From an uncultured Chloroflexia bacterium (GTDB lineage: Bacteria > Chloroflexota > Limnocylindria > Limnocylindrales > CSP1-4): DNA of 64,000 bases. Made by a program: the position numbers and the translations under genes. The notes beneath the pieces were generated by a model, which did no database searches, had not been told where the DNA came from, and saw only the letters and a list, made by a program, of their open reading frames with translations. Positions 1 to 64,000 of this stretch are shown here, piece by piece. Within the stretch, counting starts at the first letter, position 1. Each line of letters opens with the position of its first letter. The stretch covers positions 896,001-960,000 of the forward strand of contig CAWHDR010000001.1 of the NCBI GenBank assembly GCA_963828165.1. Direction: 5' to 3'.

Positions 1-13
1 GTAGCGACCCGTC

Positions 14-546
14 GTGGGCGCGCTCGAGTCCGGCAGCGTTGCACCTGCCGCTCGAGCGCGCCGGACGCCCCGGGATGAACGTGCGCGCCGAGCCTCCGTG
101 CTCGGCGCGTATCCGTACTGGTTCTATCTACCCGCCGCCATCATCTTCGGGATCATCTTCGTAGTCCCGACGGTCCTGGCGTTCTACTACAGCCTGACTC
201 GATGGACCCTGTTCGATGCCGAGTTCATCGGCCTCGACAACTTCGCCCTGTTCTTCCGTGAACCAGCTTTGACTAGCGGCCTGCGCAACACCATCGTCTA
301 CGCCGTCGTGACGAGTGGGCTCAAGGTCGTCCTGGGGCTGCTCCTGGCCGCCCTCCTGACCTCGAGCATGCGACTCCGGAACCTGCTCCGGTCGATCATC
401 TTCTTTCCCGTGCTGGTGAGCACCGTGGCTGTCGGCATCACCTTTGCAGTGCTGCTGCACCCGTCCGACGGCCTGATCAACATCGCGCTCGAGCAGGTCG
501 GCATCGACGGGCCGCAGTGGCTTGGCGACCCGGACCTCGCGCTGCT
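14..546 (+). pseudogene. Carbohydrate ABC transporter permease, 5' portion only (truncated)
   Basis: Typical permease text (PYWFYLPA...YYSLTRW...FIGLDNF...LRSIIFFPVLVS...WLGDP) stops at about LALLA, with no EAA loop or last TM helices. The frame stays open into pntA. Confidence 0.75.
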
Positions 547-682
547 AGCGCACCCGAACCGCAACCCCCGGGCTGTCGCAACCTTCCGTGCGCTCGCGGT
601 ATCCTGTCAGCCGACCCCAAGCGTCCCCCGCGGGCCTCCCCAGGCGTCCGCGGTCCGTCATCCCACGAATCAGGTGGTGCCC

Positions 683-1852
683 ATGAAGGTCGGTGTCGCC
701 AAGGAGACCGCGCCCGGAGAGCGGCGCGTCGCCCTGGTACCCGAAGCGCTCGGCAAGCTACAGGCGGCCGGGCTCGAGGTCCTCGTCGAAACCGGCGCCG
801 GCACCGGCGCCGCCATCCCCGACAGCGCATACACGGACGCAGGCGCGACCGTCGTCCCGACCGACGCCCTGTACCAGCAGGCAGACGTCGTTCTGCGGGT
901 TGCCAAGCCATCGGCGGCGGAGGTCAAGCAGTTGCGCAAGGGCCAGGCGGTCGTGGGCTTCCTCGCTCCGCTCATCGACCCGGCCACCGCGAAGGCGCTC
1001 GCGGAGCAGGGCGTGACCGCCATCAGCCTGGACGCGATTCCCCGCACTCTGTCCCGGGCGCAGACCATGGACGCCCTCAGCTCCCAGGCGAACGTCGGCG
1101 GCTACAAGGCGGTCCTCATCGCAGCCAACGCGTACGGCCGCTACTTCCCGCTGCTGACGACCGCCGCCGGTACGGCCAAGCCGGCCAACGTGCTGATCTT
1201 GGGGATCGGCGTGGCCGGCCTCCAGGCCATCGGGACGGCCAGGAGACTCGGCGCCGTCGTCAAGGCCTACGACGTCCGGCCAGAAACACGGGAGCAGGCC
1301 GAGAGCCTGGGCGCCCAGTTCGTGAAGCTCAAGACGACCATCGACGCCACCGGCACCGGAGGCTACGCCCGCGAACTGAGCGCCGAGGAGCGCGGAGCCC
1401 AGCAGGCCGAGCTGAACGAGGTCATCGGCACGATGGACATCGTGATCACGACCGCCCAGGTGCCGGGCCGCAAGCCGCCGGTCCTCGTCACGGCCGACGC
1501 AGTGGCCCGGATGAAGCCGGGCTCGGTCATCGTGGATATGGCCGCATCCGAGCTCGGTGGCAACTGTGAGCTGTCGAAGGCCGGCGAGACCGTCGAGACA
1601 CCCAACGCAGTCTCCATCATCGCCCCCGACAACCTGCCCGCCTCGATGCCGGCGGGGGCGTCCGCGTTCTACGCACGGAACATCTCGGCGCTGCTGCTCG
1701 GGATGGTCAAGGACGGCAACCTGAGCCTGGACTTCGAGGATGAGGTGACCAAGGCGACCGTCATCACCCAGGACGGCGCGGTCGTGTCCGACGCCGTGAA
1801 GAAGCTGCTCGAGCCCGCCCCGGCCGCCGCAGCCAGCGGAGGCCAGGCATGA
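683..1852 (+). CDS. pntA: NAD(P) transhydrogenase subunit alpha, part 1
   Basis: MKVGVAKETAPGERRVAL start, RAQTMDALSSQAN, GIGVAGLQAI Rossmann motif; probable true start ATG 683 inside the long ORF 14..1852. Confidence 0.93.
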   Translation: MKVGVAKETAPGERRVALVPEALGKLQAAGLEVLVETGAGTGAAIPDSAYTDAGATVVPTDALYQQADVVLRVAKPSAAEVKQLRKGQAVVGFLAPLIDPATAKALAEQGVTAISLDAIPRTLSRAQTMDALSSQANVGGYKAVLIAANAYGRYFPLLTTAAGTAKPANVLILGIGVAGLQAIGTARRLGAVVKAYDVRPETREQAESLGAQFVKLKTTIDATGTGGYARELSAEERGAQQAELNEVIGTMDIVITTAQVPGRKPPVLVTADAVARMKPGSVIVDMAASELGGNCELSKAGETVETPNAVSIIAPDNLPASMPAGASAFYARNISALLLGMVKDGNLSLDFEDEVTKATVITQDGAVVSDAVKKLLEPAPAAAASGGQA

Positions 1853-2181
1853 CCCCCGAAGAGATCGATGGCCTGATCCAGGCCCTCACCGTCTTCACGC
1901 TCGCGATCCTCGTCGGGATCGCGGTGATCAGCAAGGTCCCAGCGACCCTGCACACGCCGTTGATGTCGGGTGCCAACTCCATCCACGGGATCGTCCTGGT
2001 CGGGGCGATGCTCATCGCGCTCGAGGCAACCGAGCCGGTCAGCCAGCTGCTGTCGCTGGTGGCCGTGGCCTTCGCGACGATGAACGTCGTGGGCGGCTAT
2101 GTCGTGACCGATCGGATGCTCCAGATGTTCCGCAAGAGGCCGACCGCGCCCGTGGCGCCGGCGCCCGAGTCCGAGGCCTAG
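1849..2181 (+). CDS. NAD(P) transhydrogenase subunit alpha, part 2 (membrane)
   Basis: LHTPLMSGANSIHGI and NVVGGYVVTDRML motifs; ATGA overlap with pntA. Confidence 0.93.
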   Translation: MTPEEIDGLIQALTVFTLAILVGIAVISKVPATLHTPLMSGANSIHGIVLVGAMLIALEATEPVSQLLSLVAVAFATMNVVGGYVVTDRMLQMFRKRPTAPVAPAPESEA

Positions 2182-2184
2182 CCC

Positions 2185-3615
2185 GTGACCACGCTCGAGA
2201 TCGTCGAGATCCTGGTCCGGATCGCGTGGCTCCTGGGAGCCGTGGCGTTCGTCATCGGCCTGTCGCGGATGAACTCGCCGGCGACGGCTCGCAACGGCAA
2301 TCTCGTGTCGGCTGCGGGGATGACGCTGGCCATCGTGGCGACGGCCGTCCTCATCCTCACGCGGCAGCTGTCCGAGGAGGGCGTCTCCGCCGTCGTCTGG
2401 GTGATCATCGTGCTCGGCATCGTGCTCGGTGGCGGTCTCGGGCTGTATACGGCCCGGACCGTGAAGATGACCGCGATGCCCCAGCTGGTGTCATTGTTCA
2501 ACGCGGTCGGCGGCGGGGCGGCGGCGCTCATCGCGATCGACGACTACCTGCGCCTCGTCGGCGGCGAAGCCGTGCGCATCGACCTCCACATCTTCATCGT
2601 CCTCGACATCATCATCGGCTCGATCACGTTCACCGGCTCGATCATCGCGTCGGGCAAGCTCCAGGGCCTGATCCCGGGCAAGCCGATCATCGTGCCGGGC
2701 GGCCAGCTCGTGACCCTCGCGCTCGCCGGGATCACGCTGATCGCCTCAATGTTCCTGTTCATCACCGGCACGCCGAATCTCGCGCTGATGCTGGTCATCC
2801 TGGCCGCGGCCCTGGTCTTCGGCGTGACGATGACGCTCCCGATCGGCGGCGCGGACATGCCCGTCGTCATCTCGTTGCTGAACTCGTTCACCGGCACGGC
2901 CGTCGCGATGGCGGGCTTCGTGATCAACAACCCGGTCCTGATCATCGCGGGTGCCCTCGTCGGGGCGTCCGGCGCGATCCTGACCAAGCTCATGGCGGAC
3001 GCGATGAATCGGTCGGTCATGAACATCATGATCGGCGGGTTCGGTGGCGGCGACGATGCGACCGGTGCCGCCGATGGGCCCGGCGGGTCCGTGCGATCGA
3101 TCGGGGCGGACGACGTCGCGATCCAGCTGGCCTACGCCCAGCACGTCATCGTGGTCCCGGGCTACGGGCTTGCGGTCGCCCAGGCACAGCACGCGGTGCG
3201 CGAGCTCGCCGAGCTCCTCGAGGAGCGGGGTGTCGACGTCAAGTACGCCATCCATCCCGTGGCGGGCCGGATGCCGGGACACATGAACGTGCTCCTCGCC
3301 GAGGCCAACGTCCCCTATCCGCAGCTCAAGGAGATGGAGGACATCAACCCGGAGTTCGCGCGGGCCGACGTGGCGCTCGTCATCGGGGCCAATGACGTCA
3401 CGAACCCGGCAGCTCGACGGCCCGGCTCGCCCGTGTCCGGCATGCCCATCCTCGACGTCGACCAGGCGAAGTCGATCGTGGTGATCAAGCGCTCGATGGG
3501 CAAGGGCTACGCCGGCATCGACAACGAGCTGTACACGAACGAGAAGACCGGCATGCTGTTTGCCGACGCAAAGGACGGCCTGGCGGCGCTGACCGCGGCG
3601 GTCAAGGCGCTCTAG
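2185..3615 (+). CDS. pntB: NAD(P) transhydrogenase subunit beta
   Basis: GGADMPVVISLLNS, VPGYGLAVAQAQ, HPVAGRMPGHMNVLLAEA, GANDVTNPAA. Confidence 0.96.
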   Translation: MTTLEIVEILVRIAWLLGAVAFVIGLSRMNSPATARNGNLVSAAGMTLAIVATAVLILTRQLSEEGVSAVVWVIIVLGIVLGGGLGLYTARTVKMTAMPQLVSLFNAVGGGAAALIAIDDYLRLVGGEAVRIDLHIFIVLDIIIGSITFTGSIIASGKLQGLIPGKPIIVPGGQLVTLALAGITLIASMFLFITGTPNLALMLVILAAALVFGVTMTLPIGGADMPVVISLLNSFTGTAVAMAGFVINNPVLIIAGALVGASGAILTKLMADAMNRSVMNIMIGGFGGGDDATGAADGPGGSVRSIGADDVAIQLAYAQHVIVVPGYGLAVAQAQHAVRELAELLEERGVDVKYAIHPVAGRMPGHMNVLLAEANVPYPQLKEMEDINPEFARADVALVIGANDVTNPAARRPGSPVSGMPILDVDQAKSIVVIKRSMGKGYAGIDNELYTNEKTGMLFADAKDGLAALTAAVKAL

Positions 3616-3621
3616 CGGGCG

Positions 3622-4746
3622 TCAGCTCGCGGCCGCGCTCGCTTCTGCCCGAGCGACCGAGCGGGCGTCACCCATCTGGAGCGGAGCCAGCGTTCCCAGC
3701 GACTCGGCGACCACGACGGCGTCGTCGCCAGGCTCCAGGACGAAGTCGGCGCCCGGGTTCACGAACGTATGTCCGCCGCGGTTGACGGACAGCAGCGTCG
3801 CCCGGTGCTCCGTCCGGAGGCGACCGGCGACGGCGTCGATCGACAGCCCGAGGTAGTCGTCCGGCAGCGTGATCCGGTATAGCTCCGAGCCCTCGCCGCC
3901 GGACACGATGTCCGTGACGATCCCGGTCAGCCCCGGATACAACGCCGAGCGCGCCAGCAGGCGCGCTGCGACCTTGGACGTCACCAGCAGCTCGTCGATG
4001 CCGGCCCGCCGAAAGTGCGCCTCGTGACGGGGGTTGTTGACCTCGGCCACCGTTCGAACGCCAGGTGCGACGTGCTCGATGGCCATGATCGTGAGGATCG
4101 ATCGCATGTCCGCGCCATCGGTGCCGTCGTCCGGGAAGACGAGGGCGGCCGAGGCATCGCGCAGGTCGGCCCGGTCGAGATCCGCTTCGTCTGTCGCATC
4201 GCCGCGCACGAAATAGACGCCGTCACCGGCCGGGTTCTTCTCGACGTCGGCGATGACCACGACCTTGAGCTGGAAGTCGTCGCCACGAAGCTCCGCGATC
4301 AGATCCCGTGCCGTGGAGTTCCAGCCGCACACGACGATGTGGCCCTTGTACCCCGATGCACCCAAGCCCTGGCCCTCCTTCAGCAGGAAATCGATGACCA
4401 TCGCGACGAGGGCGCCCGTGATCATGCCGAGCATGGCGACCCCGAACAGGATCAGCAACCACCCGACGATGCGGCCGGCAGTCGACGTCACGAACGCCGA
4501 GTCTCCCTGACCGAGGACCGTCGCGATCCCCCAGTTGAACGAGTCGAAGACCGACTCGAACGTCCATGGTTTCTCGAACAGGGTGATCAGGAGCGCAGCA
4601 ATGAGCACCACCCCGACGATGCCCTGGGCGAGCGTCAGGAAGAAGCGCCGGTCCACCTGGCCACCGACCCGCCGCACGTGCCACGCCACGCGCCGGATGA
4701 TCGGCGAGACGAGGAGTGGCAGGGCCAGGTGGGGACGACGAAGCAT
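3622..4746 (-). CDS. Ion-channel protein with two TM helices, pore loop and RCK (TrkA_N/TrkA_C) domains
   Basis: TM helices around FNWGIATVLGQGD; HIVVCGWNS and GDAT...L..A RCK motifs; probable start ATG 4746. Confidence 0.85.
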   Translation of the reverse strand: MLRRPHLALPLLVSPIIRRVAWHVRRVGGQVDRRFFLTLAQGIVGVVLIAALLITLFEKPWTFESVFDSFNWGIATVLGQGDSAFVTSTAGRIVGWLLILFGVAMLGMITGALVAMVIDFLLKEGQGLGASGYKGHIVVCGWNSTARDLIAELRGDDFQLKVVVIADVEKNPAGDGVYFVRGDATDEADLDRADLRDASAALVFPDDGTDGADMRSILTIMAIEHVAPGVRTVAEVNNPRHEAHFRRAGIDELLVTSKVAARLLARSALYPGLTGIVTDIVSGGEGSELYRITLPDDYLGLSIDAVAGRLRTEHRATLLSVNRGGHTFVNPGADFVLEPGDDAVVVAESLGTLAPLQMGDARSVARAEASAAAS

Positions 4747-4796
4747 CGCGGGCGATGATGCCAGAGCCTCGTCGTGATTTTCGCCCTTCCCGACGA

Positions 4797-5480
4797 CTAC
4801 TCCGGTCGGTGATCGACGTCGTCGAGGGTGATCCAGTCGAGCGCGCCCAGCTCTGTGCTGAGTCCGGCTCCGTCGATCCCGACCGGCAGGCGAAGGGCGA
4901 GGTCGATCGCGTGACGGCCCTCGTCGTCCCGCTCGCTGTCGAGGCGCACCACCTCGACCTCGCGCTCGGCCAGCCAGTCGAGCAGGTCGGCCAACCGGCT
5001 TCCCTCGCGCAGCAGGACCCGGACGTGCAGGCGGCTCGGCGTGGCGACGACGAGGCGCTCGCTCAGCATGCGCAGGGGCCACAGCGAGACGACCACGATG
5101 ACGGTCGCCGAGACCCCGAGCACGGGCAACCCTGCGCCTGCGGCCATGCCGATCCCCGCTGCGGCCCAGAGGCTGGCCGCAGTCGTCAGGCCGCGCACCG
5201 TCGGGCCATATTTGAGAATGGCGCCCGCGCCCAGGAAGCCGATGCCGGTCACGATCTGGGCCGCCACGCGTGACGGGTCGGTCGCGCTGCCGTCCGCGGA
5301 CGGGAACCCCACGATCGACAGCACGGTGAACAGCGCGGACCCGAGCGCGACCAGGAGATGCGTCCGGATCCCCGCGGGATGATCGTGGATCTCGCGCTCG
5401 ATCCCGATGACCGCGCCAAGGATCGCCGCGATCAGCAGCCGCCCGACGAGATCCAGTTCGGTGGCGAGATCGAACACCAT
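4797..5480 (-). CDS. MgtC/SapB family membrane protein
   Basis: IGIERE...AGIRTH, DPSRVAAQIVTGIGFLGAG, GLTTAASLW. Confidence 0.92.
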   Translation of the reverse strand: MVFDLATELDLVGRLLIAAILGAVIGIEREIHDHPAGIRTHLLVALGSALFTVLSIVGFPSADGSATDPSRVAAQIVTGIGFLGAGAILKYGPTVRGLTTAASLWAAAGIGMAAGAGLPVLGVSATVIVVVSLWPLRMLSERLVVATPSRLHVRVLLREGSRLADLLDWLAEREVEVVRLDSERDDEGRHAIDLALRLPVGIDGAGLSTELGALDWITLDDVDHRPE

Positions 5481-5488
5481 GGGATCGT

Positions 5489-6001
5489 CTATGACCCGGG
5501 GTCCGGCGTGGAGACCTCGACGACGTCGGCGGAGAGATGCTGGACGAGATCGGCCGGCGTCAGGTGCAGGTTGACCCCGAAACCCCCGCCGCCCACGGAT
5601 ACCCGCTCGAACTCCAGGGCCGACGCGTCGAGGATCACCGGCCAAGCCCGGCTCGAGCCGAACGGCGTGATCGTGTAGCGCTCGTAGCCCGTGGCAGCGC
5701 GCGCCTCCTCGGCGTCCGGGAGGGTCAGCCGACGCACCCCCAGGTGCGCTCTCAGCCTGGGCCAGTCGAAACGACGGCCGGCCGGCACCAGGACGAAGAG
5801 GTAGTCGTCGTCGCCACGACGGACGACGATCGTCCGGAGCAGGGCACCCAGCGGGATACCCTGGAGCGTCGCGGCCTCCTCGGCGCTCCCCGCGCGCTGG
5901 GTACGAACGATCTCGTGGGGCAGGCCGGCCGCGTGGACCGCGGCGATGGCCGGAGTGGCCGGAGTGGCAGGAGTGGCCGGCGTCACCGGTTCGTCCGCCA
6001 T
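5489..6001 (-). CDS. YbaK/EbsC/ProX family aminoacyl-tRNA deacylase
   Basis: SAEEAA...LLRTIVV, ATGYERYTITPFG, VSVGGG; N-terminal PAT triplet repeat. Confidence 0.85.
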   Translation of the reverse strand: MADEPVTPATPATPATPAIAAVHAAGLPHEIVRTQRAGSAEEAATLQGIPLGALLRTIVVRRGDDDYLFVLVPAGRRFDWPRLRAHLGVRRLTLPDAEEARAATGYERYTITPFGSSRAWPVILDASALEFERVSVGGGGFGVNLHLTPADLVQHLSADVVEVSTPDPGS

Positions 6002-6759
6002 CAGGCGTCGGCGATCGGGTCGACGAGCTCGATCCGGATGCGCTTGTTGATCCGCCCCTTCGACTCGTAGCCGGTGACCCGGATCCCGCCGACCTCGCTC
6101 GTGTTCGCCACGTGGGTGCCGCCGTCGGCCTGCAGGTCGAGCCCGACGATCTCGATGGTACGGATCTCCTGGATGCCCTCGGGCAGCAGGTTGATCTTCG
6201 TGCGGATGAGGTCCGGGATGGCGAACGCCTCGTCCCGAGGCAGAAGATCCACGCGCACCTCGCGGGAGGCGGCAAGCTCGGCGTTAACGGCCGCCTCGAT
6301 CGAATCGACGAGATCGCCGCTCATGGTCTCGAATTCGAAGTCCATGCGTCCGGAGCCTGGCTCCATGTTGCCGCCCGTTACCAGTGCGCCGTGGTCGCGC
6401 CAGACGACCCCGCACAGGGCGTGGAGCGCGGTGTGGGTCCGCATCAGGGCGAAGCGGCGAGCCCAGTCGATGTCGACACGGAGCTCGTCGCCGACCGCGG
6501 GTGGCTCGACCTCGCCCGGCTCGATCTCGTGGACGATCTCGCCACCGGCCTTCCGCGCGCTGCGGACCGTCCACGAGCGCTTGTCGGCGGCGCGGACCAC
6601 GACGCCCCGATCGGACGGCTGGCCGCCACCGCCCGGGTAGAAGACGGTGCGATCGAGGACCAGGAGCGGGGCCTCGCCCGGCTCGACGTGGCGGACCCGC
6701 GCCACGGCCGATCGAGCATAGGCGTCGGTGTAGCAGAGCTGTTCACCGCTCTGGGTCAT
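6001..6759 (-). CDS. AlaX-type alanyl-tRNA editing protein
   Basis: LDRTVFYPGGGGQPSDRG, MRTHTALH, DGGTHV; start ATG 6759. Confidence 0.92.
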   Translation of the reverse strand: MTQSGEQLCYTDAYARSAVARVRHVEPGEAPLLVLDRTVFYPGGGGQPSDRGVVVRAADKRSWTVRSARKAGGEIVHEIEPGEVEPPAVGDELRVDIDWARRFALMRTHTALHALCGVVWRDHGALVTGGNMEPGSGRMDFEFETMSGDLVDSIEAAVNAELAASREVRVDLLPRDEAFAIPDLIRTKINLLPEGIQEIRTIEIVGLDLQADGGTHVANTSEVGGIRVTGYESKGRINKRIRIELVDPIADA

Positions 6760-6772
6760 GATCGCGGGGCGA

Positions 6773-7303
6773 TCATTGCGCCGTGAGCGTGCCGACCATG
6801 TTCGGGTGGACCGTGCAGACGAACTGATAGCTGCCGGCCGGCAGCGTCGGGACGTCGTAGGTCCGCGTCGCGACCCCGGTAAAGACCTCGCCCCGGAAGA
6901 CGCTGGTCCCGCCCGCATCCTTGATCTCGACGTTGTGGGGAAGCGCCTCGTTGTTGGCGAACGCGATCTGGAAAGATCCGTCGGCAGGGACGCTGAGCTC
7001 GGTCGGGTCGAACGCGATGTTCTGGGCGGACAGCTGGACGACCGTGCCCGCGGCGGACGCACTGGGTCCGGGACTCCCGCTTGGGGCAGCGGAGGCGGGG
7101 GCGCTGGGCGCGGCCGATGCGGACGGCGCGGCCGATGCGGACGGCGCGACCGAGGCGGACGGCGCCACCGACGCGCTCGGGTCGGCCGAGGGCACGGGCG
7201 TCGCCGACGGGGCCGGCGCATACGTCCAGCCGGGCGTGGACGACGTGCATGCGGCGACCGCCAGGACGGTGAGGCCGGCGGCGAGCAACAGCTTCGATCG
7301 CAT
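6773..7303 (-). CDS. Cupredoxin-domain lipoprotein with Ser/Ala/Pro linker
   Basis: Lipobox VAAC, SAAP repeats, PHNVEI...YQFVCTVHPNMVG (His, Cys, His, Met type-1 Cu ligands). Confidence 0.88.
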   Translation of the reverse strand: MRSKLLLAAGLTVLAVAACTSSTPGWTYAPAPSATPVPSADPSASVAPSASVAPSASAAPSASAAPSAPASAAPSGSPGPSASAAGTVVQLSAQNIAFDPTELSVPADGSFQIAFANNEALPHNVEIKDAGGTSVFRGEVFTGVATRTYDVPTLPAGSYQFVCTVHPNMVGTLTAQ

Positions 7304-7449
7304 GAGCGGATGGGACCTCGAGATGGGCGGAGGGGGCCGCGGATGGACGTTCTGCGCGAATCTACCGCGTCCGCGCCGTCTCCACGTGTCGGGCCGACGA
7401 TGAGGTGGTGGCGCCGGCGTGTGCGGTGGAGTGGAGAAAGGGCCGCTCA

Positions 7450-7713
7450 GCGTCATGCACGAGACGCATCCGGCGGGAGGTACGAAGGTCCGGGTTGCAC
7501 CGGGACCATCGCACAGGATAGCCTCCGGGTCCCCTGCGGGGAATCGGACAGGGGTAAGGCACTCGCACAGCGGCCGGCCGCCGCTCGAACCAAAGCCCGC
7601 TGGAACCCGCGTTCCATGAGCACGGCCCCTGACATCGCTATTCGCTCACCGGACATTGCTGGTCGGTGACGTCCTCATTGAGACTCGGAGACCTCCCTCC
7701 GAGTCTCTTCTTT
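7450..7713 (+). ncRNA. Candidate structured non-coding RNA (6S/Ms1-like size, unassigned)
   Basis: About 420-bp gap between two minus-strand genes with several hairpins and nested long-range pairings, ending at a terminator whose T-tract is on the + strand. Confidence 0.45.
7680..7713 (+). terminator. Intrinsic terminator
   Basis: GAGACTCGGAG-acctcc-CTCCGAGTCTC (11-bp perfect stem) followed by TTCTTT. Confidence 0.75.
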
Positions 7714-7725
7714 ATGTGGCATCCG

Positions 7726-10700
7726 TCAGTTCCGCTCCGTGAGCCCCAGGCGGATGGCGACGGTCGCGGCCTCCACCCGCCCGGAGACGCGGAGCTTCGA
7801 GAGGATCTTGCCGACGTGCACGCCCACGGTCTTCTCGCTGATGAACAGCCGCTCGCCGATCTCGCGATTGGTCCGCCCCCGGGCGATCTGCATCAGCACC
7901 TCGCGCTCGCGACCGCTCAGGCCGAACGTGTCGCGCTTGGCGGGCACCTCCGGGCTGCCGGCCACACCCAGCATGAGCGCGGAGGGCTCGGTGCCGTTCG
8001 TGGGTGCGGGAGCGACGCCGGGGCCGACGGCCACCGGCGCCCGATCGCGAGACCCGTCGTCCGGGCTCGCCCCCACCAGGTCGTCGACCTGCGGCGGCAG
8101 GACGATGAGGGCCCGGCCGGCGAGCTCACGAAGCTCCCGCACCAGCGGGACCGCACCCAGCCCGAGCGCGATGTCGACCGCGTCCAGCAACGGCTTGCGG
8201 GCATCGGCCCGACCGGCGCGTCCGGCGCCCGAGGCGAGCCGGGCTTCCGCCTCTCGCCACCGGGCACGGGCGATCTCGTACGGGATCTTGAGCGCGGCCC
8301 AGGCATCGCCCACCTCGCGCCAGGTCTCGGGATCGTCTCGTCCGTCGACCCGGCGGCGGTAGGCACGCGCGGTCGCCAGCCACGCGTCCGCGAGACGGCG
8401 TGATCCGAGCGACGGGTCGACGCCGTGGCGCCGAACGACGGCCTCGGCCGACTTGACGACATCGCGCGCGCGTTCACGGGCACCCGCCAGGGAGGCAAGG
8501 TCGCGCTTCTCGCGGGCCTCGACGGCCGAGGCGGCCTCGACCTCGATCGCCGTCGCCGCGGTTCGAGCGGCGAGGATCCAGTCCTCGGTCTCGCGCACGA
8601 GCGTCCAGCCTCGATCGGCGGCCCGCCGGGCGTCGGCCAGGTCGCCGCGCCAGAGGGCGAAGGAGGCGGCGGCCAGGTGCAGCGGGACGGCCTGCTGGGC
8701 ATCGCGCACGGCCTCGAGCTCCAGGAGCGTCTGGCCCAGCAGCCGTCCGGCCGACTCGCCAGCGGACAGCTCGATCTCGACGGTCGCGAGCGACACGAGC
8801 GTGTTGAGGAAGTTGACCCCGGCCGGTAGCCACTCGAGGGCGGTCATGCTCTGCGACCGGGCCTCCTCCCAGCGCCCGAGCAGGAACAGCGAATCTGCAG
8901 CGTTGCCGCGCAGAAAATTGCCGTAAACCGCCTCCAGCCCGGCCGAGCGAGCCGCGGCGATGCCCTCGAACGCCACGGCCACGGCCTCTTCGTGGCGGCC
9001 CGCGAGGTCCAGCACCGTGGTCAGGTTGGCGTAGACCCGGAACAGCTCGTCGAGATCCCCGAGGGTCTCGGCCATGCGCCGCGCATCGGTCAGCATCGCG
9101 ACCGCGGCGTCGGGGTCCGCCCGCCAGCCCAGCGACACCCCGAGGGTGGTAGTGGCGTGCAGCTCCCAGATCGCGGCCGGCGGCTCGCAGGCCCGGGCGA
9201 TGCGGATGGCGTCGCGAGCGAGCTTCTCGGCGACGGAGAACGTGCCCTCCAGCATCCGGAGCTGGGCCAGCCCGGCGACGACCGCCGCCCGCGCGATCGA
9301 CGGCGTCGTGGGGACCAGGTCTACCGCGCGCCGTCGAGCGGCGACCGCTCCCTCGGCGTCGCCGGACACCCGCCGGAACTGGCCGAGCCGGTCGTAGATC
9401 AGGCCGAGGCGCGTGCGATCCTGGCGGGCATCGGCCGCCCCGATGGTCGCATCGAGGTAGGCCGCTGCCCGGACCGGTCGGTCCGCGGCGAACGCGGCTT
9501 CGGCGGCGCGGATCGCGAGGTCGGTCGGTCGCTGGCCCTCAGCGGTCGCGCCCCGGGCCGCGGCGCCGCGGGAGGCTCGCGGTCGCCGGCCCGCCCCCGC
9601 CGTCCCCTGCGCGGAGATCGCCAGCTCGAGAGCGGCCAGTTCGTCGGCCGGTGAGTCGACGGCGCCGGCCAGATCCGCCGCCGCGATGGCGACCCGACCG
9701 GCCGCAGCCGCATCCAGCGCGATCCCGTAGTGGTGCATCGCCATGAACGGCTGGTGCTCGACGGCTTGAGCGAGGGCGGCATGGTGGCGGATGCGCGCCG
9801 ACGGCAGCAGGTCCGCCTCCACCGCCCGGCCGACCAGCTCGTGGCGCAGGAAGACGCCGTCCTCGGTCTCGATCGCGAACCCATGGGCCAGGGCCTCCTC
9901 GAGCCCGGCGGCGAGATCCGCGTCGAGGACCCCGTCGCCGTGCCGTGGCCCGCTCGACGAACGCGGCGGTCCACTGGTGGCATCCGCCTCGAACGCCTCC
10001 GCGACCGCGGCCACCGTGGCCCGCGACAGCGGGCGACCGGCGGGGGCCAGCAGGCGAAGCACGCGCCGGGTCTCGATGGAGCGGACGGCCATCCGGGCCA
10101 GCACCAGGTCCTCGAACGTGGACGTCAGGGAGACCGTCGGCAGCTCGCGCCGGGCGGCCAGGAGCTCCTCGGCCACGAGCGGGCGACCGCCGGACCGTTC
10201 CACGACCACGACCAGGACGCTGGCCGATGGCGGCTCCCCCTCGATGGCCTCGATGAGGCGCGCCAGGTCGTCCCGGCCGAGCGGCCCGAGGGTCAGGCGG
10301 TTCGGCTGGCGCGGGGCCCCCTCGAGGGACCGCAGGTCAATGGCCCACGGGTCGTCACGGCGGATCGCATCGGCCTGGTAGGTGCCGACGATCGCCAGGC
10401 GCTGGGCGCGGGCGATCCGGGCGAGGAACGTGGCGAGCGTGCGGGTCCCCGCGTCCGCGCGATGCAGGTCTTCGATCACCAGCAGGATCGGGCGCCGCTC
10501 TCCCAGACGTCCAAGGACACCCAGGATCCCCTCGAGCAGACGGGCCTGGCGGCGCTCGGGCACCGTCGTCAGGCGCTGACTTCCATCGTCGCGGGAGCCC
10601 AGGCGCGCGTCGAGCTCGGGCATGAGCCGGAGGAGCTCGTCGGTCGCGCTGCCCATGATCCAGGACAGTTCGGCATCCGGGAGGGATGCGAGCTCCGGGC

Positions 10701-10959
10701 GCAGCGCTCGGACCAGGGGCGCATACGGCTCATCGGTGGATGCACCGAAGGCGCACCCGCGAAGCACCGTCATGGGCTCCTCGAGCGCCGCGACCCGGCG
10801 GATCGACTCGTCGATGAACCTCGTCGTGCCGACGCCGGACGTGCCGTCGATCAGCAGCGTCCCGGCGTCGCCGGCACTCGCCGATTGAAGGACGGAGGCG
10901 AGCCTGGCGAACGCGTCCTCCCGCCCCACGAACCGAGCGCTCGTGAAGGTCACCGGCAT
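7726..10959 (-). CDS. Large AAA+ ATPase / TPR / LuxR-HTH transcriptional regulator
   Basis: FVGRE, GTSGVGTT Walker A variant, LLVIEDLHRAD, C-terminal LSGREREVL...TNREIGERLFISEKTV. Confidence 0.92.
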   Translation of the reverse strand: MPVTFTSARFVGREDAFARLASVLQSASAGDAGTLLIDGTSGVGTTRFIDESIRRVAALEEPMTVLRGCAFGASTDEPYAPLVRALRPELASLPDAELSWIMGSATDELLRLMPELDARLGSRDDGSQRLTTVPERRQARLLEGILGVLGRLGERRPILLVIEDLHRADAGTRTLATFLARIARAQRLAIVGTYQADAIRRDDPWAIDLRSLEGAPRQPNRLTLGPLGRDDLARLIEAIEGEPPSASVLVVVVERSGGRPLVAEELLAARRELPTVSLTSTFEDLVLARMAVRSIETRRVLRLLAPAGRPLSRATVAAVAEAFEADATSGPPRSSSGPRHGDGVLDADLAAGLEEALAHGFAIETEDGVFLRHELVGRAVEADLLPSARIRHHAALAQAVEHQPFMAMHHYGIALDAAAAGRVAIAAADLAGAVDSPADELAALELAISAQGTAGAGRRPRASRGAAARGATAEGQRPTDLAIRAAEAAFAADRPVRAAAYLDATIGAADARQDRTRLGLIYDRLGQFRRVSGDAEGAVAARRRAVDLVPTTPSIARAAVVAGLAQLRMLEGTFSVAEKLARDAIRIARACEPPAAIWELHATTTLGVSLGWRADPDAAVAMLTDARRMAETLGDLDELFRVYANLTTVLDLAGRHEEAVAVAFEGIAAARSAGLEAVYGNFLRGNAADSLFLLGRWEEARSQSMTALEWLPAGVNFLNTLVSLATVEIELSAGESAGRLLGQTLLELEAVRDAQQAVPLHLAAASFALWRGDLADARRAADRGWTLVRETEDWILAARTAATAIEVEAASAVEAREKRDLASLAGARERARDVVKSAEAVVRRHGVDPSLGSRRLADAWLATARAYRRRVDGRDDPETWREVGDAWAALKIPYEIARARWREAEARLASGAGRAGRADARKPLLDAVDIALGLGAVPLVRELRELAGRALIVLPPQVDDLVGASPDDGSRDRAPVAVGPGVAPAPTNGTEPSALMLGVAGSPEVPAKRDTFGLSGREREVLMQIARGRTNREIGERLFISEKTVGVHVGKILSKLRVSGRVEAATVAIRLGLTERN

Positions 10960-11064
10960 TTCGGCATTCTAGTCGGCGGCGTAAGCCGTCTAGACAGCGG
11001 CTCAGCAGGCGGACTCCGCGGCCTGCGCCGCGTTCGTACGGGCCGCTCGGCTACGCTGCACCGC

Positions 11065-12009
11065 GTGACCGACGGCCGCCGAGCCCCGCACCCCGCCAAC
11101 GAGCTCAACGAGCTGCCCGGGGAGGAATGGCTCTACTTCACGAAGTCGGTCATGACCACGGCCTACCCGTCCGAGCTCGGGCACGCTGCACGCAAGGCGC
11201 ACGGAGCGAACAAGCCGCCGCGCCTGATGGCCCGCCTCATCGAGTTCTTCACTCGAACCGGTGAGCTCGTGCTCGACCCATTCGCCGGGGTCGGCGGGAC
11301 GCTACTGGGCGCGGGCATCGCGCGGGGCCCGCGACGCGCCCTCGGCATCGAGCTCGATCCGCGCTGGGCCGACGTCTATGGCCGGGTGGTGGCCGATCTC
11401 GCGGCGGAGCGCGACGGAAGCGGCCCGCTCATCGCAGACCTCGGCACGGCCGATCCGGGCGGCGTCCGAACCTTCGACCCCGGTGGTCTCGAGCTTCGGG
11501 TGGGCGATGCGCTGGCCATGCTCCCGGAGCTGGAGGACGCCTCGGTCGATCTCGTGGCGACCGACCCGCCGTACAACATCCAGCTGCCGCTCACGATGGC
11601 GGGTGGGCGGCTGGCGGAGACGCACGCAAACCGGCGGACCGACTACGCGATGATCAGCGACGCACCGGCAGATCTCGCCAATGCGCCCGACTACGCCACC
11701 TACCTGGACCGGATGGAGTCCGTGTTCGCGGAGCTCGCCCGGGTGCTACGGCCGGGTCGGTACGCGGTCGTCATCGTCCGCGATGCCTACCAGGACGGGC
11801 GCTATCAGTTCGTCGGGTCGGATCTGGCGGCGAGAGCGGATGCGGCCGGGCTCGTGCCCAAGGGTGACCTCATCTGGCACCAGGCCGGAACGCGGCTGCG
11901 ACCGTACGGGTATCCGCGGGCGTTCGTCCCGAACATCGCCCACCAGCACATCCTCGTGCTCCGGCGAGAACCGGGAAGCGGTCAGGCGCGGCGGCGACTC
12001 TCGAGATAG
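11065..12009 (+). CDS. SAM-dependent amino-methyltransferase (N6/N4 DNA MTase or Trm11-like), orphan
   Basis: [28 protein letters not shown] (motif X/I) precedes ATDPPY (motif IV); GTG start 11065. Confidence 0.8.
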
Positions 12010-13628
12010 GCGGTCAGGACATCGCCGTCGACGTCGTCGCCCATCGTCCAGGTCTCGGCGGCGATCGGCATGGTGGCGGTGGGCGAGCTCTGCTGGAGCG
12101 GTTCGCCGACGACCTCGCCAAGCGTCATCTTGTGGATCCAGCCCTGGCGCCCGTCCGGGCACAGCACGAGCCAGTAGACGCCGTGCTTCTCGAGCAGCTG
12201 GACCTCGTCGCCCTGGTCCAGGAAGCCGATCTCGGCGCCGCGCAGCTCGTCGGGCGAGTCGAGCAGTCGGACGACGTTGTAGCCGATCAGGCGACGCTCG
12301 CGTCCATCGAGCGCCCCGACGAGGCCATGGTCGAAGGTCAATCGCGGTGCGGGAGCCGATTGATCTCGCACCGGGTCGGCGCGGCGCGCTTCGAGCAGGG
12401 ACGGGCGGCGCCAGCGGGGCAACGCCAGCTCAGGATCGAGCAGGAGGGCGGCGGCGGCCGCATCGGGCGACGGCTCATCTGCGAAGCCATAGGGGTTGGT
12501 GACGACGACGCCACTGGCCGCGGCCGCGGCAAGGACGTCATCTGGACCGGGGGCCTCGCCCTCACGACGACGCTTGCCGAACACGCCGAAGGCCATCGCG
12601 GTCGTCACAATGCCGGTCGTCGTCACGAGGGTCGCGACGAGGCCGAGCGGCAGGACCGGCCGCGCGCCCTCGAGCGCTGACATCGCGGAGGCGATCGCGG
12701 CGAACGGACCCGGGTCGGTGGCGCCCGCGGAGGTCGTTCCGCCACCTCCGCCCCGGCTGTCCGGGTGTCCGCCCGTTCCGTCGGTGCCGTCACCCGGCGC
12801 ACCGGCGGCGGGCACGAAGGCGATGCCGCCGTCACTCGGGGCGGCGGATGGTCCTGGATCGGCGCTCGCGGCCGGAGTCGCACTTGACCCCGGCACGGGC
12901 TCGGTCGGGGAGTCGGTCGGCGCGATCGTGACGCCGGTCGGCGCGGCCGTCGGTGTCGGGGTGGGTCGCGCGGTGGACACGGGTTCGGGCGTCGGCGTGG
13001 CGGGCCTGGGCGTCGCGGCCGGGGGCGCGGTGGGGGGGACGGTGGCCCTCGGGGCCGCAGTCGGCCGCGGCGTAGGTTTGGGGGTGGGCTTCGGCGTTGG
13101 CTTGGGGGTGGGCTTCGGCGTTGGCTTGGGGGTTGGTTTCGGGGTCGGCTTCGGGGTCGGCTTGGGTGTCGGCGCCGGCGTCGGGGGCACGGTGATCGTC
13201 ACGGACCCGCCGGCCAGGGTGTCGTCGAACCGGTCGCGGCCCATCGAGAGGAACGTCACGGTGTGGGTTCCCGCCGGCAGCTTGCCGGACCAGGTGAAGG
13301 ACACGCCTCGTTTCCAGTCGCTGCCGCCGGCGCTCATGGCGTGCGTGGCTCCGGCGACCCTGACGCGGACCCAGTCGGCGGGCGATCCCTCGCGGTTTCG
13401 GTAGGTGACCGCGAAGGCGATCGTGGTCTGCGTCATCCCTGCGCGCGGTGACACGGACGGATCAGATAGTCGCGTCGGAGCGGCTGATGCCGGCGCCACC
13501 AGGGCGAGGAGCAGGGCGAGCGCCACGACCCATGCCCCAAGCGTGGCGCGCGCGCCCCCACGGAGAGAGGCGACGAGCCCGGGTCGCGTGCGCGCGGGGA
13601 TAACCTGGGAGGGGTTCGATCGGAGCAT
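11982..13628 (-). CDS. Secreted or membrane-anchored protein with Pro/Thr linker, TM helix and C-terminal SH3b-like domain
   Basis: Signal-like [13 protein letters not shown], (PTPK)n, TM + [30 protein letters not shown]; start uncertain. Confidence 0.75.
13068..13172 (-). repeat. 12-bp coding tandem repeat encoding (PTPK) about 8-9 times
   Basis: Degenerate ggggtgggcttc / ggcgttggcttg units. Confidence 0.85.
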
Positions 13629-13828
13629 CCTGATCGGGAGGATGGGGCCGCTCCGGGGGGCGGGCAATGGTACGGGGGTCCGGTGCGACCCAGCCGACAT
13701 GCCGCATGCTCCCGCCACCCGCTGGGCGGTGCGGTGGACTCCGGTGTGGCGGATGGTCCAACCGGCCGAGCCGGTTACCCCCGTTCGGTCATTGAGCCCG
13801 TGGGCGCGCGCGATGGAGGATGGCCGCC

Positions 13829-14578
13829 ATGGATGTCATCTCCCGATCCCGCCCGCTGACACGGGCGACGCTCGTCCCGATGATGAGCGGCACGGTGCTT
13901 GGCGCCCTGTTCATCGTCGGCGGCCTCGCCCTCGCCTATGTCGCCTTCGCGACACCCTTCCTCGGCCTGGCGCTGCCATCGGGTCGGCCTGACCCCATCC
14001 AGATCGCGTTCGGCATCACCACCTGGGCTGTGGCGCTGGTCGCGCCCGCTGGGTTCGTCCTGGCCGGCGCCAATCGCCTCGCCCGCAATCTCGCCTCCGC
14101 CCGCGGCCGCACACCGCGCCGGTCGGTCGCGCTGAAGGAGCTCGAGAGCCTGCCCGACGACTTCACCGTGGCCAGCGGGCTGACCCTGGCCGACGGACGC
14201 GGCGTGTCCGAGCTGGTGATCGGCCCGTTCGGTGCTGCCGTGATCCGCGAGCTGCCGCCGTCCGCTGTCACGCGGGTCCAGGGCGACAGCTGGCAGGTCC
14301 GTGGGGCGCGAGGGTGGATCTCGCTCGAGAACCCGCTGGAGCGGGCCACGAGGGATGCTGAACGCGTCCGCCACTGGCTGACCGAAGACGACGACTACCT
14401 CGTGAAGGTGTACGCAGCGGTGGTCGGGCCAGACTCGTCGGTCGCGCGAACCTCGGCCTGTGCGGTCCTCACCCCGGACCAGCTGGCTTCCTGGATCACC
14501 GCGCTGCCGGCGCAACGGGGCCTCACCCCGGGGCGCCACAGCCGCGTTCTTGACCTGGTCCGCGCCGCCGCGCCTTGA
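13829..14578 (+). CDS. Membrane protein with possible NERD-like (nuclease-related) domain
   Basis: Two TM helices, then LPDDFTV...[13 protein letters not shown]...ENPLERA; GGAGG RBS. Confidence 0.6.
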
Positions 14579-14673
14579 CTGGCTGATCCGCGGATCCCGA
14601 CCCGCGTCGCTGCGCGTAGATCGTCGCGCCACTCCCCCCAGCGATGGCGCGAGGCATAGACTTACGGACCGAT

Positions 14674-14751
14674 GGGGGAGTAGCCCAGTTGGTTAGAGGC
14701 GCCGAGCTTATACCTCGGAAGTCGGTGGTTCGAGTCCACCCTCCCCTACCA
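14674..14751 (+). tRNA. tRNA-Ile, anticodon UAU (TAT)
   Basis: Acceptor GGGGGAG/CTCCCCT, D-arm, anticodon arm CCGAG-CT-TAT-AC-CTCGG, T-arm GGTGG-TTCGAGT-CCACC, discriminator A, encoded CCA; TAGACT -10-like box upstream. Confidence 0.93.
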
Positions 14752-14831
14752 AGGAACCCTCGGACATGCGCGCACGTTCCCCGCCTGGACCGTGTGGGTT
14801 GCGCCCTACCTGGGGCGCTCGGACCGCCGCG

Positions 14832-15143
14832 TCAGTCGCCGTTGAGCAGCTTCCCCGCGATGGATTTCAGGTTGAGCGCGCGCGGCCGGAGGCCAGGTGG
14901 CGGGGCGTCGCCGTCGTGCCCGGGGGCACCGTCGCGACCCTCGACGATGGCGCCGCCGGGTGCCCAGGCTCGGGCCGGCAGGGTCGACGCGAAGTCCCGC
15001 TCATCGTCGGTCATGAAGGCGTCGATCGGCAGGTCGTCCGGATCGAACGGCCGGGCCACCGTGGCGACCGGGCCGGGCGGCCGCGCATAGGCCGGGGCTC
15101 CGTAGAGCTTGGGCAACGCGACGTGTTGCTCATCGATGGACAA
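14832..15143 (-). CDS. Hypothetical protein
   Basis: Plausible ORF (LPKLYGAPAYARP...PFDPDDLPI) with host-like codon use. Confidence 0.6.
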   Translation of the reverse strand: MSIDEQHVALPKLYGAPAYARPPGPVATVARPFDPDDLPIDAFMTDDERDFASTLPARAWAPGGAIVEGRDGAPGHDGDAPPPGLRPRALNLKSIAGKLLNGD

Positions 15144-15310
15144 CGCAGGGATCCTCGAACCGTGTTCGCTGGCGACCGGATACCCGGCACCAACTCGGAT
15201 GATAGCCAGCGGAGAGTACCGCGGAATGGTACGAATGGCCCAGATTCGTCACGCGGACATTTCGCAAGTGGTGCGTCTACGCCACACCTGCGGACGGTCG
15301 GTCTTCGGCC

Positions 15311-15736
15311 TCAACCGAGCAGCGGCCGGACGATCTGGATCGCCGCCACCATGACGAGCCAGGCGATCGGCACGGCGGCGAAGAAGCCCAGGGCCGCGCT
15401 CCAGGCGCTCCGGCGGCGGATCGTGCCAGAACCGGTCGGCTGCGGCACGACGAGGTACGTGACCACGGAACCCACCAGCAGGACCAGGACGGCGTAGCCC
15501 GCCAGCGCGAGCACACGGAGATCGCCGCCCGGGAGGACGGCACCTCGGCTGAGCGCGACGTCGTACACCACGTACAAGGCCGCGAACCCGCTGGCCACGA
15601 TCAGGCTCGAGAGCACCGCCCGAACGACTGGCCGGGGGGCGCGGCGGAACTGTCGCCAGCGCACCTCGGCCCACGAGCGCTGTCGGATGGCGACGGGAGG
15701 TTCAGGCCGGCCAGCGGCACCCGATGGCGTCGTCAT
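15311..15736 (-). CDS. Hypothetical membrane protein
   Basis: Three hydrophobic segments; ATGA overlap with the upstream aminotransferase. Confidence 0.7.
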   Translation of the reverse strand: MTTPSGAAGRPEPPVAIRQRSWAEVRWRQFRRAPRPVVRAVLSSLIVASGFAALYVVYDVALSRGAVLPGGDLRVLALAGYAVLVLLVGSVVTYLVVPQPTGSGTIRRRSAWSAALGFFAAVPIAWLVMVAAIQIVRPLLG

Positions 15737-16971
15737 CCTTCGCCCAGGATCGTCAACCGCCGTCGCGGGGGCAACGTCGTCGGCGTGTGGGCGGCCACGA
15801 GCGTGACCGCCTCGATGAATCGCTCGAGCTCCACCTCCGACGTGAAGAACCCGACGCTGATTCGCAGGGCGTCGAGGTGCGGCACGGTGCGCGCGACGGC
15901 GAAGACCCGGGCACCGAGCTCATCGAGCGCCGCCTCCGCAGGCCAGCCGACGATCCGGAACGTGACGAGGTTTGCCATGTGGTCACGCGGCGTCACGAGC
16001 TCGACCCCGGGGACGGCGGCCAACCGGTCGGCCGCGAGCCGGGCCATGGCGGCGCCGCGCTCGTAGATCCAATCGAGCCCGACGAACATGCTCAGCCACC
16101 CGATCGAACGCGCCATCCCGACGATCGACGGCCGATGGAAGTTCGAGGACTCGAAGCGTCGCGCGTCCCGCCAGCCCACAGCCGCGCCCGCAGGGTCGAC
16201 GGTCTCGAAGGAGAAGAACCCCCCGAACGAGGGCAGCAGGCGATCGCGCACCCCGGGCGCGACGGCAATGGCACCCATCCCCTCCGGGCCGAGCAGCCAT
16301 TTCTGCGCCGACACCGCATAGACGTCGGCGCCGGTTGCCGCCAGCTCGACCGGGATGGCGCCGGCGCCCTGGGCCCCGTCCACGATCAAGAGCGCTCCGC
16401 GCGCATGGGCGATCTCGGCGATGCCGGCGATGGGCACGACCGCGCCGGTCGCCCACAGGACATGCGAGACGGCCACGAGCCTCGTTCGCTCGTCGATCGC
16501 CGCGTCGAACGCGGTCAGCATCGCTTCCTGACTGGCCGCGGCGCCGATATCCACGTACGCGATCTCGATCCCGAATCGTTCGCGCAGGTTGTGGAGGGCA
16601 CCCGTGCCGCCAGGATGCTCGAGTCCGGTCGTGACCGCGCGATCGCCAGCCTTCCAGTCGATCGACCACGCGCCGATGTTCATGCCGTCCGTGGCCGAGT
16701 GGGTCAGGGCGATATCGGCCGCATCGGCGACGAGCACCGCGGCGACCGCAGCGCGGGCTTCGGCCATCCGCTGGAGTGTGTCGAGCCAGTAATCGGGGTG
16801 GGCGCGACCCGTCGTGAGCTCGTACGTCGCGATCTCATTCATCGCGGCAGCCGTCTCGGCGGGAATCGGACCCACGGAACCCGTGTTCAGGTAGATGCCG
16901 GCCTCGAGGGCGGGGAGGGCCGCCCGGACCGCGGCCAGGCGGTCCGCATCAGGCGGGAACGGGGCGACCAC
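15733..16971 (-). CDS. Class V PLP-dependent enzyme (SufS/CefD/EgtE-like)
   Basis: IYLNTGSVGP, SATDG, VDGAQGAG, SAQKWLLGPEG (PLP lysine); GTG start about 16971. Confidence 0.88.
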   Translation of the reverse strand: MVAPFPPDADRLAAVRAALPALEAGIYLNTGSVGPIPAETAAAMNEIATYELTTGRAHPDYWLDTLQRMAEARAAVAAVLVADAADIALTHSATDGMNIGAWSIDWKAGDRAVTTGLEHPGGTGALHNLRERFGIEIAYVDIGAAASQEAMLTAFDAAIDERTRLVAVSHVLWATGAVVPIAGIAEIAHARGALLIVDGAQGAGAIPVELAATGADVYAVSAQKWLLGPEGMGAIAVAPGVRDRLLPSFGGFFSFETVDPAGAAVGWRDARRFESSNFHRPSIVGMARSIGWLSMFVGLDWIYERGAAMARLAADRLAAVPGVELVTPRDHMANLVTFRIVGWPAEAALDELGARVFAVARTVPHLDALRISVGFFTSEVELERFIEAVTLVAAHTPTTLPPRRRLTILGEG

Positions 16972-16989
16972 GGCCGTATGATACCGACG

Positions 16990-17841
16990 ATGTCCGGCCT
17001 GGCCCGTCCCGAGCTCGTCGCAACCACCGAGTGGTTGGCCGAGAATCTGGGCCGGCAGGGCGTACGACTCCTCGATGCGCGCTGGCGACCGGACGGGACT
17101 GGCGTGCAGGTCCACCGGGCCGGCCAGATCCCCGGTGCCCGCTACATCGACTGGCGGGCAGACCTTGCCGACGACGCCGAGGACTCCGACGCCATCCGGC
17201 TGGCAACGCCGGACCGGATCGGCGAGGTCGCGTCGCGGGTCGGCATCGGCGACGGCACGACGGTCGTCATCTACGACGACACCCAGGGGCTGTACGCGGC
17301 GCGCGTGTGGTGGTCGTTCCAGGCCTACGGGCTCGCGCAGGTACGCATCCTCGACGGGGGGTTCCCGGCCTGGCAGGCAGAGAACCGCCCGATCTCCCGC
17401 GGCCTGAACGATGGGATCGAGCTACCCGTCGTCCCGTTCACCCCGCGCGGACCGAACCGCATGCATCTGACGACCTCCGACGTCCGCGCGATGCTCGGCG
17501 CGCCGAGCGTGGCGCTCCTCGACGCGCGAGCGCCGGCCGAGTATCGCGGCTACGAGGGCAACACTCGGCGGCTCGGGCATATCCCGGGCGCAGTCAACGT
17601 GCCGGTCGGCAACATGCATGAATCCGGTAGCCAACGCCTCCGCAGCGGCGACGAGCTCCGCAGCCTCCTGCATGCGGCAAACGTGAGCCGCGGCCGTCGG
17701 ATGGTGGCCTACGACGGGTCAGGGGTGGCTGCGGCGAAGCTGGCCTTCGTCCTGATGCTGCTCGGGCACGACGATGTCGCCGTGTACGACGGCGGCTGGG
17801 CCGAATGGGGGAACCGCCTGGACTTGCCGGTCGACCGGTAG
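16990..17841 (+). CDS. Tandem-domain rhodanese/SseA-like protein lacking the catalytic Cys
   Basis: LLDARW, QIPGA, AARVWW, LDGG, LLDAR..EY.G, GHIPGA, YDGGWAEWG; active-site loop reads YDGSGVAA. Confidence 0.88.
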   Translation: MSGLARPELVATTEWLAENLGRQGVRLLDARWRPDGTGVQVHRAGQIPGARYIDWRADLADDAEDSDAIRLATPDRIGEVASRVGIGDGTTVVIYDDTQGLYAARVWWSFQAYGLAQVRILDGGFPAWQAENRPISRGLNDGIELPVVPFTPRGPNRMHLTTSDVRAMLGAPSVALLDARAPAEYRGYEGNTRRLGHIPGAVNVPVGNMHESGSQRLRSGDELRSLLHAANVSRGRRMVAYDGSGVAAAKLAFVLMLLGHDDVAVYDGGWAEWGNRLDLPVDR

Positions 17842-17884
17842 CGGGCGCGCCGTCGACGAGGTCGCGTTCAGCGTCCCCGAACGT

Positions 17885-18556
17885 CTAGCCGATCAGCTCC
17901 GTGGGCGGTCGCGGTGCCGGCGGGACATCCGTCTCGGGCCACGCGGGGTCTCCGGCGGGCTTCGGGGGCGCGGGCGCGGCGCCCGGGGTCGCGGCGTCCG
18001 GGGTGGCGGCGCCCGGAGCCGGGGCTTCGAGATCGGCCCATGGGTCGACGATCACGAGCGGTGCCAGGATCTGGGCTCGTTCGTGGTTCACGGCCACGAG
18101 CTCGGCGGTCTGGCGGGCCTCGCCAAGGACATCGGACCAATACGTCGCCGTGGTGACCGGCACGAACTTGCCGGTCAGCTCCGCCAGGGACACGCGCAGG
18201 TCGTGCCCGGGCATGAGGTAGATGCTCCCGGTCACCTTGAACGGCGGCACGGAGATCAACGCCTGCTCGGCGACCTTGGGCGTCCGAAGCTCCGGTGGCG
18301 TGTCCAGCTTCGTGTCGGCGACGGCGAAGAGGACCGCGTTCAGGTTGATCTGGGCGAACTCGGCCCGGACCGTCTCGCCGCGCGTCCCGAACTCATCCGT
18401 CGTGACGTCGCTGAGCACGATGAACCGGTCCTCGGCGAGGTTCAGGATGTCGCTGACGCGCCGCTGGCGGGTCAGGATCGTGCCGCGAACGATGAACGCG
18501 TCCGTATAGATGGTGAGGGTGGTTACGGGCGGATCGCCCCCGACGCCGTCGAACAT
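17885..18556 (-). CDS. Hypothetical protein with an internally duplicated domain
   Basis: Two similar halves (IYTDAFIVRG...FIVLSDV / ISVPPFKVTG...FVPVTTA); Pro-rich tail. Confidence 0.7.
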   Translation of the reverse strand: MFDGVGGDPPVTTLTIYTDAFIVRGTILTRQRRVSDILNLAEDRFIVLSDVTTDEFGTRGETVRAEFAQINLNAVLFAVADTKLDTPPELRTPKVAEQALISVPPFKVTGSIYLMPGHDLRVSLAELTGKFVPVTTATYWSDVLGEARQTAELVAVNHERAQILAPLVIVDPWADLEAPAPGAATPDAATPGAAPAPPKPAGDPAWPETDVPPAPRPPTELIG

Positions 18557-18593
18557 CGCCGAAGGATACGCGGCCACCGGCGCGATGGGAAGG

Positions 18594-20321
18594 TCATCCC
18601 GTTGCTGGCGGGACCGTCCTGGCGCCAGCGGTCACCAGCAGCTCCGAGCCGTGCTGGAGGCCCTCGTACAGGGCGGTCACCGTGTCGACCGTGTCGATCT
18701 CATCGACCGACTTGTCCGGGCGCAGCGCGGCAATTCGTGGGAAGCGCAGGCTGAAGCCCGAGCCGTGGCGCTTGCTCCGCACGATCACGTCGAACGCGAT
18801 CTCCACGACCACGGTCGGCTCGACCTGCCGGTAGCGGCCGTACGTGGCGATCGTGTGGGCTTCGAACCATTTCGTCATCTCGGCGATCTCGGCGTCGGTC
18901 AGGCCGCTGTAGGCCTTGCCGATGTTGACGAGCTTGTCCGTGGCCGTGTCGCGGATGGCGAACGTGTAGTCGCTCAGGACGCCATGCCGCTTGCCATGCC
19001 CGACCTCGACGCCGACGACCACGCAGTCGATGGTCGCGAGCGCCTTCTTCATCTTCAGCCAGCCGAGGCCGCGCCGGCCCGGCGAGTAGATGCTCGTCGG
19101 ATCCTTGACCATGAGCCCCTCGTTGCGCCGCGCCCGCGAATCGGCGAATGCGACCTCGAGCGCATCGGTGTCGGCTGCGACGCCGAGATGCGAGCGAATG
19201 AAGCGCCCACCGGCATCGGCCAGCGGCAGCTCGATCGCGTCGAGGCGCAGGCGGCGTTCGCGCAGCGGTTCGCGCAGGAGGGGCTCGACGGTGGCATCCC
19301 CGTCGGGATCGTCGCCAGGTCCCAAGGCGAGCAGGTCGAACGCCACGAAGATGACCGGCACCTCCGCTCGGATCGCTTCCGACGGCGACTTGCGCCCGAG
19401 TCGTGCCTGCAGGCTCTGGAACGGCAACACGAGGCCGTCCTTCCAGGCCAGGATCTCGCCATCGATGACCCCGGTCCACCCCAGCGGACGTGCGGCGTCG
19501 ACGACCTCGGGGAACTGGGTGCTGACGTCATTGAGGTCGCGGGAGTAGAGGCGCACGTCGGTCCCACGCTTGTGAAGCTGGGCCCGGATGCCGTCGTACT
19601 TGTCCTCGACCCAGACCTCCGGCCCAAGCCTCCTGAGGATCTCGGCCGCGTCCTCCGCCGGGGAGGCGAGCATGAACTTGAGCGGATGGAAGAGCGCGAG
19701 CTCGGCGTCGTCGAGCTGGTCGTCGCGGGCCAGCTCGGCGAGCCGGCCAACGTCGCCGGTCAGCATGCCCGCCCATTTCACGGCATCGAGCGGACGGTCG
19801 AAGGCCTTGGCGATCGCCGCTTCGACGAGGCCCTCGCGCAGGCCGATCCGGAGCTCCCGCCCGAGCACCTTGACGATGCCCTTGGCCGTTGCGGGATCGC
19901 TCCGGGCGAGGAGGTCCCCGAGCAGCTTGGCCTTGGCGGCCGGGCCGGAGGCGGACTCGACCGCGGCGAACGTGGCCGCCACCTCGGGGAGGCTCGGTGA
20001 CGTTTCGGGTGGCGGTGCGTGGCCCGCGCCGACCAGGACATCCTCGATGGCCTTGCCGAGGTCGGAGTGCCGGTCGTACGCCTCGCCCAGGTCCCCCCGC
20101 GTGACCGAAGCCACGTTCCCGATGGCGGTCATGATCGCCGACCAGCCCAGGCCCGCAGACCGCTGGTCCGCCTCCGGGAACGGACGGCCCGTCAGGAAGA
20201 CGGCCGCGATCGGGAGCTCGTCGGGCGTGAGGCTGCGCAGGTAGTCGGCCAGGAGGGCGGTCTTCTCGGAGGTCCGGGTCGTTGCCGCCACGCGCTCGGC
20301 CAGGTCGCTCCAGCGGCGCAT
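18594..20321 (-). CDS. ATP-dependent DNA ligase (LigB-like)
   Basis: EDKYDGIRAQLHK, DGEI, FDLL, EGLMVK, WLKMK, SLRFPR. Confidence 0.95.
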   Translation of the reverse strand: MRRWSDLAERVAATTRTSEKTALLADYLRSLTPDELPIAAVFLTGRPFPEADQRSAGLGWSAIMTAIGNVASVTRGDLGEAYDRHSDLGKAIEDVLVGAGHAPPPETSPSLPEVAATFAAVESASGPAAKAKLLGDLLARSDPATAKGIVKVLGRELRIGLREGLVEAAIAKAFDRPLDAVKWAGMLTGDVGRLAELARDDQLDDAELALFHPLKFMLASPAEDAAEILRRLGPEVWVEDKYDGIRAQLHKRGTDVRLYSRDLNDVSTQFPEVVDAARPLGWTGVIDGEILAWKDGLVLPFQSLQARLGRKSPSEAIRAEVPVIFVAFDLLALGPGDDPDGDATVEPLLREPLRERRLRLDAIELPLADAGGRFIRSHLGVAADTDALEVAFADSRARRNEGLMVKDPTSIYSPGRRGLGWLKMKKALATIDCVVVGVEVGHGKRHGVLSDYTFAIRDTATDKLVNIGKAYSGLTDAEIAEMTKWFEAHTIATYGRYRQVEPTVVVEIAFDVIVRSKRHGSGFSLRFPRIAALRPDKSVDEIDTVDTVTALYEGLQHGSELLVTAGARTVPPATG

Positions 20322-20347
20322 GGCGGCGATGGTATACGGTTCCGGCG

Positions 20348-21067
20348 ATGCCGCCGCGAACGTGGTTCCCCGAGGTCCTGACCGGTTCCCGGATCGTCCT
20401 GCGCCGACACGTGCCCGGGAACGTGGCGTGGTTTCGCAAGTGGTACGCGGACCCCGAGATCGCCCGCCTGGCGCGCTACCAGGAAGCGCCGATGCGCGCC
20501 GACGAGATCGAGCGCTTCTTCGCCGCGCGGGTCGTCGGCCCTGACGCGATGGCGATGGCCATCCACGAACGCGGCGGTGAGCGGCTGGTCGGGACATGCG
20601 CCTTCAGCCAGCTCGACGGTGAGAACGGCTCGGCGCTGTACCACATCACGATCGGCGAGAAGGACGCGTGGGGGCAGGGCTACGGCACCGAGGCGACCCG
20701 GCTCATGCTCGACCATGCCTTCGGGACGCTCGGGCTCCACCGGATCGCGCTGTTCGTGTTCGAGTTCAACGAACGCGCGATCCGAACCTACAAACGCTGC
20801 GGGTTCGTCGTGGAAGGGCGCTCGCGCGAGTCGATCTTCCGGGACGGACGCTGGTGGGACGAGATCGCGATGAGCGTGCTCGAGTCCGACTGGCGGCGGA
20901 TGCGCGTCGAGGACGCCGAGGAGGAGGGTGAGCGCGCCCTTCTCGACGGCGAGGCGCTGGCATCCCAGGGACGCGATGCCGAGAGTCCGCGGGGCGACGA
21001 GGACGGCACGTCGGCAGGTTCGACGACGACCCGTTTGCTGCGGCGCACGATGCGCAAGCTGCGATGA
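20348..21067 (+). CDS. GNAT family N-acetyltransferase (RimJ/RimL type)
   Basis: IGEKDAWGQGYGTEA, LGLHRIAL.VFEFNERAIRTYKRCGF..EGR. Confidence 0.88.
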   Translation: MPPRTWFPEVLTGSRIVLRRHVPGNVAWFRKWYADPEIARLARYQEAPMRADEIERFFAARVVGPDAMAMAIHERGGERLVGTCAFSQLDGENGSALYHITIGEKDAWGQGYGTEATRLMLDHAFGTLGLHRIALFVFEFNERAIRTYKRCGFVVEGRSRESIFRDGRWWDEIAMSVLESDWRRMRVEDAEEEGERALLDGEALASQGRDAESPRGDEDGTSAGSTTTRLLRRTMRKLR

Positions 21068-21342
21068 CGAGTTCCGGCGCGGCGGCGGACGCGGCCCGGT
21101 CCGACATCCGCGAATTGATCGTCGCCAAGGGCCACAGCGTCGATAACGCCCGGGCCGCGGTCGCCCGGCTGGAGGCGGCCTTTGCCGACGGGTCACTGGA
21201 ACGGACGCCGTCGCTCGACCTGTTCCTTGGCGATCTGATGCGCGCGCTGGAACAGGACGAGGGCGAGAAGCTCGGCGGCAAGAGTGCCGAGGCGGCGCGG
21301 TTCATCCTCCGGGCGATCGATCGGGAGCTGGACCGGGCCTGA
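21064..21342 (+). CDS. Small hypothetical protein
   Basis: ATGA-coupled to the GNAT gene; helical composition. Confidence 0.7.
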   Translation: MTSSGAAADAARSDIRELIVAKGHSVDNARAAVARLEAAFADGSLERTPSLDLFLGDLMRALEQDEGEKLGGKSAEAARFILRAIDRELDRA

Positions 21343-21407
21343 GGGGTCTTCCCGCCCCGCGTGTCCTAGACTTGGCGTTCCACGACGCCCATCGGAGACG
21401 CCCACCC

Positions 21408-22358
21408 ATGACCGACCTCAAGACCGGCATCCTGCTGTGGAGTCAGGCAGCGACCTGGCCGGAGATGCTCGATGCGGCGAAGCGGGTCGATCGGCTGGGC
21501 TACGACCATCTCTGGACCTGGGACCACCTGTACGGGATCTTCGGCGACCCGTACCAGCCGATCTTCGAGGGGTGGACCTCGCTCGCGGCGTGGGCGATGG
21601 CCACCGACCAGACCCGCCTGGGCCTGCTCGTCGGGGCGAACACGTTCCGCAATCCGGGCCTCACGGCCAAGACCGCCGAAACCCTCGACCATATCAGCGA
21701 CGGCCGTGCGATCCTCGGCATCGGCGGCGCCTGGTTCGAGCTGGAGCACCAGGCTCATGGCATCGAATTCGGGACCGGGTTCGGCCAGCGGCTCGACTGG
21801 CTCGACGAGGCGGTCGGCGCGATGCGCGCCGTGCTGGACGGCGGATCGGCGACCTCCGAGCCCGGCGCGCACTACGCGTTCAACGACCTCCGGCATCAGC
21901 CCCTGCCGATCCAGAAGCGCCTGCCGATCATGATCGGCGGCAGCGGCGAGAAGAAGACCCTGCGCACCGTTGCGAAGTACGCCGACATGTGGAACGCCAT
22001 GGGAACCCTGGAGCTCATGACCCACAAGGTCGAGGTCCTGCGCGGTCACTGTGACGCCGTCGGCCGGGACATCGGCGAGATCGAATTCACGCTCGGCGTG
22101 AAGCTCACGATCCGCGACTCGGAGGCCGAGGCCGACCGGGTCTGGAAATCCGCGATGGAGCACAACCGCACGCCGATGGCCGATGTCGAGGACGACGACA
22201 CGTTCTGGAACGGCTCACCCGAGCAGATCGCCGACCGCCTCCGGCCTTACGTCGAGCTCGGGTTCGAAACGGTCATCTCCGAGCAGCCCGCGCCATACGA
22301 CGTCGAGACGTTCGAGCGCTTCATCGGCGAGGTCAAGCCGCTCATCGACCGGGGCTAG
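21408..22358 (+). CDS. LLM-class (probably F420-dependent) oxidoreductase
   Basis: GYDHLWTWDH, RLGLLVGANTFRNP, LDHISDGRAILGIG, PIMIGGSGEKKTL. Confidence 0.92.
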   Translation: MTDLKTGILLWSQAATWPEMLDAAKRVDRLGYDHLWTWDHLYGIFGDPYQPIFEGWTSLAAWAMATDQTRLGLLVGANTFRNPGLTAKTAETLDHISDGRAILGIGGAWFELEHQAHGIEFGTGFGQRLDWLDEAVGAMRAVLDGGSATSEPGAHYAFNDLRHQPLPIQKRLPIMIGGSGEKKTLRTVAKYADMWNAMGTLELMTHKVEVLRGHCDAVGRDIGEIEFTLGVKLTIRDSEAEADRVWKSAMEHNRTPMADVEDDDTFWNGSPEQIADRLRPYVELGFETVISEQPAPYDVETFERFIGEVKPLIDRG

Positions 22359-22373
22359 CGGGCGAAGACGGCC

Positions 22374-23555
22374 TCAGCCCAGGACGGCCGCCAGGATCGA
22401 GCGCGCCTGGAAAGGGGTCGGGAGCCGCGGCGAGTTGCGGATCGCGGCGTCGGCGATGGCGTCCTCGGCGACGATGTCCAGCACGCGCTCGTCGAACCCG
22501 AGGCTCCGCAGGGTCGGTCGCTGGCCGACCGCCTCGCACAGCCGGCGGATCGCCCCGATCGCGACGCCGGCGGCCGTCGCGTCGTCCTCGGTCGGCGATG
22601 CGACCTTGAGCGCCACGCCGACCAACGCGAGCTCGCGATCGCGGATGCCACGGTAGAAGTCGAGCACCTCTGGCAGGATCACCGCCAGGGCCGTCCCGTG
22701 CGGCAGCTGGCCACGCGTTCCGAGCGCGTGGCCGAGGGCATGGACGAGGCCCACGCCGGTGCCACTCGCCTGGCCAACGCCCGCAAGGTGCGACGCGAGG
22801 AGCATCTGCGAGCGCCCCTCGAGGTCCGTGCCATCCGCAACGGCGCGCGGGAGCCACGCGGCAACGGTCCTGATCACGCCCAGCGCCGTCGACTCCGCGA
22901 ACGGATTCGGATTGGCCGACAGCAGCGATTCGAGCGAGTGGGTCATCGCGTCGATGCCAGTGGCGGCGGTTGCGGCCGGTGGCAGCCCGACGGTCAGGGC
23001 CGGATCCAGGATCGTCGCGACCGGGAGCAGCGACGGATGGCCGATGTAGCCCTTGCGGCCGACCACCTCGTCGGTGATGACCCCGAACGAGTTCGTCTCG
23101 GCGCCGGTGCCCGCGGTCGTCGGGACCGCCACGACCGGGCGCCCGGGTGCCAACGTTGCGCCGTCGTACTCGAGCTCCCACACGGTGAGGGGCTCGTTCG
23201 CCGCGCGCAGGTCGAGCGCCTTGGCGGTGTCCATCGAGGAGCCGCCGCCGATCGGCACGACCACGGTCCCCGCGAGGCCGAAGTCCCGGAGCGCGGTCGC
23301 GCCACGCTCCACGGTCGAGGCCGCCGGGTTCGGCTCGACCTCGTCGAAGAGCGCGTGCTCGACGCCCGCGTCCGTCAGGACGGCCAGTGCTCGATCGACG
23401 ACGCCTGAGGCGCGCACGCCCGGATCGGTGACGACGAAGACCCGCGAGCCACCGGCCGCGGCGACGACCTCGGGGAGGCGCGCGATCGCGCCGACGCCGA
23501 AGTAGACCTTGTTGCGCAGCACGATCTCGATCTGGCGACCGGCGAGATGGGTCAC
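22374..23555 (-). CDS. Iron-containing (type III) alcohol dehydrogenase
   Basis: GGGSSMDTAKA, PTTAGTGAE, DAMTHSLES, LVHALGHALG..PHG; GTG start 23555. Confidence 0.92.
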   Translation of the reverse strand: MTHLAGRQIEIVLRNKVYFGVGAIARLPEVVAAAGGSRVFVVTDPGVRASGVVDRALAVLTDAGVEHALFDEVEPNPAASTVERGATALRDFGLAGTVVVPIGGGSSMDTAKALDLRAANEPLTVWELEYDGATLAPGRPVVAVPTTAGTGAETNSFGVITDEVVGRKGYIGHPSLLPVATILDPALTVGLPPAATAATGIDAMTHSLESLLSANPNPFAESTALGVIRTVAAWLPRAVADGTDLEGRSQMLLASHLAGVGQASGTGVGLVHALGHALGTRGQLPHGTALAVILPEVLDFYRGIRDRELALVGVALKVASPTEDDATAAGVAIGAIRRLCEAVGQRPTLRSLGFDERVLDIVAEDAIADAAIRNSPRLPTPFQARSILAAVLG

Positions 23556-23798
23556 GGCAGGATCTCGACGACCTGGTCGATCGCGCGTGTCGCGGCGGAC
23601 CGTCAGCCAGCGCCGGCAGCCCGCAGCGTGGAACCAGCGCTCGGTCGTGACGCCGTCGGGGTTCTCGAAGACCCAGACCTCGTCGAAGTCGCGTTCGTCC
23701 GCGTCGGTGATGGACGCCGGCACCGACCGCCGCTCGCCTCCGAACGTGAACTCGTCGAGCGGGCGTCGCCCGCAGCGCGGGCAGTCGAGCCAGAGCAT
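23552..23798 (-). CDS. soxD: Sarcosine oxidase delta subunit-like (apparent +1 frameshift near its 3' end)
   Basis: CPRCG.R..DEF..GG, ENP.G..ERW.H..GC.RW; removing one base near 23586 restores ...IDQVVEILP-TGA overlapping the ADH GTG. Confidence 0.85.
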
Positions 23799-25018
23799 CA
23801 GCGCGTCCCCGCGGAGCCCTGGTCGGCCAGGACGTGGTCGCGGCGGAATCGATCGAGCGCGAACGGTGCGATCAATGCCGGTGGACGACCCGTGGCGATC
23901 AGCTCCGCCATGGCCTCGCCGCCGGCCGGGATGGCCTTGAAGCCCCAGGTGCCCCAGCCGGTCGTGACGAGGAACCCGTCGACCCCGGTGAAGCCCATGA
24001 TCGGGGAGAAGTCGGCGGAGATGTCGCAGATCCCGGCCCACGTCCGCAGGATCCGCAGGTCGCGCAGGAACGGCAGGAGCCTGGTGACCTTGTACGAATA
24101 CGAGCGCAGCGCCGCGAACGACGACTGGCGCGAGTACGAGGGCTGCGAGTCGAATTCCGCGCCGATGAGCATCTGGCCGCGCTCGGTCTGCGAGACGTAG
24201 CACATGAGCTCGGTGCTCGCGACGATCGGTGAGAATCCCTGGGCGTAATCGTTGGTGACGAAGGCGTGGAGCGGGTGGGTGCGTACGGGCAGGCGGACGC
24301 CCGCATGGGCGGCCATCTCCGTCACGCGGCCACCCACCGCGGAGAGCACCGCGCCCGCGGCGATCGGCCCGTCCGCGGTCTCCACGCCAACGACCCGGTC
24401 GCCGTCTCGGACGAGGCCGGTCACCGGCGTGTGCTGGAAGATGTCGACGCCGCGCTGTGAGGCACCCGAGGCATAGGCCCATGCAACGCGGTCATGTCGG
24501 GCGGTGGCACCTTCGACGTGGTGGGAGCCCCCAAGGACCGGGTAGCGGCCGCCACCGGTCAGGTCCAGCTCGGGGATCAGCTCCTTGAGCTCGGCGGGCG
24601 TGCGCATGAACGTCTGTGCGCCGTTCGCCGTGTTCATGAGGCAGCGCGCGCGCTCGGTACGCATCGCCATCTCGGTATGGGCGAGCCAGACGATCCCCTT
24701 GGTCTGGTGGAGGATCGCGGCCCCGGTCTCCTCCTCGAGCGCCTGGTACATCTCGAGGGAGTGCTGGAAGAAGCGGATCGCCTCGGGGATGCCGTAGTTG
24801 GCGCGGATGATCGTGGTGTTGCGGCCCGTGTTGCCGGACGCGATGTAGTCGGCCTCCAGGACGGCAACATTCGTGATGCCATGGCGGGTGGCCAGGTGGT
24901 ACGCCGTCGAAAGGCCGTGGCCGCCGCCACCGACGATCACGACGTCGTACGACGAGCGGCGCTCGTCCGGCCAGCGGATCGGCGGCAGCGTGTCGGTGTA
25001 CTCGCTCACGACCGCCAT
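23798..25018 (-). CDS. soxB: Sarcosine oxidase beta subunit-like FAD oxidoreductase
   Basis: VVIVGGGGHGLSTAY, GNTGRNTTIIRANY, ARHDRVAWAYA, GWGTWGFKAIP. Confidence 0.92.
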   Translation of the reverse strand: MAVVSEYTDTLPPIRWPDERRSSYDVVIVGGGGHGLSTAYHLATRHGITNVAVLEADYIASGNTGRNTTIIRANYGIPEAIRFFQHSLEMYQALEEETGAAILHQTKGIVWLAHTEMAMRTERARCLMNTANGAQTFMRTPAELKELIPELDLTGGGRYPVLGGSHHVEGATARHDRVAWAYASGASQRGVDIFQHTPVTGLVRDGDRVVGVETADGPIAAGAVLSAVGGRVTEMAAHAGVRLPVRTHPLHAFVTNDYAQGFSPIVASTELMCYVSQTERGQMLIGAEFDSQPSYSRQSSFAALRSYSYKVTRLLPFLRDLRILRTWAGICDISADFSPIMGFTGVDGFLVTTGWGTWGFKAIPAGGEAMAELIATGRPPALIAPFALDRFRRDHVLADQGSAGTR

Positions 25019-25389
25019 CCCAGACGGACTTCGAGCTCGTGGGCGTACGGCGCCGCGGTCAGGAGGAGCGCGTCACCGTCGGCGGGAAGCCACAGTTTCG
25101 CCGGCACCCCGGCGATCGAGCCCTGGGCGAGGGCCGGTCGCTCGCTCGGTAGCGGCCACTCTGTGTAGGGCTCGATCGCGGCCGGGTCGAGCCATGCGCC
25201 GACGAAGCCCGGCTCATCCTCGACGATCCCGTCCGGGTCATCGACGTCGACGGTCCGGGCGCCGAGCCCGAACGCGTCATCCGGGGCGAATCGGAGGATC
25301 GTGACGTCGTCGCCGTGCCACGTGGCGCGGTGAACGGCCGACGGATCCGCCACCACCCGGACCCCGCGCAGCCGCTCAAGCGCGGGCAC
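25006..25389 (-). CDS. Short sarcosine oxidase gamma-like subunit
   Basis: Position between alpha and beta; RFAPDD, AQGSIAGVPAKLW. Confidence 0.6.
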   Translation of the reverse strand: MPALERLRGVRVVADPSAVHRATWHGDDVTILRFAPDDAFGLGARTVDVDDPDGIVEDEPGFVGAWLDPAAIEPYTEWPLPSERPALAQGSIAGVPAKLWLPADGDALLLTAAPYAHELEVRLGWRS

Positions 25390-27629
25390 GGTGGCCCTCC
25401 GGATCGTAGAACGGGGTCGGGCTGACGACGGCCTCGCGGCCTTCGATCTCCACGCGGTCGCGGAACGGCGTCCGTCGCTGCCACCCGAGCATCAGCGCCT
25501 TGCCGAGCAGCGGGGAGGGCCAGCTCCCGGTCACGTTGCCGACGATCTCGCCATCCGCCCAGATCGGCGAACCCTCCGTGGGCGCCGGCCCTTCCATCGT
25601 GAAGCCCATCCAGCGCCGATGGTCATCGAGCTTCGCGGTCCGCTCGAGCGCCGCCCGTCCGATGAACGCCGGCTTTTCCATCCGGACCGCCCAGTCCATG
25701 CCGATCCGGCGCGGCGTCGTGTCGAGCTCCGTGTCCATGCCAACGATGACGTGGCCCTTCTCCAGCCGGAGACCGAACAGCGCCTGGAGCCCATGCGGCC
25801 GGATGCCGAGATCCGCGCCCAGGTCCATGAGCGCGCGCCACAGCTCGAGCGAGCGGTCGACCGGGTGGTGCAACTCGAAGGCGGCCTCGCCGGTGAACGA
25901 GAGGCGCATGACGTGGGATGGCACGCCGGCGATGTCGGCGTGGACGTGGCCCAGGAAGCGGGGCGGGTCGGGGAGGCCGGCACGCTGCAGCAGCTCCCGG
26001 GCGAGGGGCCCCGTGACGTTGATCGCGGCGAGGGACATCGTGCGATCCAAAACGTGGACGCGGAGGCCCCATGTCTCGATCCAGTCGCGCAGCCACATCT
26101 CGGCGTTGGCCGCGCCTCCGGACGTGAAGCTCAGCACGAACCGGGTTTCGGACTCGCGCAGGATCATGCCGTCATCCATGACGTGGCCGCGCTCGTTGAG
26201 GAGCAGCGCATATCGCGAGCGACCCAGCTTGATGTCCGCGACGTGGCACGGATACAGCCGCTCGAGGGCCTCCACGACGTCCGGCCCGGACACCACCAGC
26301 TTGCCGAGCGTGCTGACGTCACCCAGCGACACCCCTTCGCGGACAGCCCAGTACTCCGCGATCGGGTCGCCGTAGTGCCACGGCCGCCACCAGTTCCCGA
26401 AGCGGTCCATCCGAGCCCCGAGCGCGAGATGCTCGTCGTGGAGTGGCGTCCGCCGGAAGACATCCACATAGGTGTCCGCCGCCGCCTCGGCGAGGGTGAT
26501 CTGGCGCGAGGCCGGTCGGGCGGTGAACGGCGCCGGCACCTCGCCGGTCCGCGCCGCGATCCACGAGCGGACGTGGGGCAGGCAGGCTCCGCCCTGGCAC
26601 GTGCCGAGGCACGCCTGGCTCGAGCGCTTCAGCAGCTCGAGCTCCGTGAAGCCCTTGTCCCAGGCGGCCTCGAGGTCCGCGACGGTCGTGCCCATGCACG
26701 GGCAGACGACGCCCGCGGTCGGTGGCGGCGGGAGCGGCCGGTCCCCGGCCGCGGCGCCGACCACGCTCAGCGGCACCTCACCGGCCATTCGGGCGAGGAG
26801 ATCGCGGGGAGCGAGGCCCAGCCCGAGGATCACGGTGTCGGCCGGGGACGTGGTTTCCTCACCAGTCGCTTCGTCGACCGTCACCACCGCGCGGACGCGA
26901 CCATCCTCGGCCTCGAAGCGCACCAACCGCCCTGGAGCGGGTGTGGCCACGACTCCGGCCGGCGGCGTCCCTACCGCCACGGCCTTCCCGAGGGCCACGC
27001 CGGCGGCGTGCAGCCGCTCCGCGGCGCGCCCTGTCAGCAGGCCGCGCAACCCGCTCCCGGGCACGACGGGGTGGATCTCGGCCGCCCCGGTCGCGACCAC
27101 GATCTCGTGAGCGTGAACGTGAAGCATCCCGGCCCGTGTGCGCACGACGAGCATCGGCCCGGCGTAGATCGCCACGACCTCGTCGCCCGCGGCCGCATCC
27201 AGGACAAGAACCGACTTGCCCGCCGATTCCGCGGTCTCCGCCGCCTCGCGTCCCGCCGATCCCGCCGCCGACGATCGCGACGTCGACCTCGCGGCGCGCG
27301 ACCTCGATCCCGCGGGCGGGCGGCGTCGATGTGGCGGCCGTGACCCGAACGACCGGCAGCTCCGGCAACCCTCCCGCCGGATGCGCCACGACCGACAGGC
27401 CGGGCCGCGCCGCCGTCTGGCACGTCCGCACGTAGGCGATCCTGTCGACCTGGGCGAGGCAGTTGCCGCAGTCGCCCGTCAGGCAGATCGTCCCGCCTCG
27501 CCCGGGCGACAGCCCCTCACGGAGCATCGCGATCGCGACGGAATCGCCCGGCTGGAACGCCACGGGTCGCCCATCGACGACGAGCCGCCCGCCATCGACG
27601 GCTGCCGCGGCCGCCGGTCGATCGGTCAC
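25376..27629 (-). CDS. soxA: Sarcosine oxidase alpha-like subunit (2Fe-2S + FAD/NAD + GcvT domains), one apparent frameshift at about 27262
   Basis: N-terminal CLTGDCGNC...RTC, CPC...CLGTCQGGAC, RTPLH, DVSTLGK, RLSFTGE, LRLEKGH, PFYDPEG. Confidence 0.85.
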
Positions 27630-30094
27630 TGGCGCATCCGGGCACCGGCGGGATCGAACAGAGGCTCCGGCTGCAGCCGCGCCGGCCGACGGTTGCCGAT
27701 GATCTCGATCTCGAACTGGCCACCGCCCGGTCCGTTGGGCGCCGCGAGCTCCGTCGGCACGTACCCCAGCGCGATCGATCGCTGCACGTGATGGCCGTAG
27801 CCTCCGGACGTGATCCAGCCGACGACCTTCCCGTCGTGCCACACCGGCTCGTCGCCGATGACGTCGGCCGGGTCGTCCGGATCCGGCTCGACGACGAACG
27901 CCACGAGACGCCGCTTCGGGCCACCAGCGGCGAGCTCCGCCTCGTGCGCCGTTCGGCCGATGAACTCGTGATCGAGCTTCAGGTAGCGCGTGATCCCGCC
28001 CTCGGCCGGCGTGTAGATCGGTCGGTACTCGCGGAACCACGTGCCGTAGCTCTTCTCGAGGCGCAGCGACATCAGGGCGCGCATCCCGAACAGCCGTAGG
28101 CCATGCGGCTCGCCCGCATCCATGATCCGGTCGAACAACGCCCGCTGGTACTCCGGCGCGACCCACAGCTCGTAGCCGAGGTCGCCGGCGTAGTTGATGC
28201 GCGCCAGATGACCTCTGATCATCCCCAGATCGACCTGTCGGAACGTCATGAACGGGAACGCCTCGGTCGAGAGGTCAAGATCGGGCGCCACCGCCGCCAG
28301 CACGTCACGCGAGCGCGGCCCGGCGACGGACAATCCGGTGAGACCGAGACCCAGGACCTCGAACCGCACCGACCCATCCGAGGGCAGGTGGTGCCGGAAC
28401 CAGCGCGAGTGATGGACCTCGGCCGGGAGCGACCCGAACAGGAAGAACTCGTCGGCCTCGGCGGCGCGCGCCACGGTGAACTCGCCGACGATGCGCCCCG
28501 CGTCGTTCAGCATCGCGGTCAGCGTGATGCGGCCGGGCGCCGGCATCCGGGCGGTCAGCAGCGACGACAACCATGACTCCGCGCCCGGCCCGGTGACCCG
28601 GTACTTGGCGTAGTTGGAGATCTCCGTCATCCCGACGCGCTCGCGGACGGCGGCCACCTCGTCGGCCACGCAGTCCCAGGCGTTCGAGCGGCGGAAGGTG
28701 ACATCCTCCTTCGGCTCGAGGCCCTCCCGCTGGAACCACAGGGCGTGCTCGAGCCCGAACGTCGCGCCCCACACGGCGTTGGCATCGGTCAGTCGATCGC
28801 GGATCGGCGTCGTGAGCAGGGGGCGCGCGCCCGGCAGCTCCTCGTTCGGGAACGTGATCCGGAAGCGCCGCCGGTAGTTCTCCTGGACCTTCGCGTTCGT
28901 GTAGGCGAGCGTCGCGTAATCGCCGTAGCGGGCGACGTCCATCGCCCAGATATCCATCCCCGAATCGCCGCGATCGCCGGCGGTCATCCACGTCGCGAGT
29001 GCCAGGCCGACGCCGCCGCCCTGCGACAGCCCGGCCATGACGCCACAGGCGACCCAGTACCCGCGCAGGCCGCGGACGGGCCCGACCAGAGGGTTGCCGT
29101 CCGGCGAGAAGGTGAACGGCCCGTTGACGACCCGCTTGATGCCGGTCGTACCCATCGCCGGGTAGTGCTTGAACGCGACGGACAGCTCGGGGGTGATCCG
29201 GTCCAGATCGGGCTTCAGCAGCTGCGATCCGAAGTCCCACGGCGTCTCGCGCGGCGACCACGGCACGCATGCCTGCTCGTAGGTGCCCAGGAGCATCGCC
29301 CCGCCCTCCTGGCGGATGTAGATCTCGCCGGCGAAGTCGAGCGCCATCGGCATCTCGTGGCCGGTCTTCGCGACCTGGGCGGCGACCTCGGGCATGTCCT
29401 GGGTCAGCAGGTACATGTGCTCCATGGCCAGCACCGGCAGCTCGATCCCGACCATCCGGCCGACCTCGCGCGCCCACAGCCCGCCGGCGTTGACGACATG
29501 CTCGGCGTGGATCGTGTCGCCGCTCTCGACACGGACGTCCCACGTGCCATCCGGGCGCTGCTCCAGCCCCACGACCGGGGTGTGCTGGTGGACCTCCGCG
29601 CCGGCCATCTGGGCGCACTTCACGTAGGCCCGCGTGACGCCGGTGGGATCCACGTGGCCCTCGACCGGGTCGTACAGGGCCCCGACGAAGTACTGCGGGT
29701 CCATGAGCGGGAAGATGTCCGCCGCCTCGCTCGGCGTGATGAGCTCCAGGTCCATCCCGAGATACCGGCCGCGCGCCTGGGCCATCCGCAGGAAGTCCAT
29801 CCGGACCTCCGTGTCGGCCAGCATCAGCCCGCCGGGCAGGTGGATCGAGCAATCCTGGCCGGACACCCGCTCCAGCTCCTCGTACAGCTGGATCGTGTAT
29901 TGCTGCAGCCGAGCCACGTTCGGATCGCCGTTGAGCGTGTGCATCCCACCGGCGGCATGCCACGTCGAGCCCGCCGTCAGCTCGCGACGTTCGAGGAGCA
30001 TGACGTCGGTCCAGCCGGCCTTCGTGAGGTGGTACAGCACGCTGGCCCCGACGACCCCGCCACCGATGACGACGACCTGGGTTTCGTTCTTCAA
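27626..30094 (-). CDS. Dimethylglycine dehydrogenase-like GcvT-family flavoprotein
   Basis: VVVIGGGVVGASVLYHL, LTAGSTWHAAG, NGPFTFSPDGNPLVGP, LRLEKSY; TTG start 30094. Confidence 0.92.
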   Translation of the reverse strand: MKNETQVVVIGGGVVGASVLYHLTKAGWTDVMLLERRELTAGSTWHAAGGMHTLNGDPNVARLQQYTIQLYEELERVSGQDCSIHLPGGLMLADTEVRMDFLRMAQARGRYLGMDLELITPSEAADIFPLMDPQYFVGALYDPVEGHVDPTGVTRAYVKCAQMAGAEVHQHTPVVGLEQRPDGTWDVRVESGDTIHAEHVVNAGGLWAREVGRMVGIELPVLAMEHMYLLTQDMPEVAAQVAKTGHEMPMALDFAGEIYIRQEGGAMLLGTYEQACVPWSPRETPWDFGSQLLKPDLDRITPELSVAFKHYPAMGTTGIKRVVNGPFTFSPDGNPLVGPVRGLRGYWVACGVMAGLSQGGGVGLALATWMTAGDRGDSGMDIWAMDVARYGDYATLAYTNAKVQENYRRRFRITFPNEELPGARPLLTTPIRDRLTDANAVWGATFGLEHALWFQREGLEPKEDVTFRRSNAWDCVADEVAAVRERVGMTEISNYAKYRVTGPGAESWLSSLLTARMPAPGRITLTAMLNDAGRIVGEFTVARAAEADEFFLFGSLPAEVHHSRWFRHHLPSDGSVRFEVLGLGLTGLSVAGPRSRDVLAAVAPDLDLSTEAFPFMTFRQVDLGMIRGHLARINYAGDLGYELWVAPEYQRALFDRIMDAGEPHGLRLFGMRALMSLRLEKSYGTWFREYRPIYTPAEGGITRYLKLDHEFIGRTAHEAELAAGGPKRRLVAFVVEPDPDDPADVIGDEPVWHDGKVVGWITSGGYGHHVQRSIALGYVPTELAAPNGPGGGQFEIEIIGNRRPARLQPEPLFDPAGARMRQ

Positions 30095-30108
30095 CGGATG
30101 AGTCCCTC

Positions 30109-31680
30109 TCAGTAGTCGGTGGGGACGCCGCCCTCGGCGACGCGCCGGTCGACGAATGCCTGGAGCTCCTCGGCCACGGCTGGATCCATCGGCGGCGGCT
30201 CGTACGAGGCCAGCAGCTCCTTCCAGACCCAATTCGCCTTCGACGGCAGCTCCGGCGAGCCGGCCTCCTCCCACGTCTCGTAGTTGCGCCAGTCGCTGAG
30301 CATCGGCTTGTGGAACGCGGTCTTGTAGCGGGACTGCGTGTGCTCGGCGCCGAAGAAGTGGCCGCCTGGGCCGACTCCTTCGATCGCCTCGAACCCCAGC
30401 GTGTCCTCGTCGACGACCACCGGGTCCAGGAACGCCTCGACCATCCCCAGCAGCTCGGCGTCCAGGATCATCTTCTCGTAGCTGGCGTGGAGGCCGCCCT
30501 CCATCCAGCCCGCTCCGTGCATGAGCAGGTTGACCCCGCCCATGATCGCGCCCCACAGCGAGAACACCGATTCGTATGCCGCCTGGGCATCGAGCGCGTT
30601 GGCCGCCGACACGTTCGACGATCGATAGGGCACACCGTAGCGACGGGCGAGCTGACCGCCGATCATCGCGGTCCGCATGTACTCCGGCGTCCCGAACGCC
30701 GGCGCGCCCGACTGCATGTCGACGTTCGACGTGAAGCCGCCGTAGATGACCGGCGCCCCCGGCCGAACCACCTGGGTCAGGACCATGCCCGCCAGCGCCT
30801 CGGCGTTCTGCTCGGACAGGGCGCCCGCGAGGGTCACCGGCGCCATGGCGCCGGCCAGCGTGAACGGCGTGATGCACACGACCTGGCCGCGTCGAGCGAA
30901 CTCCATGATCCCCTGCAACATCGGGGCGTCGAGCCGCAGGGGCGAACTCGAGTTCACGACCGTGAAGATCGATGGCTCCTCGTCGAGCGTGGCGTCGTCG
31001 ATGCCACGGGCGATCCGGACCATCTCGAGGCAATCGACATTGCGCTGGCGGCCAAGGCTGTAGCAGTGGATCGCCTTGTCCAGCAGCGTCAGCCCGTCGA
31101 GGGTGGCATACAGGTGGCGGACGCCATGGTGGAGGTCGACCGGCTCCACCGGGTAGCCCGACAGGAAATGGATCGGGTTCAGCAGCTGCGCGAGTCGCAG
31201 GAGGTTCTGGTAGTCCTCGCGATTGCCAATTCGTCGCCCGCGATCCAGGTCCGAGACGTTGGGCGGGCTGCCGACGGTGCCGAAGGCGATCCAGTCGCCA
31301 CCGAGCTGGACGTCGTGCGCCGGATTCCGGGCGTGCAGCGTGAACGATGAGGGAGCCGACTTGATCGTCTCTGTGACCATCTCCGGGTCGAACCGAACGC
31401 GCTGCGTGTCGGGTTCGGTGTGCGCTCCTGCCGCCTTGAGCACCTCACGCGCATCGGCGTCGAGAAAGTCCATTCCGATCTCGGACAGGACACGCAGCGA
31501 CGCGACATGGATCGACTCGAGCTCGTCGGCGGAGATGACCTCGGTCGGCGCGTAGCGCATCCGCGGCTGCGCCCACGGCCGCTGCTGGGGCAGCAGATGT
31601 CGTTCGTGGCCGGCCCGGCCGCCCGTGCGGCGGCGCGGAGAAGCCCCTCCACTCGTTTCGATGCTGGTCACGATCGCCAA
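30109..31680 (-). CDS. MttB-family (non-pyrrolysine, MtgB-like) methyltransferase
   Basis: IH.ASLRVLSEIG, NSSSPLRLD, TPFTLAGAMAPVTLAGA, FGTPE, DAQAAYES, GPGGHF; no in-frame TAG. Confidence 0.93.
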   Translation of the reverse strand: MAIVTSIETSGGASPRRRTGGRAGHERHLLPQQRPWAQPRMRYAPTEVISADELESIHVASLRVLSEIGMDFLDADAREVLKAAGAHTEPDTQRVRFDPEMVTETIKSAPSSFTLHARNPAHDVQLGGDWIAFGTVGSPPNVSDLDRGRRIGNREDYQNLLRLAQLLNPIHFLSGYPVEPVDLHHGVRHLYATLDGLTLLDKAIHCYSLGRQRNVDCLEMVRIARGIDDATLDEEPSIFTVVNSSSPLRLDAPMLQGIMEFARRGQVVCITPFTLAGAMAPVTLAGALSEQNAEALAGMVLTQVVRPGAPVIYGGFTSNVDMQSGAPAFGTPEYMRTAMIGGQLARRYGVPYRSSNVSAANALDAQAAYESVFSLWGAIMGGVNLLMHGAGWMEGGLHASYEKMILDAELLGMVEAFLDPVVVDEDTLGFEAIEGVGPGGHFFGAEHTQSRYKTAFHKPMLSDWRNYETWEEAGSPELPSKANWVWKELLASYEPPPMDPAVAEELQAFVDRRVAEGGVPTDY

Positions 31681-31825
31681 CTCCTGCCTGGGACGACTGC
31701 CCGGACGTCGACCTCGCCGTCCGACGGTCGCAGTATCGCGCGCGCCGCGTGTCGGGGCGCGCCGTGCGGAACTCGCCCAGGCCGCGAAGCCTGGGCGAGC
31801 TTGAAACGCGTTGGCCGATCGGCGT

Positions 31826-32836
31826 CTAGCCTCCGATGAGACCTTTCTCGGTGAGGAACTGCGTGGCCACGTCGGCCGCCTCTTCCCCGTCGACGTCGAC
31901 CTTGGCGTTCAGGGCCGTCATCGTCGCGGTATCGAGAGCCGCCGCGACCGGGGCGAACAGCTCGGTCAGGCCGGGGTTCGCGTCGAAGACTTCCTTGCGG
32001 ACGTTCAACGACGGCTCGTATGCCGGGAAGAAGGCCTTGTCGTCCTCCAGCACGGTGAGACCAAGCTCGACCACCCGTGAGTCGGTCGCGAACACTTCGC
32101 CGAAGAGGCAGTCGGTGCCCTTGTCGATGGCGGGCGGGATGAGGCCAAGCTCCAGCGTGGCCGGCGTCGCGAACTTCATCCCGTACGCGGCTTCGAGCCC
32201 CGGCAGGCCATCGTCGCGTGCCAGGAACTCGGACGCAGCACAGATCGTGGCCGCGGTCGGATTGGCCGTGGCGTAGGTCGCCACGTCTGAAAGGGTCGTG
32301 AGCCCGAGCTCCGTCGCCTTCTCGGTCGCCAGCGCGATCGCGTACGTGTTGTTCAGCGGTGCCGGGTCGAGCCAGATGATGTCGTTCGCCGCGTCGGCGT
32401 CCCTGACCGCCTCGAACTGCTCCCGGGTCCCTGGGACCGGCGCGGTGTTCTTGAGGTGCGTGATCCAGCCGGTGCCGGTGTACTCCCAGTACATGTCGAT
32501 ATCGCCCGAAACGAGCGCTTCTCGCACCACGGGCGAGCCGACCAGGCCGGTCTCGTCCGTGACAGTCGCGCCAGCGTCCTCGAGCACGAGCTTGGTGATC
32601 TGGCCGAGGATCAGCTGCTCCGTGAACTCCTTCGAGCCGACCGTGAAGGACTTGCCTGTGAGATCGACGCCTCCGGCCGCGCTGGTGGCCGGGCTGCCCG
32701 CGCTGGCCGCCGGGGCCGAGGCCGTCGTGGCGACCGGTGAGGCGCCTGTCCCGCCGGTCGTACATGCCGCGAGGATGAGCGCGATCGCGCCCAGGAAGGC
32801 GAAGGGCAGTTTGGCCCGTTCGTCAAGGCTTCGCAT
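31826..32836 (-). CDS. Osmoprotectant/glycine-betaine ABC transporter substrate-binding lipoprotein
   Basis: Lipobox LAAC, VGSKEFTEQ, YWEYTGTGW, NNTYA, LEDDK.FFP.Y. Confidence 0.92.
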   Translation of the reverse strand: MRSLDERAKLPFAFLGAIALILAACTTGGTGASPVATTASAPAASAGSPATSAAGGVDLTGKSFTVGSKEFTEQLILGQITKLVLEDAGATVTDETGLVGSPVVREALVSGDIDMYWEYTGTGWITHLKNTAPVPGTREQFEAVRDADAANDIIWLDPAPLNNTYAIALATEKATELGLTTLSDVATYATANPTAATICAASEFLARDDGLPGLEAAYGMKFATPATLELGLIPPAIDKGTDCLFGEVFATDSRVVELGLTVLEDDKAFFPAYEPSLNVRKEVFDANPGLTELFAPVAAALDTATMTALNAKVDVDGEEAADVATQFLTEKGLIGG

Positions 32837-32925
32837 GGTTTGATCTCCTCCGTGATGACTGGTAGATCGGGTCGCGTCTCGGCGTCCGGACTCCTTTCGT
32901 ACCGAGGGGTTGCCAGGCCCGGGGG

Positions 32926-33735
32926 TCAAAGGCCCTTTGGGCTCAGGCGGCTCTCAGCGAGGCCGCCAAGGTGGTCGATGAACAAGGCGAGAGAAGCCGT
33001 CAGGACGCTGCCGACCAACGTGACGGTCTGACGGTTCGTGACGATGCCGCCATTGATGATGTCGCCGAGGCCACCGGCGTTCACGAAGGTGGCCAACGCT
33101 GCGGTCCCGACATTGATGACCAAGGCCGTGCGGATCCCAGCCAGGATCACGGGGACGGCCAGGGGCAGCTCGATCTTGCGGAGGACCGCGCTCTTCGTCA
33201 TGCCCATGCCCCGGGCGGCTTCGATGACCGACGCATCGACTTGCTGAAGCCCGACCATGGTGTTGCGAAGGACGGGCAGGATGGCGTAGGCGACGAGGGC
33301 GACGATGGCCGGCCAGAACCCGGTGCTCCAGACGAGGGCGAGCAGCACCAGGACCCCGATCGATGGGATCGCCTGGCCCATGTTTGCGAGGGCGATCACC
33401 GGGGGAGTGATCGGGCGCGCCCCCGGACGAGTCAGAAGGATCCCGAGCGGGACCGCGATGAGGATCACCAGCACCGTGGACGTGAAGGCCAGGGCAAGGT
33501 GTCTCGTGAACGCCAGCGAGAGCGCGTCCGGGGTCAGGATCCGAGCCTCGATGCTGTCAAGGCCTTTCATGCTCACCCAGAGGAACAGCAGGGCGCACAC
33601 GATCGCCAGGGCGATCGGCAATCCGAGGATGGCGAGGAGGCCGTAGCGGCGGCTTCGGAGGATGTCGGTGCTGTCCGACGCAAGCACGACCGGGTTGATG
33701 GTCGGACCGAGGTCCGGCTGCCCCACGATGCCCAT
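32926..33735 (-). CDS. Osmoprotectant ABC transporter permease
   Basis: GQAIPSIG, LPVLRNT, EAARGMGM, GGLG. Confidence 0.92.
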   Translation of the reverse strand: MGIVGQPDLGPTINPVVLASDSTDILRSRRYGLLAILGLPIALAIVCALLFLWVSMKGLDSIEARILTPDALSLAFTRHLALAFTSTVLVILIAVPLGILLTRPGARPITPPVIALANMGQAIPSIGVLVLLALVWSTGFWPAIVALVAYAILPVLRNTMVGLQQVDASVIEAARGMGMTKSAVLRKIELPLAVPVILAGIRTALVINVGTAALATFVNAGGLGDIINGGIVTNRQTVTLVGSVLTASLALFIDHLGGLAESRLSPKGL

Positions 33736-34961
33736 CAGGCGTCGGCCGTCCGCGCTGCCTGCATCTCGTCCGCCTCGGCGCGGGATCGATCACGAGCGTC
33801 CTGTCGCATCTCCTGGATGGCCGTGCTGACGGTCGCGAAATCGACATTGCCCAGGTAGACGCCATCGGCATCCACCACCGTCGCGCACCCGAAGCGCATC
33901 TTGAGCATCTCGTTGAGGGCGTCCGCCAGGGTGGCGTTCGGCTGGACGAGCGCTTCTGGCGGCAGCCCGATCTCGGTCAGTGGCCGATCGTCGTGTTGGA
34001 GTTCGCGCCCGGCGATCCAGCGCACCGGTCGGCGCGCTTCGTCGAGGATCAGGACGGCGCCCTTGTCCGAGGCGAGCAGCGCTGAGCGCACCTCGTCGCG
34101 CGTGCTGTCCACCCGTGCGATCGGCCACTCGCTCAATGCGATGTCGCGAACCCGGGTCAGGTTCAGCCGCTTGAGGGAGGCCCCTGATCCGATGAAGTCG
34201 GCGACGAACTCATCAGCCGGGCCTGACAGGATCCGCTCGGGCGTGTCGTATTGAGCGATCTTCGATCCTTCGCGCAGGATCGCGATCCGGTCGCCCATCT
34301 TGATCGCCTCGTCGATGTCGTGCGTGACGAAGATGATCGTCTTGCGGATCGTCTCCTGAAGACGCAGGAACTCGTTCTGGAGTCGGTCCCGGGTGATCGG
34401 GTCGATGGCGCCGAACGGCTCGTCCATGAGCATGACCGGCGGGTCGGCACTCAACGCTCGGGCGACCCCCGCACGCTGGCGCTGGCCACCTGACAGGTGC
34501 TTGGGATAGCGGCCACGGTACGTCGCGGGTTCCAGCCCGACCATCGAGAGGAGCTCGTCGACCCGTGCCCGGATGCGCTTCTCGTCCCAGCCGAGCATGC
34601 GCGGAACGGTCGCGATGTTGTCGGAGATCGTCTGGTGCGGGAACAGGCCCACCTGCTGGATGACGTACCCGATCCGGCGGCGGAGCTTGTCCGGGTCCAC
34701 CTTCGTGACGTCCTCGCCCTCGAGGATGATCCGTCCGGATGATGGCTCGATGAGTCGATTGATCAGGCGCATCGTGGTCGTCTTGCCACAGCCTGACGGA
34801 CCCACCAGGACCACGATCTCCCCGGCGGCGATGTCCATGTCCAGGTGGTCCACGGCGGGGCGAGCTTGACCGGGAAAGGTCTTGCTCAGATCCTGGAGGC
34901 GGATCATCGGATCCCCGGTCGGGCCGTTCGGAGTGGCGGGCAGCGAAGGCATGGTCGTCAT
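33735..34961 (-). CDS. Osmoprotectant ABC transporter ATP-binding protein with CBS domains
   Basis: GPSGCGKTT, LSGGQRQR, LMDEPFGAIDP, VTHD. Confidence 0.95.
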   Translation of the reverse strand: MTTMPSLPATPNGPTGDPMIRLQDLSKTFPGQARPAVDHLDMDIAAGEIVVLVGPSGCGKTTTMRLINRLIEPSSGRIILEGEDVTKVDPDKLRRRIGYVIQQVGLFPHQTISDNIATVPRMLGWDEKRIRARVDELLSMVGLEPATYRGRYPKHLSGGQRQRAGVARALSADPPVMLMDEPFGAIDPITRDRLQNEFLRLQETIRKTIIFVTHDIDEAIKMGDRIAILREGSKIAQYDTPERILSGPADEFVADFIGSGASLKRLNLTRVRDIALSEWPIARVDSTRDEVRSALLASDKGAVLILDEARRPVRWIAGRELQHDDRPLTEIGLPPEALVQPNATLADALNEMLKMRFGCATVVDADGVYLGNVDFATVSTAIQEMRQDARDRSRAEADEMQAARTADA

Positions 34962-34962
34962 G

Positions 34963-35610
34963 TCAGGCACGGATCCCCTTCGAGGTCGTGAGGCGCGCGA
35001 TGGCGACGAAGGCAAGGTCGATCGCGATGGCGATGACGACGATCCCGAGGATCGCCGAGAGCACCTGCGGCACGGCGGTCGGCGTACCGACGCGTGCGAG
35101 GGCCCGGAAGATGTCCTTGCCGAGGCCCGGCCCGTTGACGACGGCCGAGATGGCCGCGATCCCGACGATGATCACGGCGGAGACCCGGACGCCCGTGATG
35201 ATGATCGGCCAGGCCAACGGAAGCTCGATCTTGAAGAGGCGGCGGTAGCGGCCCATCCCCATGCCCTGGGCTGACTCCACGATCGCGGGATCGACCGAGC
35301 GGAGCCCCGTGATGGTGTTCCGCACGATCGGCAGCAGGCCGTACATCACGAGGGCGACGACCGCGGGTGGCGCGCCCAGTCCGAGGATCGGGATCAGCAG
35401 CCCGAACAGCGCGAACGACGGGATGGTCAGGAAGATCCCCGTGACTGCGAGGGCCGCGCGGCGCGGCGCATCCGTGCGATAGGTCAGGATGCCCAGGGCG
35501 ACCCCGATGGCCGTCGAGATGGCGACCGACACCAGGACGATGCCCAGGTGCTCGAAGGTCAGCCCCAGCAGGCGATCGCCTTGCCGTGCGAGGTAATCGA
35601 ACAGATTCAT
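34963..35610 (-). CDS. Osmoprotectant ABC transporter permease
   Basis: TIPSFAL, LLPIVRNT, ESAQGMGM. Confidence 0.92.
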   Translation of the reverse strand: MNLFDYLARQGDRLLGLTFEHLGIVLVSVAISTAIGVALGILTYRTDAPRRAALAVTGIFLTIPSFALFGLLIPILGLGAPPAVVALVMYGLLPIVRNTITGLRSVDPAIVESAQGMGMGRYRRLFKIELPLAWPIIITGVRVSAVIIVGIAAISAVVNGPGLGKDIFRALARVGTPTAVPQVLSAILGIVVIAIAIDLAFVAIARLTTSKGIRA

Positions 35611-36431
35611 GCCGGGATCTCCGGCGCGATCGATCCGTCGGCGCCGCGGAAGCGCGTGCGACCGTCCCACCCCATCTGGGCGGACAGGTCGTCCGCCGCC
35701 GCCTTGACCGCCTGGCCGGCGTACGGCAACCGTCCACCGAGACGGAATTTCGGGCCGGAGACGTTGAGCGCTGCGACGACGTCGCCGCGGAACCCGCGCA
35801 CCGGCGCCGACGCGGCGACGAGACCCGATTCGAACTCCTCATCGACGATCGCATACCCGGCCCGTCGGGCGACGACGACGCGCTCGTACAGCTCGTCGAC
35901 GTCGCGTGGCGCGTTCGGCCCGCCGCTCCGGAATTCGACCCCGGCGAACAGTCGAGCGATCTCCGCGCGCTCGAAGTCGATGATCAATGAACGGCCCGAC
36001 GACGTGTTGTGGGCCGGGACGAGCCGACCGGCCCAGGCGACGCTCTGGACCGAGTGCGCCGGGCCTTCGGTCAGGATCGTGAGCACCTCGGGGCCCTTGA
36101 GGACCGAAAGGTGGATCCGCTCGCCGAGGTCGTGGTCCACGAGCCGTCGGAGGACGGGCGCGGCGGCGATGATCAGTCGCTGGTCGGCCGACCGTGCAGC
36201 GAGCGCGAAGACCTGCCAGCCGACCCGATATCGAAGGGATTCGGGATCACGCTCGATGTAGCCCGCGTCCGCGAGGACGCGAAGGGTGCGAGACACCTGG
36301 CTCTTGTCGCGGCCCAGGTGAGCCGCGAGGCGGTTCACGCCCCAGCCCCCCTGTGCGACGGCGTCATCCGACGCCAACGCGTCGAGGAGATCGAGGGCAC
36401 GGCGAAGGCTGCTGGAGGGGTCGTCGGCCAC
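35607..36431 (-). CDS. IclR family transcriptional regulator
   Basis: SLRRALDLL, LGRDKSQVSRTL, TSSGR, GYAIVDEE, SAPV. Confidence 0.9.
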   Translation of the reverse strand: MADDPSSSLRRALDLLDALASDDAVAQGGWGVNRLAAHLGRDKSQVSRTLRVLADAGYIERDPESLRYRVGWQVFALAARSADQRLIIAAAPVLRRLVDHDLGERIHLSVLKGPEVLTILTEGPAHSVQSVAWAGRLVPAHNTSSGRSLIIDFERAEIARLFAGVEFRSGGPNAPRDVDELYERVVVARRAGYAIVDEEFESGLVAASAPVRGFRGDVVAALNVSGPKFRLGGRLPYAGQAVKAAADDLSAQMGWDGRTRFRGADGSIAPEIPA

Positions 36432-36452
36432 GATGGCACGGTGCCACAGTGG

Positions 36453-36486
36453 TGCGTCAGATGCAATAGGGTTTGCATTTGACGCA
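36453..36486. promoter_or_regulatory. Inverted-repeat operator in the divergent IclR/asnB promoter region
   Basis: TGCGTCAGATGCAA-N6-TTGCATTTGACGCA (13 of 14 bases inverted match). Confidence 0.65.
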
Positions 36487-36540
36487 ATCGCCGTAGGATG
36501 ACATCGACTAGGCGCTCGGCGTCGAAAGGACGTTCGCTCG

Positions 36541-38058
36541 ATGTGTGGGATCGCTGGCATCTGGGGGACCGAGGACCGCGCCCACGTCGAGCGGATCATG
36601 GACGGCGTTCGTCACCGCGGCCCAGACGGTTCCGGCGTCCACGCACAGACCAACGGCGTGCTGGGTCATCGGCGGCTCGCGATCATGGATCCGGAGGGTG
36701 GTGACCAGCCGCTGTACGACGAGACCCGCACGATGGCGATCGTCGCCAACGGCGAGATCTACAACTTCCCGCAGCTCCGGCCTGAGCTGGCGAAGCGGCA
36801 TGACTTCCGGACGACCAGCGATATCGAGGCCGTCCTGCACCTCTACGAGGAACTTGGCGTCGACACACCGTCCGCCCTCAAGGGGATGTTCGCCTTCGCG
36901 ATCTGCGGCGAGGACCACTTGTTCCTCGCTCGCGATCCCATCGGGATCAAGCCGCTCTACTACGGCAGCTGGACCGACCATCAGGGCACCACGACCATGG
37001 CCTTCGGGTCAGAGATGAAGCCCCTCGCCGAATGGGTCGATGATCTGCACGAATTCCCGCCGGGACACTATTTCGACAGTCGCGTCGGCTTCGTCCGGTA
37101 CTACGAGGTTCCCACCGAACCGCCGCTGACTCGCTCGACCGAGGACCACGTCTCGCTGGTCCGAAGCGGAGTCGAGGATGCCGTGGTGTCGCACCTGATG
37201 AGCGACGTGCCAGTCGGCGCGTTCCTGTCGGGCGGGCTCGATTCGAGCATCATCGCCGCGATCGCGCGCCAGCACCTCGAAGTGCTCCACACGTTCTCGG
37301 TCGGGATCGCGGGTTCCTCCGACATCGAGGCCGCGCGGCGGGTGGCCGCGCATATCGGTTCGATCCACCACGAGTTCCTGATGACGCCGACGGAGGTGGT
37401 CGCCAAGCTGCCCGAGATCATCAATGCCCTGGAATCGTTCGACCAGGACCTCGTCCGCAGCGCGATCCCCACGTATTTCTGCTCCCGCCTGGCCGCCGAC
37501 TACGTCAAGGTGATCCTCACCGGCGAAGGCGCGGACGAGCTGTTCGCCGGCTACGCCTACCACAAGACCGTCAGCGACCCGGCGACCCTCCATCAGGAGC
37601 TCTGTCGTTCGGTCACGACCTTGCACAACATCAACTTGCAGCGAGCCGACCGCCTCACGATGCTTCACGGCATCGAGGGCCGCGTGCCGTTCCTCGACAC
37701 GGACTTCATCGCGACGGCGCTGACCGTCCCCACCGAGCTGAAGATCGCGACGATGCCGGATGGTCGGGTGATCGAGAAGTGGGTGCTGCGTGCGGCCTTC
37801 GAGGATCTCCTGCCCGCCGACATCGTCTGGCGGACGAAGGAACAGTTCGACGAGGGGACGGGGACGATCGACCTGCTCGCCCAGGCCCTCGTCCCGCTTG
37901 TCGCGGAGATCGACCTTGACGCGTATCGGGTGACGACCGATGAACCCGTTCGTTCTGCCGAGGAGGCCCTCTACCACCGGATCCTGTGCGATGGCCTGCC
38001 ACGTCCGGACCTGATCCTGCGCAACGTCGCCCGCTGGACCGACGACCGCCACGGCTGA
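36541..38058 (+). CDS. asnB: Asparagine synthase (glutamine-hydrolysing) family amidotransferase
   Basis: MCGI, HRGPD, NGEIYN, ARDPIGIKPLY, LSGGLDSS, TGEGADELFAGY, RVPFLD. Confidence 0.9.
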   Translation: MCGIAGIWGTEDRAHVERIMDGVRHRGPDGSGVHAQTNGVLGHRRLAIMDPEGGDQPLYDETRTMAIVANGEIYNFPQLRPELAKRHDFRTTSDIEAVLHLYEELGVDTPSALKGMFAFAICGEDHLFLARDPIGIKPLYYGSWTDHQGTTTMAFGSEMKPLAEWVDDLHEFPPGHYFDSRVGFVRYYEVPTEPPLTRSTEDHVSLVRSGVEDAVVSHLMSDVPVGAFLSGGLDSSIIAAIARQHLEVLHTFSVGIAGSSDIEAARRVAAHIGSIHHEFLMTPTEVVAKLPEIINALESFDQDLVRSAIPTYFCSRLAADYVKVILTGEGADELFAGYAYHKTVSDPATLHQELCRSVTTLHNINLQRADRLTMLHGIEGRVPFLDTDFIATALTVPTELKIATMPDGRVIEKWVLRAAFEDLLPADIVWRTKEQFDEGTGTIDLLAQALVPLVAEIDLDAYRVTTDEPVRSAEEALYHRILCDGLPRPDLILRNVARWTDDRHG

Positions 38059-38078
38059 CGGCACGGGCACCGGCACCG

Positions 38079-39608
38079 TCAGCCCGACAGGTCGAACCAG
38101 GTCGTCTTGAGCTGCGTGTAGCCATCGAGGGCGGCCATCCCCTTGTCGCGGCCGAACCCCGATTGCTTGAAGCCGCCGAACGGCACGGTGATGTCGGCCG
38201 CGTCGAAGGTGTTCACCCACACCACCCCAGCCCGGATGGATCGTGCCAGTCGATGGGCGCGATTGACGTCGCGTGTCCAGATCCCTGCGGCGAGGCCGTA
38301 GGGCGTGTCGTTGGCGATGGCCAGGGCGTCGGCCTCGTCCTCGAACTCGATCACCGTCAGGACCGGACCGAAGATCTCCTCGCGCGCCACGCGCCAGCCG
38401 TTGTCGACGCCGTCGAGGATGGTCGGGGCGATGTAGAAGCCACCGGTCTCCTCGCGGACCCGCTCGCCTCCGGCGACGACCTGCGCTCCTTCCTCGCGAC
38501 CCAGCGCGACGTAGCCGAGGACCTTCTCGAGCTGCCGCTCATCGACGATCGAGCCCAGCCGGGTGGCGGGATCCAGTGGCTCGCCGGGCGCCAGCTGTCG
38601 ACCGAGAGCCGCGATGCGCGCCACCAGCTCATCGCGCACGCTGCGGTGGACGATGAGCCGGGAGCCGGCGTTACAGGATTGACCGCTGTTGTAGAAGATC
38701 CCCATCCCGATCGTGTCGGCCGCGACTTCGAGGTCCCCGACATCTCCGAGGACGACCTGCGGGCTCTTCCCGCCGAGCTCGAGGGTGATGGCCTTGACGT
38801 CCGTCTCGCCGACCGCGCGAAGGAGCGACCGCCCGACCTCGGTGGAGCCCGTGAACGCGATCTTGTCGACCGCCGGGTGGCGGGCGAGGGCATCCCCGAT
38901 GACGGCACCCGGCCCCGGCACGACGTTGAGGACGCCATCCGGCAGGCCGGCTTCGGCCGCCAGCTCCGCGAGGCGCAGCGCGGTCAGCGGCGACTGGGAG
39001 GCCGGCTTGAGCACGACCGAGTTACCCGTCGCCAGGGCCGCACCGAGCTTCCAGGCGGTGACGATCAGCGGGTAGTTCCATGGCACGATCGCGGCGACCA
39101 CCCCGATCGGCTCGCGGGTCACGAGCGACAGGGCATCCGGGCCGGTCGGGCCGACCTCGCCGTAGACCTTGTCGATCGTCTCCGCGTACCACTGGATGGT
39201 CTTGGCGGCGGAGGGGACGTCGACCGCGAGGGTGTCGCGGATCGGCTTCCCGACGTCGAGCGACTCGAGCAGGGCGAGCTCGTCGCGGTTGGCCCGGATG
39301 AGGTCGGCGAGCTTCAGCAGGATGCGCTTGCGGTTCGCAGGCGATTGATCGGCCCAGCGTCGGTCGTCGAAGGCAGTTCGTGCCGCCTTGACGGCCCTTC
39401 CGACGTCCTCGACATCGCCCTGGGCGACATCGGTGATGTGCCCGCCGTCTCGCCCGGCGATGTCGGCGAACGTCTGGCCGGACGCCGCTGGGACGAACCG
39501 GCCGCCGATGAACGCCTCGTTGCGGGGAGTAACGGCCGCGGCACGAGCTAACCAGTCCGCGGCGGTCGGGCGGTCGCGGTCCGGCGCCGGGGCGGCAGAA
39601 TCGGTCAC
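38079..39608 (-). CDS. Aldehyde dehydrogenase (PuuC/betaine-aldehyde DH-like)
   Basis: PWNYP, FTGSTEVG, LELGGKSP, NSGQSCNAGSR, EEIFGPV, PFGGFKQSG. Confidence 0.95.
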   Translation of the reverse strand: MTDSAAPAPDRDRPTAADWLARAAAVTPRNEAFIGGRFVPAASGQTFADIAGRDGGHITDVAQGDVEDVGRAVKAARTAFDDRRWADQSPANRKRILLKLADLIRANRDELALLESLDVGKPIRDTLAVDVPSAAKTIQWYAETIDKVYGEVGPTGPDALSLVTREPIGVVAAIVPWNYPLIVTAWKLGAALATGNSVVLKPASQSPLTALRLAELAAEAGLPDGVLNVVPGPGAVIGDALARHPAVDKIAFTGSTEVGRSLLRAVGETDVKAITLELGGKSPQVVLGDVGDLEVAADTIGMGIFYNSGQSCNAGSRLIVHRSVRDELVARIAALGRQLAPGEPLDPATRLGSIVDERQLEKVLGYVALGREEGAQVVAGGERVREETGGFYIAPTILDGVDNGWRVAREEIFGPVLTVIEFEDEADALAIANDTPYGLAAGIWTRDVNRAHRLARSIRAGVVWVNTFDAADITVPFGGFKQSGFGRDKGMAALDGYTQLKTTWFDLSG

Positions 39609-40717
39609 GCCGCGTACCTCGCGATCGCGGACTCGTCCAGCACGGCACCCAGGCCGGGTCCCGGCGGCACCCGCAGGACGCCGTCGCGGTCGGGACGGAT
39701 GGGCTCGGCCAGGAACGCGTCGCGACGCTCCGGTGTCCAGCCCGGCGGGTCGTACGGGTACTCGATGAACGGCCCACCACCCACACCGGCGGCCACGTGC
39801 AGGTTCGCGAGCAGACCCAGCCCATTGGTCCAGGTGTGGGGCGTGAACCAGCGATTGCGGGCGAGCGCCAGCTCGGCGACGGTCCGGGTCCGCAGCATCC
39901 CGCCCGCCAGCACGACATCCGGCTGGTAGACGTCAAAAGCGTCCGCATCGAGCGCAGCCAGCGTCTCCACGAACGTCCGGGTCATCTCGCCCCCGGCGAT
40001 CCGGATGCCGGGCGCGGAAGCCCGCAGCGCCGCCAGCCCTCGCAGATCCGTGCCCGCCAGCGGTTCCTCCAGCCAGAGCACGTCGTACGCCGCGAGCTGG
40101 GCGGCGACATCGCGCGCAGCGACGGGATCCAGCGACAGAGCGGTGTCACCGGGCATCCGCCAGCCCTGGTTGAGGTCGACCATGAGCGCCATCGAGTCGC
40201 CAACGGCGGCGCGGGTCGCGGCCACCGCCGCCATCCCGTCGGCCAGTCGCCGCGGATCCAGCCGGATCTTCATGGCGCGAAACCCCTCCTCGCGCAGCCG
40301 CAGCGCAGACTCCGCGCGCGCGGCCGCGGGCAGCAGCGACCCACACGAGGCGTAGGCCGGGATGCCGTCGCTCGATCCACCGAAGAGCGTCGCGACCGGC
40401 AGGCCGGCAACCTGGCCGATGATGTCCCAGAGCGCCGCTTCGAGCGGCCAGTACCGACCGGCATGGAAATCGATCGTCTCGAGGACGCGGACATGGCGGG
40501 CGATCGCGAGCGGGTCCTGCCCGACGAACAGGTGCTCGAATGCATCGAACCCGTCCATCGTGTCGCCTGAGCCCACACCGACGACGCCGTCATCGGTCTC
40601 GACGCGCACGAGCGTGACCGCGAAGGAACGCCTGGGCTCCGGGTCCCACGCGGCCGCGAACGGCGGTTCGAGGGGAACCACGAGTCGCTGCAGCCGGACC
40701 GCAGTGATGCGCACCAC
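39605..40717 (-). CDS. Mandelate racemase / muconate lactonising enzyme family (enolase superfamily)
   Basis: ALWDIIGQ, GFRAMKIR, LMVDLNQGW, WLEEP, AGGE, QPD. Confidence 0.9.
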   Translation of the reverse strand: MVRITAVRLQRLVVPLEPPFAAAWDPEPRRSFAVTLVRVETDDGVVGVGSGDTMDGFDAFEHLFVGQDPLAIARHVRVLETIDFHAGRYWPLEAALWDIIGQVAGLPVATLFGGSSDGIPAYASCGSLLPAAARAESALRLREEGFRAMKIRLDPRRLADGMAAVAATRAAVGDSMALMVDLNQGWRMPGDTALSLDPVAARDVAAQLAAYDVLWLEEPLAGTDLRGLAALRASAPGIRIAGGEMTRTFVETLAALDADAFDVYQPDVVLAGGMLRTRTVAELALARNRWFTPHTWTNGLGLLANLHVAAGVGGGPFIEYPYDPPGWTPERRDAFLAEPIRPDRDGVLRVPPGPGLGAVLDESAIARYAA

Positions 40718-40804
40718 CGCAGTATCGCCGACCAAGCCCCGCTGCCGGGGCGCGTGCCGGCTGCGATACTGTGACCTCCCCGCCTGGCCGTTAGGAACCG
40801 TCCC

Positions 40805-41548
40805 TTGTTGACCGCCCGCGACCGCCCGCCCGAAGAAGCCGCCGAGGACACCTCGTTCGCGCGTGGCTTGCGGGTGTTCCTCACGATCGCCGACCGCGGC
40901 GAGATCCGCGCCGACGAGCTCGCCACGCTGCTCGAAACGCCACTGTCGACCGTCTACCGCTATCTGCGCACCCTGACGGAGTTCGGGTTCGTGGAGCGGA
41001 TGGAGGGCGGTTACGCGCTCGGTCCGCGGCTGCATCTCACCGGCGGCGCCACGGTGAGCAGCGAAGAGCTCATCCGTCACGCGGACCCGGTCCTGCGCAT
41101 GCTCGTCGACGAGGCGGGCGAGACCGCGGTGATCGCGCGCCGCGTCGGCCTGACCGCCGTCTGCCTGCATGAAGTGCAATCCGGTCATGCCCTGCGGGTG
41201 ACCTGCGAACCGGGCTCCGCCACGCCGCTCGTCTCGGGAGCGATCGCCAAGGTCCTGCTCGCGTACGCCCCGCCGGAGGTCCAGGACGAGGTGCTCGCGG
41301 AGGTCTCGAACGCCAAGACGCTGCGTCGCGAGCTCGGGTCGGTCCTGGAAGACGGGGTCGCTCGGAGTGAGGGAGAGTTATTCTCCGGCACCGTGGACAT
41401 CGCCGTTCCCATCCTGCGGGACGACGGGATCGTGGCCGCGATCGGCGTCGTCGCCCCGGCTGAGCGAGCGACGCTGCCATGGCGCGTGCGTGCGAGCCGA
41501 CTCCTGGCCGACGGAGCCGCTGCGATCACCGGGGCGCTGCGCGAATAG
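40805..41548 (+). CDS. IclR family transcriptional regulator
   Basis: ARGLRV, PLSTVYRYLRTL, GETA, GAIAKVLLAY, AVPI. Confidence 0.9.
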   Translation: MLTARDRPPEEAAEDTSFARGLRVFLTIADRGEIRADELATLLETPLSTVYRYLRTLTEFGFVERMEGGYALGPRLHLTGGATVSSEELIRHADPVLRMLVDEAGETAVIARRVGLTAVCLHEVQSGHALRVTCEPGSATPLVSGAIAKVLLAYAPPEVQDEVLAEVSNAKTLRRELGSVLEDGVARSEGELFSGTVDIAVPILRDDGIVAAIGVVAPAERATLPWRVRASRLLADGAAAITGALRE

Positions 41549-41640
41549 CTTCTGCAGGACACCCCGGTACTATCGCGATATGGCATCAGGACGTTCCACG
41601 ATTTGACAATCATTGCCCATAAGCGGATGCTCGCGCCCAC

Positions 41641-42150
41641 ATGGACGCATTCGCCGCTCTTGCACCCGTCTCGGACGCGTATGCCCACCTGCCCCTTGCA
41701 GAGGCCTTCGACTGGAGCCAGGTCGGCCGGCAGCTCGGTACGGGCGAGTGGTATCTCGTCGCCTTCCGGTCCGTCCGCCGCCTCGACGCGGACGAAATCC
41801 GGCTGACCGAGTTCGACGATCGGGCCCATCACGAGGCGCAGTCGTCGCCCGGGTTCGTCCACTACTTCAAGGGGCCCGCGGAAGCCGATCGGTCGTGCCT
41901 CTCGTTCTGCCTGTGGACCAGCCGCGCCGAGGCACGTGCGGCGTCCGGGAGGCCGGCCCACATCGAGGCGGTCTCGGTGATCAACGAGATGTACGAGCGC
42001 TACACGCTCGAGTTCCTCCGGGTCACGGGCCGGGAGGGCTCGCCGCTACAGTTCGAGCCGTACGATGGAGTGCCTCCGGCCGACCCTGCCGGCGTCTCGC
42101 TTCCCGTGTTCGGGCTGCCGCCGCTCCAGGGCGCCCCTTCCGCCTCCTGA
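41641..42150 (+). CDS. Hypothetical protein (possibly ABM/dimeric alpha-beta barrel)
   Basis: GFVHYFKG...LSFCLWTSRAEA...PAH pattern. Confidence 0.7.
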   Translation: MDAFAALAPVSDAYAHLPLAEAFDWSQVGRQLGTGEWYLVAFRSVRRLDADEIRLTEFDDRAHHEAQSSPGFVHYFKGPAEADRSCLSFCLWTSRAEARAASGRPAHIEAVSVINEMYERYTLEFLRVTGREGSPLQFEPYDGVPPADPAGVSLPVFGLPPLQGAPSAS

Positions 42151-42169
42151 GAGACCGCGTCGAGGGCGG

Positions 42170-43198
42170 TCAGCCAGGGCGGGGGCCCGGTTCCGGGGCC
42201 GTGACGCTCCCTTCGCCACCGACCTCCTGTTCCGTCGAATCGGTGCCCGTATCCAGGCCGACGCCCAGACGCAGCGCCGCGATCACACCGCCGACCGACG
42301 TCCCGATCAGGATCATCGCGTGGACCAGCAACGCCATCGCAAACGCTAGATCTGGGTCCGTGCCGAAGATCGACGCGATCGACACCGCCGTCAGCTCGAA
42401 CGTCCCGACGTAGCCCGGCGCCGACGGCACGATCGTGGCGAGCGCGACGCCGCTCGACAGGAGTGCCGCCTGCGGGATCGTCAGGTCGATCCCGACCGCC
42501 TGCGCACCGGCCATGAACGTGGCGATCGAGGCGGTCCATGCCGCCGCGCTGAGGAGCAGCGCGCGACCGAGCACGCCCGGCCGGCTCGCGACGGCCAGCC
42601 CGTCGCGGAGGCGCCTGGCCAGCTCGAGGATGCGTGGATATCCCTCGGCGACGGCCGTGACCCGATCGGCGCCGGGAAGCCGGTGGCTCACGGTCGCCAC
42701 GAGGAGACCTACCACGAGCAACGCCACGAATCCAGCGCCCAGGATGACGGCGGTCGAGATGGTGCCGCCGACGCCGAGGACCACCACCGAGATGGCGGCC
42801 AACGCGACGACGATGACGGTGTCGACCACGCGCTCGACGACGACGGTGCCCAGCACGGTCGCGGTGCTCAGAACCTCGCCCTTGGCCAGCGCGTGGCTCC
42901 GTACCAGCTCGCCCAGTCGCGCCGGCAGCACGTTATTCGCGAGGTACCCCAGGTACGTGTAGCCGAGCACGCGCGGGTACGAGATGTGCTTGATCGGCTG
43001 GAGGAGGGCGCGCCATCGACCGCCGCGCGCGGCCACGTCGATGAAGACCGTGCCCACCATCAGCAGGATCCATGCCGGGTTCGCCGACCGCAGGACGTCG
43101 ACCGCACGCGGCAGGTCGACCGAGCCCGCGAGGATCCAGATGGCGAGGCCGCTGATCGCGATGCCGATGACCGTCCGGAGGATCGTCCTCCGGCTCAT
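42170..43198 (-). CDS. Lysylphosphatidylglycerol synthase TM-domain (flippase-like) protein
   Basis: RWRALL, GYLANNVLPARLGE, ERVVD, PSAPGYVGTFE. Confidence 0.9.
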   Translation of the reverse strand: MSRRTILRTVIGIAISGLAIWILAGSVDLPRAVDVLRSANPAWILLMVGTVFIDVAARGGRWRALLQPIKHISYPRVLGYTYLGYLANNVLPARLGELVRSHALAKGEVLSTATVLGTVVVERVVDTVIVVALAAISVVVLGVGGTISTAVILGAGFVALLVVGLLVATVSHRLPGADRVTAVAEGYPRILELARRLRDGLAVASRPGVLGRALLLSAAAWTASIATFMAGAQAVGIDLTIPQAALLSSGVALATIVPSAPGYVGTFELTAVSIASIFGTDPDLAFAMALLVHAMILIGTSVGGVIAALRLGVGLDTGTDSTEQEVGGEGSVTAPEPGPRPG

Positions 43199-43214
43199 CG
43201 GGTGGAGGCGGCGA

Positions 43215-44000
43215 TCATCGATCGAGATCGGCGCGCGGCGCCCCCGGCGGCCGGGCGGTCAACTTCCGGGAGCGGCGCACGCGCAATCGATGGAGGAGGT
43301 ACCGACCGACCACGCGCAGGGTCGAGAGCCCGTAGACGACGCTGCGCCTGAAGCCGACGGAGCTCGCCTCCTCGAAATAGCGCGTGGGGACGGCGATCTC
43401 GCCGATCCGCCGGCGCATCCCCGCGGCAACGACCTGGGCGATGAGCTCCTGGTCGAAGACGAAGTCGTCGCTGTTCCGGTCGTACGGAATGGTCTCGAGC
43501 AGCTGCCGGCTGTAGGCCCGCAACCCGGTGTGGTACTCGGACAGACGGAGGCCGAAGGCGACGTTCTCGACGATCGTGAGGAAGCGATTGCTGATGTACT
43601 TCCAGCGCGGCATGCCGCCAGCCAGTGGGTCGCCCAGGAACCGGCTGCCGAGCATGAGGTCATGGGTCCCGGCGGCGATCGGCGCGATGAGGGCGGGGAT
43701 GCGCGTCGCGTCGTACTGGTAATCGGGGTGGAGCATCACGACGATGTCGGCGCCGGCGGACAGCGCGGCGTCGTAGCACGTCTTCTGATTGCCGCCGTAG
43801 CCGCGATTCTGGGAATGGATGATGACGTCGAGCCCGAGGTTCCTCGCGATGTCGACGGTCTCGTCCTTGGACACGTCGTCCACGAGGATCACCTTGTCCA
43901 CGATGTCGTGCGGGATGTCGGCGTACGTGCGTTCGAGCGTCCGGGCAGCGTTATACGCGGGCATCACGATGACGAGGTTCGGGCGGGTGGGCGGTGTCAC
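43215..44000 (-). CDS. Glycosyltransferase family 2 (polyprenol-phosphate sugar synthase-like)
   Basis: VMPAYNA, VDDVSKD, NRGYGGNQK, HPDYQY, GSRF. Confidence 0.92.
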   Translation of the reverse strand: MTPPTRPNLVIVMPAYNAARTLERTYADIPHDIVDKVILVDDVSKDETVDIARNLGLDVIIHSQNRGYGGNQKTCYDAALSAGADIVVMLHPDYQYDATRIPALIAPIAAGTHDLMLGSRFLGDPLAGGMPRWKYISNRFLTIVENVAFGLRLSEYHTGLRAYSRQLLETIPYDRNSDDFVFDQELIAQVVAAGMRRRIGEIAVPTRYFEEASSVGFRRSVVYGLSTLRVVGRYLLHRLRVRRSRKLTARPPGAPRADLDR

Positions 44001-44122
44001 GGCGGCAAGGGTACCCGAGGATCGGGGTCGGCTCGGGTCCCGGCCGTCGCTGGATCGTCATCGAGGTTGTGCGACGATAGGGGCCGTGGCCTTTCCCGCC
44101 GCACGCACAAGGATCCCCCTCG

Positions 44123-44728
44123 ATGTTCGAACGCCTCTTCGGCAACACCGCCACCGACCCCGCCGTCGCGGAACGGATCCCGCCCGGCCAGTACCGGACG
44201 GAGAAGTTCCCGGTCCTGCACTACGGGTCGGTGCCCAAGGTCGACCTCGCCACCTGGGACTTCCGCGTCTTCGGCGAGGTGGACGCGCCGTTCACGCTGA
44301 CGTGGGAGCAATTCAAGGCGCTGCCGCGCAAGCAGGTCCACACCGACGTCCACTGCGTGACGCGCTGGTCGAAGCTCGACACCGACTGGGAGGGTGTTCC
44401 GATCCAGGCGATCCTCGAGCTGGCCCAGGTCCGTCCGAGCGCGACGCACGTCGTGAGCCATGCCGAGCAGGGCTACACGGCCAACCTGCCGCTCTCGGTC
44501 CTCGACGATGACGACGTCCTGCTCGCCGACACGTACGGCGGTGAGCCGCTCGAGCCTGAGCACGGCTACCCGCTTCGCCTCGTGGTCCCGAAGAAGTACT
44601 TCTGGAAGAGCTCGAAGTGGATCCGTGGCCTGGAGTTCCTGGACCACGACCAGCTCGGCTTCTGGGAGCGGTACGGCTACAACAACGACGCCGATCCCTG
44701 GAAGGAAGAGCGCTTCAGCGGCGACTGA
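44123..44728 (+). CDS. Sulfite-oxidase-like molybdopterin oxidoreductase
   Basis: PPGQ, DVHCVTRWS, EHGYPLRLVVP..YFWKS.KW, GFWE..GY. Confidence 0.92.
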   Translation: MFERLFGNTATDPAVAERIPPGQYRTEKFPVLHYGSVPKVDLATWDFRVFGEVDAPFTLTWEQFKALPRKQVHTDVHCVTRWSKLDTDWEGVPIQAILELAQVRPSATHVVSHAEQGYTANLPLSVLDDDDVLLADTYGGEPLEPEHGYPLRLVVPKKYFWKSSKWIRGLEFLDHDQLGFWERYGYNNDADPWKEERFSGD

Positions 44729-44782
44729 TCGCGGCGAGCCTATCCGGCGCTTTCGTCGCAGACGGACCTCCCGCAAGCGGCC

Positions 44783-45562
44783 TCAGCTGCGGCGCGGCCC
44801 GCCGAGCAGCGCCGGATCGGGTGTGAAGTAGCGGAGCCTGCGGGTCAGGAGGACGAGCTCCCGTTCCAGCAAGGAGACCAGGCCCTCCAGGCGCTCCACG
44901 GTCGTCTCGGCTTCGAGGAGCGCCTGGCGGCGCGGCAGCTCGACCTGGACGATCCCGGAGAGCAGGTACGACAACACCGTCGGATCGTCGGGGATGTGCA
45001 GGTCGGGCGTCGGTTCGGGCGAGGTCCCCTCCCCCTCGAGGCCCTCCATCTCGGGTCGGCCCGGAACCCGGTCGGACCCGTCGTCCTGCTGCGACTCGAT
45101 CTCGACGCGGATGTCGAGCACCTCGGTGGTCTCGCCGTCGCGCGCCCGCATGAGGTCGAGATAGCGGACGAAGCGACGGATGGCGGTCGCGGCCAGGCGC
45201 TCGGCACGCGGCTCGTCGCCGACCTCGTCGTCCAGCGGCGTGACCTCGGCGAGGAGGTAGGGCTCGGTCTGGGCGTCCACCGATTCGATCGCGAAGCGCC
45301 CGGTCGCGGCCGCCAGCAGGTCGAAGCGACCGTCGGGGTAACGACCCGCCTGGCGGATCTCGGCGAACGCGCCGACACCGGCCAGCGTCGCCATCCTGGC
45401 CGTGCCGATCTCGCGGCCGTCGCGGATGAGCACGACCCCGAACGGCTCACCGCTGTCGAGACAGCGCCGGGTCATCGCCCGGTAGCGTTCCTCGAAGATG
45501 TGGAGCGGCAGGACGATGCCCGGACAGAGCACCGTGTGCAGCGGAAAGAGCGGGATCTCCAT
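44783..45562 (-). CDS. LON peptidase substrate-binding domain protein
   Basis: IPLFPLHTVLCPG..LPLHIFEERY, PFGVV, RQALLE. Confidence 0.9.
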   Translation of the reverse strand: MEIPLFPLHTVLCPGIVLPLHIFEERYRAMTRRCLDSGEPFGVVLIRDGREIGTARMATLAGVGAFAEIRQAGRYPDGRFDLLAAATGRFAIESVDAQTEPYLLAEVTPLDDEVGDEPRAERLAATAIRRFVRYLDLMRARDGETTEVLDIRVEIESQQDDGSDRVPGRPEMEGLEGEGTSPEPTPDLHIPDDPTVLSYLLSGIVQVELPRRQALLEAETTVERLEGLVSLLERELVLLTRRLRYFTPDPALLGGPRRS

Positions 45563-45643
45563 CGACTACCCGATCCGTGAAGCCGTGTTGCGCGAATGCC
45601 CGCCCGAGTGCAGCGAGATCGCGTCCGTCGAGTCTAGTCTCCC

Positions 45644-45677
45644 AAATGAAGAAGCCGCCGGACCTGCCGGCGGCTTC
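45644..45677 (-). terminator. Intrinsic terminator after the erpA/iscA-like gene
   Basis: GAAGCCGCCGG-N5-CCGGCGGCTTC followed by TTCATTT on the minus strand. Confidence 0.75.
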
Positions 45678-45698
45678 GAGTCGGTATTGCTGCGAGGA

Positions 45699-46115
45699 TC
45701 AGTGGGAGCAGCCCTTGGGCGACCCCGTGTCGTCCGCTGTGCGGAAGCTGGAACCGCAACCGCAGGCCGCGACCGCGTTGGGGTTGTTCACGGTGAACCC
45801 GGCGCCCATCAGCGTGTCGACGTAATCGATCTCCGAGCCCTGCAGCAGCGCGATGCTCTGACCGTCGACGTAGACCTTGATGCCACTGGCCTGGAGGACC
45901 TTGTCCTCAGGGGTGGGCGCGTCTTCGAGCATCATCCCGTAGCGGAAGCCCGAGCAGCCGCCGGAATACACGTACACGCGCAGACCGATGTCCGGATTCG
46001 TCTCGTCCTTGGTCAACTCACGCAGCTTGCTGGCCGCAGCGTCGCTCAGGGATACGACCGTGCCCGGGTCGAGGATGGGAGTCGGCTCGACGACGGTCGG
46101 CTGCTGTTCGATCAT
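45699..46115 (-). CDS. A-type Fe-S cluster carrier (ErpA/IscA/HesB family)
   Basis: GGCSGFRY, IDYV, NPNA..ACGCGSSF. Confidence 0.95.
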   Translation of the reverse strand: MIEQQPTVVEPTPILDPGTVVSLSDAAASKLRELTKDETNPDIGLRVYVYSGGCSGFRYGMMLEDAPTPEDKVLQASGIKVYVDGQSIALLQGSEIDYVDTLMGAGFTVNNPNAVAACGCGSSFRTADDTGSPKGCSH

Positions 46116-46161
46116 GCGGGTTCGTCCTCCTTCGGACGGGGCTGGTGGTATTCAAGGAGTC

Positions 46162-46189
46162 GATTCCAGAGTCGCTGCTCTGTATCGTA
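46162..46189 (-). promoter_or_regulatory. Putative erpA promoter with imperfect palindrome
   Basis: Minus-strand TACGAT -10 box overlapping GATACAGAG-N6-CTCTGGAATC. Confidence 0.4.
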
Positions 46190-46239
46190 CGCACGGCAAC
46201 GGGTTTCGACAAGCGTCGCGCCGAAATCCGATGGTCCCC

Positions 46240-46310
46240 CGTGAGGGGTCCATGAGGATGTCAGCTCCAAGGACGGCCGGATGTCACCACTAAAGGGACG
46301 GGACACGTCA
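46240..46310 (+). repeat. Left terminal repeat with three G(G/T)(A/C)C-N5-6-A(T/C)GTCA sites
   Basis: Sites at 46248-46263, 46271-46286 and 46296-46310. Confidence 0.7.
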
Positions 46311-46374
46311 GTGGTGATTGGGACCTCGCGATCGTCGGTCGGGTCTCCGATACCCGGATGACTGAGGGAGCCCG

Positions 46375-46758
46375 CTACCGATTCAGTCGAAAGTAGGTGC
46401 GGCTCCCGATTTCCTTGCCATCGAGCTGATACCTGCCTGACGCCCAGCGTTCTGGCCGCGTCATGACGGTGTACCAGACGAGTTGCCCGAAGAACATCGC
46501 GGACCGATCGAAGTCTCCGCGCGCCGCCTTTGTGTAGATGGGCTCGAACGGAGTTCCTGTCCAGTCGCTGCCGGGTAGCCATCCCGCCGTCGCGATCTCC
46601 GCTCCCTCCTGGTCGATGAGCTCGTTGATGCGCGTGACCATCGCGTCGAACTCGGCCTCGGACAGGCGCCCACGCAGCGCGTCGAAGTCGGTTCGGTACG
46701 GCATCCGCTCGATGACCTTGCCAGTGTCGATGTCGATGAGCATGGCGTCGCCGTCCAT
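46375..46758 (-). CDS. Hypothetical protein (first cargo gene)
   Basis: Intact, Trp/aromatic-rich ORF (GWLPGSDWTGTPFEPIY...FFGQLVW...RTYF); start 46758 or 46743. Confidence 0.75.
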   Translation of the reverse strand: MDGDAMLIDIDTGKVIERMPYRTDFDALRGRLSEAEFDAMVTRINELIDQEGAEIATAGWLPGSDWTGTPFEPIYTKAARGDFDRSAMFFGQLVWYTVMTRPERWASGRYQLDGKEIGSRTYFRLNR

Positions 46759-46886
46759 CCTGCAGCCACAGTCCTTCTGACCGAGGCGGACCAGGCGTAT
46801 CTCCGCATTGCGGAACAGCGACGACGAGGTCGTCCGAACTAAGGCGCTTCGCCCGTGCCGTGGTCAGGCGGACCGACAAGCGATCG

Positions 46887-47364
46887 TCATCGTGTCGAAC
46901 CTCCGATCGAGGCGTCGCCTCGTGCTTCGATCGTCGGGGGCCGTGCGGGGACCGAGGGCGCTTCGTGCGCCTGTTCGGACGACACTGGGCGCGCGGTCAG
47001 GCGGCCGAAGACGATCGTCGTGGCGATCGGGATCCAGAGGTACAGGGGCGCGAACACGGTGAGGTACTGCCCGATATCGACCGGCTCCATGAAGAGGAAG
47101 TGGTCGAGGTCATTGGCCACTCATCAGGCATCGCCCATGCCTGCCCGACGGCGAACACCTCCGGGCACTGAGCCCTGCCCGATCCGGCGCACGTAGTCGA
47201 CGGCGAAGAAGACTACCAAGAGCACGAGGACGAGGCGCCGGATCGACGGGAAGGACGGTGCCGACGTGATCGCGTCGGGAAGGAACTGGGCAATGCCGAT
47301 GAACCCGAACCAGATCCACCAGATGAGGAACCCGTACGCGATCGCACGGATGGGGCGCTGGCAT
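46887..47364 (-). pseudogene. Frameshifted membrane protein
   Basis: Hydrophobic segments RAIAYGFLIWWIWFGFIG, LVLVLLVVFFAVDY and YLTVFAPLYLWIPIATTIVFG do not lie in one open frame. Confidence 0.6.
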
Positions 47365-47561
47365 GTTGATGACTCCTAGGGGGCCGCGACATGGGACGGC
47401 GCGACTTGCTGAACTTCATACGAGCCGGTCGATATCAGGCGGGTACCTCGAACGCGTCGTTCGATCGCGTGCCGTCGTGATGGCGTCACAGGGCGAAGCT
47501 GTAGATGGGACGCCTCGATCGCGTCGAAGGAAAAGGCCTGTCAGCGGCCCTCTGCGGGAGA

Positions 47562-47919
47562 TCAGCGTCTCGACGGGACTCGCCAGGCAACGGCGATCCC
47601 GGCGAAGGAGCAGAGCGATCACCGCCATGTGATAGACGATGTTGGGGACGGTGTTCGGACCGAGGCGCCGAAGAGCCATATAGAGGCCGATGGAGGCGCC
47701 GACCAGAGCGAAGCAGGGTTGAGGCGAGCCCTCCCCACCGAGCCCCATCCCTGCCGAAGAAGGTCAGCTTATCCCCACCACCAGCACTACGGCGACGCTC
47801 GATCTCGTACATCGCGCCTCGTTGAACGGGCCCGGGATCACGAGCCCGGAGTGCAGCGCCGCCAACCCGAGTAAGGACAGGGCCGCGACGGCCATGATCG
47901 AGCGAAGCGTGCGTGTCAT
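47562..47919 (-). pseudogene. Frameshifted small membrane protein
   Basis: MTRTLRSIMAVAALSLLG / LTFFGRDGARWGGLA / ALVGASIGLYMAL...YHMAVIALLL spread over different frames. Confidence 0.6.
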
Positions 47920-48093
47920 GGAATTGGCCCCGCGAGTGGATTGCAGCTCGAAGACGGGTCGGCCGTGGGCCGCAGCCACCGGGTCATTGAGATCGACGCC
48001 ATCCACGGTGCGAATGAACCAGACGCCCAAGGGGACGCTTCGCGCGAGCCCGCCGAGATCGTCTCGGAGGAAGCGGAGCTCGCAGCGTCCGCC

Positions 48094-48162
48094 ATCCACA
48101 TGCACAGATTGTGGATCCAGCCGACGCAGGTGTTTCACATCGCACGACGTCGACGGCAGCAT
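48094..48162 (+). promoter_or_regulatory. LysR-type box plus promoter, copy 1 (upstream of MFS)
   Basis: ATCCACA-N9-TGTGGAT, TTCACA-N17-CAGCAT. Confidence 0.65.
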
Positions 48163-48218
48163 CGGTGTTCGACCACATCACATCTGAGTTTGCGCAGGTG
48201 TGTCCATGATCTGAACAG

Positions 48219-49853
48219 ATGACGGAGATGACGATGACAGCCTCGACTGACAACCCCAGGGCCGGCCGCAAGGAGTGGATCGGTCTGGGCGTCCTCGCCC
48301 TGGCGGCGCTGGTCTATGTCATGGACCTGACGGTCCTGCACTTGGCCGTCCCCGCCCTCAGCGCGGATCTCCAGCCGAGCAGCGCCGAGCTCCTGTGGAT
48401 CATCGACATCTACGGTTTCATGGTCGCGGGGCTCCTGATCACGATGGGTACGCTCGGCGACCGGATCGGCCGGCGCAGGCTCCTGATGATCGGCGCCGCA
48501 GCGTTCGGAGCGACGTCCATCCTTGCGGCGTTCTCGACCAGCTCCGAGATGCTGATCGTGAGCCGAGCGTTGCTGGGCATCGCTGGCGCGACCCTTGCCC
48601 CCTCGACCCTTTCCCTCATCTTCAGCATGTTCACCGACCCCGGGCAGCGTGCCCGCGCCATCGCCATCTGGGTCTCGGCCTTCTCGGTCGGCAGCGCGGT
48701 CGGCCCGATCCTCGGGGGCCTCCTCCTGGAGCACTTCTGGTGGGGTTCGGTCTTCCTGCTGGCACTGCCGGTCATGGCCTTCCTGCTGATTCTCGGTCCG
48801 CGGCTGCTGCCTGAGTATCGCGACCCGGACGCTGGGCGGCTGGATCTGATCAGCGCAGCGCTGTCCCTCGTCAGTCTCCTCGCGGTGATCTTCGGTCTCA
48901 AGCAGATCGCCCAGGACGGCATCGGTCCGCTGCCCGTCGGTTCGATCGTCGTCGGTCTGGTTTTCGGCGGCCTGTTCGTCCGTCGCCAGCTCACCCTGAC
49001 GGATCCGATGATCGATGTCCGGCTGTTCCGCATCCCCTCGTTCAGTGCCGCCCTGGTGGTCAACTTCCTGGCCGTCTTCGTGGCCTTTGGCTACTTCCTG
49101 TTCGTGGCCCAATACCTCCAGCTCGTGATCGGCCTGACGCCGCTGGAGGCGGGCCTCTGGTCGGTGCCCTCGGCGATCGGCTTCATCATCGGCTCTCAAC
49201 TGGCGCCGCGGCTCGTGCGCCTGGCTCGCCCCGCCTACGTGATGGGCGCCGGCCTGGGGCTCGGGGCGATCGGGCTGGGCCTGCTGACCCAGGTCGGCGG
49301 AGGTGATGGCCTGGCCGTCGTCGTGGCTGGCTCCATCATCATCTCCCTCGGACTCGGACCCGTCTTCGGGCTGACCACCGAGCTTATCGTCGGCTCGGCG
49401 CCGCCCGAGCGGGCGGGGGCTGCCTCCGGCATCTCGGAGACCGGCGCGGAGGTCGGCGGAGCCCTCGGGATCGCGCTCCTGGGTAGTGTCGGCGTCGCCA
49501 TCTACCGAGGCGCGATGGCCGATCTGCCGCCCGAGGTTCCGGCCCAGGCGGCAAGCATCGCCCGCGATACCCTCGGCGGCGCGACGGGCGTCGCCGCGGT
49601 ACTCCCCGCGGAGCTTGCCGCGACCGTGCTCGCGATCGCGCGCGAGGCATTCGTGGACGGGATGCAGGTGGTGGCCGGGATCAGCGCGGCGGTCGCCGTC
49701 GGTGTCGCCATCCTGACCGTGGTCATGTTGCGCAACGTCCGCTCAGATGGCCCACTCTCGGGGATCGAGCCTGGGAACGAACCCGCCACGAGCGGCGACG
49801 AGCGGCCGCACCTCGGAGCCCGACCATCTGCTGCGCCGATCCCGGAAGCCTGA
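48219..49853 (+). CDS. MFS drug:H+ antiporter (DHA2, SmvA/QacA-like)
   Basis: MDLTVL..AVP, LLWIIDIY, GTLGDRIGRRRLL, GPILGG.LLEHFWWGSVF. Confidence 0.93.
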   Translation: MTEMTMTASTDNPRAGRKEWIGLGVLALAALVYVMDLTVLHLAVPALSADLQPSSAELLWIIDIYGFMVAGLLITMGTLGDRIGRRRLLMIGAAAFGATSILAAFSTSSEMLIVSRALLGIAGATLAPSTLSLIFSMFTDPGQRARAIAIWVSAFSVGSAVGPILGGLLLEHFWWGSVFLLALPVMAFLLILGPRLLPEYRDPDAGRLDLISAALSLVSLLAVIFGLKQIAQDGIGPLPVGSIVVGLVFGGLFVRRQLTLTDPMIDVRLFRIPSFSAALVVNFLAVFVAFGYFLFVAQYLQLVIGLTPLEAGLWSVPSAIGFIIGSQLAPRLVRLARPAYVMGAGLGLGAIGLGLLTQVGGGDGLAVVVAGSIIISLGLGPVFGLTTELIVGSAPPERAGAASGISETGAEVGGALGIALLGSVGVAIYRGAMADLPPEVPAQAASIARDTLGGATGVAAVLPAELAATVLAIAREAFVDGMQVVAGISAAVAVGVAILTVVMLRNVRSDGPLSGIEPGNEPATSGDERPHLGARPSAAPIPEA

Positions 49854-49888
49854 CCACCGCCTCGTCGATCGACCGAAGGGAGTCCCTC

Positions 49889-50560
49889 ATGACCACCTCC
49901 GCCGCCATCACAAGCGTCGTTTCGACCCGCGCCCGGCCAGACCGTGACAGTCGCCGATCGTTGGCTGGCACCGTGACCGCTGGGCGCATCGAACACCAGC
50001 CCCCGGCGGGCCGCCCGTGGGCCATCCACCGCTGGCCGACCGCGGCCGGCATCCTCCTCGCGGCATCCTTCGCCGCGGGCATCAGCTTGGGATTCGCCGG
50101 AAGCACCGACATCGCGCAGGTCGTCACGGCCTCCGGTTTCGTCTACCTCGGCGCCGCGGCGCTCGGGCGGCGCATGGCCGCGTGGCCGTTGTTCCTAGTC
50201 AGCTTCGGGCTGATCACGATCGGCTTCCTGGTCCCCGGGTTCGACCCTTCGTTGTGGATGCTCGGCACCGTGGCCATCCTCGTGGTCTACGGTCTGGTGC
50301 AGGGCGGGCTGCGAACACCCTGGGGTATTCCGTTGCAGGCCGCGGCGATGATCGTGCTCGCTGCCGTCGCGATCACCGCCGCCAACCTCGTCGCGCCCTG
50401 GGCCGGACTGGTGGTCAGCACGGCCCTATTCGGGCACGCCGCCTGGGACATCTACCACCATCGCGTCGACCGCGTCGTCGCACGCTCGATGGCCGAATTC
50501 TGCGGAGTGCTGGACACCCTGCTCGCACTCGTCGTCCTGGTCGTGACCTTCACACGGTGA
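49889..50560 (+). CDS. Hypothetical membrane protein
   Basis: About six TM segments, GHAAWDIYHH...AEFCGVLD motif. Confidence 0.75.
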   Translation: MTTSAAITSVVSTRARPDRDSRRSLAGTVTAGRIEHQPPAGRPWAIHRWPTAAGILLAASFAAGISLGFAGSTDIAQVVTASGFVYLGAAALGRRMAAWPLFLVSFGLITIGFLVPGFDPSLWMLGTVAILVVYGLVQGGLRTPWGIPLQAAAMIVLAAVAITAANLVAPWAGLVVSTALFGHAAWDIYHHRVDRVVARSMAEFCGVLDTLLALVVLVVTFTR

Positions 50561-50787
50561 ACCACGAAATGAATGGGAGATGCCGCCGTAGTCATCAGCC
50601 GCAGGCTGTTCGACCTGAGTTAGCGGCTGGAACGGCAAACCCGCCGCGGACCTCGATCAGCGGCCGGCGTTCAGGTTACAAGTCCCGCTTGTCCGGGCAT
50701 TCCGGCCCGATCTTCAGCCGTGGCGCAACGTGTCGACGGAAGCTGGCAAGGTCAGACCCAACCCCAACCAAGAAGGAAACCGATGGC

Positions 50788-51167
50788 ATGACGCAAACAA
50801 CCGACGAGGTCATCGACCGCTTCAATCGGGCGTTCCAAGAACGGGACGCCACCCTCCTCGTGGACAGCATCGCCTCCGACTGCGTCATGGAGAGCGTCCA
50901 GCCAGCCCCAGACGGCACACGCTACGAGGGCTATGAGGCTTCGTTCAGCTCGTGGAAGGCGCTCATCGACGACACCGCCAGCCATTTCGAGGTGGAGGAC
51001 GTCCGCACCGGCGACGAGTGGGCACTCATCCGCTGGCACTAGGTATGGGGTCCGGGCACCGAGGACTCGGTCGTGGCGTGAACGTCATGCGGGTTGTCGA
51101 TGGCAAGATCGTCGAGGCGGCCGGCTCTTCAAAGACTGCGCGGATCGTCGCCGCCCTAGAGAGCTGA
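50788..51167 (+). pseudogene. SnoaL/NTF2-like protein, nonsense codon plus frameshift
   Basis: IDRFNRAF...PAPDGTRYEG...RWH, TAG at 51040-51042, then RGVNVMRVVDGKIVEA in a shifted frame. Confidence 0.8.
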
Positions 51168-51221
51168 CCGAACGATGACCACCATCAACGCCAACGAGGT
51201 CGCCCTGGGCGCGGGTATGTC

Positions 51222-51806
51222 ATGACCGACCAGAGGCCGTTCACCTACCATGTCTTCATCGGTACGAGCCTGGACGGGTTCATCGCCCGTGCCAACGGTG
51301 ACCTAGAGTGGCTCACCAGCCGGGGCGAGGCCGCCGGCGAGTATGGGTTCCAGGAGTTCATCGACAGCATCGACACCGTCGCGATGGGCCGCGTCACGTA
51401 CCAGAATTGGCTGGACTTGGGCACCGAACAGTGGCCGTTCCACGGCAAGCACGTGGCGGTAGTCAGCTCCCGGCTGGTCGCCGACGACGACGCGCGCATC
51501 GCGGTCTACCGGGACGTGGACCAGCTGCTCATGAGCCTGTTCGACCCGAGGGGCCAAGAGCGTCTACGTCGACGGGGGCGGGTCATCCGGGAGTGTCTGC
51601 AAGCTGGCCTGATCGACGACATCACGAGCACGACCGTCCCGGTCCTGATCGGGAGCGGGATCCCGTTCCCCGGCGACCTCGACGCCGATATCCCGCTGAT
51701 CCACCATTCGACCAAGGTGTTCGGGGCCGGTCTCGTCCAGTCCTCGAATGTAGTCGACCGCTCACCATCCGCCGGCAAAAGCGGCGTAATCCTACCCGGA
51801 GCCTGA
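51222..51806 (+). CDS. Dihydrofolate reductase / RibD-C family protein with compensating frameshifts
   Basis: IGTSLDGFIA, MGRVTY, VPVLIGSGIP; the expected VYVDGG motif lies in an adjacent frame at 51545-51580. Confidence 0.75.
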   Translation: MTDQRPFTYHVFIGTSLDGFIARANGDLEWLTSRGEAAGEYGFQEFIDSIDTVAMGRVTYQNWLDLGTEQWPFHGKHVAVVSSRLVADDDARIAVYRDVDQLLMSLFDPRGQERLRRRGRVIRECLQAGLIDDITSTTVPVLIGSGIPFPGDLDADIPLIHHSTKVFGAGLVQSSNVVDRSPSAGKSGVILPGA

Positions 51807-51863
51807 CACTCGTCACCTGCGCGAGACAGTCAACCCGAATCCTTCGGGGCCTACAATCAGATC

Positions 51864-52808
51864 TTGTGGAGTGACCGTCCGGCCGGACACCTGCCGCCCA
51901 TCGAGATCGAGCCGCCGATCGACGTCCGACAGCTGCGGTACTTTCTTGCGCTTGCCGAGGAGCTCAATTTCACTCGTGCCGCGGCGAGGCTCCACATCGC
52001 GCAGCAAGCACTCAGTTCGTCGATCAGAAACCTTGAACAGACGCTCGGTGTAGTTCTCTTCGCTCGCAGCACGCGGCACGTCTCGTTGACGAGCGCTGGG
52101 GAAGTGCTCGTTCCGGCCGCCCAACGGATCCTCGCCGATTTGGCCGACGCGCTTCATGCAGTGGAGCAGGCGGCCGCTGGTCGTCAAGGGCGGCTAGTCG
52201 TCGGCGTCGCGATCGCGGTCCACGGGACTCACCTGGTTCGCGAAGCCATCCGGCGGTTTGGCGAGCAGTCGCCGGGCGTGGACCTCCAGATCGTCGGGTA
52301 CGACCATTCCGATCCGTCAGCCGGGCTGGCGAGTGGGTCGAGCCAGGCAAGCTTCGTGCTGGCTCCACTCACGGTCGACGGACACGAGTCGGTGACGGTG
52401 CTCCGGGAGACGCGTCATGTGATGCTCCCGGCGGAACATCCCCTCGCGAAGCGTGACCAGCTGCACGCTCGCGACCTGTCTGGCATGCCCTGGCTTCGTG
52501 TGCCGGCCCCCGACAGCCCGTGGACCCGATTCTGGTTCCAGCATCCCCTCGGTGAGCCCTCGAGCGGACCGGAGGTCCACTCGGGCGTGGACTGGGTTCC
52601 CGCTGTCGCGTCCGGGCGTGCGGTTGGCTTTAGCCTGCCGACGCTGGTTGGGGATTATCTTCCGCCTGACATCGTGACCGTGCCTGTCGTCGACATCGAG
52701 CCGGGTTCTGTCCTGCTGGCGTGGCCGAGCAGCACCGCCGAGGAAGTCGTCCACATGTTCGTTTCGACGGTTCGTGAGGCTCTCGTCGAAATGGCGGCCG
52801 TCGAGTAG
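51864..52808 (+). CDS. LysR family transcriptional regulator
   Basis: VRQLRYFLALAEELNFTRAAARLHIAQQALSSSIRNLEQTLGVVLFAR; start uncertain. Confidence 0.93.
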   Translation: MWSDRPAGHLPPIEIEPPIDVRQLRYFLALAEELNFTRAAARLHIAQQALSSSIRNLEQTLGVVLFARSTRHVSLTSAGEVLVPAAQRILADLADALHAVEQAAAGRQGRLVVGVAIAVHGTHLVREAIRRFGEQSPGVDLQIVGYDHSDPSAGLASGSSQASFVLAPLTVDGHESVTVLRETRHVMLPAEHPLAKRDQLHARDLSGMPWLRVPAPDSPWTRFWFQHPLGEPSSGPEVHSGVDWVPAVASGRAVGFSLPTLVGDYLPPDIVTVPVVDIEPGSVLLAWPSSTAEEVVHMFVSTVREALVEMAAVE

Positions 52809-52819
52809 GCGACGGCCAG

Positions 52820-52888
52820 ATCCACATCCGCCGGTTGTGGGTTGCGCAGGAACCTGTGTTTCTCATCGGCTGCGGACCCCTGCAGGAT
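52820..52888 (+). promoter_or_regulatory. LysR-type box plus promoter, copy 2 (upstream of multicopper oxidase)
   Basis: ATCCACA-N9-TGTGGGT, TTCTCA-N17-CAGGAT, same spacing as copy 1. Confidence 0.6.
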
Positions 52889-52983
52889 GGGGGTCGGCGA
52901 GGCGTGGGCTAAGGGACTGCCCAAGCCGTATCGCCGGCGATCTCGGAGGAACGCGAGACGTTGTCTACCACCCTGGAGACGGC

Positions 52984-54639
52984 ATGCAGCGGATGAGCCA
53001 CCACCCAAGCGACGAAACCGGACAGTTCTCGACGGACGTCTCGGGCCTGCCTCAGGCGGAGCCGACCCCGATCGTCGACCTGCCCAACGGCGGTCAGTTC
53101 GACCTGCGCATCGCGCCCGTTGCGCAGAGCATCGGAGGCAACGTGGTCCGGAGACTCGCCTACAACGGATCGGTGCCGGGTCCCACGCTGCGCGTGAAGC
53201 AAGGATCGGAAACCGTCGCCCACGTAAAGAATGACGGCGACGTCGATGCGACCGTCCACTGGCACGGCCTGCGCCTCGAGAATCGGTACGACGGCGTCCC
53301 GCACGAGACACAGAAGCCGATCCCGGTCGGCGGGAGCTTCACGTACCGAGTTCGCTTCCCCGACGAAGGGCTCTACTGGTACCACCCGCACTTCCGCGAG
53401 GACTACGCGCAGGACATGGGGCTGTACGGGAACATCGTCGTGGAGCCCAGAGATCCGAACTACTGGCCACCGGTCGACCGCGATCTCGTGCTCGCGGTCG
53501 ACGATGTGCTCCTCCAGGGCGGGCTGGTCGCCGCGTACGACCGATCGGGACCCGACCACGTCGCCATGGGCCGGTTCGGCAACGTCCTTCTCGTGAACGG
53601 GCGGTCCGACTGGGAGTTCGACGTCAGGCGCGACGAGGTGGTCCGCTTCTACCTGACGAACACGGCGAACACGCGCGTCTTCAACCTCGCGATCGCGGGC
53701 GCCCGGATGAAGCTCGTCGGAGGCGACGGGGGCCGCTATGAACGGGAGACCCTCATCGAGGAGGTGCTGATCGCGCCCTCAGAGCGCGCGGTGATCGACG
53801 TCTTGTTCGACCGGCCCGGAGCGGCGACACTGGAACACCGCACTCCGGAGCGAACGTACTCGCTCGGGCGGATCGCCGTCCTGGAGGACGCGGTCGACTC
53901 GAAGGCGGCGGGGGAATTCCCGACGCTGCGGCGAAGTCCGGAACTCGAAGCCGAGCGAACCGCGATCTCGGTCGACCTCGAGCGGGAACCCGACAAGATC
54001 CTGGCTCTCGTCGCCGCGATGACGATGACCGCGCCATCCTCCGAGTCCGATTCGGCCGATACGGCGTTCGCCTGCCCGATGCATCCGGACGTTGTGAGCG
54101 CCGACTCAGGTCGGTGTCCCAAGTGCGGGATGAAGCTCCTCCCGATCTCGATGACGGCGAGCGAACTCGTCGTAGCACCTGATTCGATGGACCACCACCA
54201 GCACGGTCGCGCCTCCAGTGGCTCCCAAGCGGCCGACAGCATCGAGTGGGAAGACACGATGGAGGACATCAACCGGCAGTCGAACCCGGGCAACATGCGA
54301 TGGATGCTCTTGGATCGCGAGACCGGCAACGTCAACGCCGCCATCGACTGGTCGTTCCGCGTCGGCGATCGGGTGAAGATCCGGCTGGTGAACGAGATGG
54401 ATTCGGATCACCCGATGCACCATCCATTCCACATCCACGGTGCGGGCCGGTTCCTCGTCCTGGCGCGGGCTGGAGAGGTCGAAGCCAACCTCGTCTGGAA
54501 GGACACGGTGCTGGTCCGGACCGGCGAAGTCGTCGACATTCTCTTGGACGTTTCGAACCCTGGCCTGTGGATGGCTCACTGCCACATCGCCGAACACGCC
54601 GAGGGCGGGATGATGTTCAGTTTCCGGGTCGCGAGATGA
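52984..54639 (+). CDS. Multicopper oxidase with internal heavy-metal-binding domain
   Basis: HWHG, YWYHPH, HPFHIH, HCHIAEHAEGGMM; internal CPMHP...CPKCGM. Confidence 0.93.
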   Translation: MQRMSHHPSDETGQFSTDVSGLPQAEPTPIVDLPNGGQFDLRIAPVAQSIGGNVVRRLAYNGSVPGPTLRVKQGSETVAHVKNDGDVDATVHWHGLRLENRYDGVPHETQKPIPVGGSFTYRVRFPDEGLYWYHPHFREDYAQDMGLYGNIVVEPRDPNYWPPVDRDLVLAVDDVLLQGGLVAAYDRSGPDHVAMGRFGNVLLVNGRSDWEFDVRRDEVVRFYLTNTANTRVFNLAIAGARMKLVGGDGGRYERETLIEEVLIAPSERAVIDVLFDRPGAATLEHRTPERTYSLGRIAVLEDAVDSKAAGEFPTLRRSPELEAERTAISVDLEREPDKILALVAAMTMTAPSSESDSADTAFACPMHPDVVSADSGRCPKCGMKLLPISMTASELVVAPDSMDHHQHGRASSGSQAADSIEWEDTMEDINRQSNPGNMRWMLLDRETGNVNAAIDWSFRVGDRVKIRLVNEMDSDHPMHHPFHIHGAGRFLVLARAGEVEANLVWKDTVLVRTGEVVDILLDVSNPGLWMAHCHIAEHAEGGMMFSFRVAR

Positions 54640-54803
54640 TCAGCCGCACGGCGCGGAAGACCTCACAGCCATGATCCACCGGCGCGATCGATAGCCGACG
54701 TTCACAAGCGGCCTGTCGTCCACGAGGCGTCCCGACGCCCCGTAGTCCCTGCTTGTCGCCCCCACAGGGGCAAGCAGTTTGAGCGAGTTCATCGGAGGTG
54801 ATC

Positions 54804-55388
54804 GTGTCAGCATCAGTGCTCTACATGTCAATGTCCCTCGACGGATACATCGCCGGTCCGAACGACGGACCGGACAACCCCGGCGGCGACGGCTTCGACC
54901 GGCTGCACGAGTGGATGTTCATACCGGGCACATATGACGTCCCGCTGTCCGGCCCGGGCCGGGACCTGTTCGACGAGATGGACGCGACCGTCGGTGCCCT
55001 GCTGGCGGGTCGGCGTACTGTGGAGCAGGTCGATCATTGGGGCGGAGACAATCACGGCTGGCCGATCTTCGTGCCGAGCCACCGGCCGCCGGGTCCATCC
55101 GTGGCGAACTATCCCTTGGTGACGTATGTGGCCGACGGGATCGAGAGCGCGATGGCGCAGGCGAAGGCTGCAGCCGGAGATAGAGTCGTCCTCGTGCACG
55201 GTGCGTACACGGCACAGCGCGCGCTTCAGGCCGGCGTCCTGGATGAGTTGCAGATTCATCAGATTCCCGTGCTGCTCGGTGGTGGTCGTCGATTGTTCGA
55301 TGTCTTGCCGTCGCGCGTCGAGTTGGACGTCGTTCGGGTCATCGACACCCCTAAGGCAACCCACATCCGCTACCGCGTCCGCCGCTGA
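54804..55388 (+). CDS. Dihydrofolate reductase / RibD-C family protein
   Basis: MSMSLDGYIAGP, DGIESA, HQIPVLLGGGRRLF; GGAGG RBS. Confidence 0.9.
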   Translation: MSASVLYMSMSLDGYIAGPNDGPDNPGGDGFDRLHEWMFIPGTYDVPLSGPGRDLFDEMDATVGALLAGRRTVEQVDHWGGDNHGWPIFVPSHRPPGPSVANYPLVTYVADGIESAMAQAKAAAGDRVVLVHGAYTAQRALQAGVLDELQIHQIPVLLGGGRRLFDVLPSRVELDVVRVIDTPKATHIRYRVRR

Positions 55389-55467
55389 GCCGGATCTCGA
55401 GGGTCGAAGTCGAGGCGCGTGCCCAAGCGGCTCGCGGTGTCCGGCGGTGGCCTCTCGCCGCTTCACC

Positions 55468-55536
55468 ATCCACATGTGCCGCTTGTGGATCCAGCCGAAG
55501 CAGGTGTTTCACAGCCGCACAGTTCGACTGCAACAT
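55468..55536 (+). promoter_or_regulatory. LysR-type box plus promoter, copy 3
   Basis: ATCCACA-N9-TGTGGAT, TTCACA-N17-CAACAT. Confidence 0.65.
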
Positions 55537-55613
55537 CAGGGTCCTGATCCTGGAGGTGGCGCATCTAGGGCGCCTGCCGGACGACCACGGCCGCTGGCCA
55601 CCCTCGGCTGACC

Positions 55614-55865
55614 ATGAACGGAGTCACGACCATGCATCTCCTCTTCTACGACCTCGTCATCGCATCCGAGCGCGAGCACTCGAGCAAATGCGAATACGAC
55701 CGGTTCGCGGCCCTCGCCGCCCTGCGGGAAGGTGACCGTTCGTGGGTCCGGCACAAGCTCGCGGTGGCGCTGGCGGGCGTGAGCCGTGCCAGCGCGGCGG
55801 GCGTGCGCTGGCTCGATGCCTGCCTCGCCGACGACCTGGTGGCACACATCGCGGCGAACCGCTGA
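55614..55865 (+). CDS. Small hypothetical protein
   Basis: ORF downstream of promoter copy 3; GGAG before the second ATG. Confidence 0.55.
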   Translation: MNGVTTMHLLFYDLVIASEREHSSKCEYDRFAALAALREGDRSWVRHKLAVALAGVSRASAAGVRWLDACLADDLVAHIAANR

Positions 55866-55929
55866 ACCGGCCCGCGCGTGACATGTGCACCCGTAGGCGC
55901 AGCGAACACTCGCAGCCACGGAGGACCTC

Positions 55930-56316
55930 ATGAAGATCACCGCGTCAGCGCTGTCACTCAACGTCGCCGACGAGCGGGCGTCCGCGCAGTTCGCCCGTGA
56001 CTACCTCGGATTCGTCGAGGAGATGGCCGATGACGGATTCGTCTCGCTGTCCAGACCGGACGCTGGCTTCAACCTCATCTTTCTGCGCACAGGGCTGAAG
56101 ACCTTCAAGCCGGACCACCTGCGCGGCCACGCCGCGGACGGCCTGTTGGTGGTCTTCGTCGTTGACGACGTCGACGCCGAGTTCGCCCGGCTGCAAGCCG
56201 CGGGCGTTCCCATCACGACACCGATCGAGACCGAACCGTGGGGTGAGCGCTACTTCCAGATGAGCGACCCGAATGGGGTTGTGATCCAGCTGGTGAAGTG
56301 GATGACCCGAGCATGA
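55930..56316 (+). CDS. VOC/glyoxalase family protein
   Basis: SLNVAD..AS..F...LGF, FVVDDVDA, EPWGERYF...DPNG. Confidence 0.92.
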   Translation: MKITASALSLNVADERASAQFARDYLGFVEEMADDGFVSLSRPDAGFNLIFLRTGLKTFKPDHLRGHAADGLLVVFVVDDVDAEFARLQAAGVPITTPIETEPWGERYFQMSDPNGVVIQLVKWMTRA

Positions 56317-57773
56317 CCGAGCATGCAGTGGTTATCGCCGGCGGCGGCCCGACCGGGATGATGCTCGGAGCCGAGTTGACGCTCGCAGGCGTCGACGTCG
56401 TCATCGTTGAGCGGCGCGTGGACAAGGTTCGCATCCAGCCCGGTGCGCTCGGCCTTCATGCACGCACGATCGAGGTGTTCGACCAGCGCGGCATCGCCGA
56501 CCGCTTCCTCGCCGAAGGCAAGGCCATGCAGGTGATGGGGTTTGCCGGCGTGCATTTCGACATCAGCGCGTTCCCGAGCCGCCATCCCTATGGCCTTGCA
56601 CTGATCCAGAAGCACAGCGAGCGGATCCTTCTCAACTGGGCCGAGGAGCTCGGCGTCCCGTTCCTTCGTGGCGTCGAGGTGACGGGATTCGCCGAAGACG
56701 CCTCCGGCATCCACGTCGCGCTCAGCGACGGCCGGTCCTTGCGGGCACACTACCTCGTGGGCTGCGACGGCGGCCGCAGCCTTGTCCGCAAGGCGGCCGG
56801 CATCGCGTTCCCGGGCTCGGATCCGACGCTGAGCCATCTCCTCGCCGAGGCTGAGCTCACAGGCGAGCCGGAGTGGGGCCTCCGTACCGACGAGATCGGC
56901 ACCCACGCGCTCAGCAAAACAGAAGACGGCAAGGTCGGGATATTGGTGACCGAACGCGGCGTCGGCACCGTAGAGCCCACGCTCGACGATCTGCGCGAGG
57001 CGCTGATCGCCCACTACGGGTCGGACTACGGCGTCCGCAACCCGAGCTTCATCACGCGGTTCACCGATTCTACCCGGCAGGCCGAAACCTACCGCAAGGG
57101 CAGGGTACTGCTCGCCGGCGACTCGGCTCACATCCACTACCCGGCCGGTGGGTTCGGCATGAATCTCGGCATCCAGGATGCAGTCAACCTCGGGTGGAAG
57201 CTCGCGGAGGTGGTCAAAGGAACCGCGCCCGAGGCGCTGCTCGACACATATCACGCCGAGCGGCATCCGGTCGCCGCTAGTCTCATCCGCTACCCCATGG
57301 CGACTGTTGCCCTCGGCCGCCACGACGACCGCACGAAAGCACTGAACTCGATCGTCACCGAACTCGTGAACATGGACGAAGCGCGGAAGACCATCGCCGG
57401 CCAGATGTCGGGCCTCGCCATCCACTACGACCTCGGCGACGGGCACCCATTGCTCGGGCGCCGGATGCCCGATCTCGAGCTCGGTACCCCCGGTGGTCCG
57501 CTGCGGGTCTTCGACCTGCTCCACGATGCCCGGCCGGTGCTGCTCAACCTCGGGGATTCCAGCGCCATCGACATCACGGCTTGGGCCAATCGGGTTCGGC
57601 TGGTCGACGCCACATCTGAAGGCCCATGGGAGCTTCCGGTCCTTGGTCCTGTTCCTGCTCCGGCGGCCGTGTTGATCCGGCCCGACGGATATGTCGCCTG
57701 GGTGGGGGACGAGACCCAGCCGGGGCCCGCTGGCGCGCTTACCACCTGGTTCGGACCGCCTACGGCGGCGTAG
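56313..57773 (+). CDS. FAD-dependent aromatic monooxygenase (Rox/PheA-TfdB-like)
   Basis: GGGPTG, VGCDGGRSLVRK, GRVLLAGDSAHIH.PAGGFGMNLGIQDAVNLGWKLA, LIRPDGYVAW. Confidence 0.92.
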   Translation: MTEHAVVIAGGGPTGMMLGAELTLAGVDVVIVERRVDKVRIQPGALGLHARTIEVFDQRGIADRFLAEGKAMQVMGFAGVHFDISAFPSRHPYGLALIQKHSERILLNWAEELGVPFLRGVEVTGFAEDASGIHVALSDGRSLRAHYLVGCDGGRSLVRKAAGIAFPGSDPTLSHLLAEAELTGEPEWGLRTDEIGTHALSKTEDGKVGILVTERGVGTVEPTLDDLREALIAHYGSDYGVRNPSFITRFTDSTRQAETYRKGRVLLAGDSAHIHYPAGGFGMNLGIQDAVNLGWKLAEVVKGTAPEALLDTYHAERHPVAASLIRYPMATVALGRHDDRTKALNSIVTELVNMDEARKTIAGQMSGLAIHYDLGDGHPLLGRRMPDLELGTPGGPLRVFDLLHDARPVLLNLGDSSAIDITAWANRVRLVDATSEGPWELPVLGPVPAPAAVLIRPDGYVAWVGDETQPGPAGALTTWFGPPTAA

Positions 57774-57912
57774 AGGACCGGATTCCAAGATGGGTCGGCG
57801 GCTCGGTGCTGCTCAACATCCTGTGTGTCCGAGGTCTTCGACGATGGAACAAGCCGATCACCGGCGAGCTAAACATGTGACATGAGTGTCCCGGCGAGCG
57901 TGACATGCTCAT

Positions 57913-57940
57913 GTACCCCTCACACCGGTGTGAGGGGTAC
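57913..57940. repeat. Perfect 28-bp palindrome formed by two abutted element ends around CCGG
   Basis: GTACCCCTCACA-CCGG-TGTGAGGGGTAC. Confidence 0.85.
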
Positions 57941-58553
57941 GTCACGATGTCATGTCTGTCAGGGCGCGTCGTCGACTTGCAGGTCCATAGGCCATGGATC
58001 AGCGTCACACACCACGAACGCGCCGTCGGCGTTCAGGGCGGGGCTGTTGGGGTCACCATCCGAGAGCACGATAATGCGCGTTCCGGTGGTACCGCGAACG
58101 CTACCTGTGGCGTCCAGGACCTCGAATTGCCCACCGTCTGTCGCACGGATCTCCCAGCCGTCGGGCACGTCGAGCGGCACGGGGTCGGAGGGAAGGTTGT
58201 GCTGAATGCTCCTGAAGACCGGCCGCCCGTTCTCGGCAACAAGGTTGCCGTGGAACTGTTCCAGCGAGCATCCCACGACGTCATCGTGAGCGCTACGTAC
58301 CGTCTGCGAACACGCGACGAGCGCGAGGGACAGCACGAAACCGACGGCATTGGCAACGACCGCGCGGTGGGATGCGGTGAGGGTGCGCATGGCGCGATCA
58401 TCCCTTCCAACATCGGCGGCGGCAAACGTCTCTCGGCCCGACTGGAGTGCGATCGCGACCACTACCTCGACCAACCGCGTATGACGCATAGGGCCGAGTA
58501 GAACACTTGACACGCCTGTCCCGCGAGCGTGACATGCTCGTGAACCCCTGACA
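57929..58553. mobile_element. Putative non-autonomous mini-element, unit 2 (625 bp, one passenger gene)
   Basis: Begins TGTGAGGGGTAC...ATGTCA, ends TGACATGCTCGTGAACCCCTGACA, flanked on both sides by CCGG. Confidence 0.7.
57959..58390 (-). CDS. Putative lipoprotein (passenger of unit 2)
   Basis: Lipobox LVAC; two further Cys; P.GW...VLDATG.V motif. Confidence 0.65.
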   Translation of the reverse strand: MRTLTASHRAVVANAVGFVLSLALVACSQTVRSAHDDVVGCSLEQFHGNLVAENGRPVFRSIQHNLPSDPVPLDVPDGWEIRATDGGQFEVLDATGSVRGTTGTRIIVLSDGDPNSPALNADGAFVVCDADPWPMDLQVDDAP

Positions 58554-58570
58554 CCGGGGGTTGGCGGTGC

Positions 58571-59801
58571 CTACTCCTCGATGCGTTCCACGATCGTCGC
58601 GATGCCCTGGCCGACGCCGATGCACATCGTGGCGAGGCCGTAGCGACCACCGGTTCGCCGCAGCTCGTGCGTGAGCATCGTGATCAGGCGGCCGCCGCTC
58701 ATCCCCAGCGGATGTCCGAGCGCGATCGCGCCACCATTCGGGTTCACCGTGGCCGGGTCGAGCCGCAGCTCGTCGATGACCGCGATCGACTGCGACGCGA
58801 AGGCCTCGTTCAGCTCGACGACGTCGAGGTCGTCGATGCCGATCCCGGCGCGCTCGAGCGCCTTGCGCGTGGCGGGCACCGGGCCGATGCCCATCACCGC
58901 CGGGTCCACGCCGGCGACGGCGGTCGACACGACCCGGGCGAGCGGCTTGAGACCCAACTCGCGGGCCCGCTTCGCCTCCACGAGCAGGACCGCCGAAGCG
59001 CCGTCGTTGATCCCGGAGCTGTTGCCGGCCGTGACCGACCCGCCGTCCTGCTTGAACGCCGGTCGGAGCTTCGCCAGCGCTTCGGCGGACGTGTCGGCGC
59101 GGGGATGCTCGTCGCGCGCGACGGTCGTCGTCTCGCCCTTGCGCCCGGCGACCTCGACCGGGACGATCTGGCCGTCGAACCTGCCGCGCCTCGATCGCCG
59201 CGACGGCGCGACGCTGGCTCTCGAGCGCGAAGGCGTCCTGGCGCTCGCGGTCGACGCCGTAGCGCTCCGCGACGTTCTCCGCCGTCTCGCCCATCGAGTA
59301 CGGGTAGTACATCTCGGCGAGCTTGGGATTGAGAAAGCGCCAGCCGAGCGTCGTGTCCTCGACCTCGCGTGGCCCGCGGTCCCACGCGTTCGCGGGCTTG
59401 GCCATGACGTACGGGGCCCGCGTCATCGATTCCACGCCGCCGCCGATGAACACGTCGCCGTCCCCCACGGCGATGGCGTGGGCGGCCGAGTTGACTGCCT
59501 GCAGGCCCGACCCGCACAGCCGGTTGACGGTCAACCCACCGACCTCGACCGGGAAGCCGGCCAGCAGGACCGCCATCCGGGCGACGTCGCGGTTGTCCTC
59601 GCCCGCCTGGTTCGCGCAGCCAAGGATCACGTCCTCGACCAAGGAGGCGTCGATGCCGGCGCGGTCCACGACGGCCCGAAGCACGAGCGCAGCGAGGTCG
59701 TCCGGCCGGACGCTCGCGAGCGCCCCGCCGTAGCGGCCGATCGGGGTACGGACCGCCTCGACGATCCAGGCGTCGCGGAGGGTTCGGTTCGAGTCAGGCA
59801 C
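58571..59801 (-). CDS. pcaF: 3-oxoadipyl-CoA/acetyl-CoA thiolase (PcaF/PaaJ), apparent +1 frameshift at about 59188
   Basis: [53 protein letters not shown], split over two frames. Confidence 0.9.
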
Positions 59802-59948
59802 GCACGGATTGTAGGCGGCGACCGGCCGGGCGGGCCGAGACGAGCCCGAGCACGTGCGCTACGGCAGTTTCGAGAGCGCTTCGCCCACGAGCGTCTCGTC
59901 GGCCGCAGCGACCGTGAAGGACACATCGCCGGCGCCGTCCGTGATGGG

Positions 59949-61070
59949 TCAGCCGGAGGCGGTCATTCGCTCGAACGGGCCCATCGGGTGCGCGGCGCCG
60001 AGTCGGAGCGCGAGGTCGATGTCGGATTCGGTCGCGACGCCGTCGGCGAGGGCGCGCTGCGCCTCGGCGTCGATCGCCCGGAGGATCCGCGAGGTGATCT
60101 CCGCCGGGGGTAGCTCAGTGGCCGGCCGTTCAGCAACCCGGAATTCGGGGGCGATCGAGTCGCGACGGCCCTCCGTGTAGGTGTAGAACCCGACGCCGCT
60201 CTTGCGGCCCAGGTGCTCCGCGGCCGCCAGTCGTTCCTGGATCTCCGACGGCCGCAGGTGCTCGGGCCGACCCAGGCCCTCCCACACGCCCCGTGCGGCA
60301 GCGAGCGTCACGTCGATGCCGGTGAGGTCCATGAGCTCGAACGGACCGAGCGGGAATCCGGCCGCGCGCATCGCCTCGTCGATGCTCTCGACGGATGCGA
60401 CTCCCGACTCGAGGATGCGCAGCGCCTCGATCGTGAACGGGCGGTTCACCCGGTTGACGACGAACCCCGGCGAATCCGTGCAACGAACGGGGGTCTTGTC
60501 CCAGGTCCTGACGATCTCCTCTGCGCGCGCGACGACCTCGCGGGCGGTCAGCGCCCCGGGCACGACCTCCACGAGGGCCATGCGGGGCACCGGGTTGAAG
60601 AAATGCAACCCGAGGACCCGTGCGGGCGTGGCGGTCGCCGCGGCGATCGCCTCGATCGACAGCGCGCTGGTGTTGGTCGCCAGGATCGTGTCACTCCGGG
60701 CACCCGCGTCGAGCGCTCGGAAGATCTCCTGCTTCAGACCAAGGTCCTCGAGGGCCGCCTCGACGACGAGCTCCGCCTCGGCCGCGACCGCGTCCAGCGT
60801 CCGAGCATCGCGCAATCGTTCGAGGCGGCCTGCCGCCCACGCGTCGATCGAGTCCGGATCCAGGTCGAGCGGCGCGGCGCGGCGCTCGAGCCCACGCTGG
60901 ATGCCGGCCCGAGCACGCGCGATGGCGGAGGGATCGACGTCGTGAAGGACGACTTCGGAGCCCGCCTCGAGCGCGACCTGTGCGATGCCGGCACCCATGG
61001 CGCCCGCGCCGACGACCCCGATGATCGGGAGCGCGCGCGGCTGGAGGTCGGGCGTGGATGAGCCGGTCAC
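59949..61070 (-). CDS. paaH: 3-hydroxyacyl-CoA dehydrogenase
   Basis: GAGAMGAGIA, LATNTSAL, GLHFFNP, PGFVVNR, GPFELMDLTG. Confidence 0.9.
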   Translation of the reverse strand: MTGSSTPDLQPRALPIIGVVGAGAMGAGIAQVALEAGSEVVLHDVDPSAIARARAGIQRGLERRAAPLDLDPDSIDAWAAGRLERLRDARTLDAVAAEAELVVEAALEDLGLKQEIFRALDAGARSDTILATNTSALSIEAIAAATATPARVLGLHFFNPVPRMALVEVVPGALTAREVVARAEEIVRTWDKTPVRCTDSPGFVVNRVNRPFTIEALRILESGVASVESIDEAMRAAGFPLGPFELMDLTGIDVTLAAARGVWEGLGRPEHLRPSEIQERLAAAEHLGRKSGVGFYTYTEGRRDSIAPEFRVAERPATELPPAEITSRILRAIDAEAQRALADGVATESDIDLALRLGAAHPMGPFERMTASG

Positions 61071-61113
61071 GAGCGGAGCATAGGCGTCCGCGTGGAAGGT
61101 TCGGGGCGGCCGA

Positions 61114-61257
61114 CTAGCGGCGGCGGACCGTTCGCGTCGCGACGACCGGCACCGGGGACGGCGCCGGCGTTCGGAAGGCCTCGATCAGGGCGCGCAACAC
61201 GGCCCACAGGACACGCTCGCGGCCCTCGGCAGGGGCACTCGATCGCTGGCTGTTCAT
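61114..61257 (-). CDS. Candidate 47-aa small protein
   Basis: GGAGG 6 nt before ATG; MNSQRSSAPAEGRERVLWAVLRALIEAFRTPAPSPVPVVATRTVRRR. Confidence 0.45.
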   Translation of the reverse strand: MNSQRSSAPAEGRERVLWAVLRALIEAFRTPAPSPVPVVATRTVRRR

Positions 61258-61362
61258 GCACATCCTCCACGTGCGGGCGTCAGGTATGCGCCTTGGTTCG
61301 GGTGGTGCGCATCGTCAACCGGGGTGCGCATATCGAATCGGCGTAACAGCGTCGAAAGCCGT

Positions 61363-61887
61363 TCAGACGGTCTTGAGCGCCTCGAACGGTTGCCGGCACG
61401 CACGGCAATAGAACAGCGAGCGGCACTGCGTCGGCCCGAACGCGCTGTCCATCACGACCTGGCCCGAAGCACAGAACGGACAGCGCACGTCGGCGTGCTC
61501 GGACGGCGGGGCGATGCCCACGGACGCGAGCGCGCGCTTGCCCGACGCCGAGATCCGGTCGGACGTCCAGGGCACCTCGAACGTCGTGTCGACCGCGACT
61601 GGCAGTCCGAAGGTGGCAAGGCGGTCCGAGATCGAACCACGGATGACGTCCAGCGCCGGGCAACCGACGAAGGTCGGCAGGATCACGACCCGGATGCCCT
61701 GGGCATCGACTTCGACGCGGTGCACGATCCCGAGATCGACCACGGACAGGACGGGCAGCTCGGGATCCGGGACCTCGTCTAGGGCCGCACGCACGTCCGC
61801 GACCGTGGGCAGTGACGTCGCAGGGTGCACCTCGGCCCGAGCACGGGCCCGGGCGACCGAGACGTGGGTTCCGAGCTCGCTCACCAC
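61363..61887 (-). CDS. paaD: Phenylacetyl-CoA epoxidase subunit PaaD
   Basis: VPDPELPVLSVVDLG, PTFVGCPA, WTSDRI, CPFC...FGPTQCR...C..C.QPFE. Confidence 0.92.
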   Translation of the reverse strand: MVSELGTHVSVARARARAEVHPATSLPTVADVRAALDEVPDPELPVLSVVDLGIVHRVEVDAQGIRVVILPTFVGCPALDVIRGSISDRLATFGLPVAVDTTFEVPWTSDRISASGKRALASVGIAPPSEHADVRCPFCASGQVVMDSAFGPTQCRSLFYCRACRQPFEALKTV

Positions 61888-62675
61888 GTGGCTCCCGGGT
61901 CGCTCCGCCGGACGGCGGTGAACTCGCCGTGCAGCCAGCTGAAGGGCTCGCCGTGGTCGCTGCGGCCGCGGGCGGGGTCACGCGTCTCGGGCAGTGCCGG
62001 CAGACCGAGCCGTTCAAGCGTGGGCGCCACGCCGGCACGCCAGTGGCCCTCGAGCTCTGCCATCGGTCGACCCAGGATCCCGGCCTCGAGGAGTGCCGGT
62101 TCGCCGGGGAGTGGCGTGAACACCGTCCCGGAATCCGGTCCCAGCGTCTCGAGCGCAGCGATGAGGCGGTCGCGCGGCTCCCCGGCCGTGGTCGCGAGGC
62201 GGTCCAGCCACAGGTCGACATGCATGAGGTGGTATCGCTCCTCGCGCACGAGCTTGCCGACGAGTTCCGCGAGGGGCCGCCACGAGGCGGCGACGAGCGC
62301 CGCGAGACGAACGGAGTCCGCGGTTTCGTACAGATAGCGCCGGGCGATGGTCATCGCCCAGTCCCCACGGCCATGATCCAGGAGCCGCGCATGCCGGTAT
62401 GCGGAGGGCTCGCGGTCGTAGGCGAGCGAGTCCGCGTCGCCGCTGCCCGTGACCGTGGCCAGCAATTGGAACAGCGCCTGCGCGTGACCCAGCTCGTCCT
62501 GGGCCAGCGAGCTCATCGCGATGTCCTCCTCGAGCTGCGGGGCGATCCCCGTCCACTCCGAATCGGAGAATCCGATGACGAACTCGTCGTCCGCCATCGA
62601 GCGCAGCAGCTCTTCGAGGCCGTCGACCGCCGGAGCGGGGTCAATCGGCGCGGTCAAGCCGGTCGCCGCGCTCAT
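61881..62675 (-). CDS. paaC: Phenylacetyl-CoA epoxidase subunit PaaC
   Basis: SEWTGIAPQLEEDIA, QDELGHA, REERYH. Confidence 0.92.
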   Translation of the reverse strand: MSAATGLTAPIDPAPAVDGLEELLRSMADDEFVIGFSDSEWTGIAPQLEEDIAMSSLAQDELGHAQALFQLLATVTGSGDADSLAYDREPSAYRHARLLDHGRGDWAMTIARRYLYETADSVRLAALVAASWRPLAELVGKLVREERYHLMHVDLWLDRLATTAGEPRDRLIAALETLGPDSGTVFTPLPGEPALLEAGILGRPMAELEGHWRAGVAPTLERLGLPALPETRDPARGRSDHGEPFSWLHGEFTAVRRSDPGATW

Positions 62676-63016
62676 GTGGCCCGTGCCTTCGGCTTCTGCT
62701 GACCCGCGGCCGAGCGGGCCGCCGCAAGCTTGTCCCGCATGACGTAGCCACCGGGCTTCTTGAAGGAGCGGTCGAGCGGCGGCTGGAGCAGGTCCGGGTC
62801 GTGCAGGTCGACGACATCGGCGCGGCGGACGATCCACAGGCGGACGCTCTCCTGGCGGCGGCCGAACAGCTCGCGGGCGTAGTGCATGGCGAGCTCGGCG
62901 TCCGGCGCCATGACGCTCCCGCCATGGCGCATCGGGTCGCCGTCCTTCTCCTGGCGGAACACCTCCCAGGGCTCGAGCGCCCCCGGCACGGGCGGCGTCG
63001 CGCGGCGCGCCGTCAT
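62672..63016 (-). CDS. paaB: Phenylacetyl-CoA epoxidase subunit PaaB
   Basis: PWEVFRQ...HGGSV.APDAELA..AR..F.RR.E..LW.V. Confidence 0.9.
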   Translation of the reverse strand: MTARRATPPVPGALEPWEVFRQEKDGDPMRHGGSVMAPDAELAMHYARELFGRRQESVRLWIVRRADVVDLHDPDLLQPPLDRSFKKPGGYVMRDKLAAARSAAGQQKPKARAT

Positions 63017-64000
63017 GCTGCCTGCGGCGCGGCCAGGATCGTCTCGCGGACCCAGGCCGTCTCCTTCCGAGCCAGCCGCCGGAATTCCAGCCGCTCCTCG
63101 GACATCGGGCCGTGGTTCGTGACGACCGTGCGCAGCTCGTCCCAGTCGGGCTCCGTGTATCGCCACTCTCCGGCGTCCTCGTCGAAGCGCAACTCCGGGT
63201 CGGGGATCACGAGGCCGAGCTCGCGGATGCGCGGGACATAGATCGTCAGGAACTCCTGGCGCAGCTCCTCGGAGGTCTTCGCCTTGATCCGCCAGCGGAG
63301 GTCCTTGTCCTTCTCACGCGGAGAGCGCGGGCCGTGCATCTGCATCAGCGGTCCCCACCAGCGGTCGAGGGCCTCCTGGATCGCGGTGCGCTGGGCCGGC
63401 GACCCGGTCACCATGGTCACGACGACGTCGCGCCCATGCATGATGTGGACCGACTCCTCCCAGCAGATCTTGCGCATCGTCCGGGCGTACGGCGCGTACG
63501 ACGAGTTGCGGAGCGCCTGCTGCGCGACGATCGCCGCCGCATCCACGAGCCAGGCGATCATCCCGACATCGGCCCACGACCGAGTCGGGTAGTGGAACAC
63601 GTTATGGAACTTGGTCTTGCCGGCAAGCAGGTCGTCGAACATGGCCTCGCGCGGCTTGCCGAGGTCCTCCGCGACGCGGTACAGGAGCTGGGCGTGACCC
63701 ACCTCGTCCTGGATCTTGGCCGTCAGCGCGAGCTTCCGGCGAAGGGTTGGCGCCCGCATGATCCAGTCGCGCTCGGGGAGGACACCCATGAGCTCGGAGT
63801 TGGCGTGCATCTCGACGAAGCGCAGGACCGCGGTCCGGTACTCGTCGGGCATCGAATCGGTCGATTCCACGGTCCCGCCGGCGGCAAGGTGCGCTTCGAA
63901 GCGCTCGAACCAGGCGTCGTACGCCTCGTCATGGGCGCGCATGGGCGCTGGCGTGGACGGGGCGGCGTCCGTCGAACGGTCGCCGGGCGCGAGGACCGGA
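63013..64000 (-). CDS. paaA: Phenylacetyl-CoA epoxidase subunit PaaA (5' end may lie beyond the window)
   Basis: HANSE.MG.LPE..W...APTL.RK, KIQDEVGH, SYAPYAR, ICWEES.H; frame open to the window edge. Confidence 0.93.
   Translation of the reverse strand, partial: PVLAPGDRSTDAAPSTPAPMRAHDEAYDAWFERFEAHLAAGGTVESTDSMPDEYRTAVLRFVEMHANSELMGVLPERDWIMRAPTLRRKLALTAKIQDEVGHAQLLYRVAEDLGKPREAMFDDLLAGKTKFHNVFHYPTRSWADVGMIAWLVDAAAIVAQQALRNSSYAPYARTMRKICWEESVHIMHGRDVVVTMVTGSPAQRTAIQEALDRWWGPLMQMHGPRSPREKDKDLRWRIKAKTSEELRQEFLTIYVPRIRELGLVIPDPELRFDEDAGEWRYTEPDWDELRTVVTNHGPMSEERLEFRRLARKETAWVRETILAAPQAA

Follow-up and report, generated by a model that had tools for sequence, protein, structure and literature searches.

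The window, by which we mean the whole 64,000-nucleotide stretch of DNA that was analysed, covers positions 896001-960000 of contig C1 in an assembly of 3.31 Mb (six contigs, 70% GC, 87.7% complete). Its sole tRNA gene, according to ARAGORN, is a 78-nt tRNA-Ile with a TAT anticodon (Table 1). Against Rfam family RF00005 the same segment scored 61.5 bits, where the gathering score is 29, with an E value of 1.6e-12 and model positions 1-71 of 71 covered. A sequence-only reading of this DNA had described a clean cloverleaf with the loop CT-TAT-AC, discriminator A and an encoded CCA end. The loop (C-T-TAT-A-C), the discriminator and the CCA (14749-14751) are all present in the sequence, and the cloverleaf was recovered by both programs. 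The word clean proved too generous, as the D stem has only three pairs in the ARAGORN drawing, the D arm in the window's subclade is one base longer than in relatives, and pair 1-72 is a G.U wobble. The gene is real. A -10-like box of its own, with which it had also been credited, found no support: the hexamer TAGACT matches TATAAT in 4 of 6 positions and is not accompanied by a -35 element, and a promoter consensus scan of 14300-15000 gave 0 sites.

Table 1. Features of the window discussed in the text.
Feature	Position	Strand	Basis or remark
Upstream neighbour ORF, 252 aa, no Pfam family	13820..14578	+	GC3-filtered ORF; context only
TAGACT, weak -10-like hexamer, 12 nt upstream of the tRNA	14657..14662	+	sequence reading; unsupported as promoter
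tRNA-Ile(UAU) gene, CCA end encoded	14674..14751	+	ARAGORN, Rfam, stem covariation
Anticodon TAT (U34 A35 U36)	14709..14711	+	ARAGORN and conservation in relatives
Three downstream ORFs (14832-15143, 15311-15736, 15733-17115)	14832..17115	-	context only
In-frame ATA, codon 76 of 527 in ORF 39605-41188	40961..40963	-	presumed client of the tRNA
In-frame ATA, codon 215 of 491 in ORF 56298-57773	56940..56942	+	presumed client of the tRNA

According to the available text of a 2026 study, the class Limnocylindria holds four families: P2-11E, QHBO01 and CSP1-4, with genomes of 2.4-3.2 Mb and 68% GC, and Limnocylindraceae, the sister lineage to CSP1-4, with reduced genomes of 1.3 Mb and 63% GC (PMC13212565). 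In our own grouping f1 and f2 make up the order of the organism, Limnocylindrales, and f3, f4 and f5 are sister families; f1 fits CSP1-4 and f2 fits Limnocylindraceae. Across most f1 genera the tRNA is flanked by homologues of its upstream neighbour (37-78% identity) and of the upstream and three downstream neighbours taken together (37-86% protein identity). In the reduced f2 genomes the neighbour homologues do not flank the tRNA. Pfam searches of five flanking ORFs returned a class-V aminotransferase (ORF 15733-17115) and a weak SH3 match, nothing else, and the remark that no integrase lies nearby was borne out for these five. The f1-wide conservation of the neighbours, together with the integrase-free flanks, points to an old chromosomal locus, and on this gene-order evidence the tRNA gene is vertically inherited.

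Conservation of the anticodon was followed through several sets of genomes. Among 41 relatives, drawn from the genus and a second family of the order, the tRNA was matched by BLAST in 39. Loci fetched from relatives carried tRNA-Ile(tat) in 28 of 29 cases, the exception (L034) being a BLAST match to a tRNA-Val, and all 30 TAT loci fetched from the class draw described below were called tRNA-Ile(tat) by ARAGORN. A scan of 185,579 species genomes added 120 of 120 loci among the matches listed. Altogether, TAT was found in 178 of the 179 related loci examined, a figure that includes those 120 among the matches listed, and it is kept while the identity of the tRNA body drops to 76%. In 30 orthologues the loop CTTATA is invariant and 10 of the 22 predicted pairs are retained through two-sided changes, namely every one of the five pairs of the anticodon stem, three of the T stem and two of the acceptor stem. 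The invariant loop and the compensatory stem changes exclude a base error or a pseudogene; a misread CAT at the anticodon, which the sequence-only reading had allowed for, is thereby removed from consideration. As a side observation, contigs labelled Binatia, Verrucomicrobiia and Patescibacteria contain the Limnocylindrales-type tRNA in DNA of 68-72% GC and are probably mislabelled bins. Two Saccharibacteria contigs contain different TAT tRNAs in low-GC DNA.

The decoding set of the organism was examined next to that of its TilS-positive relatives. ARAGORN called 56 tRNAs in the genome, among them Ile(gat), which lies in the rRNA operon, Ile(tat) and two tRNAs only with a CAT anticodon. One of the two is recognisable as the initiator by its A1.A72 mismatch and by an anticodon stem with three G-C pairs. 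The second is the elongator tRNA-Met, which starts GGCGGAG and differs by 1 nt from the CAT tRNA adjoining tilS in f4. No place is left between them for the tRNA-Ile2(CAT) that had been proposed for checking. Five TilS-positive relatives each have three kinds of CAT tRNA: an initiator, one with a GGGCCC acceptor stem, and one of the GGCGGAG/GGCTGGG type, which lies just upstream of tilS. The GGGCCC-acceptor form carries C4-G69 and C5-G68, reportedly the determinants for TilS in E. coli. This form is absent from the own genome and from the order. Pattern matches to CAT tRNAs numbered two in 55, one in 5 and three in 8 of the 68 order genomes. The eight extra matches are one duplicated initiator, three non-tRNAs by ARAGORN and four that are not tRNA-like as judged from the matched letters, so that the order genomes have at most two genuine CAT tRNAs apart from that duplicated initiator. 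At least three such matches were present in 54 of 66 f4 genomes.

TilS itself was searched for with profiles. TIGR02432 gave no match in the own genome and PF01171 nothing above 15 bits, and none of the 41 relatives had TilS over the cut-off. Sixteen of the 41 gave 20-24-bit matches to the TilS profile in frames of 470-645 aa, which are taken to be other PP-loop enzymes. At 87.7% completeness of the assembly, little follows from an absence in one genome, and the case rests on the clade. An even draw of 201 genomes of the class was scored for TilS (E<=1e-5) and for a TAT-anticodon pattern. The pattern was found in 57 of 60 f1 and 6 of 7 f2 genomes, with TilS in 0/60 and 0/7, respectively. In the sister families the relation is reversed: the pattern occurred in 0/66 genomes of f3, 0/66 of f4 and 0/1 of f5, and TilS in 59/66, 59/66 and 1/1. 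A control with the reversed pattern gave 0 in every family. Summed over the families, TilS occurs in 0/67 genomes of the order and in 119/133 of the sister families. Most of these genomes are incomplete MAGs, though many in the order reach 90-97% completeness.

The same reciprocity was seen in a sample of the phylum, consisting of 351 genomes at least 85% complete, where TilS was found in 317. The genomes in which it was not found are f1 (19/19, the own genome included), f2 (4/4), f27 (3/3), f56 (3/3) and five single genomes; order genomes with TilS were thus 0/23. The TAT pattern was present in 19/19, 4/4, 2/3 and 2/3 genomes of f1, f2, f27 and f56, respectively. It also occurred in five TilS-positive genomes, where three matches were confirmed as tRNA-Ile(tat) and two are non-tRNA. 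The three genomes concerned (G230, G324, G529) have both TilS and the UAU tRNA, and redundant intermediate states therefore exist in the phylum. The distribution in f1 with f2, f27 and f56 points to a switch in three Chloroflexota lineages. Kinship inflates every genome tally given here. Moreover, the class and phylum tallies of TilS, TAT, CAT, MnmG and DUF5915 take in genomes flagged unpublished (G102, G122, G126, G131, G139, G145, G156, G182, G189, G264, G374, G391, G458 and G521), for which publication needs the permission of the depositors. All of these rows are TilS-positive sister-family or outgroup genomes except G521, which belongs to the f56 trio on which the TAT, no-TilS and IleRS statements for that family are based.

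The codon which this tRNA would serve is rare. Of the two in-frame ATA codons named earlier, the one in ORF 56298-57773 stood, and that at 54921-54923 does read ATA but falls within no GC3-filtered ORF. In 2092 GC3-filtered ORFs of the own genome, ATA accounts for 240 of 799,593 codons (0.30 per 1000), an upper bound because the ORFs were taken from the first start codon and ATA is overcounted; 200 of these ORFs hold at least one. The corresponding figures are 64 of 200,214 codons (0.32 per 1000) in the f1 congener G024, 212 of 346,588 (0.61 per 1000) in the TilS-positive f4 genome G049, and 20 of 6,589 (about 3.0 per 1000) in Limnocylindrus (f2) loci. For the meaning of the codon, ATA was masked as X and the 200 ATA-bearing ORFs were compared by tblastn with two further genomes. 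In 1.2 Mb of a TilS-positive genome, matches were obtained for 63 ORFs; the 23 aligned ATA sites faced V (7), I (4), L (2), M (1), gaps (2) and others (7), with baselines of 35% for ATC facing I and 39% for ATG facing M. In 0.8 Mb of a congener, 28 ORFs found a match and the 13 aligned sites faced I (4), V (4), M (2) and others (3), both baselines being 67%. The sites are less conserved than ordinary Ile sites (Ile at 4/13 against 67% at ATC in the congener). With 36 aligned sites in total, some of them common to both comparisons, the sample is small; it fits a reading of ATA as Ile at weakly constrained sites, not as Met.

The isoleucyl-tRNA synthetase of the organism, also encoded on C1, has 1106 aa and ends in a DUF5915 domain (PF19302, 1e-30). 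No match to zf-FPG_IleRS was found in it, and the zinc finger is absent. Among solved structures, P. megaterium IleRS2 and Thermus IleRS come closest, with 8c8w as the best PDB match, and the protein resembles MupA/MupB-type enzymes and P. megaterium IleRS2 most. By these domain and homology matches it is a type-2 (eukaryote-like) IleRS, in which DUF5915/ARD3 replaces the zinc-binding domain. DUF5915 was found in 199/201 genomes of the class, in 147/151 of a phylum sample and in every TilS-less lineage tested. The type-2 form thus predates the switch and is permissive, not sufficient; the IleRS type was rejected as a trigger, being phylum-wide (147/151).

Comparison of the IleRS2 C-terminal halves of 21 TilS-less and 45 TilS-positive Chloroflexota revealed three positions that follow TilS. 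Seven further rows were added by tblastn (the truncated locus L384 gave none), and these are included in the counts for position 801, while those for 729 and 813 refer to the alignment only. Own position 801 (P. megaterium W725) is W in 49/49 TilS-positive and 0/24 TilS-less rows, the latter coming from three TilS-less lineages, and it is the best-separating column of the aligned region. Position 729 (D659) is D in 45/45 and 1/20, and position 813 (Y737) is Y in 43/45 and 0/21 (F in 18, L in 2, C in 1). The replacements at 801 are R/S/T/G in f1, D/T in f2, S/A/A in f27 and R/R/R in f56, where row L342 comes from a genome flagged unpublished. One TilS-positive added row (G070) has N at 729 and E at 813. 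Aligned to solved structures, Thermus and P. megaterium IleRS2 have D, W and Y at all three positions. R797 and R1040 are invariant in both groups. Own R1040 corresponds to R964 of PmIleRS2 and R999 of yeast, the Arg by which the carbonyl of N34 is read, and own 801 lies four residues after the Arg that reads A35/U36. In PmIleRS2 itself W725 lies four residues after R721 and D659 eight after F651, and recognition of A35/U36 has been assigned to R721 and F651 in a 2026 structural paper (PMC13752280). The available text of that paper makes no mention of W725, and no statement on the D/W/Y residues was found in the accessible parts of two recent structural papers. Two genomes, G254 and G321, have no TilS match and no TAT tRNA and keep D/W/Y; either their tilS is unassembled or the rule has exceptions. 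From the covariation we suppose that these three residues help to recognise lysidine and are free to drift where it has been lost.

The state of U34 was approached from the modification genes. MnmG over the cut-off was found in 0/201 class genomes. In the own genome MnmG was not matched, nor was MnmE over the cut-off. With neither enzyme found, the usual xm5U chemistry at U34 seems unlikely. MnmG was also considered as a correlate of the switch and rejected, being absent class-wide from TilS-positive and TilS-less families. For yeast IleRS it was reported that U34 could bond Arg999 through its O4 and that an unmodified UAU transcript was charged 40-fold worse than the modified tRNA (Chen 2024, PMC11685878, available text). 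In view of that drop, efficient charging in our organism is not assured, and for the presumed charging with Ile the evidence is indirect, namely a type-2 IleRS in which R1040 and R797 are invariant. Position 38 of the Limnocylindrales tRNA is a pyrimidine in 119/120 loci among the matches listed and may be part of what restrains misreading of AUG. With regard to expression, public sequencing runs contain small shares of the stretch (at most 0.14 of the sampled words). A contig from the RNA-library run X20 covers 14669-14751 with 0 differences; contigs from a run guessed to be RNA and from a DNA run show 1 and 2 differences, respectively. These contigs come from relatives and are no evidence of transcription, tRNA ends or expression level, and libraries labelled as RNA may hold DNA.

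Explanations other than a switch of the whole order have to be weighed against these data. The rarity of tRNA-Ile(UAU) in general and the irregular D arm of the window copy would speak for a CAT-to-TAT base error, or for a tRNA of a mobile element or phage without a core role. This idea meets TAT in 178/179 loci (part of them among the matches listed) with bodies down to 76% identity, compensatory stem changes in the orthologues, a conserved gene order and flanks without an integrase; by the conservation data it is refuted, and its remaining probability is negligible. Alternatively, the canonical system might be present and unassembled, or its TilS too divergent for detection, with the UAU tRNA as a redundant extra in the manner of Lactobacillus casei or Cyanothece. 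The 87.7% completeness of the own genome would leave room for that, and G230, G324 and G529 prove that TilS and a confirmed tRNA-Ile(tat) can occur together. Nevertheless, such an arrangement is very improbable here, since the 67 order genomes in the class draw, many at 90-97% completeness, yielded no TilS, whereas 119/133 sister genomes did, and none of the 23 order genomes in the phylum draw had it. Moreover, the third CAT tRNA that would be the substrate is not there, and the IleRS signature that tracks TilS is lost.

Another proposition concerns the amino acid. If the UAU tRNA derived from the elongator tRNA-Met and were still charged by MetRS, AUA would be read as Met, as happens in mitochondria that use this reading. 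The acceptor stem (GGGGGAG/CTCCCCT) is indeed that of the own elongator tRNA-Met in 12/14 positions, the unusual G1.U72 pair is common to both tRNAs, and Met stands opposite 3/36 aligned ATA sites. On the other hand, Met occurs at 1/21 non-gap and 2/13 sites, compared with 39% and 67% at ATG, Ile and Val together make up 11/21 and 8/13, and the few Met sites are expected anyway because one transition turns ATA into ATG. MetRS relies mainly on C34 as its determinant (PMC12514573). Also, in its widespread form the tRNA has a body that comes nearest to Ile2(CAU) of the sister families, with agreement in 8/10 positions of the anticodon stem, 16/17 of the T arm and 15/17 of the D arm. The origin signal, as far as such comparison goes, is mixed, with the body nearest to sister Ile2(CAU) and the acceptor stem nearest to elongator Met; reading as Met appears highly unlikely. 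A different matter is the proposal that the system works as described below while U34 is modified by another enzyme, for example to pseudouridine as in eukaryotic tRNA-Ile, so that the modification and not a bare U gives recognition by IleRS and selectivity for AUA over AUG. The 40-fold preference of yeast IleRS2 for the pseudouridine-modified anticodon supports it (Chen 2024, PMC11685878, available text), and a bare U34 should misread AUG under the wobble rules. The tRNA of M. mobile is, however, unmodified at U34 (Taniguchi 2013, PMC3575796, available text) and the usual bacterial route to modified U34 is missing, with MnmG over the cut-off in 0/201 class genomes and neither MnmE nor MnmG reaching it in the own genome. 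We regard a modified U34 as a serious proposal, if a somewhat unlikely one.

The preferred explanation is that this gene is the organism's only AUA reader, the order having lost tilS and tRNA-Ile2(CAU) and decoding AUA with the UAU tRNA, which we consider very probable. The canonical lysidine system, tilS with a CAU tRNA bearing C4-G69 and C5-G68, was not found in the order. TilS-independent decoding of AUA in this high-GC lineage, as the sequence-only reading had proposed, is supported by the relatives, by the tilS search and by the CAT tRNAs, and the pattern extends to the whole order. The common ancestor of Limnocylindrales would have lost tilS and the lysidine-dependent tRNA-Ile2(CAU), and since that loss the rare AUA would be read by direct pairing of U34 with A through a genomically encoded UAU anticodon. 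The type-2 IleRS would charge the UAU tRNA, with R1040 able to form a hydrogen bond to the O4 carbonyl of U34. Asp 729, Trp 801 and Tyr 813 of IleRS2 would have decayed once there was no more lysidine to be recognised. A wider proposition, which we advance tentatively and hold to be somewhat short of probable, is that D659, W725 and Y737, situated in the helical anticodon-binding domain, form the lysidine-recognition element of bacterial IleRS2 and decay whenever TilS is lost. Its companion, tentative to the same degree since the two are judged jointly, is that TilS-less decoding arose repeatedly, in at least three Chloroflexota lineages of free-living uncultured bacteria. The trio would then be the type-2 counterpart of W905/R865 in type-1 IleRS.

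TilS-independent decoding of AUA is already known as a kind; an order-wide, free-living, high-GC case is unusual. By the available texts, tilS counts as essential, about 98% of annotated bacterial genomes being said to keep it (PMC12514573), and the exceptions listed in 2013 comprised nine species from three clades, for the most part reduced parasites or symbionts (PMC3575796). The closest parallel is Mycoplasma mobile, which likewise has no tilS and no tRNA-Ile2(CAU), uses a genomic TAT anticodon as its sole AUA reader, and has another residue in place of the IleRS Trp which, in species with TilS, is tied to the wobble base (PMC3575796). It differs in having a type-1 IleRS with this Trp (E. 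coli W905) in the zinc-binding domain (PMC3575796), whereas the Limnocylindrales enzyme is type 2 and the covarying Trp lies in the helical anticodon-binding domain. The parasite M. mobile is reduced and AT-rich, and Limnocylindrales is a whole order, a free-living clade of 70% GC. Unmodified U34 and discrimination by the ribosome were demonstrated in M. mobile (PMC3575796), while Limnocylindrales is known from sequence. TilS-less Bifidobacterium and Neorickettsia have a eukaryote-type IleRS (Taniguchi 2013, PMC3575796); with tRNA-Ile(TAT) and type-2 IleRS they match our case in other phyla, and the available text of the same source describes no mechanism for them. Eukaryotic cytoplasmic tRNA-Ile(UAU) is also served by a type-2 IleRS, in which the invariant Arg and Gln equivalent to own R1040 and Q1037 recur. 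It differs in that its anticodon is modified to pseudouridine-A-pseudouridine (PMC11685878), the Limnocylindrales tRNA being known as a gene.

The canonical TilS/tRNA-Ile2(LAU) system is used by the sister orders of the class, where tilS adjoins two CAT tRNA genes, and Limnocylindrales departs from it in having neither tilS nor the C4-G69/C5-G68 CAU tRNA. A laboratory counterpart is the suppressor of a tilS deletion in Bacillus subtilis, where a UAU tRNA-Ile rescues AUA decoding without lysidine (Kohrer 2014, PMC3919564, available text); that tRNA is a mutant of tRNA-Ile1(GAU), whereas the Limnocylindrales gene is natural and anciently fixed. We found no literature pairing Limnocylindria or CSP1-4 with tilS or lysidine, and the word tRNA is absent from the available text of the 2026 class study (PMC13212565). 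The IleRS2 residue signature that tracks TilS is a new lead.

Taken together, an order rich in species, free-living and of high GC, which abounds in soils and lakes, would have lived without tilS since its origin, and two further Chloroflexota lineages are likewise without it. Tools that expect a universal tilS or a third CAT tRNA will under-score such genomes. The lineages offer natural replicates for asking by what means U34, whether bare or modified in another way, is kept from reading AUG, and the IleRS2 residues are mutational targets for lysidine recognition by the type-2 enzyme. If the trio does recognise lysidine, an IleRS sequence that lacks it would by itself predict TilS-independent decoding of AUA, and TilS-less decoding would not be confined to reduced parasites.

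In the tRNA-Ile(UAU) (27 of 30 orthologues), the acceptor stem begins with a G1.U72 wobble pair. Such a pair is unusual in elongator tRNAs. Within G000, the genome from which the window comes, it was also observed in the elongator tRNA-Met, so that the two tRNAs have this feature in common. At position 38, a pyrimidine was present in 119 of the 120 loci among the scan matches listed (T in 83, C in 36 and A in one), and in other Chloroflexota lineages the TAT tRNAs carry A38. The base at this position might tune codon affinity.

As for the usual bacterial pathway to xm5U34, a search of 201 Limnocylindria genomes drawn across the class gave no MnmG match over the cut-off (0/201), and no MnmE match over the cut-off was obtained in G000. 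The tRNAs with U34 that serve Lys, Glu, Gln, Leu, Arg and Gly would presumably be without xm5U. The whole-genome ARAGORN run on G000 also revealed an encoded tRNA-SeC(tca), its entry standing with other calls of 90-100 nt. Several calls were over-long or odd and are likely false positives of high-GC DNA; for example, Arg(gcg) spans 97 nt and Pro(cgg) 100 nt, and another call has a four-base anticodon.

Among the matches listed, three contigs (L083, L136 and L149), filed as Binatia, Patescibacteria group and Verrucomicrobiia, have 68-72% GC and carry a tRNA-Ile(tat) of the Limnocylindrales type; they are probably mis-binned or mislabelled. Two Candidatus Saccharibacteria contigs among these matches (L076 and L123, 35-44% GC) have a tRNA-Ile(tat) of their own, which is of a different kind.

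Coordinates of the tRNA features and loci discussed
Feature	Location
G1.U72 wobble pair, acceptor-stem top, tRNA-Ile(UAU)	window 14674 and 14745
tRNA-Ile(UAU) positions 37-38	window 14712-14713
Elongator tRNA-Met of G000, likewise with G1.U72	G000:C5:185104-185178
tRNA-SeC(tca)	G000:C1:1715771-1715869
tilS/CAT tRNA locus, TilS-positive sister family	G049:C2:493576-494240
tilS/CAT tRNA locus, TilS-positive sister family	G043:C1:768200-769012
GGGCCC-acceptor CAT tRNA (Ile2 type) and tRNA-Ile(tat) pair	L283 (G529:C241) 1319-1393 and 1470-1544

In five genomes of TilS-positive sister families (G049, G043, G044, G055 and G052), an elongator-type CAT tRNA lies directly 5′ of tilS with the initiator tRNA just upstream, and tilS does not adjoin the GGGCCC-type CAT tRNA, its presumed substrate. 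The Taniguchi model proposes an intermediate that arises via tandem duplication and C34T (PMC3575796). In G529, a TilS-positive member of Chloroflexota, a tRNA-Ile(tat) (locus L283) is preceded, at a distance of 76 nt, by an Ile2-type CAT tRNA with the GGGCCC acceptor, and the anticodon arm and variable loop are nearly identical between the two. This pair looks like the tandem-duplication-plus-C34T intermediate of that model.

Follow-up and report, generated by a model that had tools for sequence, protein, structure and literature searches.

A stacked pair of transposase-less TGT...ACA units upstream of erpA in an uncultured Chloroflexia bacterium, probably members of one family of mobile insertion cassettes

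Multi-site ends that start with TG and finish with CA are bound by integrase-fold (rve, DDE) transposases and cut at TG/CA, as in IS3, IS481, IS21, IS1202, Mu, and Tn7. In IS21 elements, the TG..CA ends contain several terminal repeats (3 on one side, 2 on the other), duplications are 4-8 bp long, and tandem junctions form; IS3 duplications measure 3-4 bp. Tn7-like elements combine TGT ends bearing arrays of binding sites with 5-bp duplications, and encode tnsABC and a target selector. Tn7-like elements build islands at their attachment sites (PMC11014353). The ISAba32 subgroup of the IS1202 family consists of autonomous 1.5-kb ISs that target XerCD sites (bioRxiv 10.1101/2022.12.17.520857; PMC10132070), with duplications of 5-6, 16-17, or 27-28 bp (bioRxiv 10.1101/2022.12.17.520857). 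Mobile insertion cassettes (MICs), including the qnrD and qnrS2 mic elements and Tn3-derived TIMEs, are portrayed in part of the literature as having an identified parent IS or transposon and as usually small and few (PMC3913671, PMC5444012, PMC2600179, PMC4133298).

We analysed a 64,000-nucleotide stretch (the window) of G000, a 3.31-Mb assembly of an uncultured Chloroflexia bacterium that is 87.7% complete; all genomes used are metagenome assemblies. The four related ends reported by a first-pass annotation were recovered with the letters it gave, at 46240 (+), 57924 (-), 57929 (+), and 58553 (-). They form two inverted pairs that bound units of 11,685 bp (46240-57924) and 625 bp (57929-58553), and the CCGG that the annotation placed between and after the units directly follows each of them (57925-57928 and 58554-58557). 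A 24-nt degenerate pattern, allowing up to 3 mismatches, matched exactly these 4 sites in the window, compared with 0.00 expected from 100 shuffles. The pattern scan found no further copies in the host assembly, where the other regex matches were discarded as noise (4-5 mismatches each). The four ends score 27-51 bits with model R1. The features of the site are as follows.

45699..46115, - strand, erpA, Fe-S cluster insertion protein, left neighbour (Fe-S_biosyn E 4e-18; ErpA NF010147 118.8 bits, cut-off 117)
46116..46239, no strand, erpA upstream flank; homology to relatives stops at ~46237, conserved GGTTTCGACAAGC motif ~25 nt from the element tip
46240..57924, + strand, large unit, cargo only, bounded by inverted ends
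46240..46310, + strand, B-type end of the large unit, sites 46245-46263, 46271-46286, and 46295-46310 (R1 35.9 bits, E 2e-9)
57877..57924, - strand, A-type end of the large unit, terminal and one subterminal site (R1 51.1 bits, E 3e-14)
57925..57928, no strand, CCGG between the units, left of the two target-duplication copies around the small unit
57929..58553, + strand, small unit with inverted ends, alone at the same site in a metagenome contig (X2)
57929..57969, + strand, small unit's end on the B side, with the terminal site alone (R1 27.1 bits, E 1e-6)
57959..58513, - strand, sole ORF of the small unit, 184 aa, no family match
58506..58553, - strand, A-type end of the small unit (R1 43 bits, E 1e-11)
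58554..58557, no strand, CCGG after the small unit, right copy of the target duplication
58571..59801, - strand, thiolase (pcaF-like), right neighbour, frameshifted near residue 205, read in two frames

Two types of end can be distinguished, and each unit has one of each. The long conserved A end (~50 nt) comprises a terminal site running from TGTGAGGGGT to ATGTCAC, a 7-nt spacer, and a second GGGACA..ATGTCA site. The 3-site B end has the same terminal site and up to 2 additional GGAC..ATGTCA sites. With sites spaced ~23-25 nt apart and numbering 2 versus 3, the ends are asymmetric. As the annotation noted, extra GGAC..ATGTCA-type sites occur at three of the four window ends, namely 46240 (46271-46286 and 46295-46310), 57924 (57877-57894), and 58553; the 57929 end has the terminal site alone. 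The left tip of the large unit reads CGT instead of TGT and the flank before it CCCC instead of CCGG, so that this unit has no clean target duplication (CCCC/CCGG). The two end types, the CGT tip, and the CCCC flank, like the second hot spot described below, lie outside the first-pass annotation. By analogy with the groups named above, the ends would be bound and cut by an integrase-fold DDE transposase.

Comparison with relatives places the breakpoints at these ends. The large unit is absent at all 20 relatives' loci examined, and its GC content is 64-67% versus 68-72% in the flanks. At 8 of the 20 loci, erpA and the thiolase gene are 53-68 nt apart and represent empty sites; empty sites with a single CCGG, as the annotation anticipated, do exist in relatives. 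Homology to relatives ends at 46237 and picks up again at 58569-58578, and given the 53-68 nt spacing in relatives, the break falls exactly at the outer ends. In the thiolase gene, Thiolase_N is confined to residues 12-207 of the long frame (Pfam; three-frame translation).

The X2 contig (1449 nt, depth 10.8), from a soil-metagenome run, aligns to 45925-46238 and 57935-58560 and omits 11,696 bp. Its order is erpA flank, CCGG, small unit, CCGG, with the large unit missing; this key joint of erpA flank to small unit comes from one assembled contig of one run. Relative to the window, the small unit is ~97% identical (17 differing letters in 626) and the erpA flank ~87% (39 in 314), a contrast that may be inflated because the flank piece is partly intergenic. 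Since the contig carries the small unit alone, the two units are separate insertions, the small one being the earlier. The 625-bp unit entered a CCGG ~25 nt from the conserved motif upstream of erpA, duplicating that CCGG, and the 11.7-kb unit came later, precisely between the erpA flank and the B end of the small unit. The outcome of this second insertion is the observed head-to-tail arrangement, in which CCGG separates the units.

The large unit carries the following cargo.

46375..46863, - strand, ORF of 162 aa, no family match
48219..49853, + strand, MFS transporter (MFS_1 E 1.5e-46)
50017..51042, + strand, frame with a weak SnoaL-like C-terminal part, gene call uncertain (SnoaL_2 23.9 bits, below the cut-off of 27)
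51222..51806, + strand, RibD_C-domain reductase (domain search)
51864..52808, + strand, LysR-type regulator (HTH_1, LysR_substrate)
52774..54639, + strand, multicopper oxidase with a heavy-metal-binding domain (Cu-oxidase_3, Cu-oxidase_2, Cu-oxidase, HMBD)
54798..55388, + strand, second RibD_C-domain reductase (domain search)
55930..56316, + strand, glyoxalase/dioxygenase-fold protein (domain search)
56298..57773, + strand, FAD-dependent aromatic-ring hydroxylase (FAD_binding_3 E 2e-81, Rng_hyd_C)

In the small unit, the N-terminus of the 184-aa product looks, by eye, like a lipoprotein signal. The annotation had seen no transposase, integrase, or resolvase ORF, and domain searches of 18 frames picked within 46240-58553 agree (Pfam, 20 frames scanned; NCBIfam, 10 frames). 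Nor did tblastn with 6 transposases from relatives match the two units or reveal a transposase remnant in them.

In total, 23 ends were convincing; they come from 9 of 131 genus genomes, 1 sister-genus genome, 1 MAG contig (from the scan of species genomes), and 4 metagenome contigs (4 of 5 metagenome matches were real). Within the genus, the pattern search detected ends in 7 of the 131 genomes and model R1 in 15 at E<=0.01, 9 of them convincing; among 150 further genomes sampled from the order, 1 has a match. Twelve columns are invariant among the first 24 of 18 aligned ends, and 10 A ends from elements with unrelated cargo agree over ~50 nt. At least 9 different cargos share these ends. Those of the relatives' elements include TIR/zinc-ribbon, LuxR/AAA, pterin-4a dehydratase-glyoxalase, EamA, TetR, hemerythrin/PadR, Lgt/TauE, GAF, and hydrolase/RidA/SnoaL. 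The proposal of a family thus holds, with like ends around unrelated cargo in the 9 genus genomes and 6 further contigs. Its supposed non-autonomy is borne out as well, since no transposase adjoins any of the 23 ends and 12 element interiors share no gene (tblastx). Target duplications are CCGG/CCGG for the small unit (window and X2 contig), TGGT/TGGT in G095, and tAGC/cAGC in G097, 4 bp in all three informative cases; matching flanks are missing in 2 of 5 paired elements. One-ended relics occur in G135, G140, G122, and the G095 array, so a large part of the family is in decay and not on the move.

These relics, copies with degenerate tips, and a host genome without a transposase would also be expected if the units were wrecks, that is, autonomous elements that decayed independently and lost their own transposase gene, and not a family mobilised in trans. 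However, no transposase remnant was detected in the window's units or in the scanned frames of relatives' elements, and the interiors have nothing in common. A single unrelated ORF takes up the 625-bp unit, which is nevertheless ~97% conserved between two lineages whose flanks are ~87% alike, subject to the possible inflation mentioned above. Furthermore, exact-pattern scans of species genomes and metagenome contigs returned only ends that flank cargo. Independent decay is therefore very improbable in our judgement.

Instead, the two units are probably separate non-autonomous DNA transposons of one family, MICs with ends around passenger genes and no transposase gene. The family is best read as having asymmetric multi-site TGT...ACA ends, 4-bp duplications, and a marked site preference. 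It shares with MICs, as the accounts cited above describe them, inverted ends around passenger genes, the lack of an internal transposase, a target duplication (here in the small unit and G095), and presumed mobilisation in trans; presence/absence breakpoints fall at the ends. Unlike the MICs in those accounts, it has at least 9 cargos, one 11.7-kb unit, insertions at two chromosomal points, and stacking, and no parent, an autonomous element with matching ends that would supply the transposase, was found.

The family favours a few places, the erpA-thiolase spacer and a point upstream of dnaG. Ends lie within the erpA-thiolase interval in 7 assemblies (G000, G095, G073, L054, L066, L067, and the X2 contig), with differing end variants and cargo, in keeping with the suggestion that this interval was a repeated target. 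CCGG directly precedes the tip in 3 of these 7 and likewise in a weak relic in G005. The erpA-side end of L066 is a reversed, A-type end, so orientation is not strict. Stacking, as proposed from the window, recurs in G095, where a 35-kb erpA-thiolase island contains 3 ends within 1.6 kb, 2 of them abutted 11 nt apart. The second hot spot is just upstream of dnaG, with ends in 5 assemblies (G005, G122, G097, G135, and G140). In G005, G122, and G097, three different cargos have their B tip 38-42 nt from one common motif, a conserved double TTGACA in front of dnaG, the insertion point being upstream of it; the tips vary by a few nt and the flank is not common. Inserts of 0.3-6.4 kb that lack ends of this kind also occur in both intervals, so the clustering may partly reflect permissive spots and not targeting.

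Because both intervals vary even without the repeats, the latter might be operators or att-like recombinase sites that merely border a variable region. G000 does encode 3 tyrosine recombinases and 1 serine recombinase, all outside the window (3 Phage_integrase matches, at C1:454536 and on contig C5, none in the window). This explanation is scarcely credible, since the inverted pairs match the presence/absence breakpoints to the base, run from TGT to ACA, and have 4-bp direct repeats at their flanks. Moreover, there are just 4 copies per genome, more than 440 kb separate them from the closest recombinase gene of their contig, and neither an Rfam family nor a tRNA gene was detected.

Alternatively, the units might be satellites belonging to a targeted, multi-protein transposon like those of the Tn7/Tn5053/Mu type, whose TnsB- or TniA-like transposase and target selector would bind the site arrays and direct insertion to fixed attachment sites upstream of erpA and dnaG. 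The asymmetric, regularly spaced ends, the repeated insertion, mainly in one orientation, at two points of the chromosome, and the tandem piling of units all fit. The TGT ends, site arrays, site- and orientation-biased insertion beside housekeeping genes, and stacked islands resemble Tn7-like elements, and a 733-aa protein of one relative, G087, weakly matches rve and Mu-transpos_C_2. But the duplication is 4 bp and not the 5 bp of Tn7/Tn5053, a TnsB-size gene lies near no end, and the ends of the G087 element differ. No domains of a TnsB/TniQ-type set (tnsB/tniA, AAA+ regulator, target selector), and no tnsABC, were seen in any element scanned. The dnaG tips shift by a few nt without a common flank, and L066 is reversed. 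We consider satellites of this kind improbable.

The other enzyme type named by the first-pass annotation, IS21, has similar repeat number and asymmetry at its ends, a 4-bp duplication, and abutted ends; it differs in that no istA (rve) and istB (AAA+) lie between the ends here. IstA occurs in 13 of 131 genus genomes (9 over the cut-off), none of them end-bearing, and the ends of genus IS21 elements consist of other repeats. Neither of the annotation's candidates for the enzyme, IS21 or the TnsB type, is supported. In G000, two IstB_IS21 matches (frames of 467 and 1029 aa) are located far from the window. For IS3, IS481, and IS1202, TGT tips and the 4-bp duplication fit, and an rve transposase with matching ends was not found. 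With IS1202/ISAba32 elements, the likeness extends to TGT tips, a conserved inner IR block, oriented insertion at a constant distance of a few bp from a specific site, tandem insertions there, and circle junctions with ends separated by the duplication length. The units differ in their 4-bp duplication, lack of transposase, and promoter-proximal spacer targets. An IS1202-like (ISNCY) element of the genus has the end layout of the units (~25 nt + 7 nt + ~18 nt) and the tip TGTGAAC; local ISNCY copies gave no score with R1. In a local tRNA-targeting IS481-like IS, the subterminal site matches the cassette site at 16 of 19 letters, counted by eye. Ends differing from those of the units are seen in the group's IS21, IS481, IS3-like, IS1202-like, and Mu-like elements.

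When 57 loci that carry rve or IS21 genes (31+17+1+8) were scanned with R1, no transposase with matching ends emerged; the sole match, in G233, was a nested unrelated IS. An rve gene is present in 2 of the 9 end-bearing genus genomes versus 46 of 131 overall. The autonomous element for which the annotation suggested scanning was found neither in the genus nor in the order sample (151 genomes), nor by exact-pattern scan of species genomes and of metagenome and viral contigs, nor in plasmids. G000, at 87.7% completeness, contains no rve, DDE_Tnp_1, Transposase_mut, or Transposase_20 match. Because this genome has no rve, DDE_Tnp_1, IS256-type, or IS110-type gene, the transposase is presumably encoded elsewhere and would act in trans from another replicon or another cell line, leaving the units stranded here. 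Since the cognate transposase was not found, we infer rather than observe this mobilisation. Joint use of the outermost ends of stacked or flanking units may give rise to large units and would account for mixed cargo.

Compared with integron cassettes, the units likewise carry promoterless-looking cargo of varied function and form arrays at one site, but where a cassette has one attC, each of them has two inverted ends with a target duplication, and no integrase adjoins the array. It is conceivable, though rather unlikely, that the family is a transposon-based counterpart of integrons, an ends-only cargo pool without an autonomous member, served by one off-element transposase inserting at CCGG-type targets. 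The enzyme would then reside on a plasmid or phage, or be domesticated in the host, and its insertions would fall immediately in front of a few housekeeping promoters and beside resident ends. If so, oriented cassette arrays would be a main route by which accessory genes enter these loci in this Chloroflexota lineage.

Four related ends were found in the window (69% GC; contig C1 of the host assembly G000, which comprises 3.31 Mb in six contigs and is 87.7% complete), at the positions recorded by the first-pass annotation. A degenerate 24-nt pattern allowing up to 3 mismatches recovered exactly these four in the window, with 0 expected from 100 shuffles. No further copies of the ends were detected across the whole G000 assembly. 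They bound two units located between erpA (NF010147, 118.8 bits, with the cut-off at 117) and a pcaF-like thiolase gene.

Features of the erpA-thiolase interval in the window
46240-57924, large unit, 11,685 bp, bounded by ends
57925-57928, CCGG between the two units
57929-58553, small unit, 625 bp, bounded by ends
58554-58557, CCGG after the small unit
58571-59801, minus strand, neighbouring thiolase gene, read in two frames

The ends fall into two kinds. The A ends (57924 and 58553) share approximately 50 conserved nucleotides, in which a 7-nt spacer separates the 25-nt terminal site from a second site, GGGACA..ATGTCA. The B end at 46240 carries the terminal site and two additional GGAC..ATGTCA-like sites, and the end at 57929 carries the terminal site alone. 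Having one end of each kind, both units therefore point the same way, from B to A. The leftmost tip of the large unit reads CGT instead of TGT and its flank reads CCCC instead of CCGG; no single simple change derives this junction from an expected CCGG-TGT junction. No internal ends, which would have pointed to a fusion of smaller units, were detected within the 11.7-kb unit by R1, a sequence-only model built from 18 ends.

The interval was compared among relatives. In a search of 40 relatives with a 15-kb query, erpA adjoins the thiolase gene in most of them. Among 20 erpA-thiolase loci of relatives fetched for comparison, the conserved anchors are 53-68 nt apart in 8, and the homology with the window ends at 46237 and restarts at 58569-58578. 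Aligning the interval, a check proposed in the first-pass annotation, exposed empty sites with a single CCGG in G024, G019, and G004. Logan contigs from four soil metagenome runs were aligned on window positions 45500-59500, leaving unused the depth figures, the uncovered parts, and short joints with sides of <30 letters. One X2 contig, 1449 nt long at a depth of 10.8, matches 45925-46238 and 57935-58560, skipping 11,696 bp, and the seven letters between the matched parts restore CCGG followed by the TGTGA tip. Its organism therefore has the small unit only, with CCGG on either side, and the large and small units are separate insertion events. In the simplest order, the small unit came earlier with a 4-bp CCGG duplication and the large unit later, at the exact joint of the erpA flank with the B end of the small unit. 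The X2 contig differs from the window at 17 of 626 positions in the small unit (about 97% identity) and at 39 of 314 in the erpA flank (about 87%). This difference in identity suggests that the small unit is younger than the split of the X2 and G000 hosts, as judged from one assembled contig whose flank piece is partly intergenic. In runs X1 and X3, the small-unit ORF is present at about 96%, the flanks not being visible there.

Pfam was run on 20 frames from the interval and the adjoining genes, and NCBIfam on 10 frames. The large unit encodes an MFS transporter, a SnoaL-like frame (weak match), two RibD_C reductases, a LysR regulator, a multicopper oxidase with a metal-binding domain, a glyoxalase-fold protein, and an FAD aromatic hydroxylase, together with several frames lacking a family match. 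The small unit is filled by a single 184-aa ORF with no family match. The GC content of the insert is 64-67%, compared with 68-72% in the flanks. Consistent with the earlier reading of the units as transposase-less, no transposase, integrase, or resolvase domain was found in the scanned frames, and six transposases from relatives gave no tblastn match in the interval or in the G000 genome. In the neighbouring thiolase gene, the frames switch near 59170-59200, with residues to approximately 205 in one frame and the C-terminal half in the next. Either the frameshift is genuine or the assembly contains an indel here, a reason for caution over single-base details elsewhere in the window.

The ends were then searched for in related genomes, as also proposed in the first-pass annotation. 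The end pattern with one mismatch allowed was present in 7 of 131 genus genomes, and R1 at E≤0.01 matched 15 of the 131, 9 of them convincingly (G000, G095, G097, G122, G135, G005, G143, G140, and G073). The seven weakest R1 matches in the genus (E 9e-4 to 8e-3) were not counted; six lie in ordinary sequence and one (locus L109) is a possible relic. In an order-level sample of 151 genomes including G000, R1 added one genome from another genus, G233, with an A-like end. None of the conclusions draws on the unpublished genome G373. An exact 20-base pattern searched in one genome per species gave six stretches, five from MAGs of the genus and one new (L054), all titled uncultured Chloroflexia or Candidatus Limnocylindrales. 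A metagenome scan gave five stretches, four of them real (L065-L068) and one (L064; 48% GC, no other feature) a chance match. Viral contigs and plasmid records contained no matching ends. In total, 23 convincing ends were collected, and they bound diverse cargos.

Cargos of family members outside the window
G097, 2.4 kb: TIR/zinc-ribbon protein
G095, 4.2 kb: LuxR/AAA frames
G095 array: hydrolase, RidA, and SnoaL proteins
G005, G135, G140, and L068: pterin-4a dehydratase-glyoxalase fusion
G122: EamA transporter
G143: TetR regulator
L065: hemerythrin and PadR
L066: Lgt and TauE
L067: GAF protein

A tblastx comparison among 12 element interiors revealed no gene in common, only short high-GC noise, and Rfam and tRNA scans found nothing. 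The flanks of paired elements are CCGG/CCGG for the small unit, TGGT/TGGT in G095, and tAGC/cAGC in G097, with no match in G005 or at the large unit. The observation of the first-pass annotation is confirmed and the core of its interpretation supported. The family ends bound unrelated cargos, none of which includes a transposase. The 2.4-kb element of G097, upstream of dnaG, encodes a 666-aa protein that combines a TIR domain with double zinc ribbons (L047 10214-12214, minus strand), which looks like a cassette-borne anti-phage defence gene.

Two landing sites recur. Family ends occupy the erpA-thiolase interval in seven assemblies (G000, the X2 contig, G095, G073, L066, L054, and L067). In G095, an island of approximately 35 kb separates the two genes and contains three ends, of which two abut each other with 11 nt between them. 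An end adjoins the erpA flank in G073 and in L066, a contig from a close relative of G005; an A end runs into the thiolase 3' end in L054 and lies 1.9 kb from the thiolase gene in L067. Since end variants and cargo differ among these loci, they represent repeated insertions rather than a single inherited event. The second site lies upstream of dnaG, where G005, G122, and G097 carry three different cargos whose B tips all lie 38-42 nt from one shared double TTGACA motif; in G135 and G140, the distal A end is all that remains. This conserved double motif, GTATTGACA..GGGGTTGACA (G000 C1:2533560-2533700; L047, L048, L050, and L124), is followed by a near-palindrome around CTTGTCAAGACTTGACAG, and it resembles the motif upstream of erpA, GCTTGTCGAAACCCGTTGCC (erpA coding strand). 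The erpA-side tips lie 25-27 nt from the conserved motif; across the two sites, cassette tips are found 25-42 nt from these motifs. The erpA-side tips of the X2 contig and of G073 directly follow a CCGG, as does a weak end-like stretch at the G005 erpA junction (L025 597-612). The last, at the expected place with E 0.44, is not significant alone and only hints at a family relic. The orientation of insertion is mostly but not strictly fixed: of the 7 cases that could be read, 6 have the B end beside erpA or dnaG, and L066 has the opposite arrangement. Apart from these two sites, the 4.2-kb element of G095 lies approximately 5 kb past the thiolase gene, and its two flanks are adjacent in most genus genomes. 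In other species, both intervals also carry inserts that lack the ends, and therefore the clustering may partly reflect tolerance of insertions there.

Three further loci were noted at the erpA-thiolase interval. A 6.4-kb insert in G005 (L025 ~1478-3519) shows weak model matches every 507 nt (1478, 1985, 2492, 2999, and 3506), which points to a tandemly repeated coding segment. G015 has two copies of the interval (C5 and C7; L026 and L027), each with a similar 2.16-kb insert, reflecting either a duplication or a mixed bin. In G073 (L125 488-4052), a MerR-like HTH protein, hemA, and a fused hemC/hemD lie behind the end at the erpA flank, representing either housekeeping haem genes inside a cassette or a rearranged locus.

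The search for an autonomous element, also proposed in the first-pass annotation, was carried out in the relatives and yielded no transposase with matching ends. Neither rve nor DDE_Tnp_1, Transposase_mut, or Transposase_20 has a match in G000, and the recombinases of this genome lie far from the two units, which are probably stranded there. The 275-kb contig C5 of G000 encodes two tyrosine recombinases and one serine recombinase (10244-10690, 119473-119988, and 160719-161300) and may be a plasmid or integrated element, where a mobility gene acting in trans could be sought. Of the 131 genus genomes, 46 contain rve genes, but among the 9 end-bearing ones only 2 do. When 57 loci with rve or IS21 genes were scanned with R1, filters off, none scored except G233. 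There, an IS3-like transposase lies 130 nt inside the A-like end. We rejected it as the parent, as it belongs to a separate insertion sequence with its own 80-bp inverted repeats, itself struck by an IS110-like element; copies in 8 other genomes showed no R1-type ends.

Some insertion sequences of the genus have end styles related to those of the cassettes. Roughly 15 of the 131 genus genomes carry an IS481-like element (1.3 kb, 404-407 aa when intact) that has inserted at the 3' ends of tRNA genes (L060/L069 of G005, L070-L076, and L094-L096), where direct repeats of ~16-17 bp rebuild the tRNA end and tandem copies occur at one tRNA (L070 and L073). By a count made by eye, 16 of the 19 letters of its subterminal site agree with that of the cassettes; this element, too, forms tandem arrays. 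It was rejected as the parent: although the end style is similar, the tips differ, the duplications are 16-17 bp, and it occurs in 1 of the 9 end-bearing genomes. An IS1202-like element (NCBIfam ISNCY_2; 445 aa, direct repeat ~16 bp, two-site ends; L091 of G112, L088, and L092) has a layout of ~25 + 7 + 18 nt, as in the cassette ends, and the tip TGTGAAC. The genus IS21 copies, one of the groups named in the earlier proposal, have ends made of other repeats. In G087, a 733-aa protein with weak rve and Mu-transpos_C_2 matches (L191 7423-10262, at a contig end) is preceded by a DUF6431/HTH protein, and the pair, inserted into a copy of the IS481-like element, possibly represents a transposon related to Mu or IS21 but of unassigned family. 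The IS1202-like/ISNCY copies, other IS481 copies, IS21, and the G087 Mu-like protein were all rejected, as none has R1-type ends.

According to a preprint on IS1202 (bioRxiv 10.1101/2022.12.17.520857), these elements have TGT tips, insert in one orientation at a constant distance of a few bp from a site, occur in tandem, and form circles in which the spacing between the ends equals the duplication length. So described, this behaviour fits that of the present units. Given the IS1202-type behaviour and the related local end styles, we tentatively assign the enzyme to the integrase-fold DDE group, with the IS3/IS481/IS1202 type as the likeliest and a TnsB-like system as a lesser possibility.

The units belong to a family of transposase-less cargo transposons, that is, mobile insertion cassettes, a kind already known. 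What is unusual is that no autonomous member occurs in any collection searched, that cargos are many and one member reaches 11.7 kb, and that a 4-bp duplication is combined with a strong preference for two promoter-proximal spacers and with head-to-tail stacking. Non-autonomous cargo transposons are usually regarded as rare offshoots of an insertion sequence that is itself known. In the present family, only cargo forms are seen. Their gene sets, nine or more and unrelated to one another, cover among others transport, regulation, the oxidation of metals and aromatics, and a TIR defence-like gene, and they revisit the same two chromosomal spots across species. Both the ends and the pair of target sites are now defined well enough for an enzyme hunt and for tests in a laboratory host. 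If a single trans-acting enzyme moves these units, it would constitute a simple, programmable-looking route for gene addition at safe sites, and would help account for the variation in genome content of a large uncultured soil lineage nearly devoid of insertion sequences.
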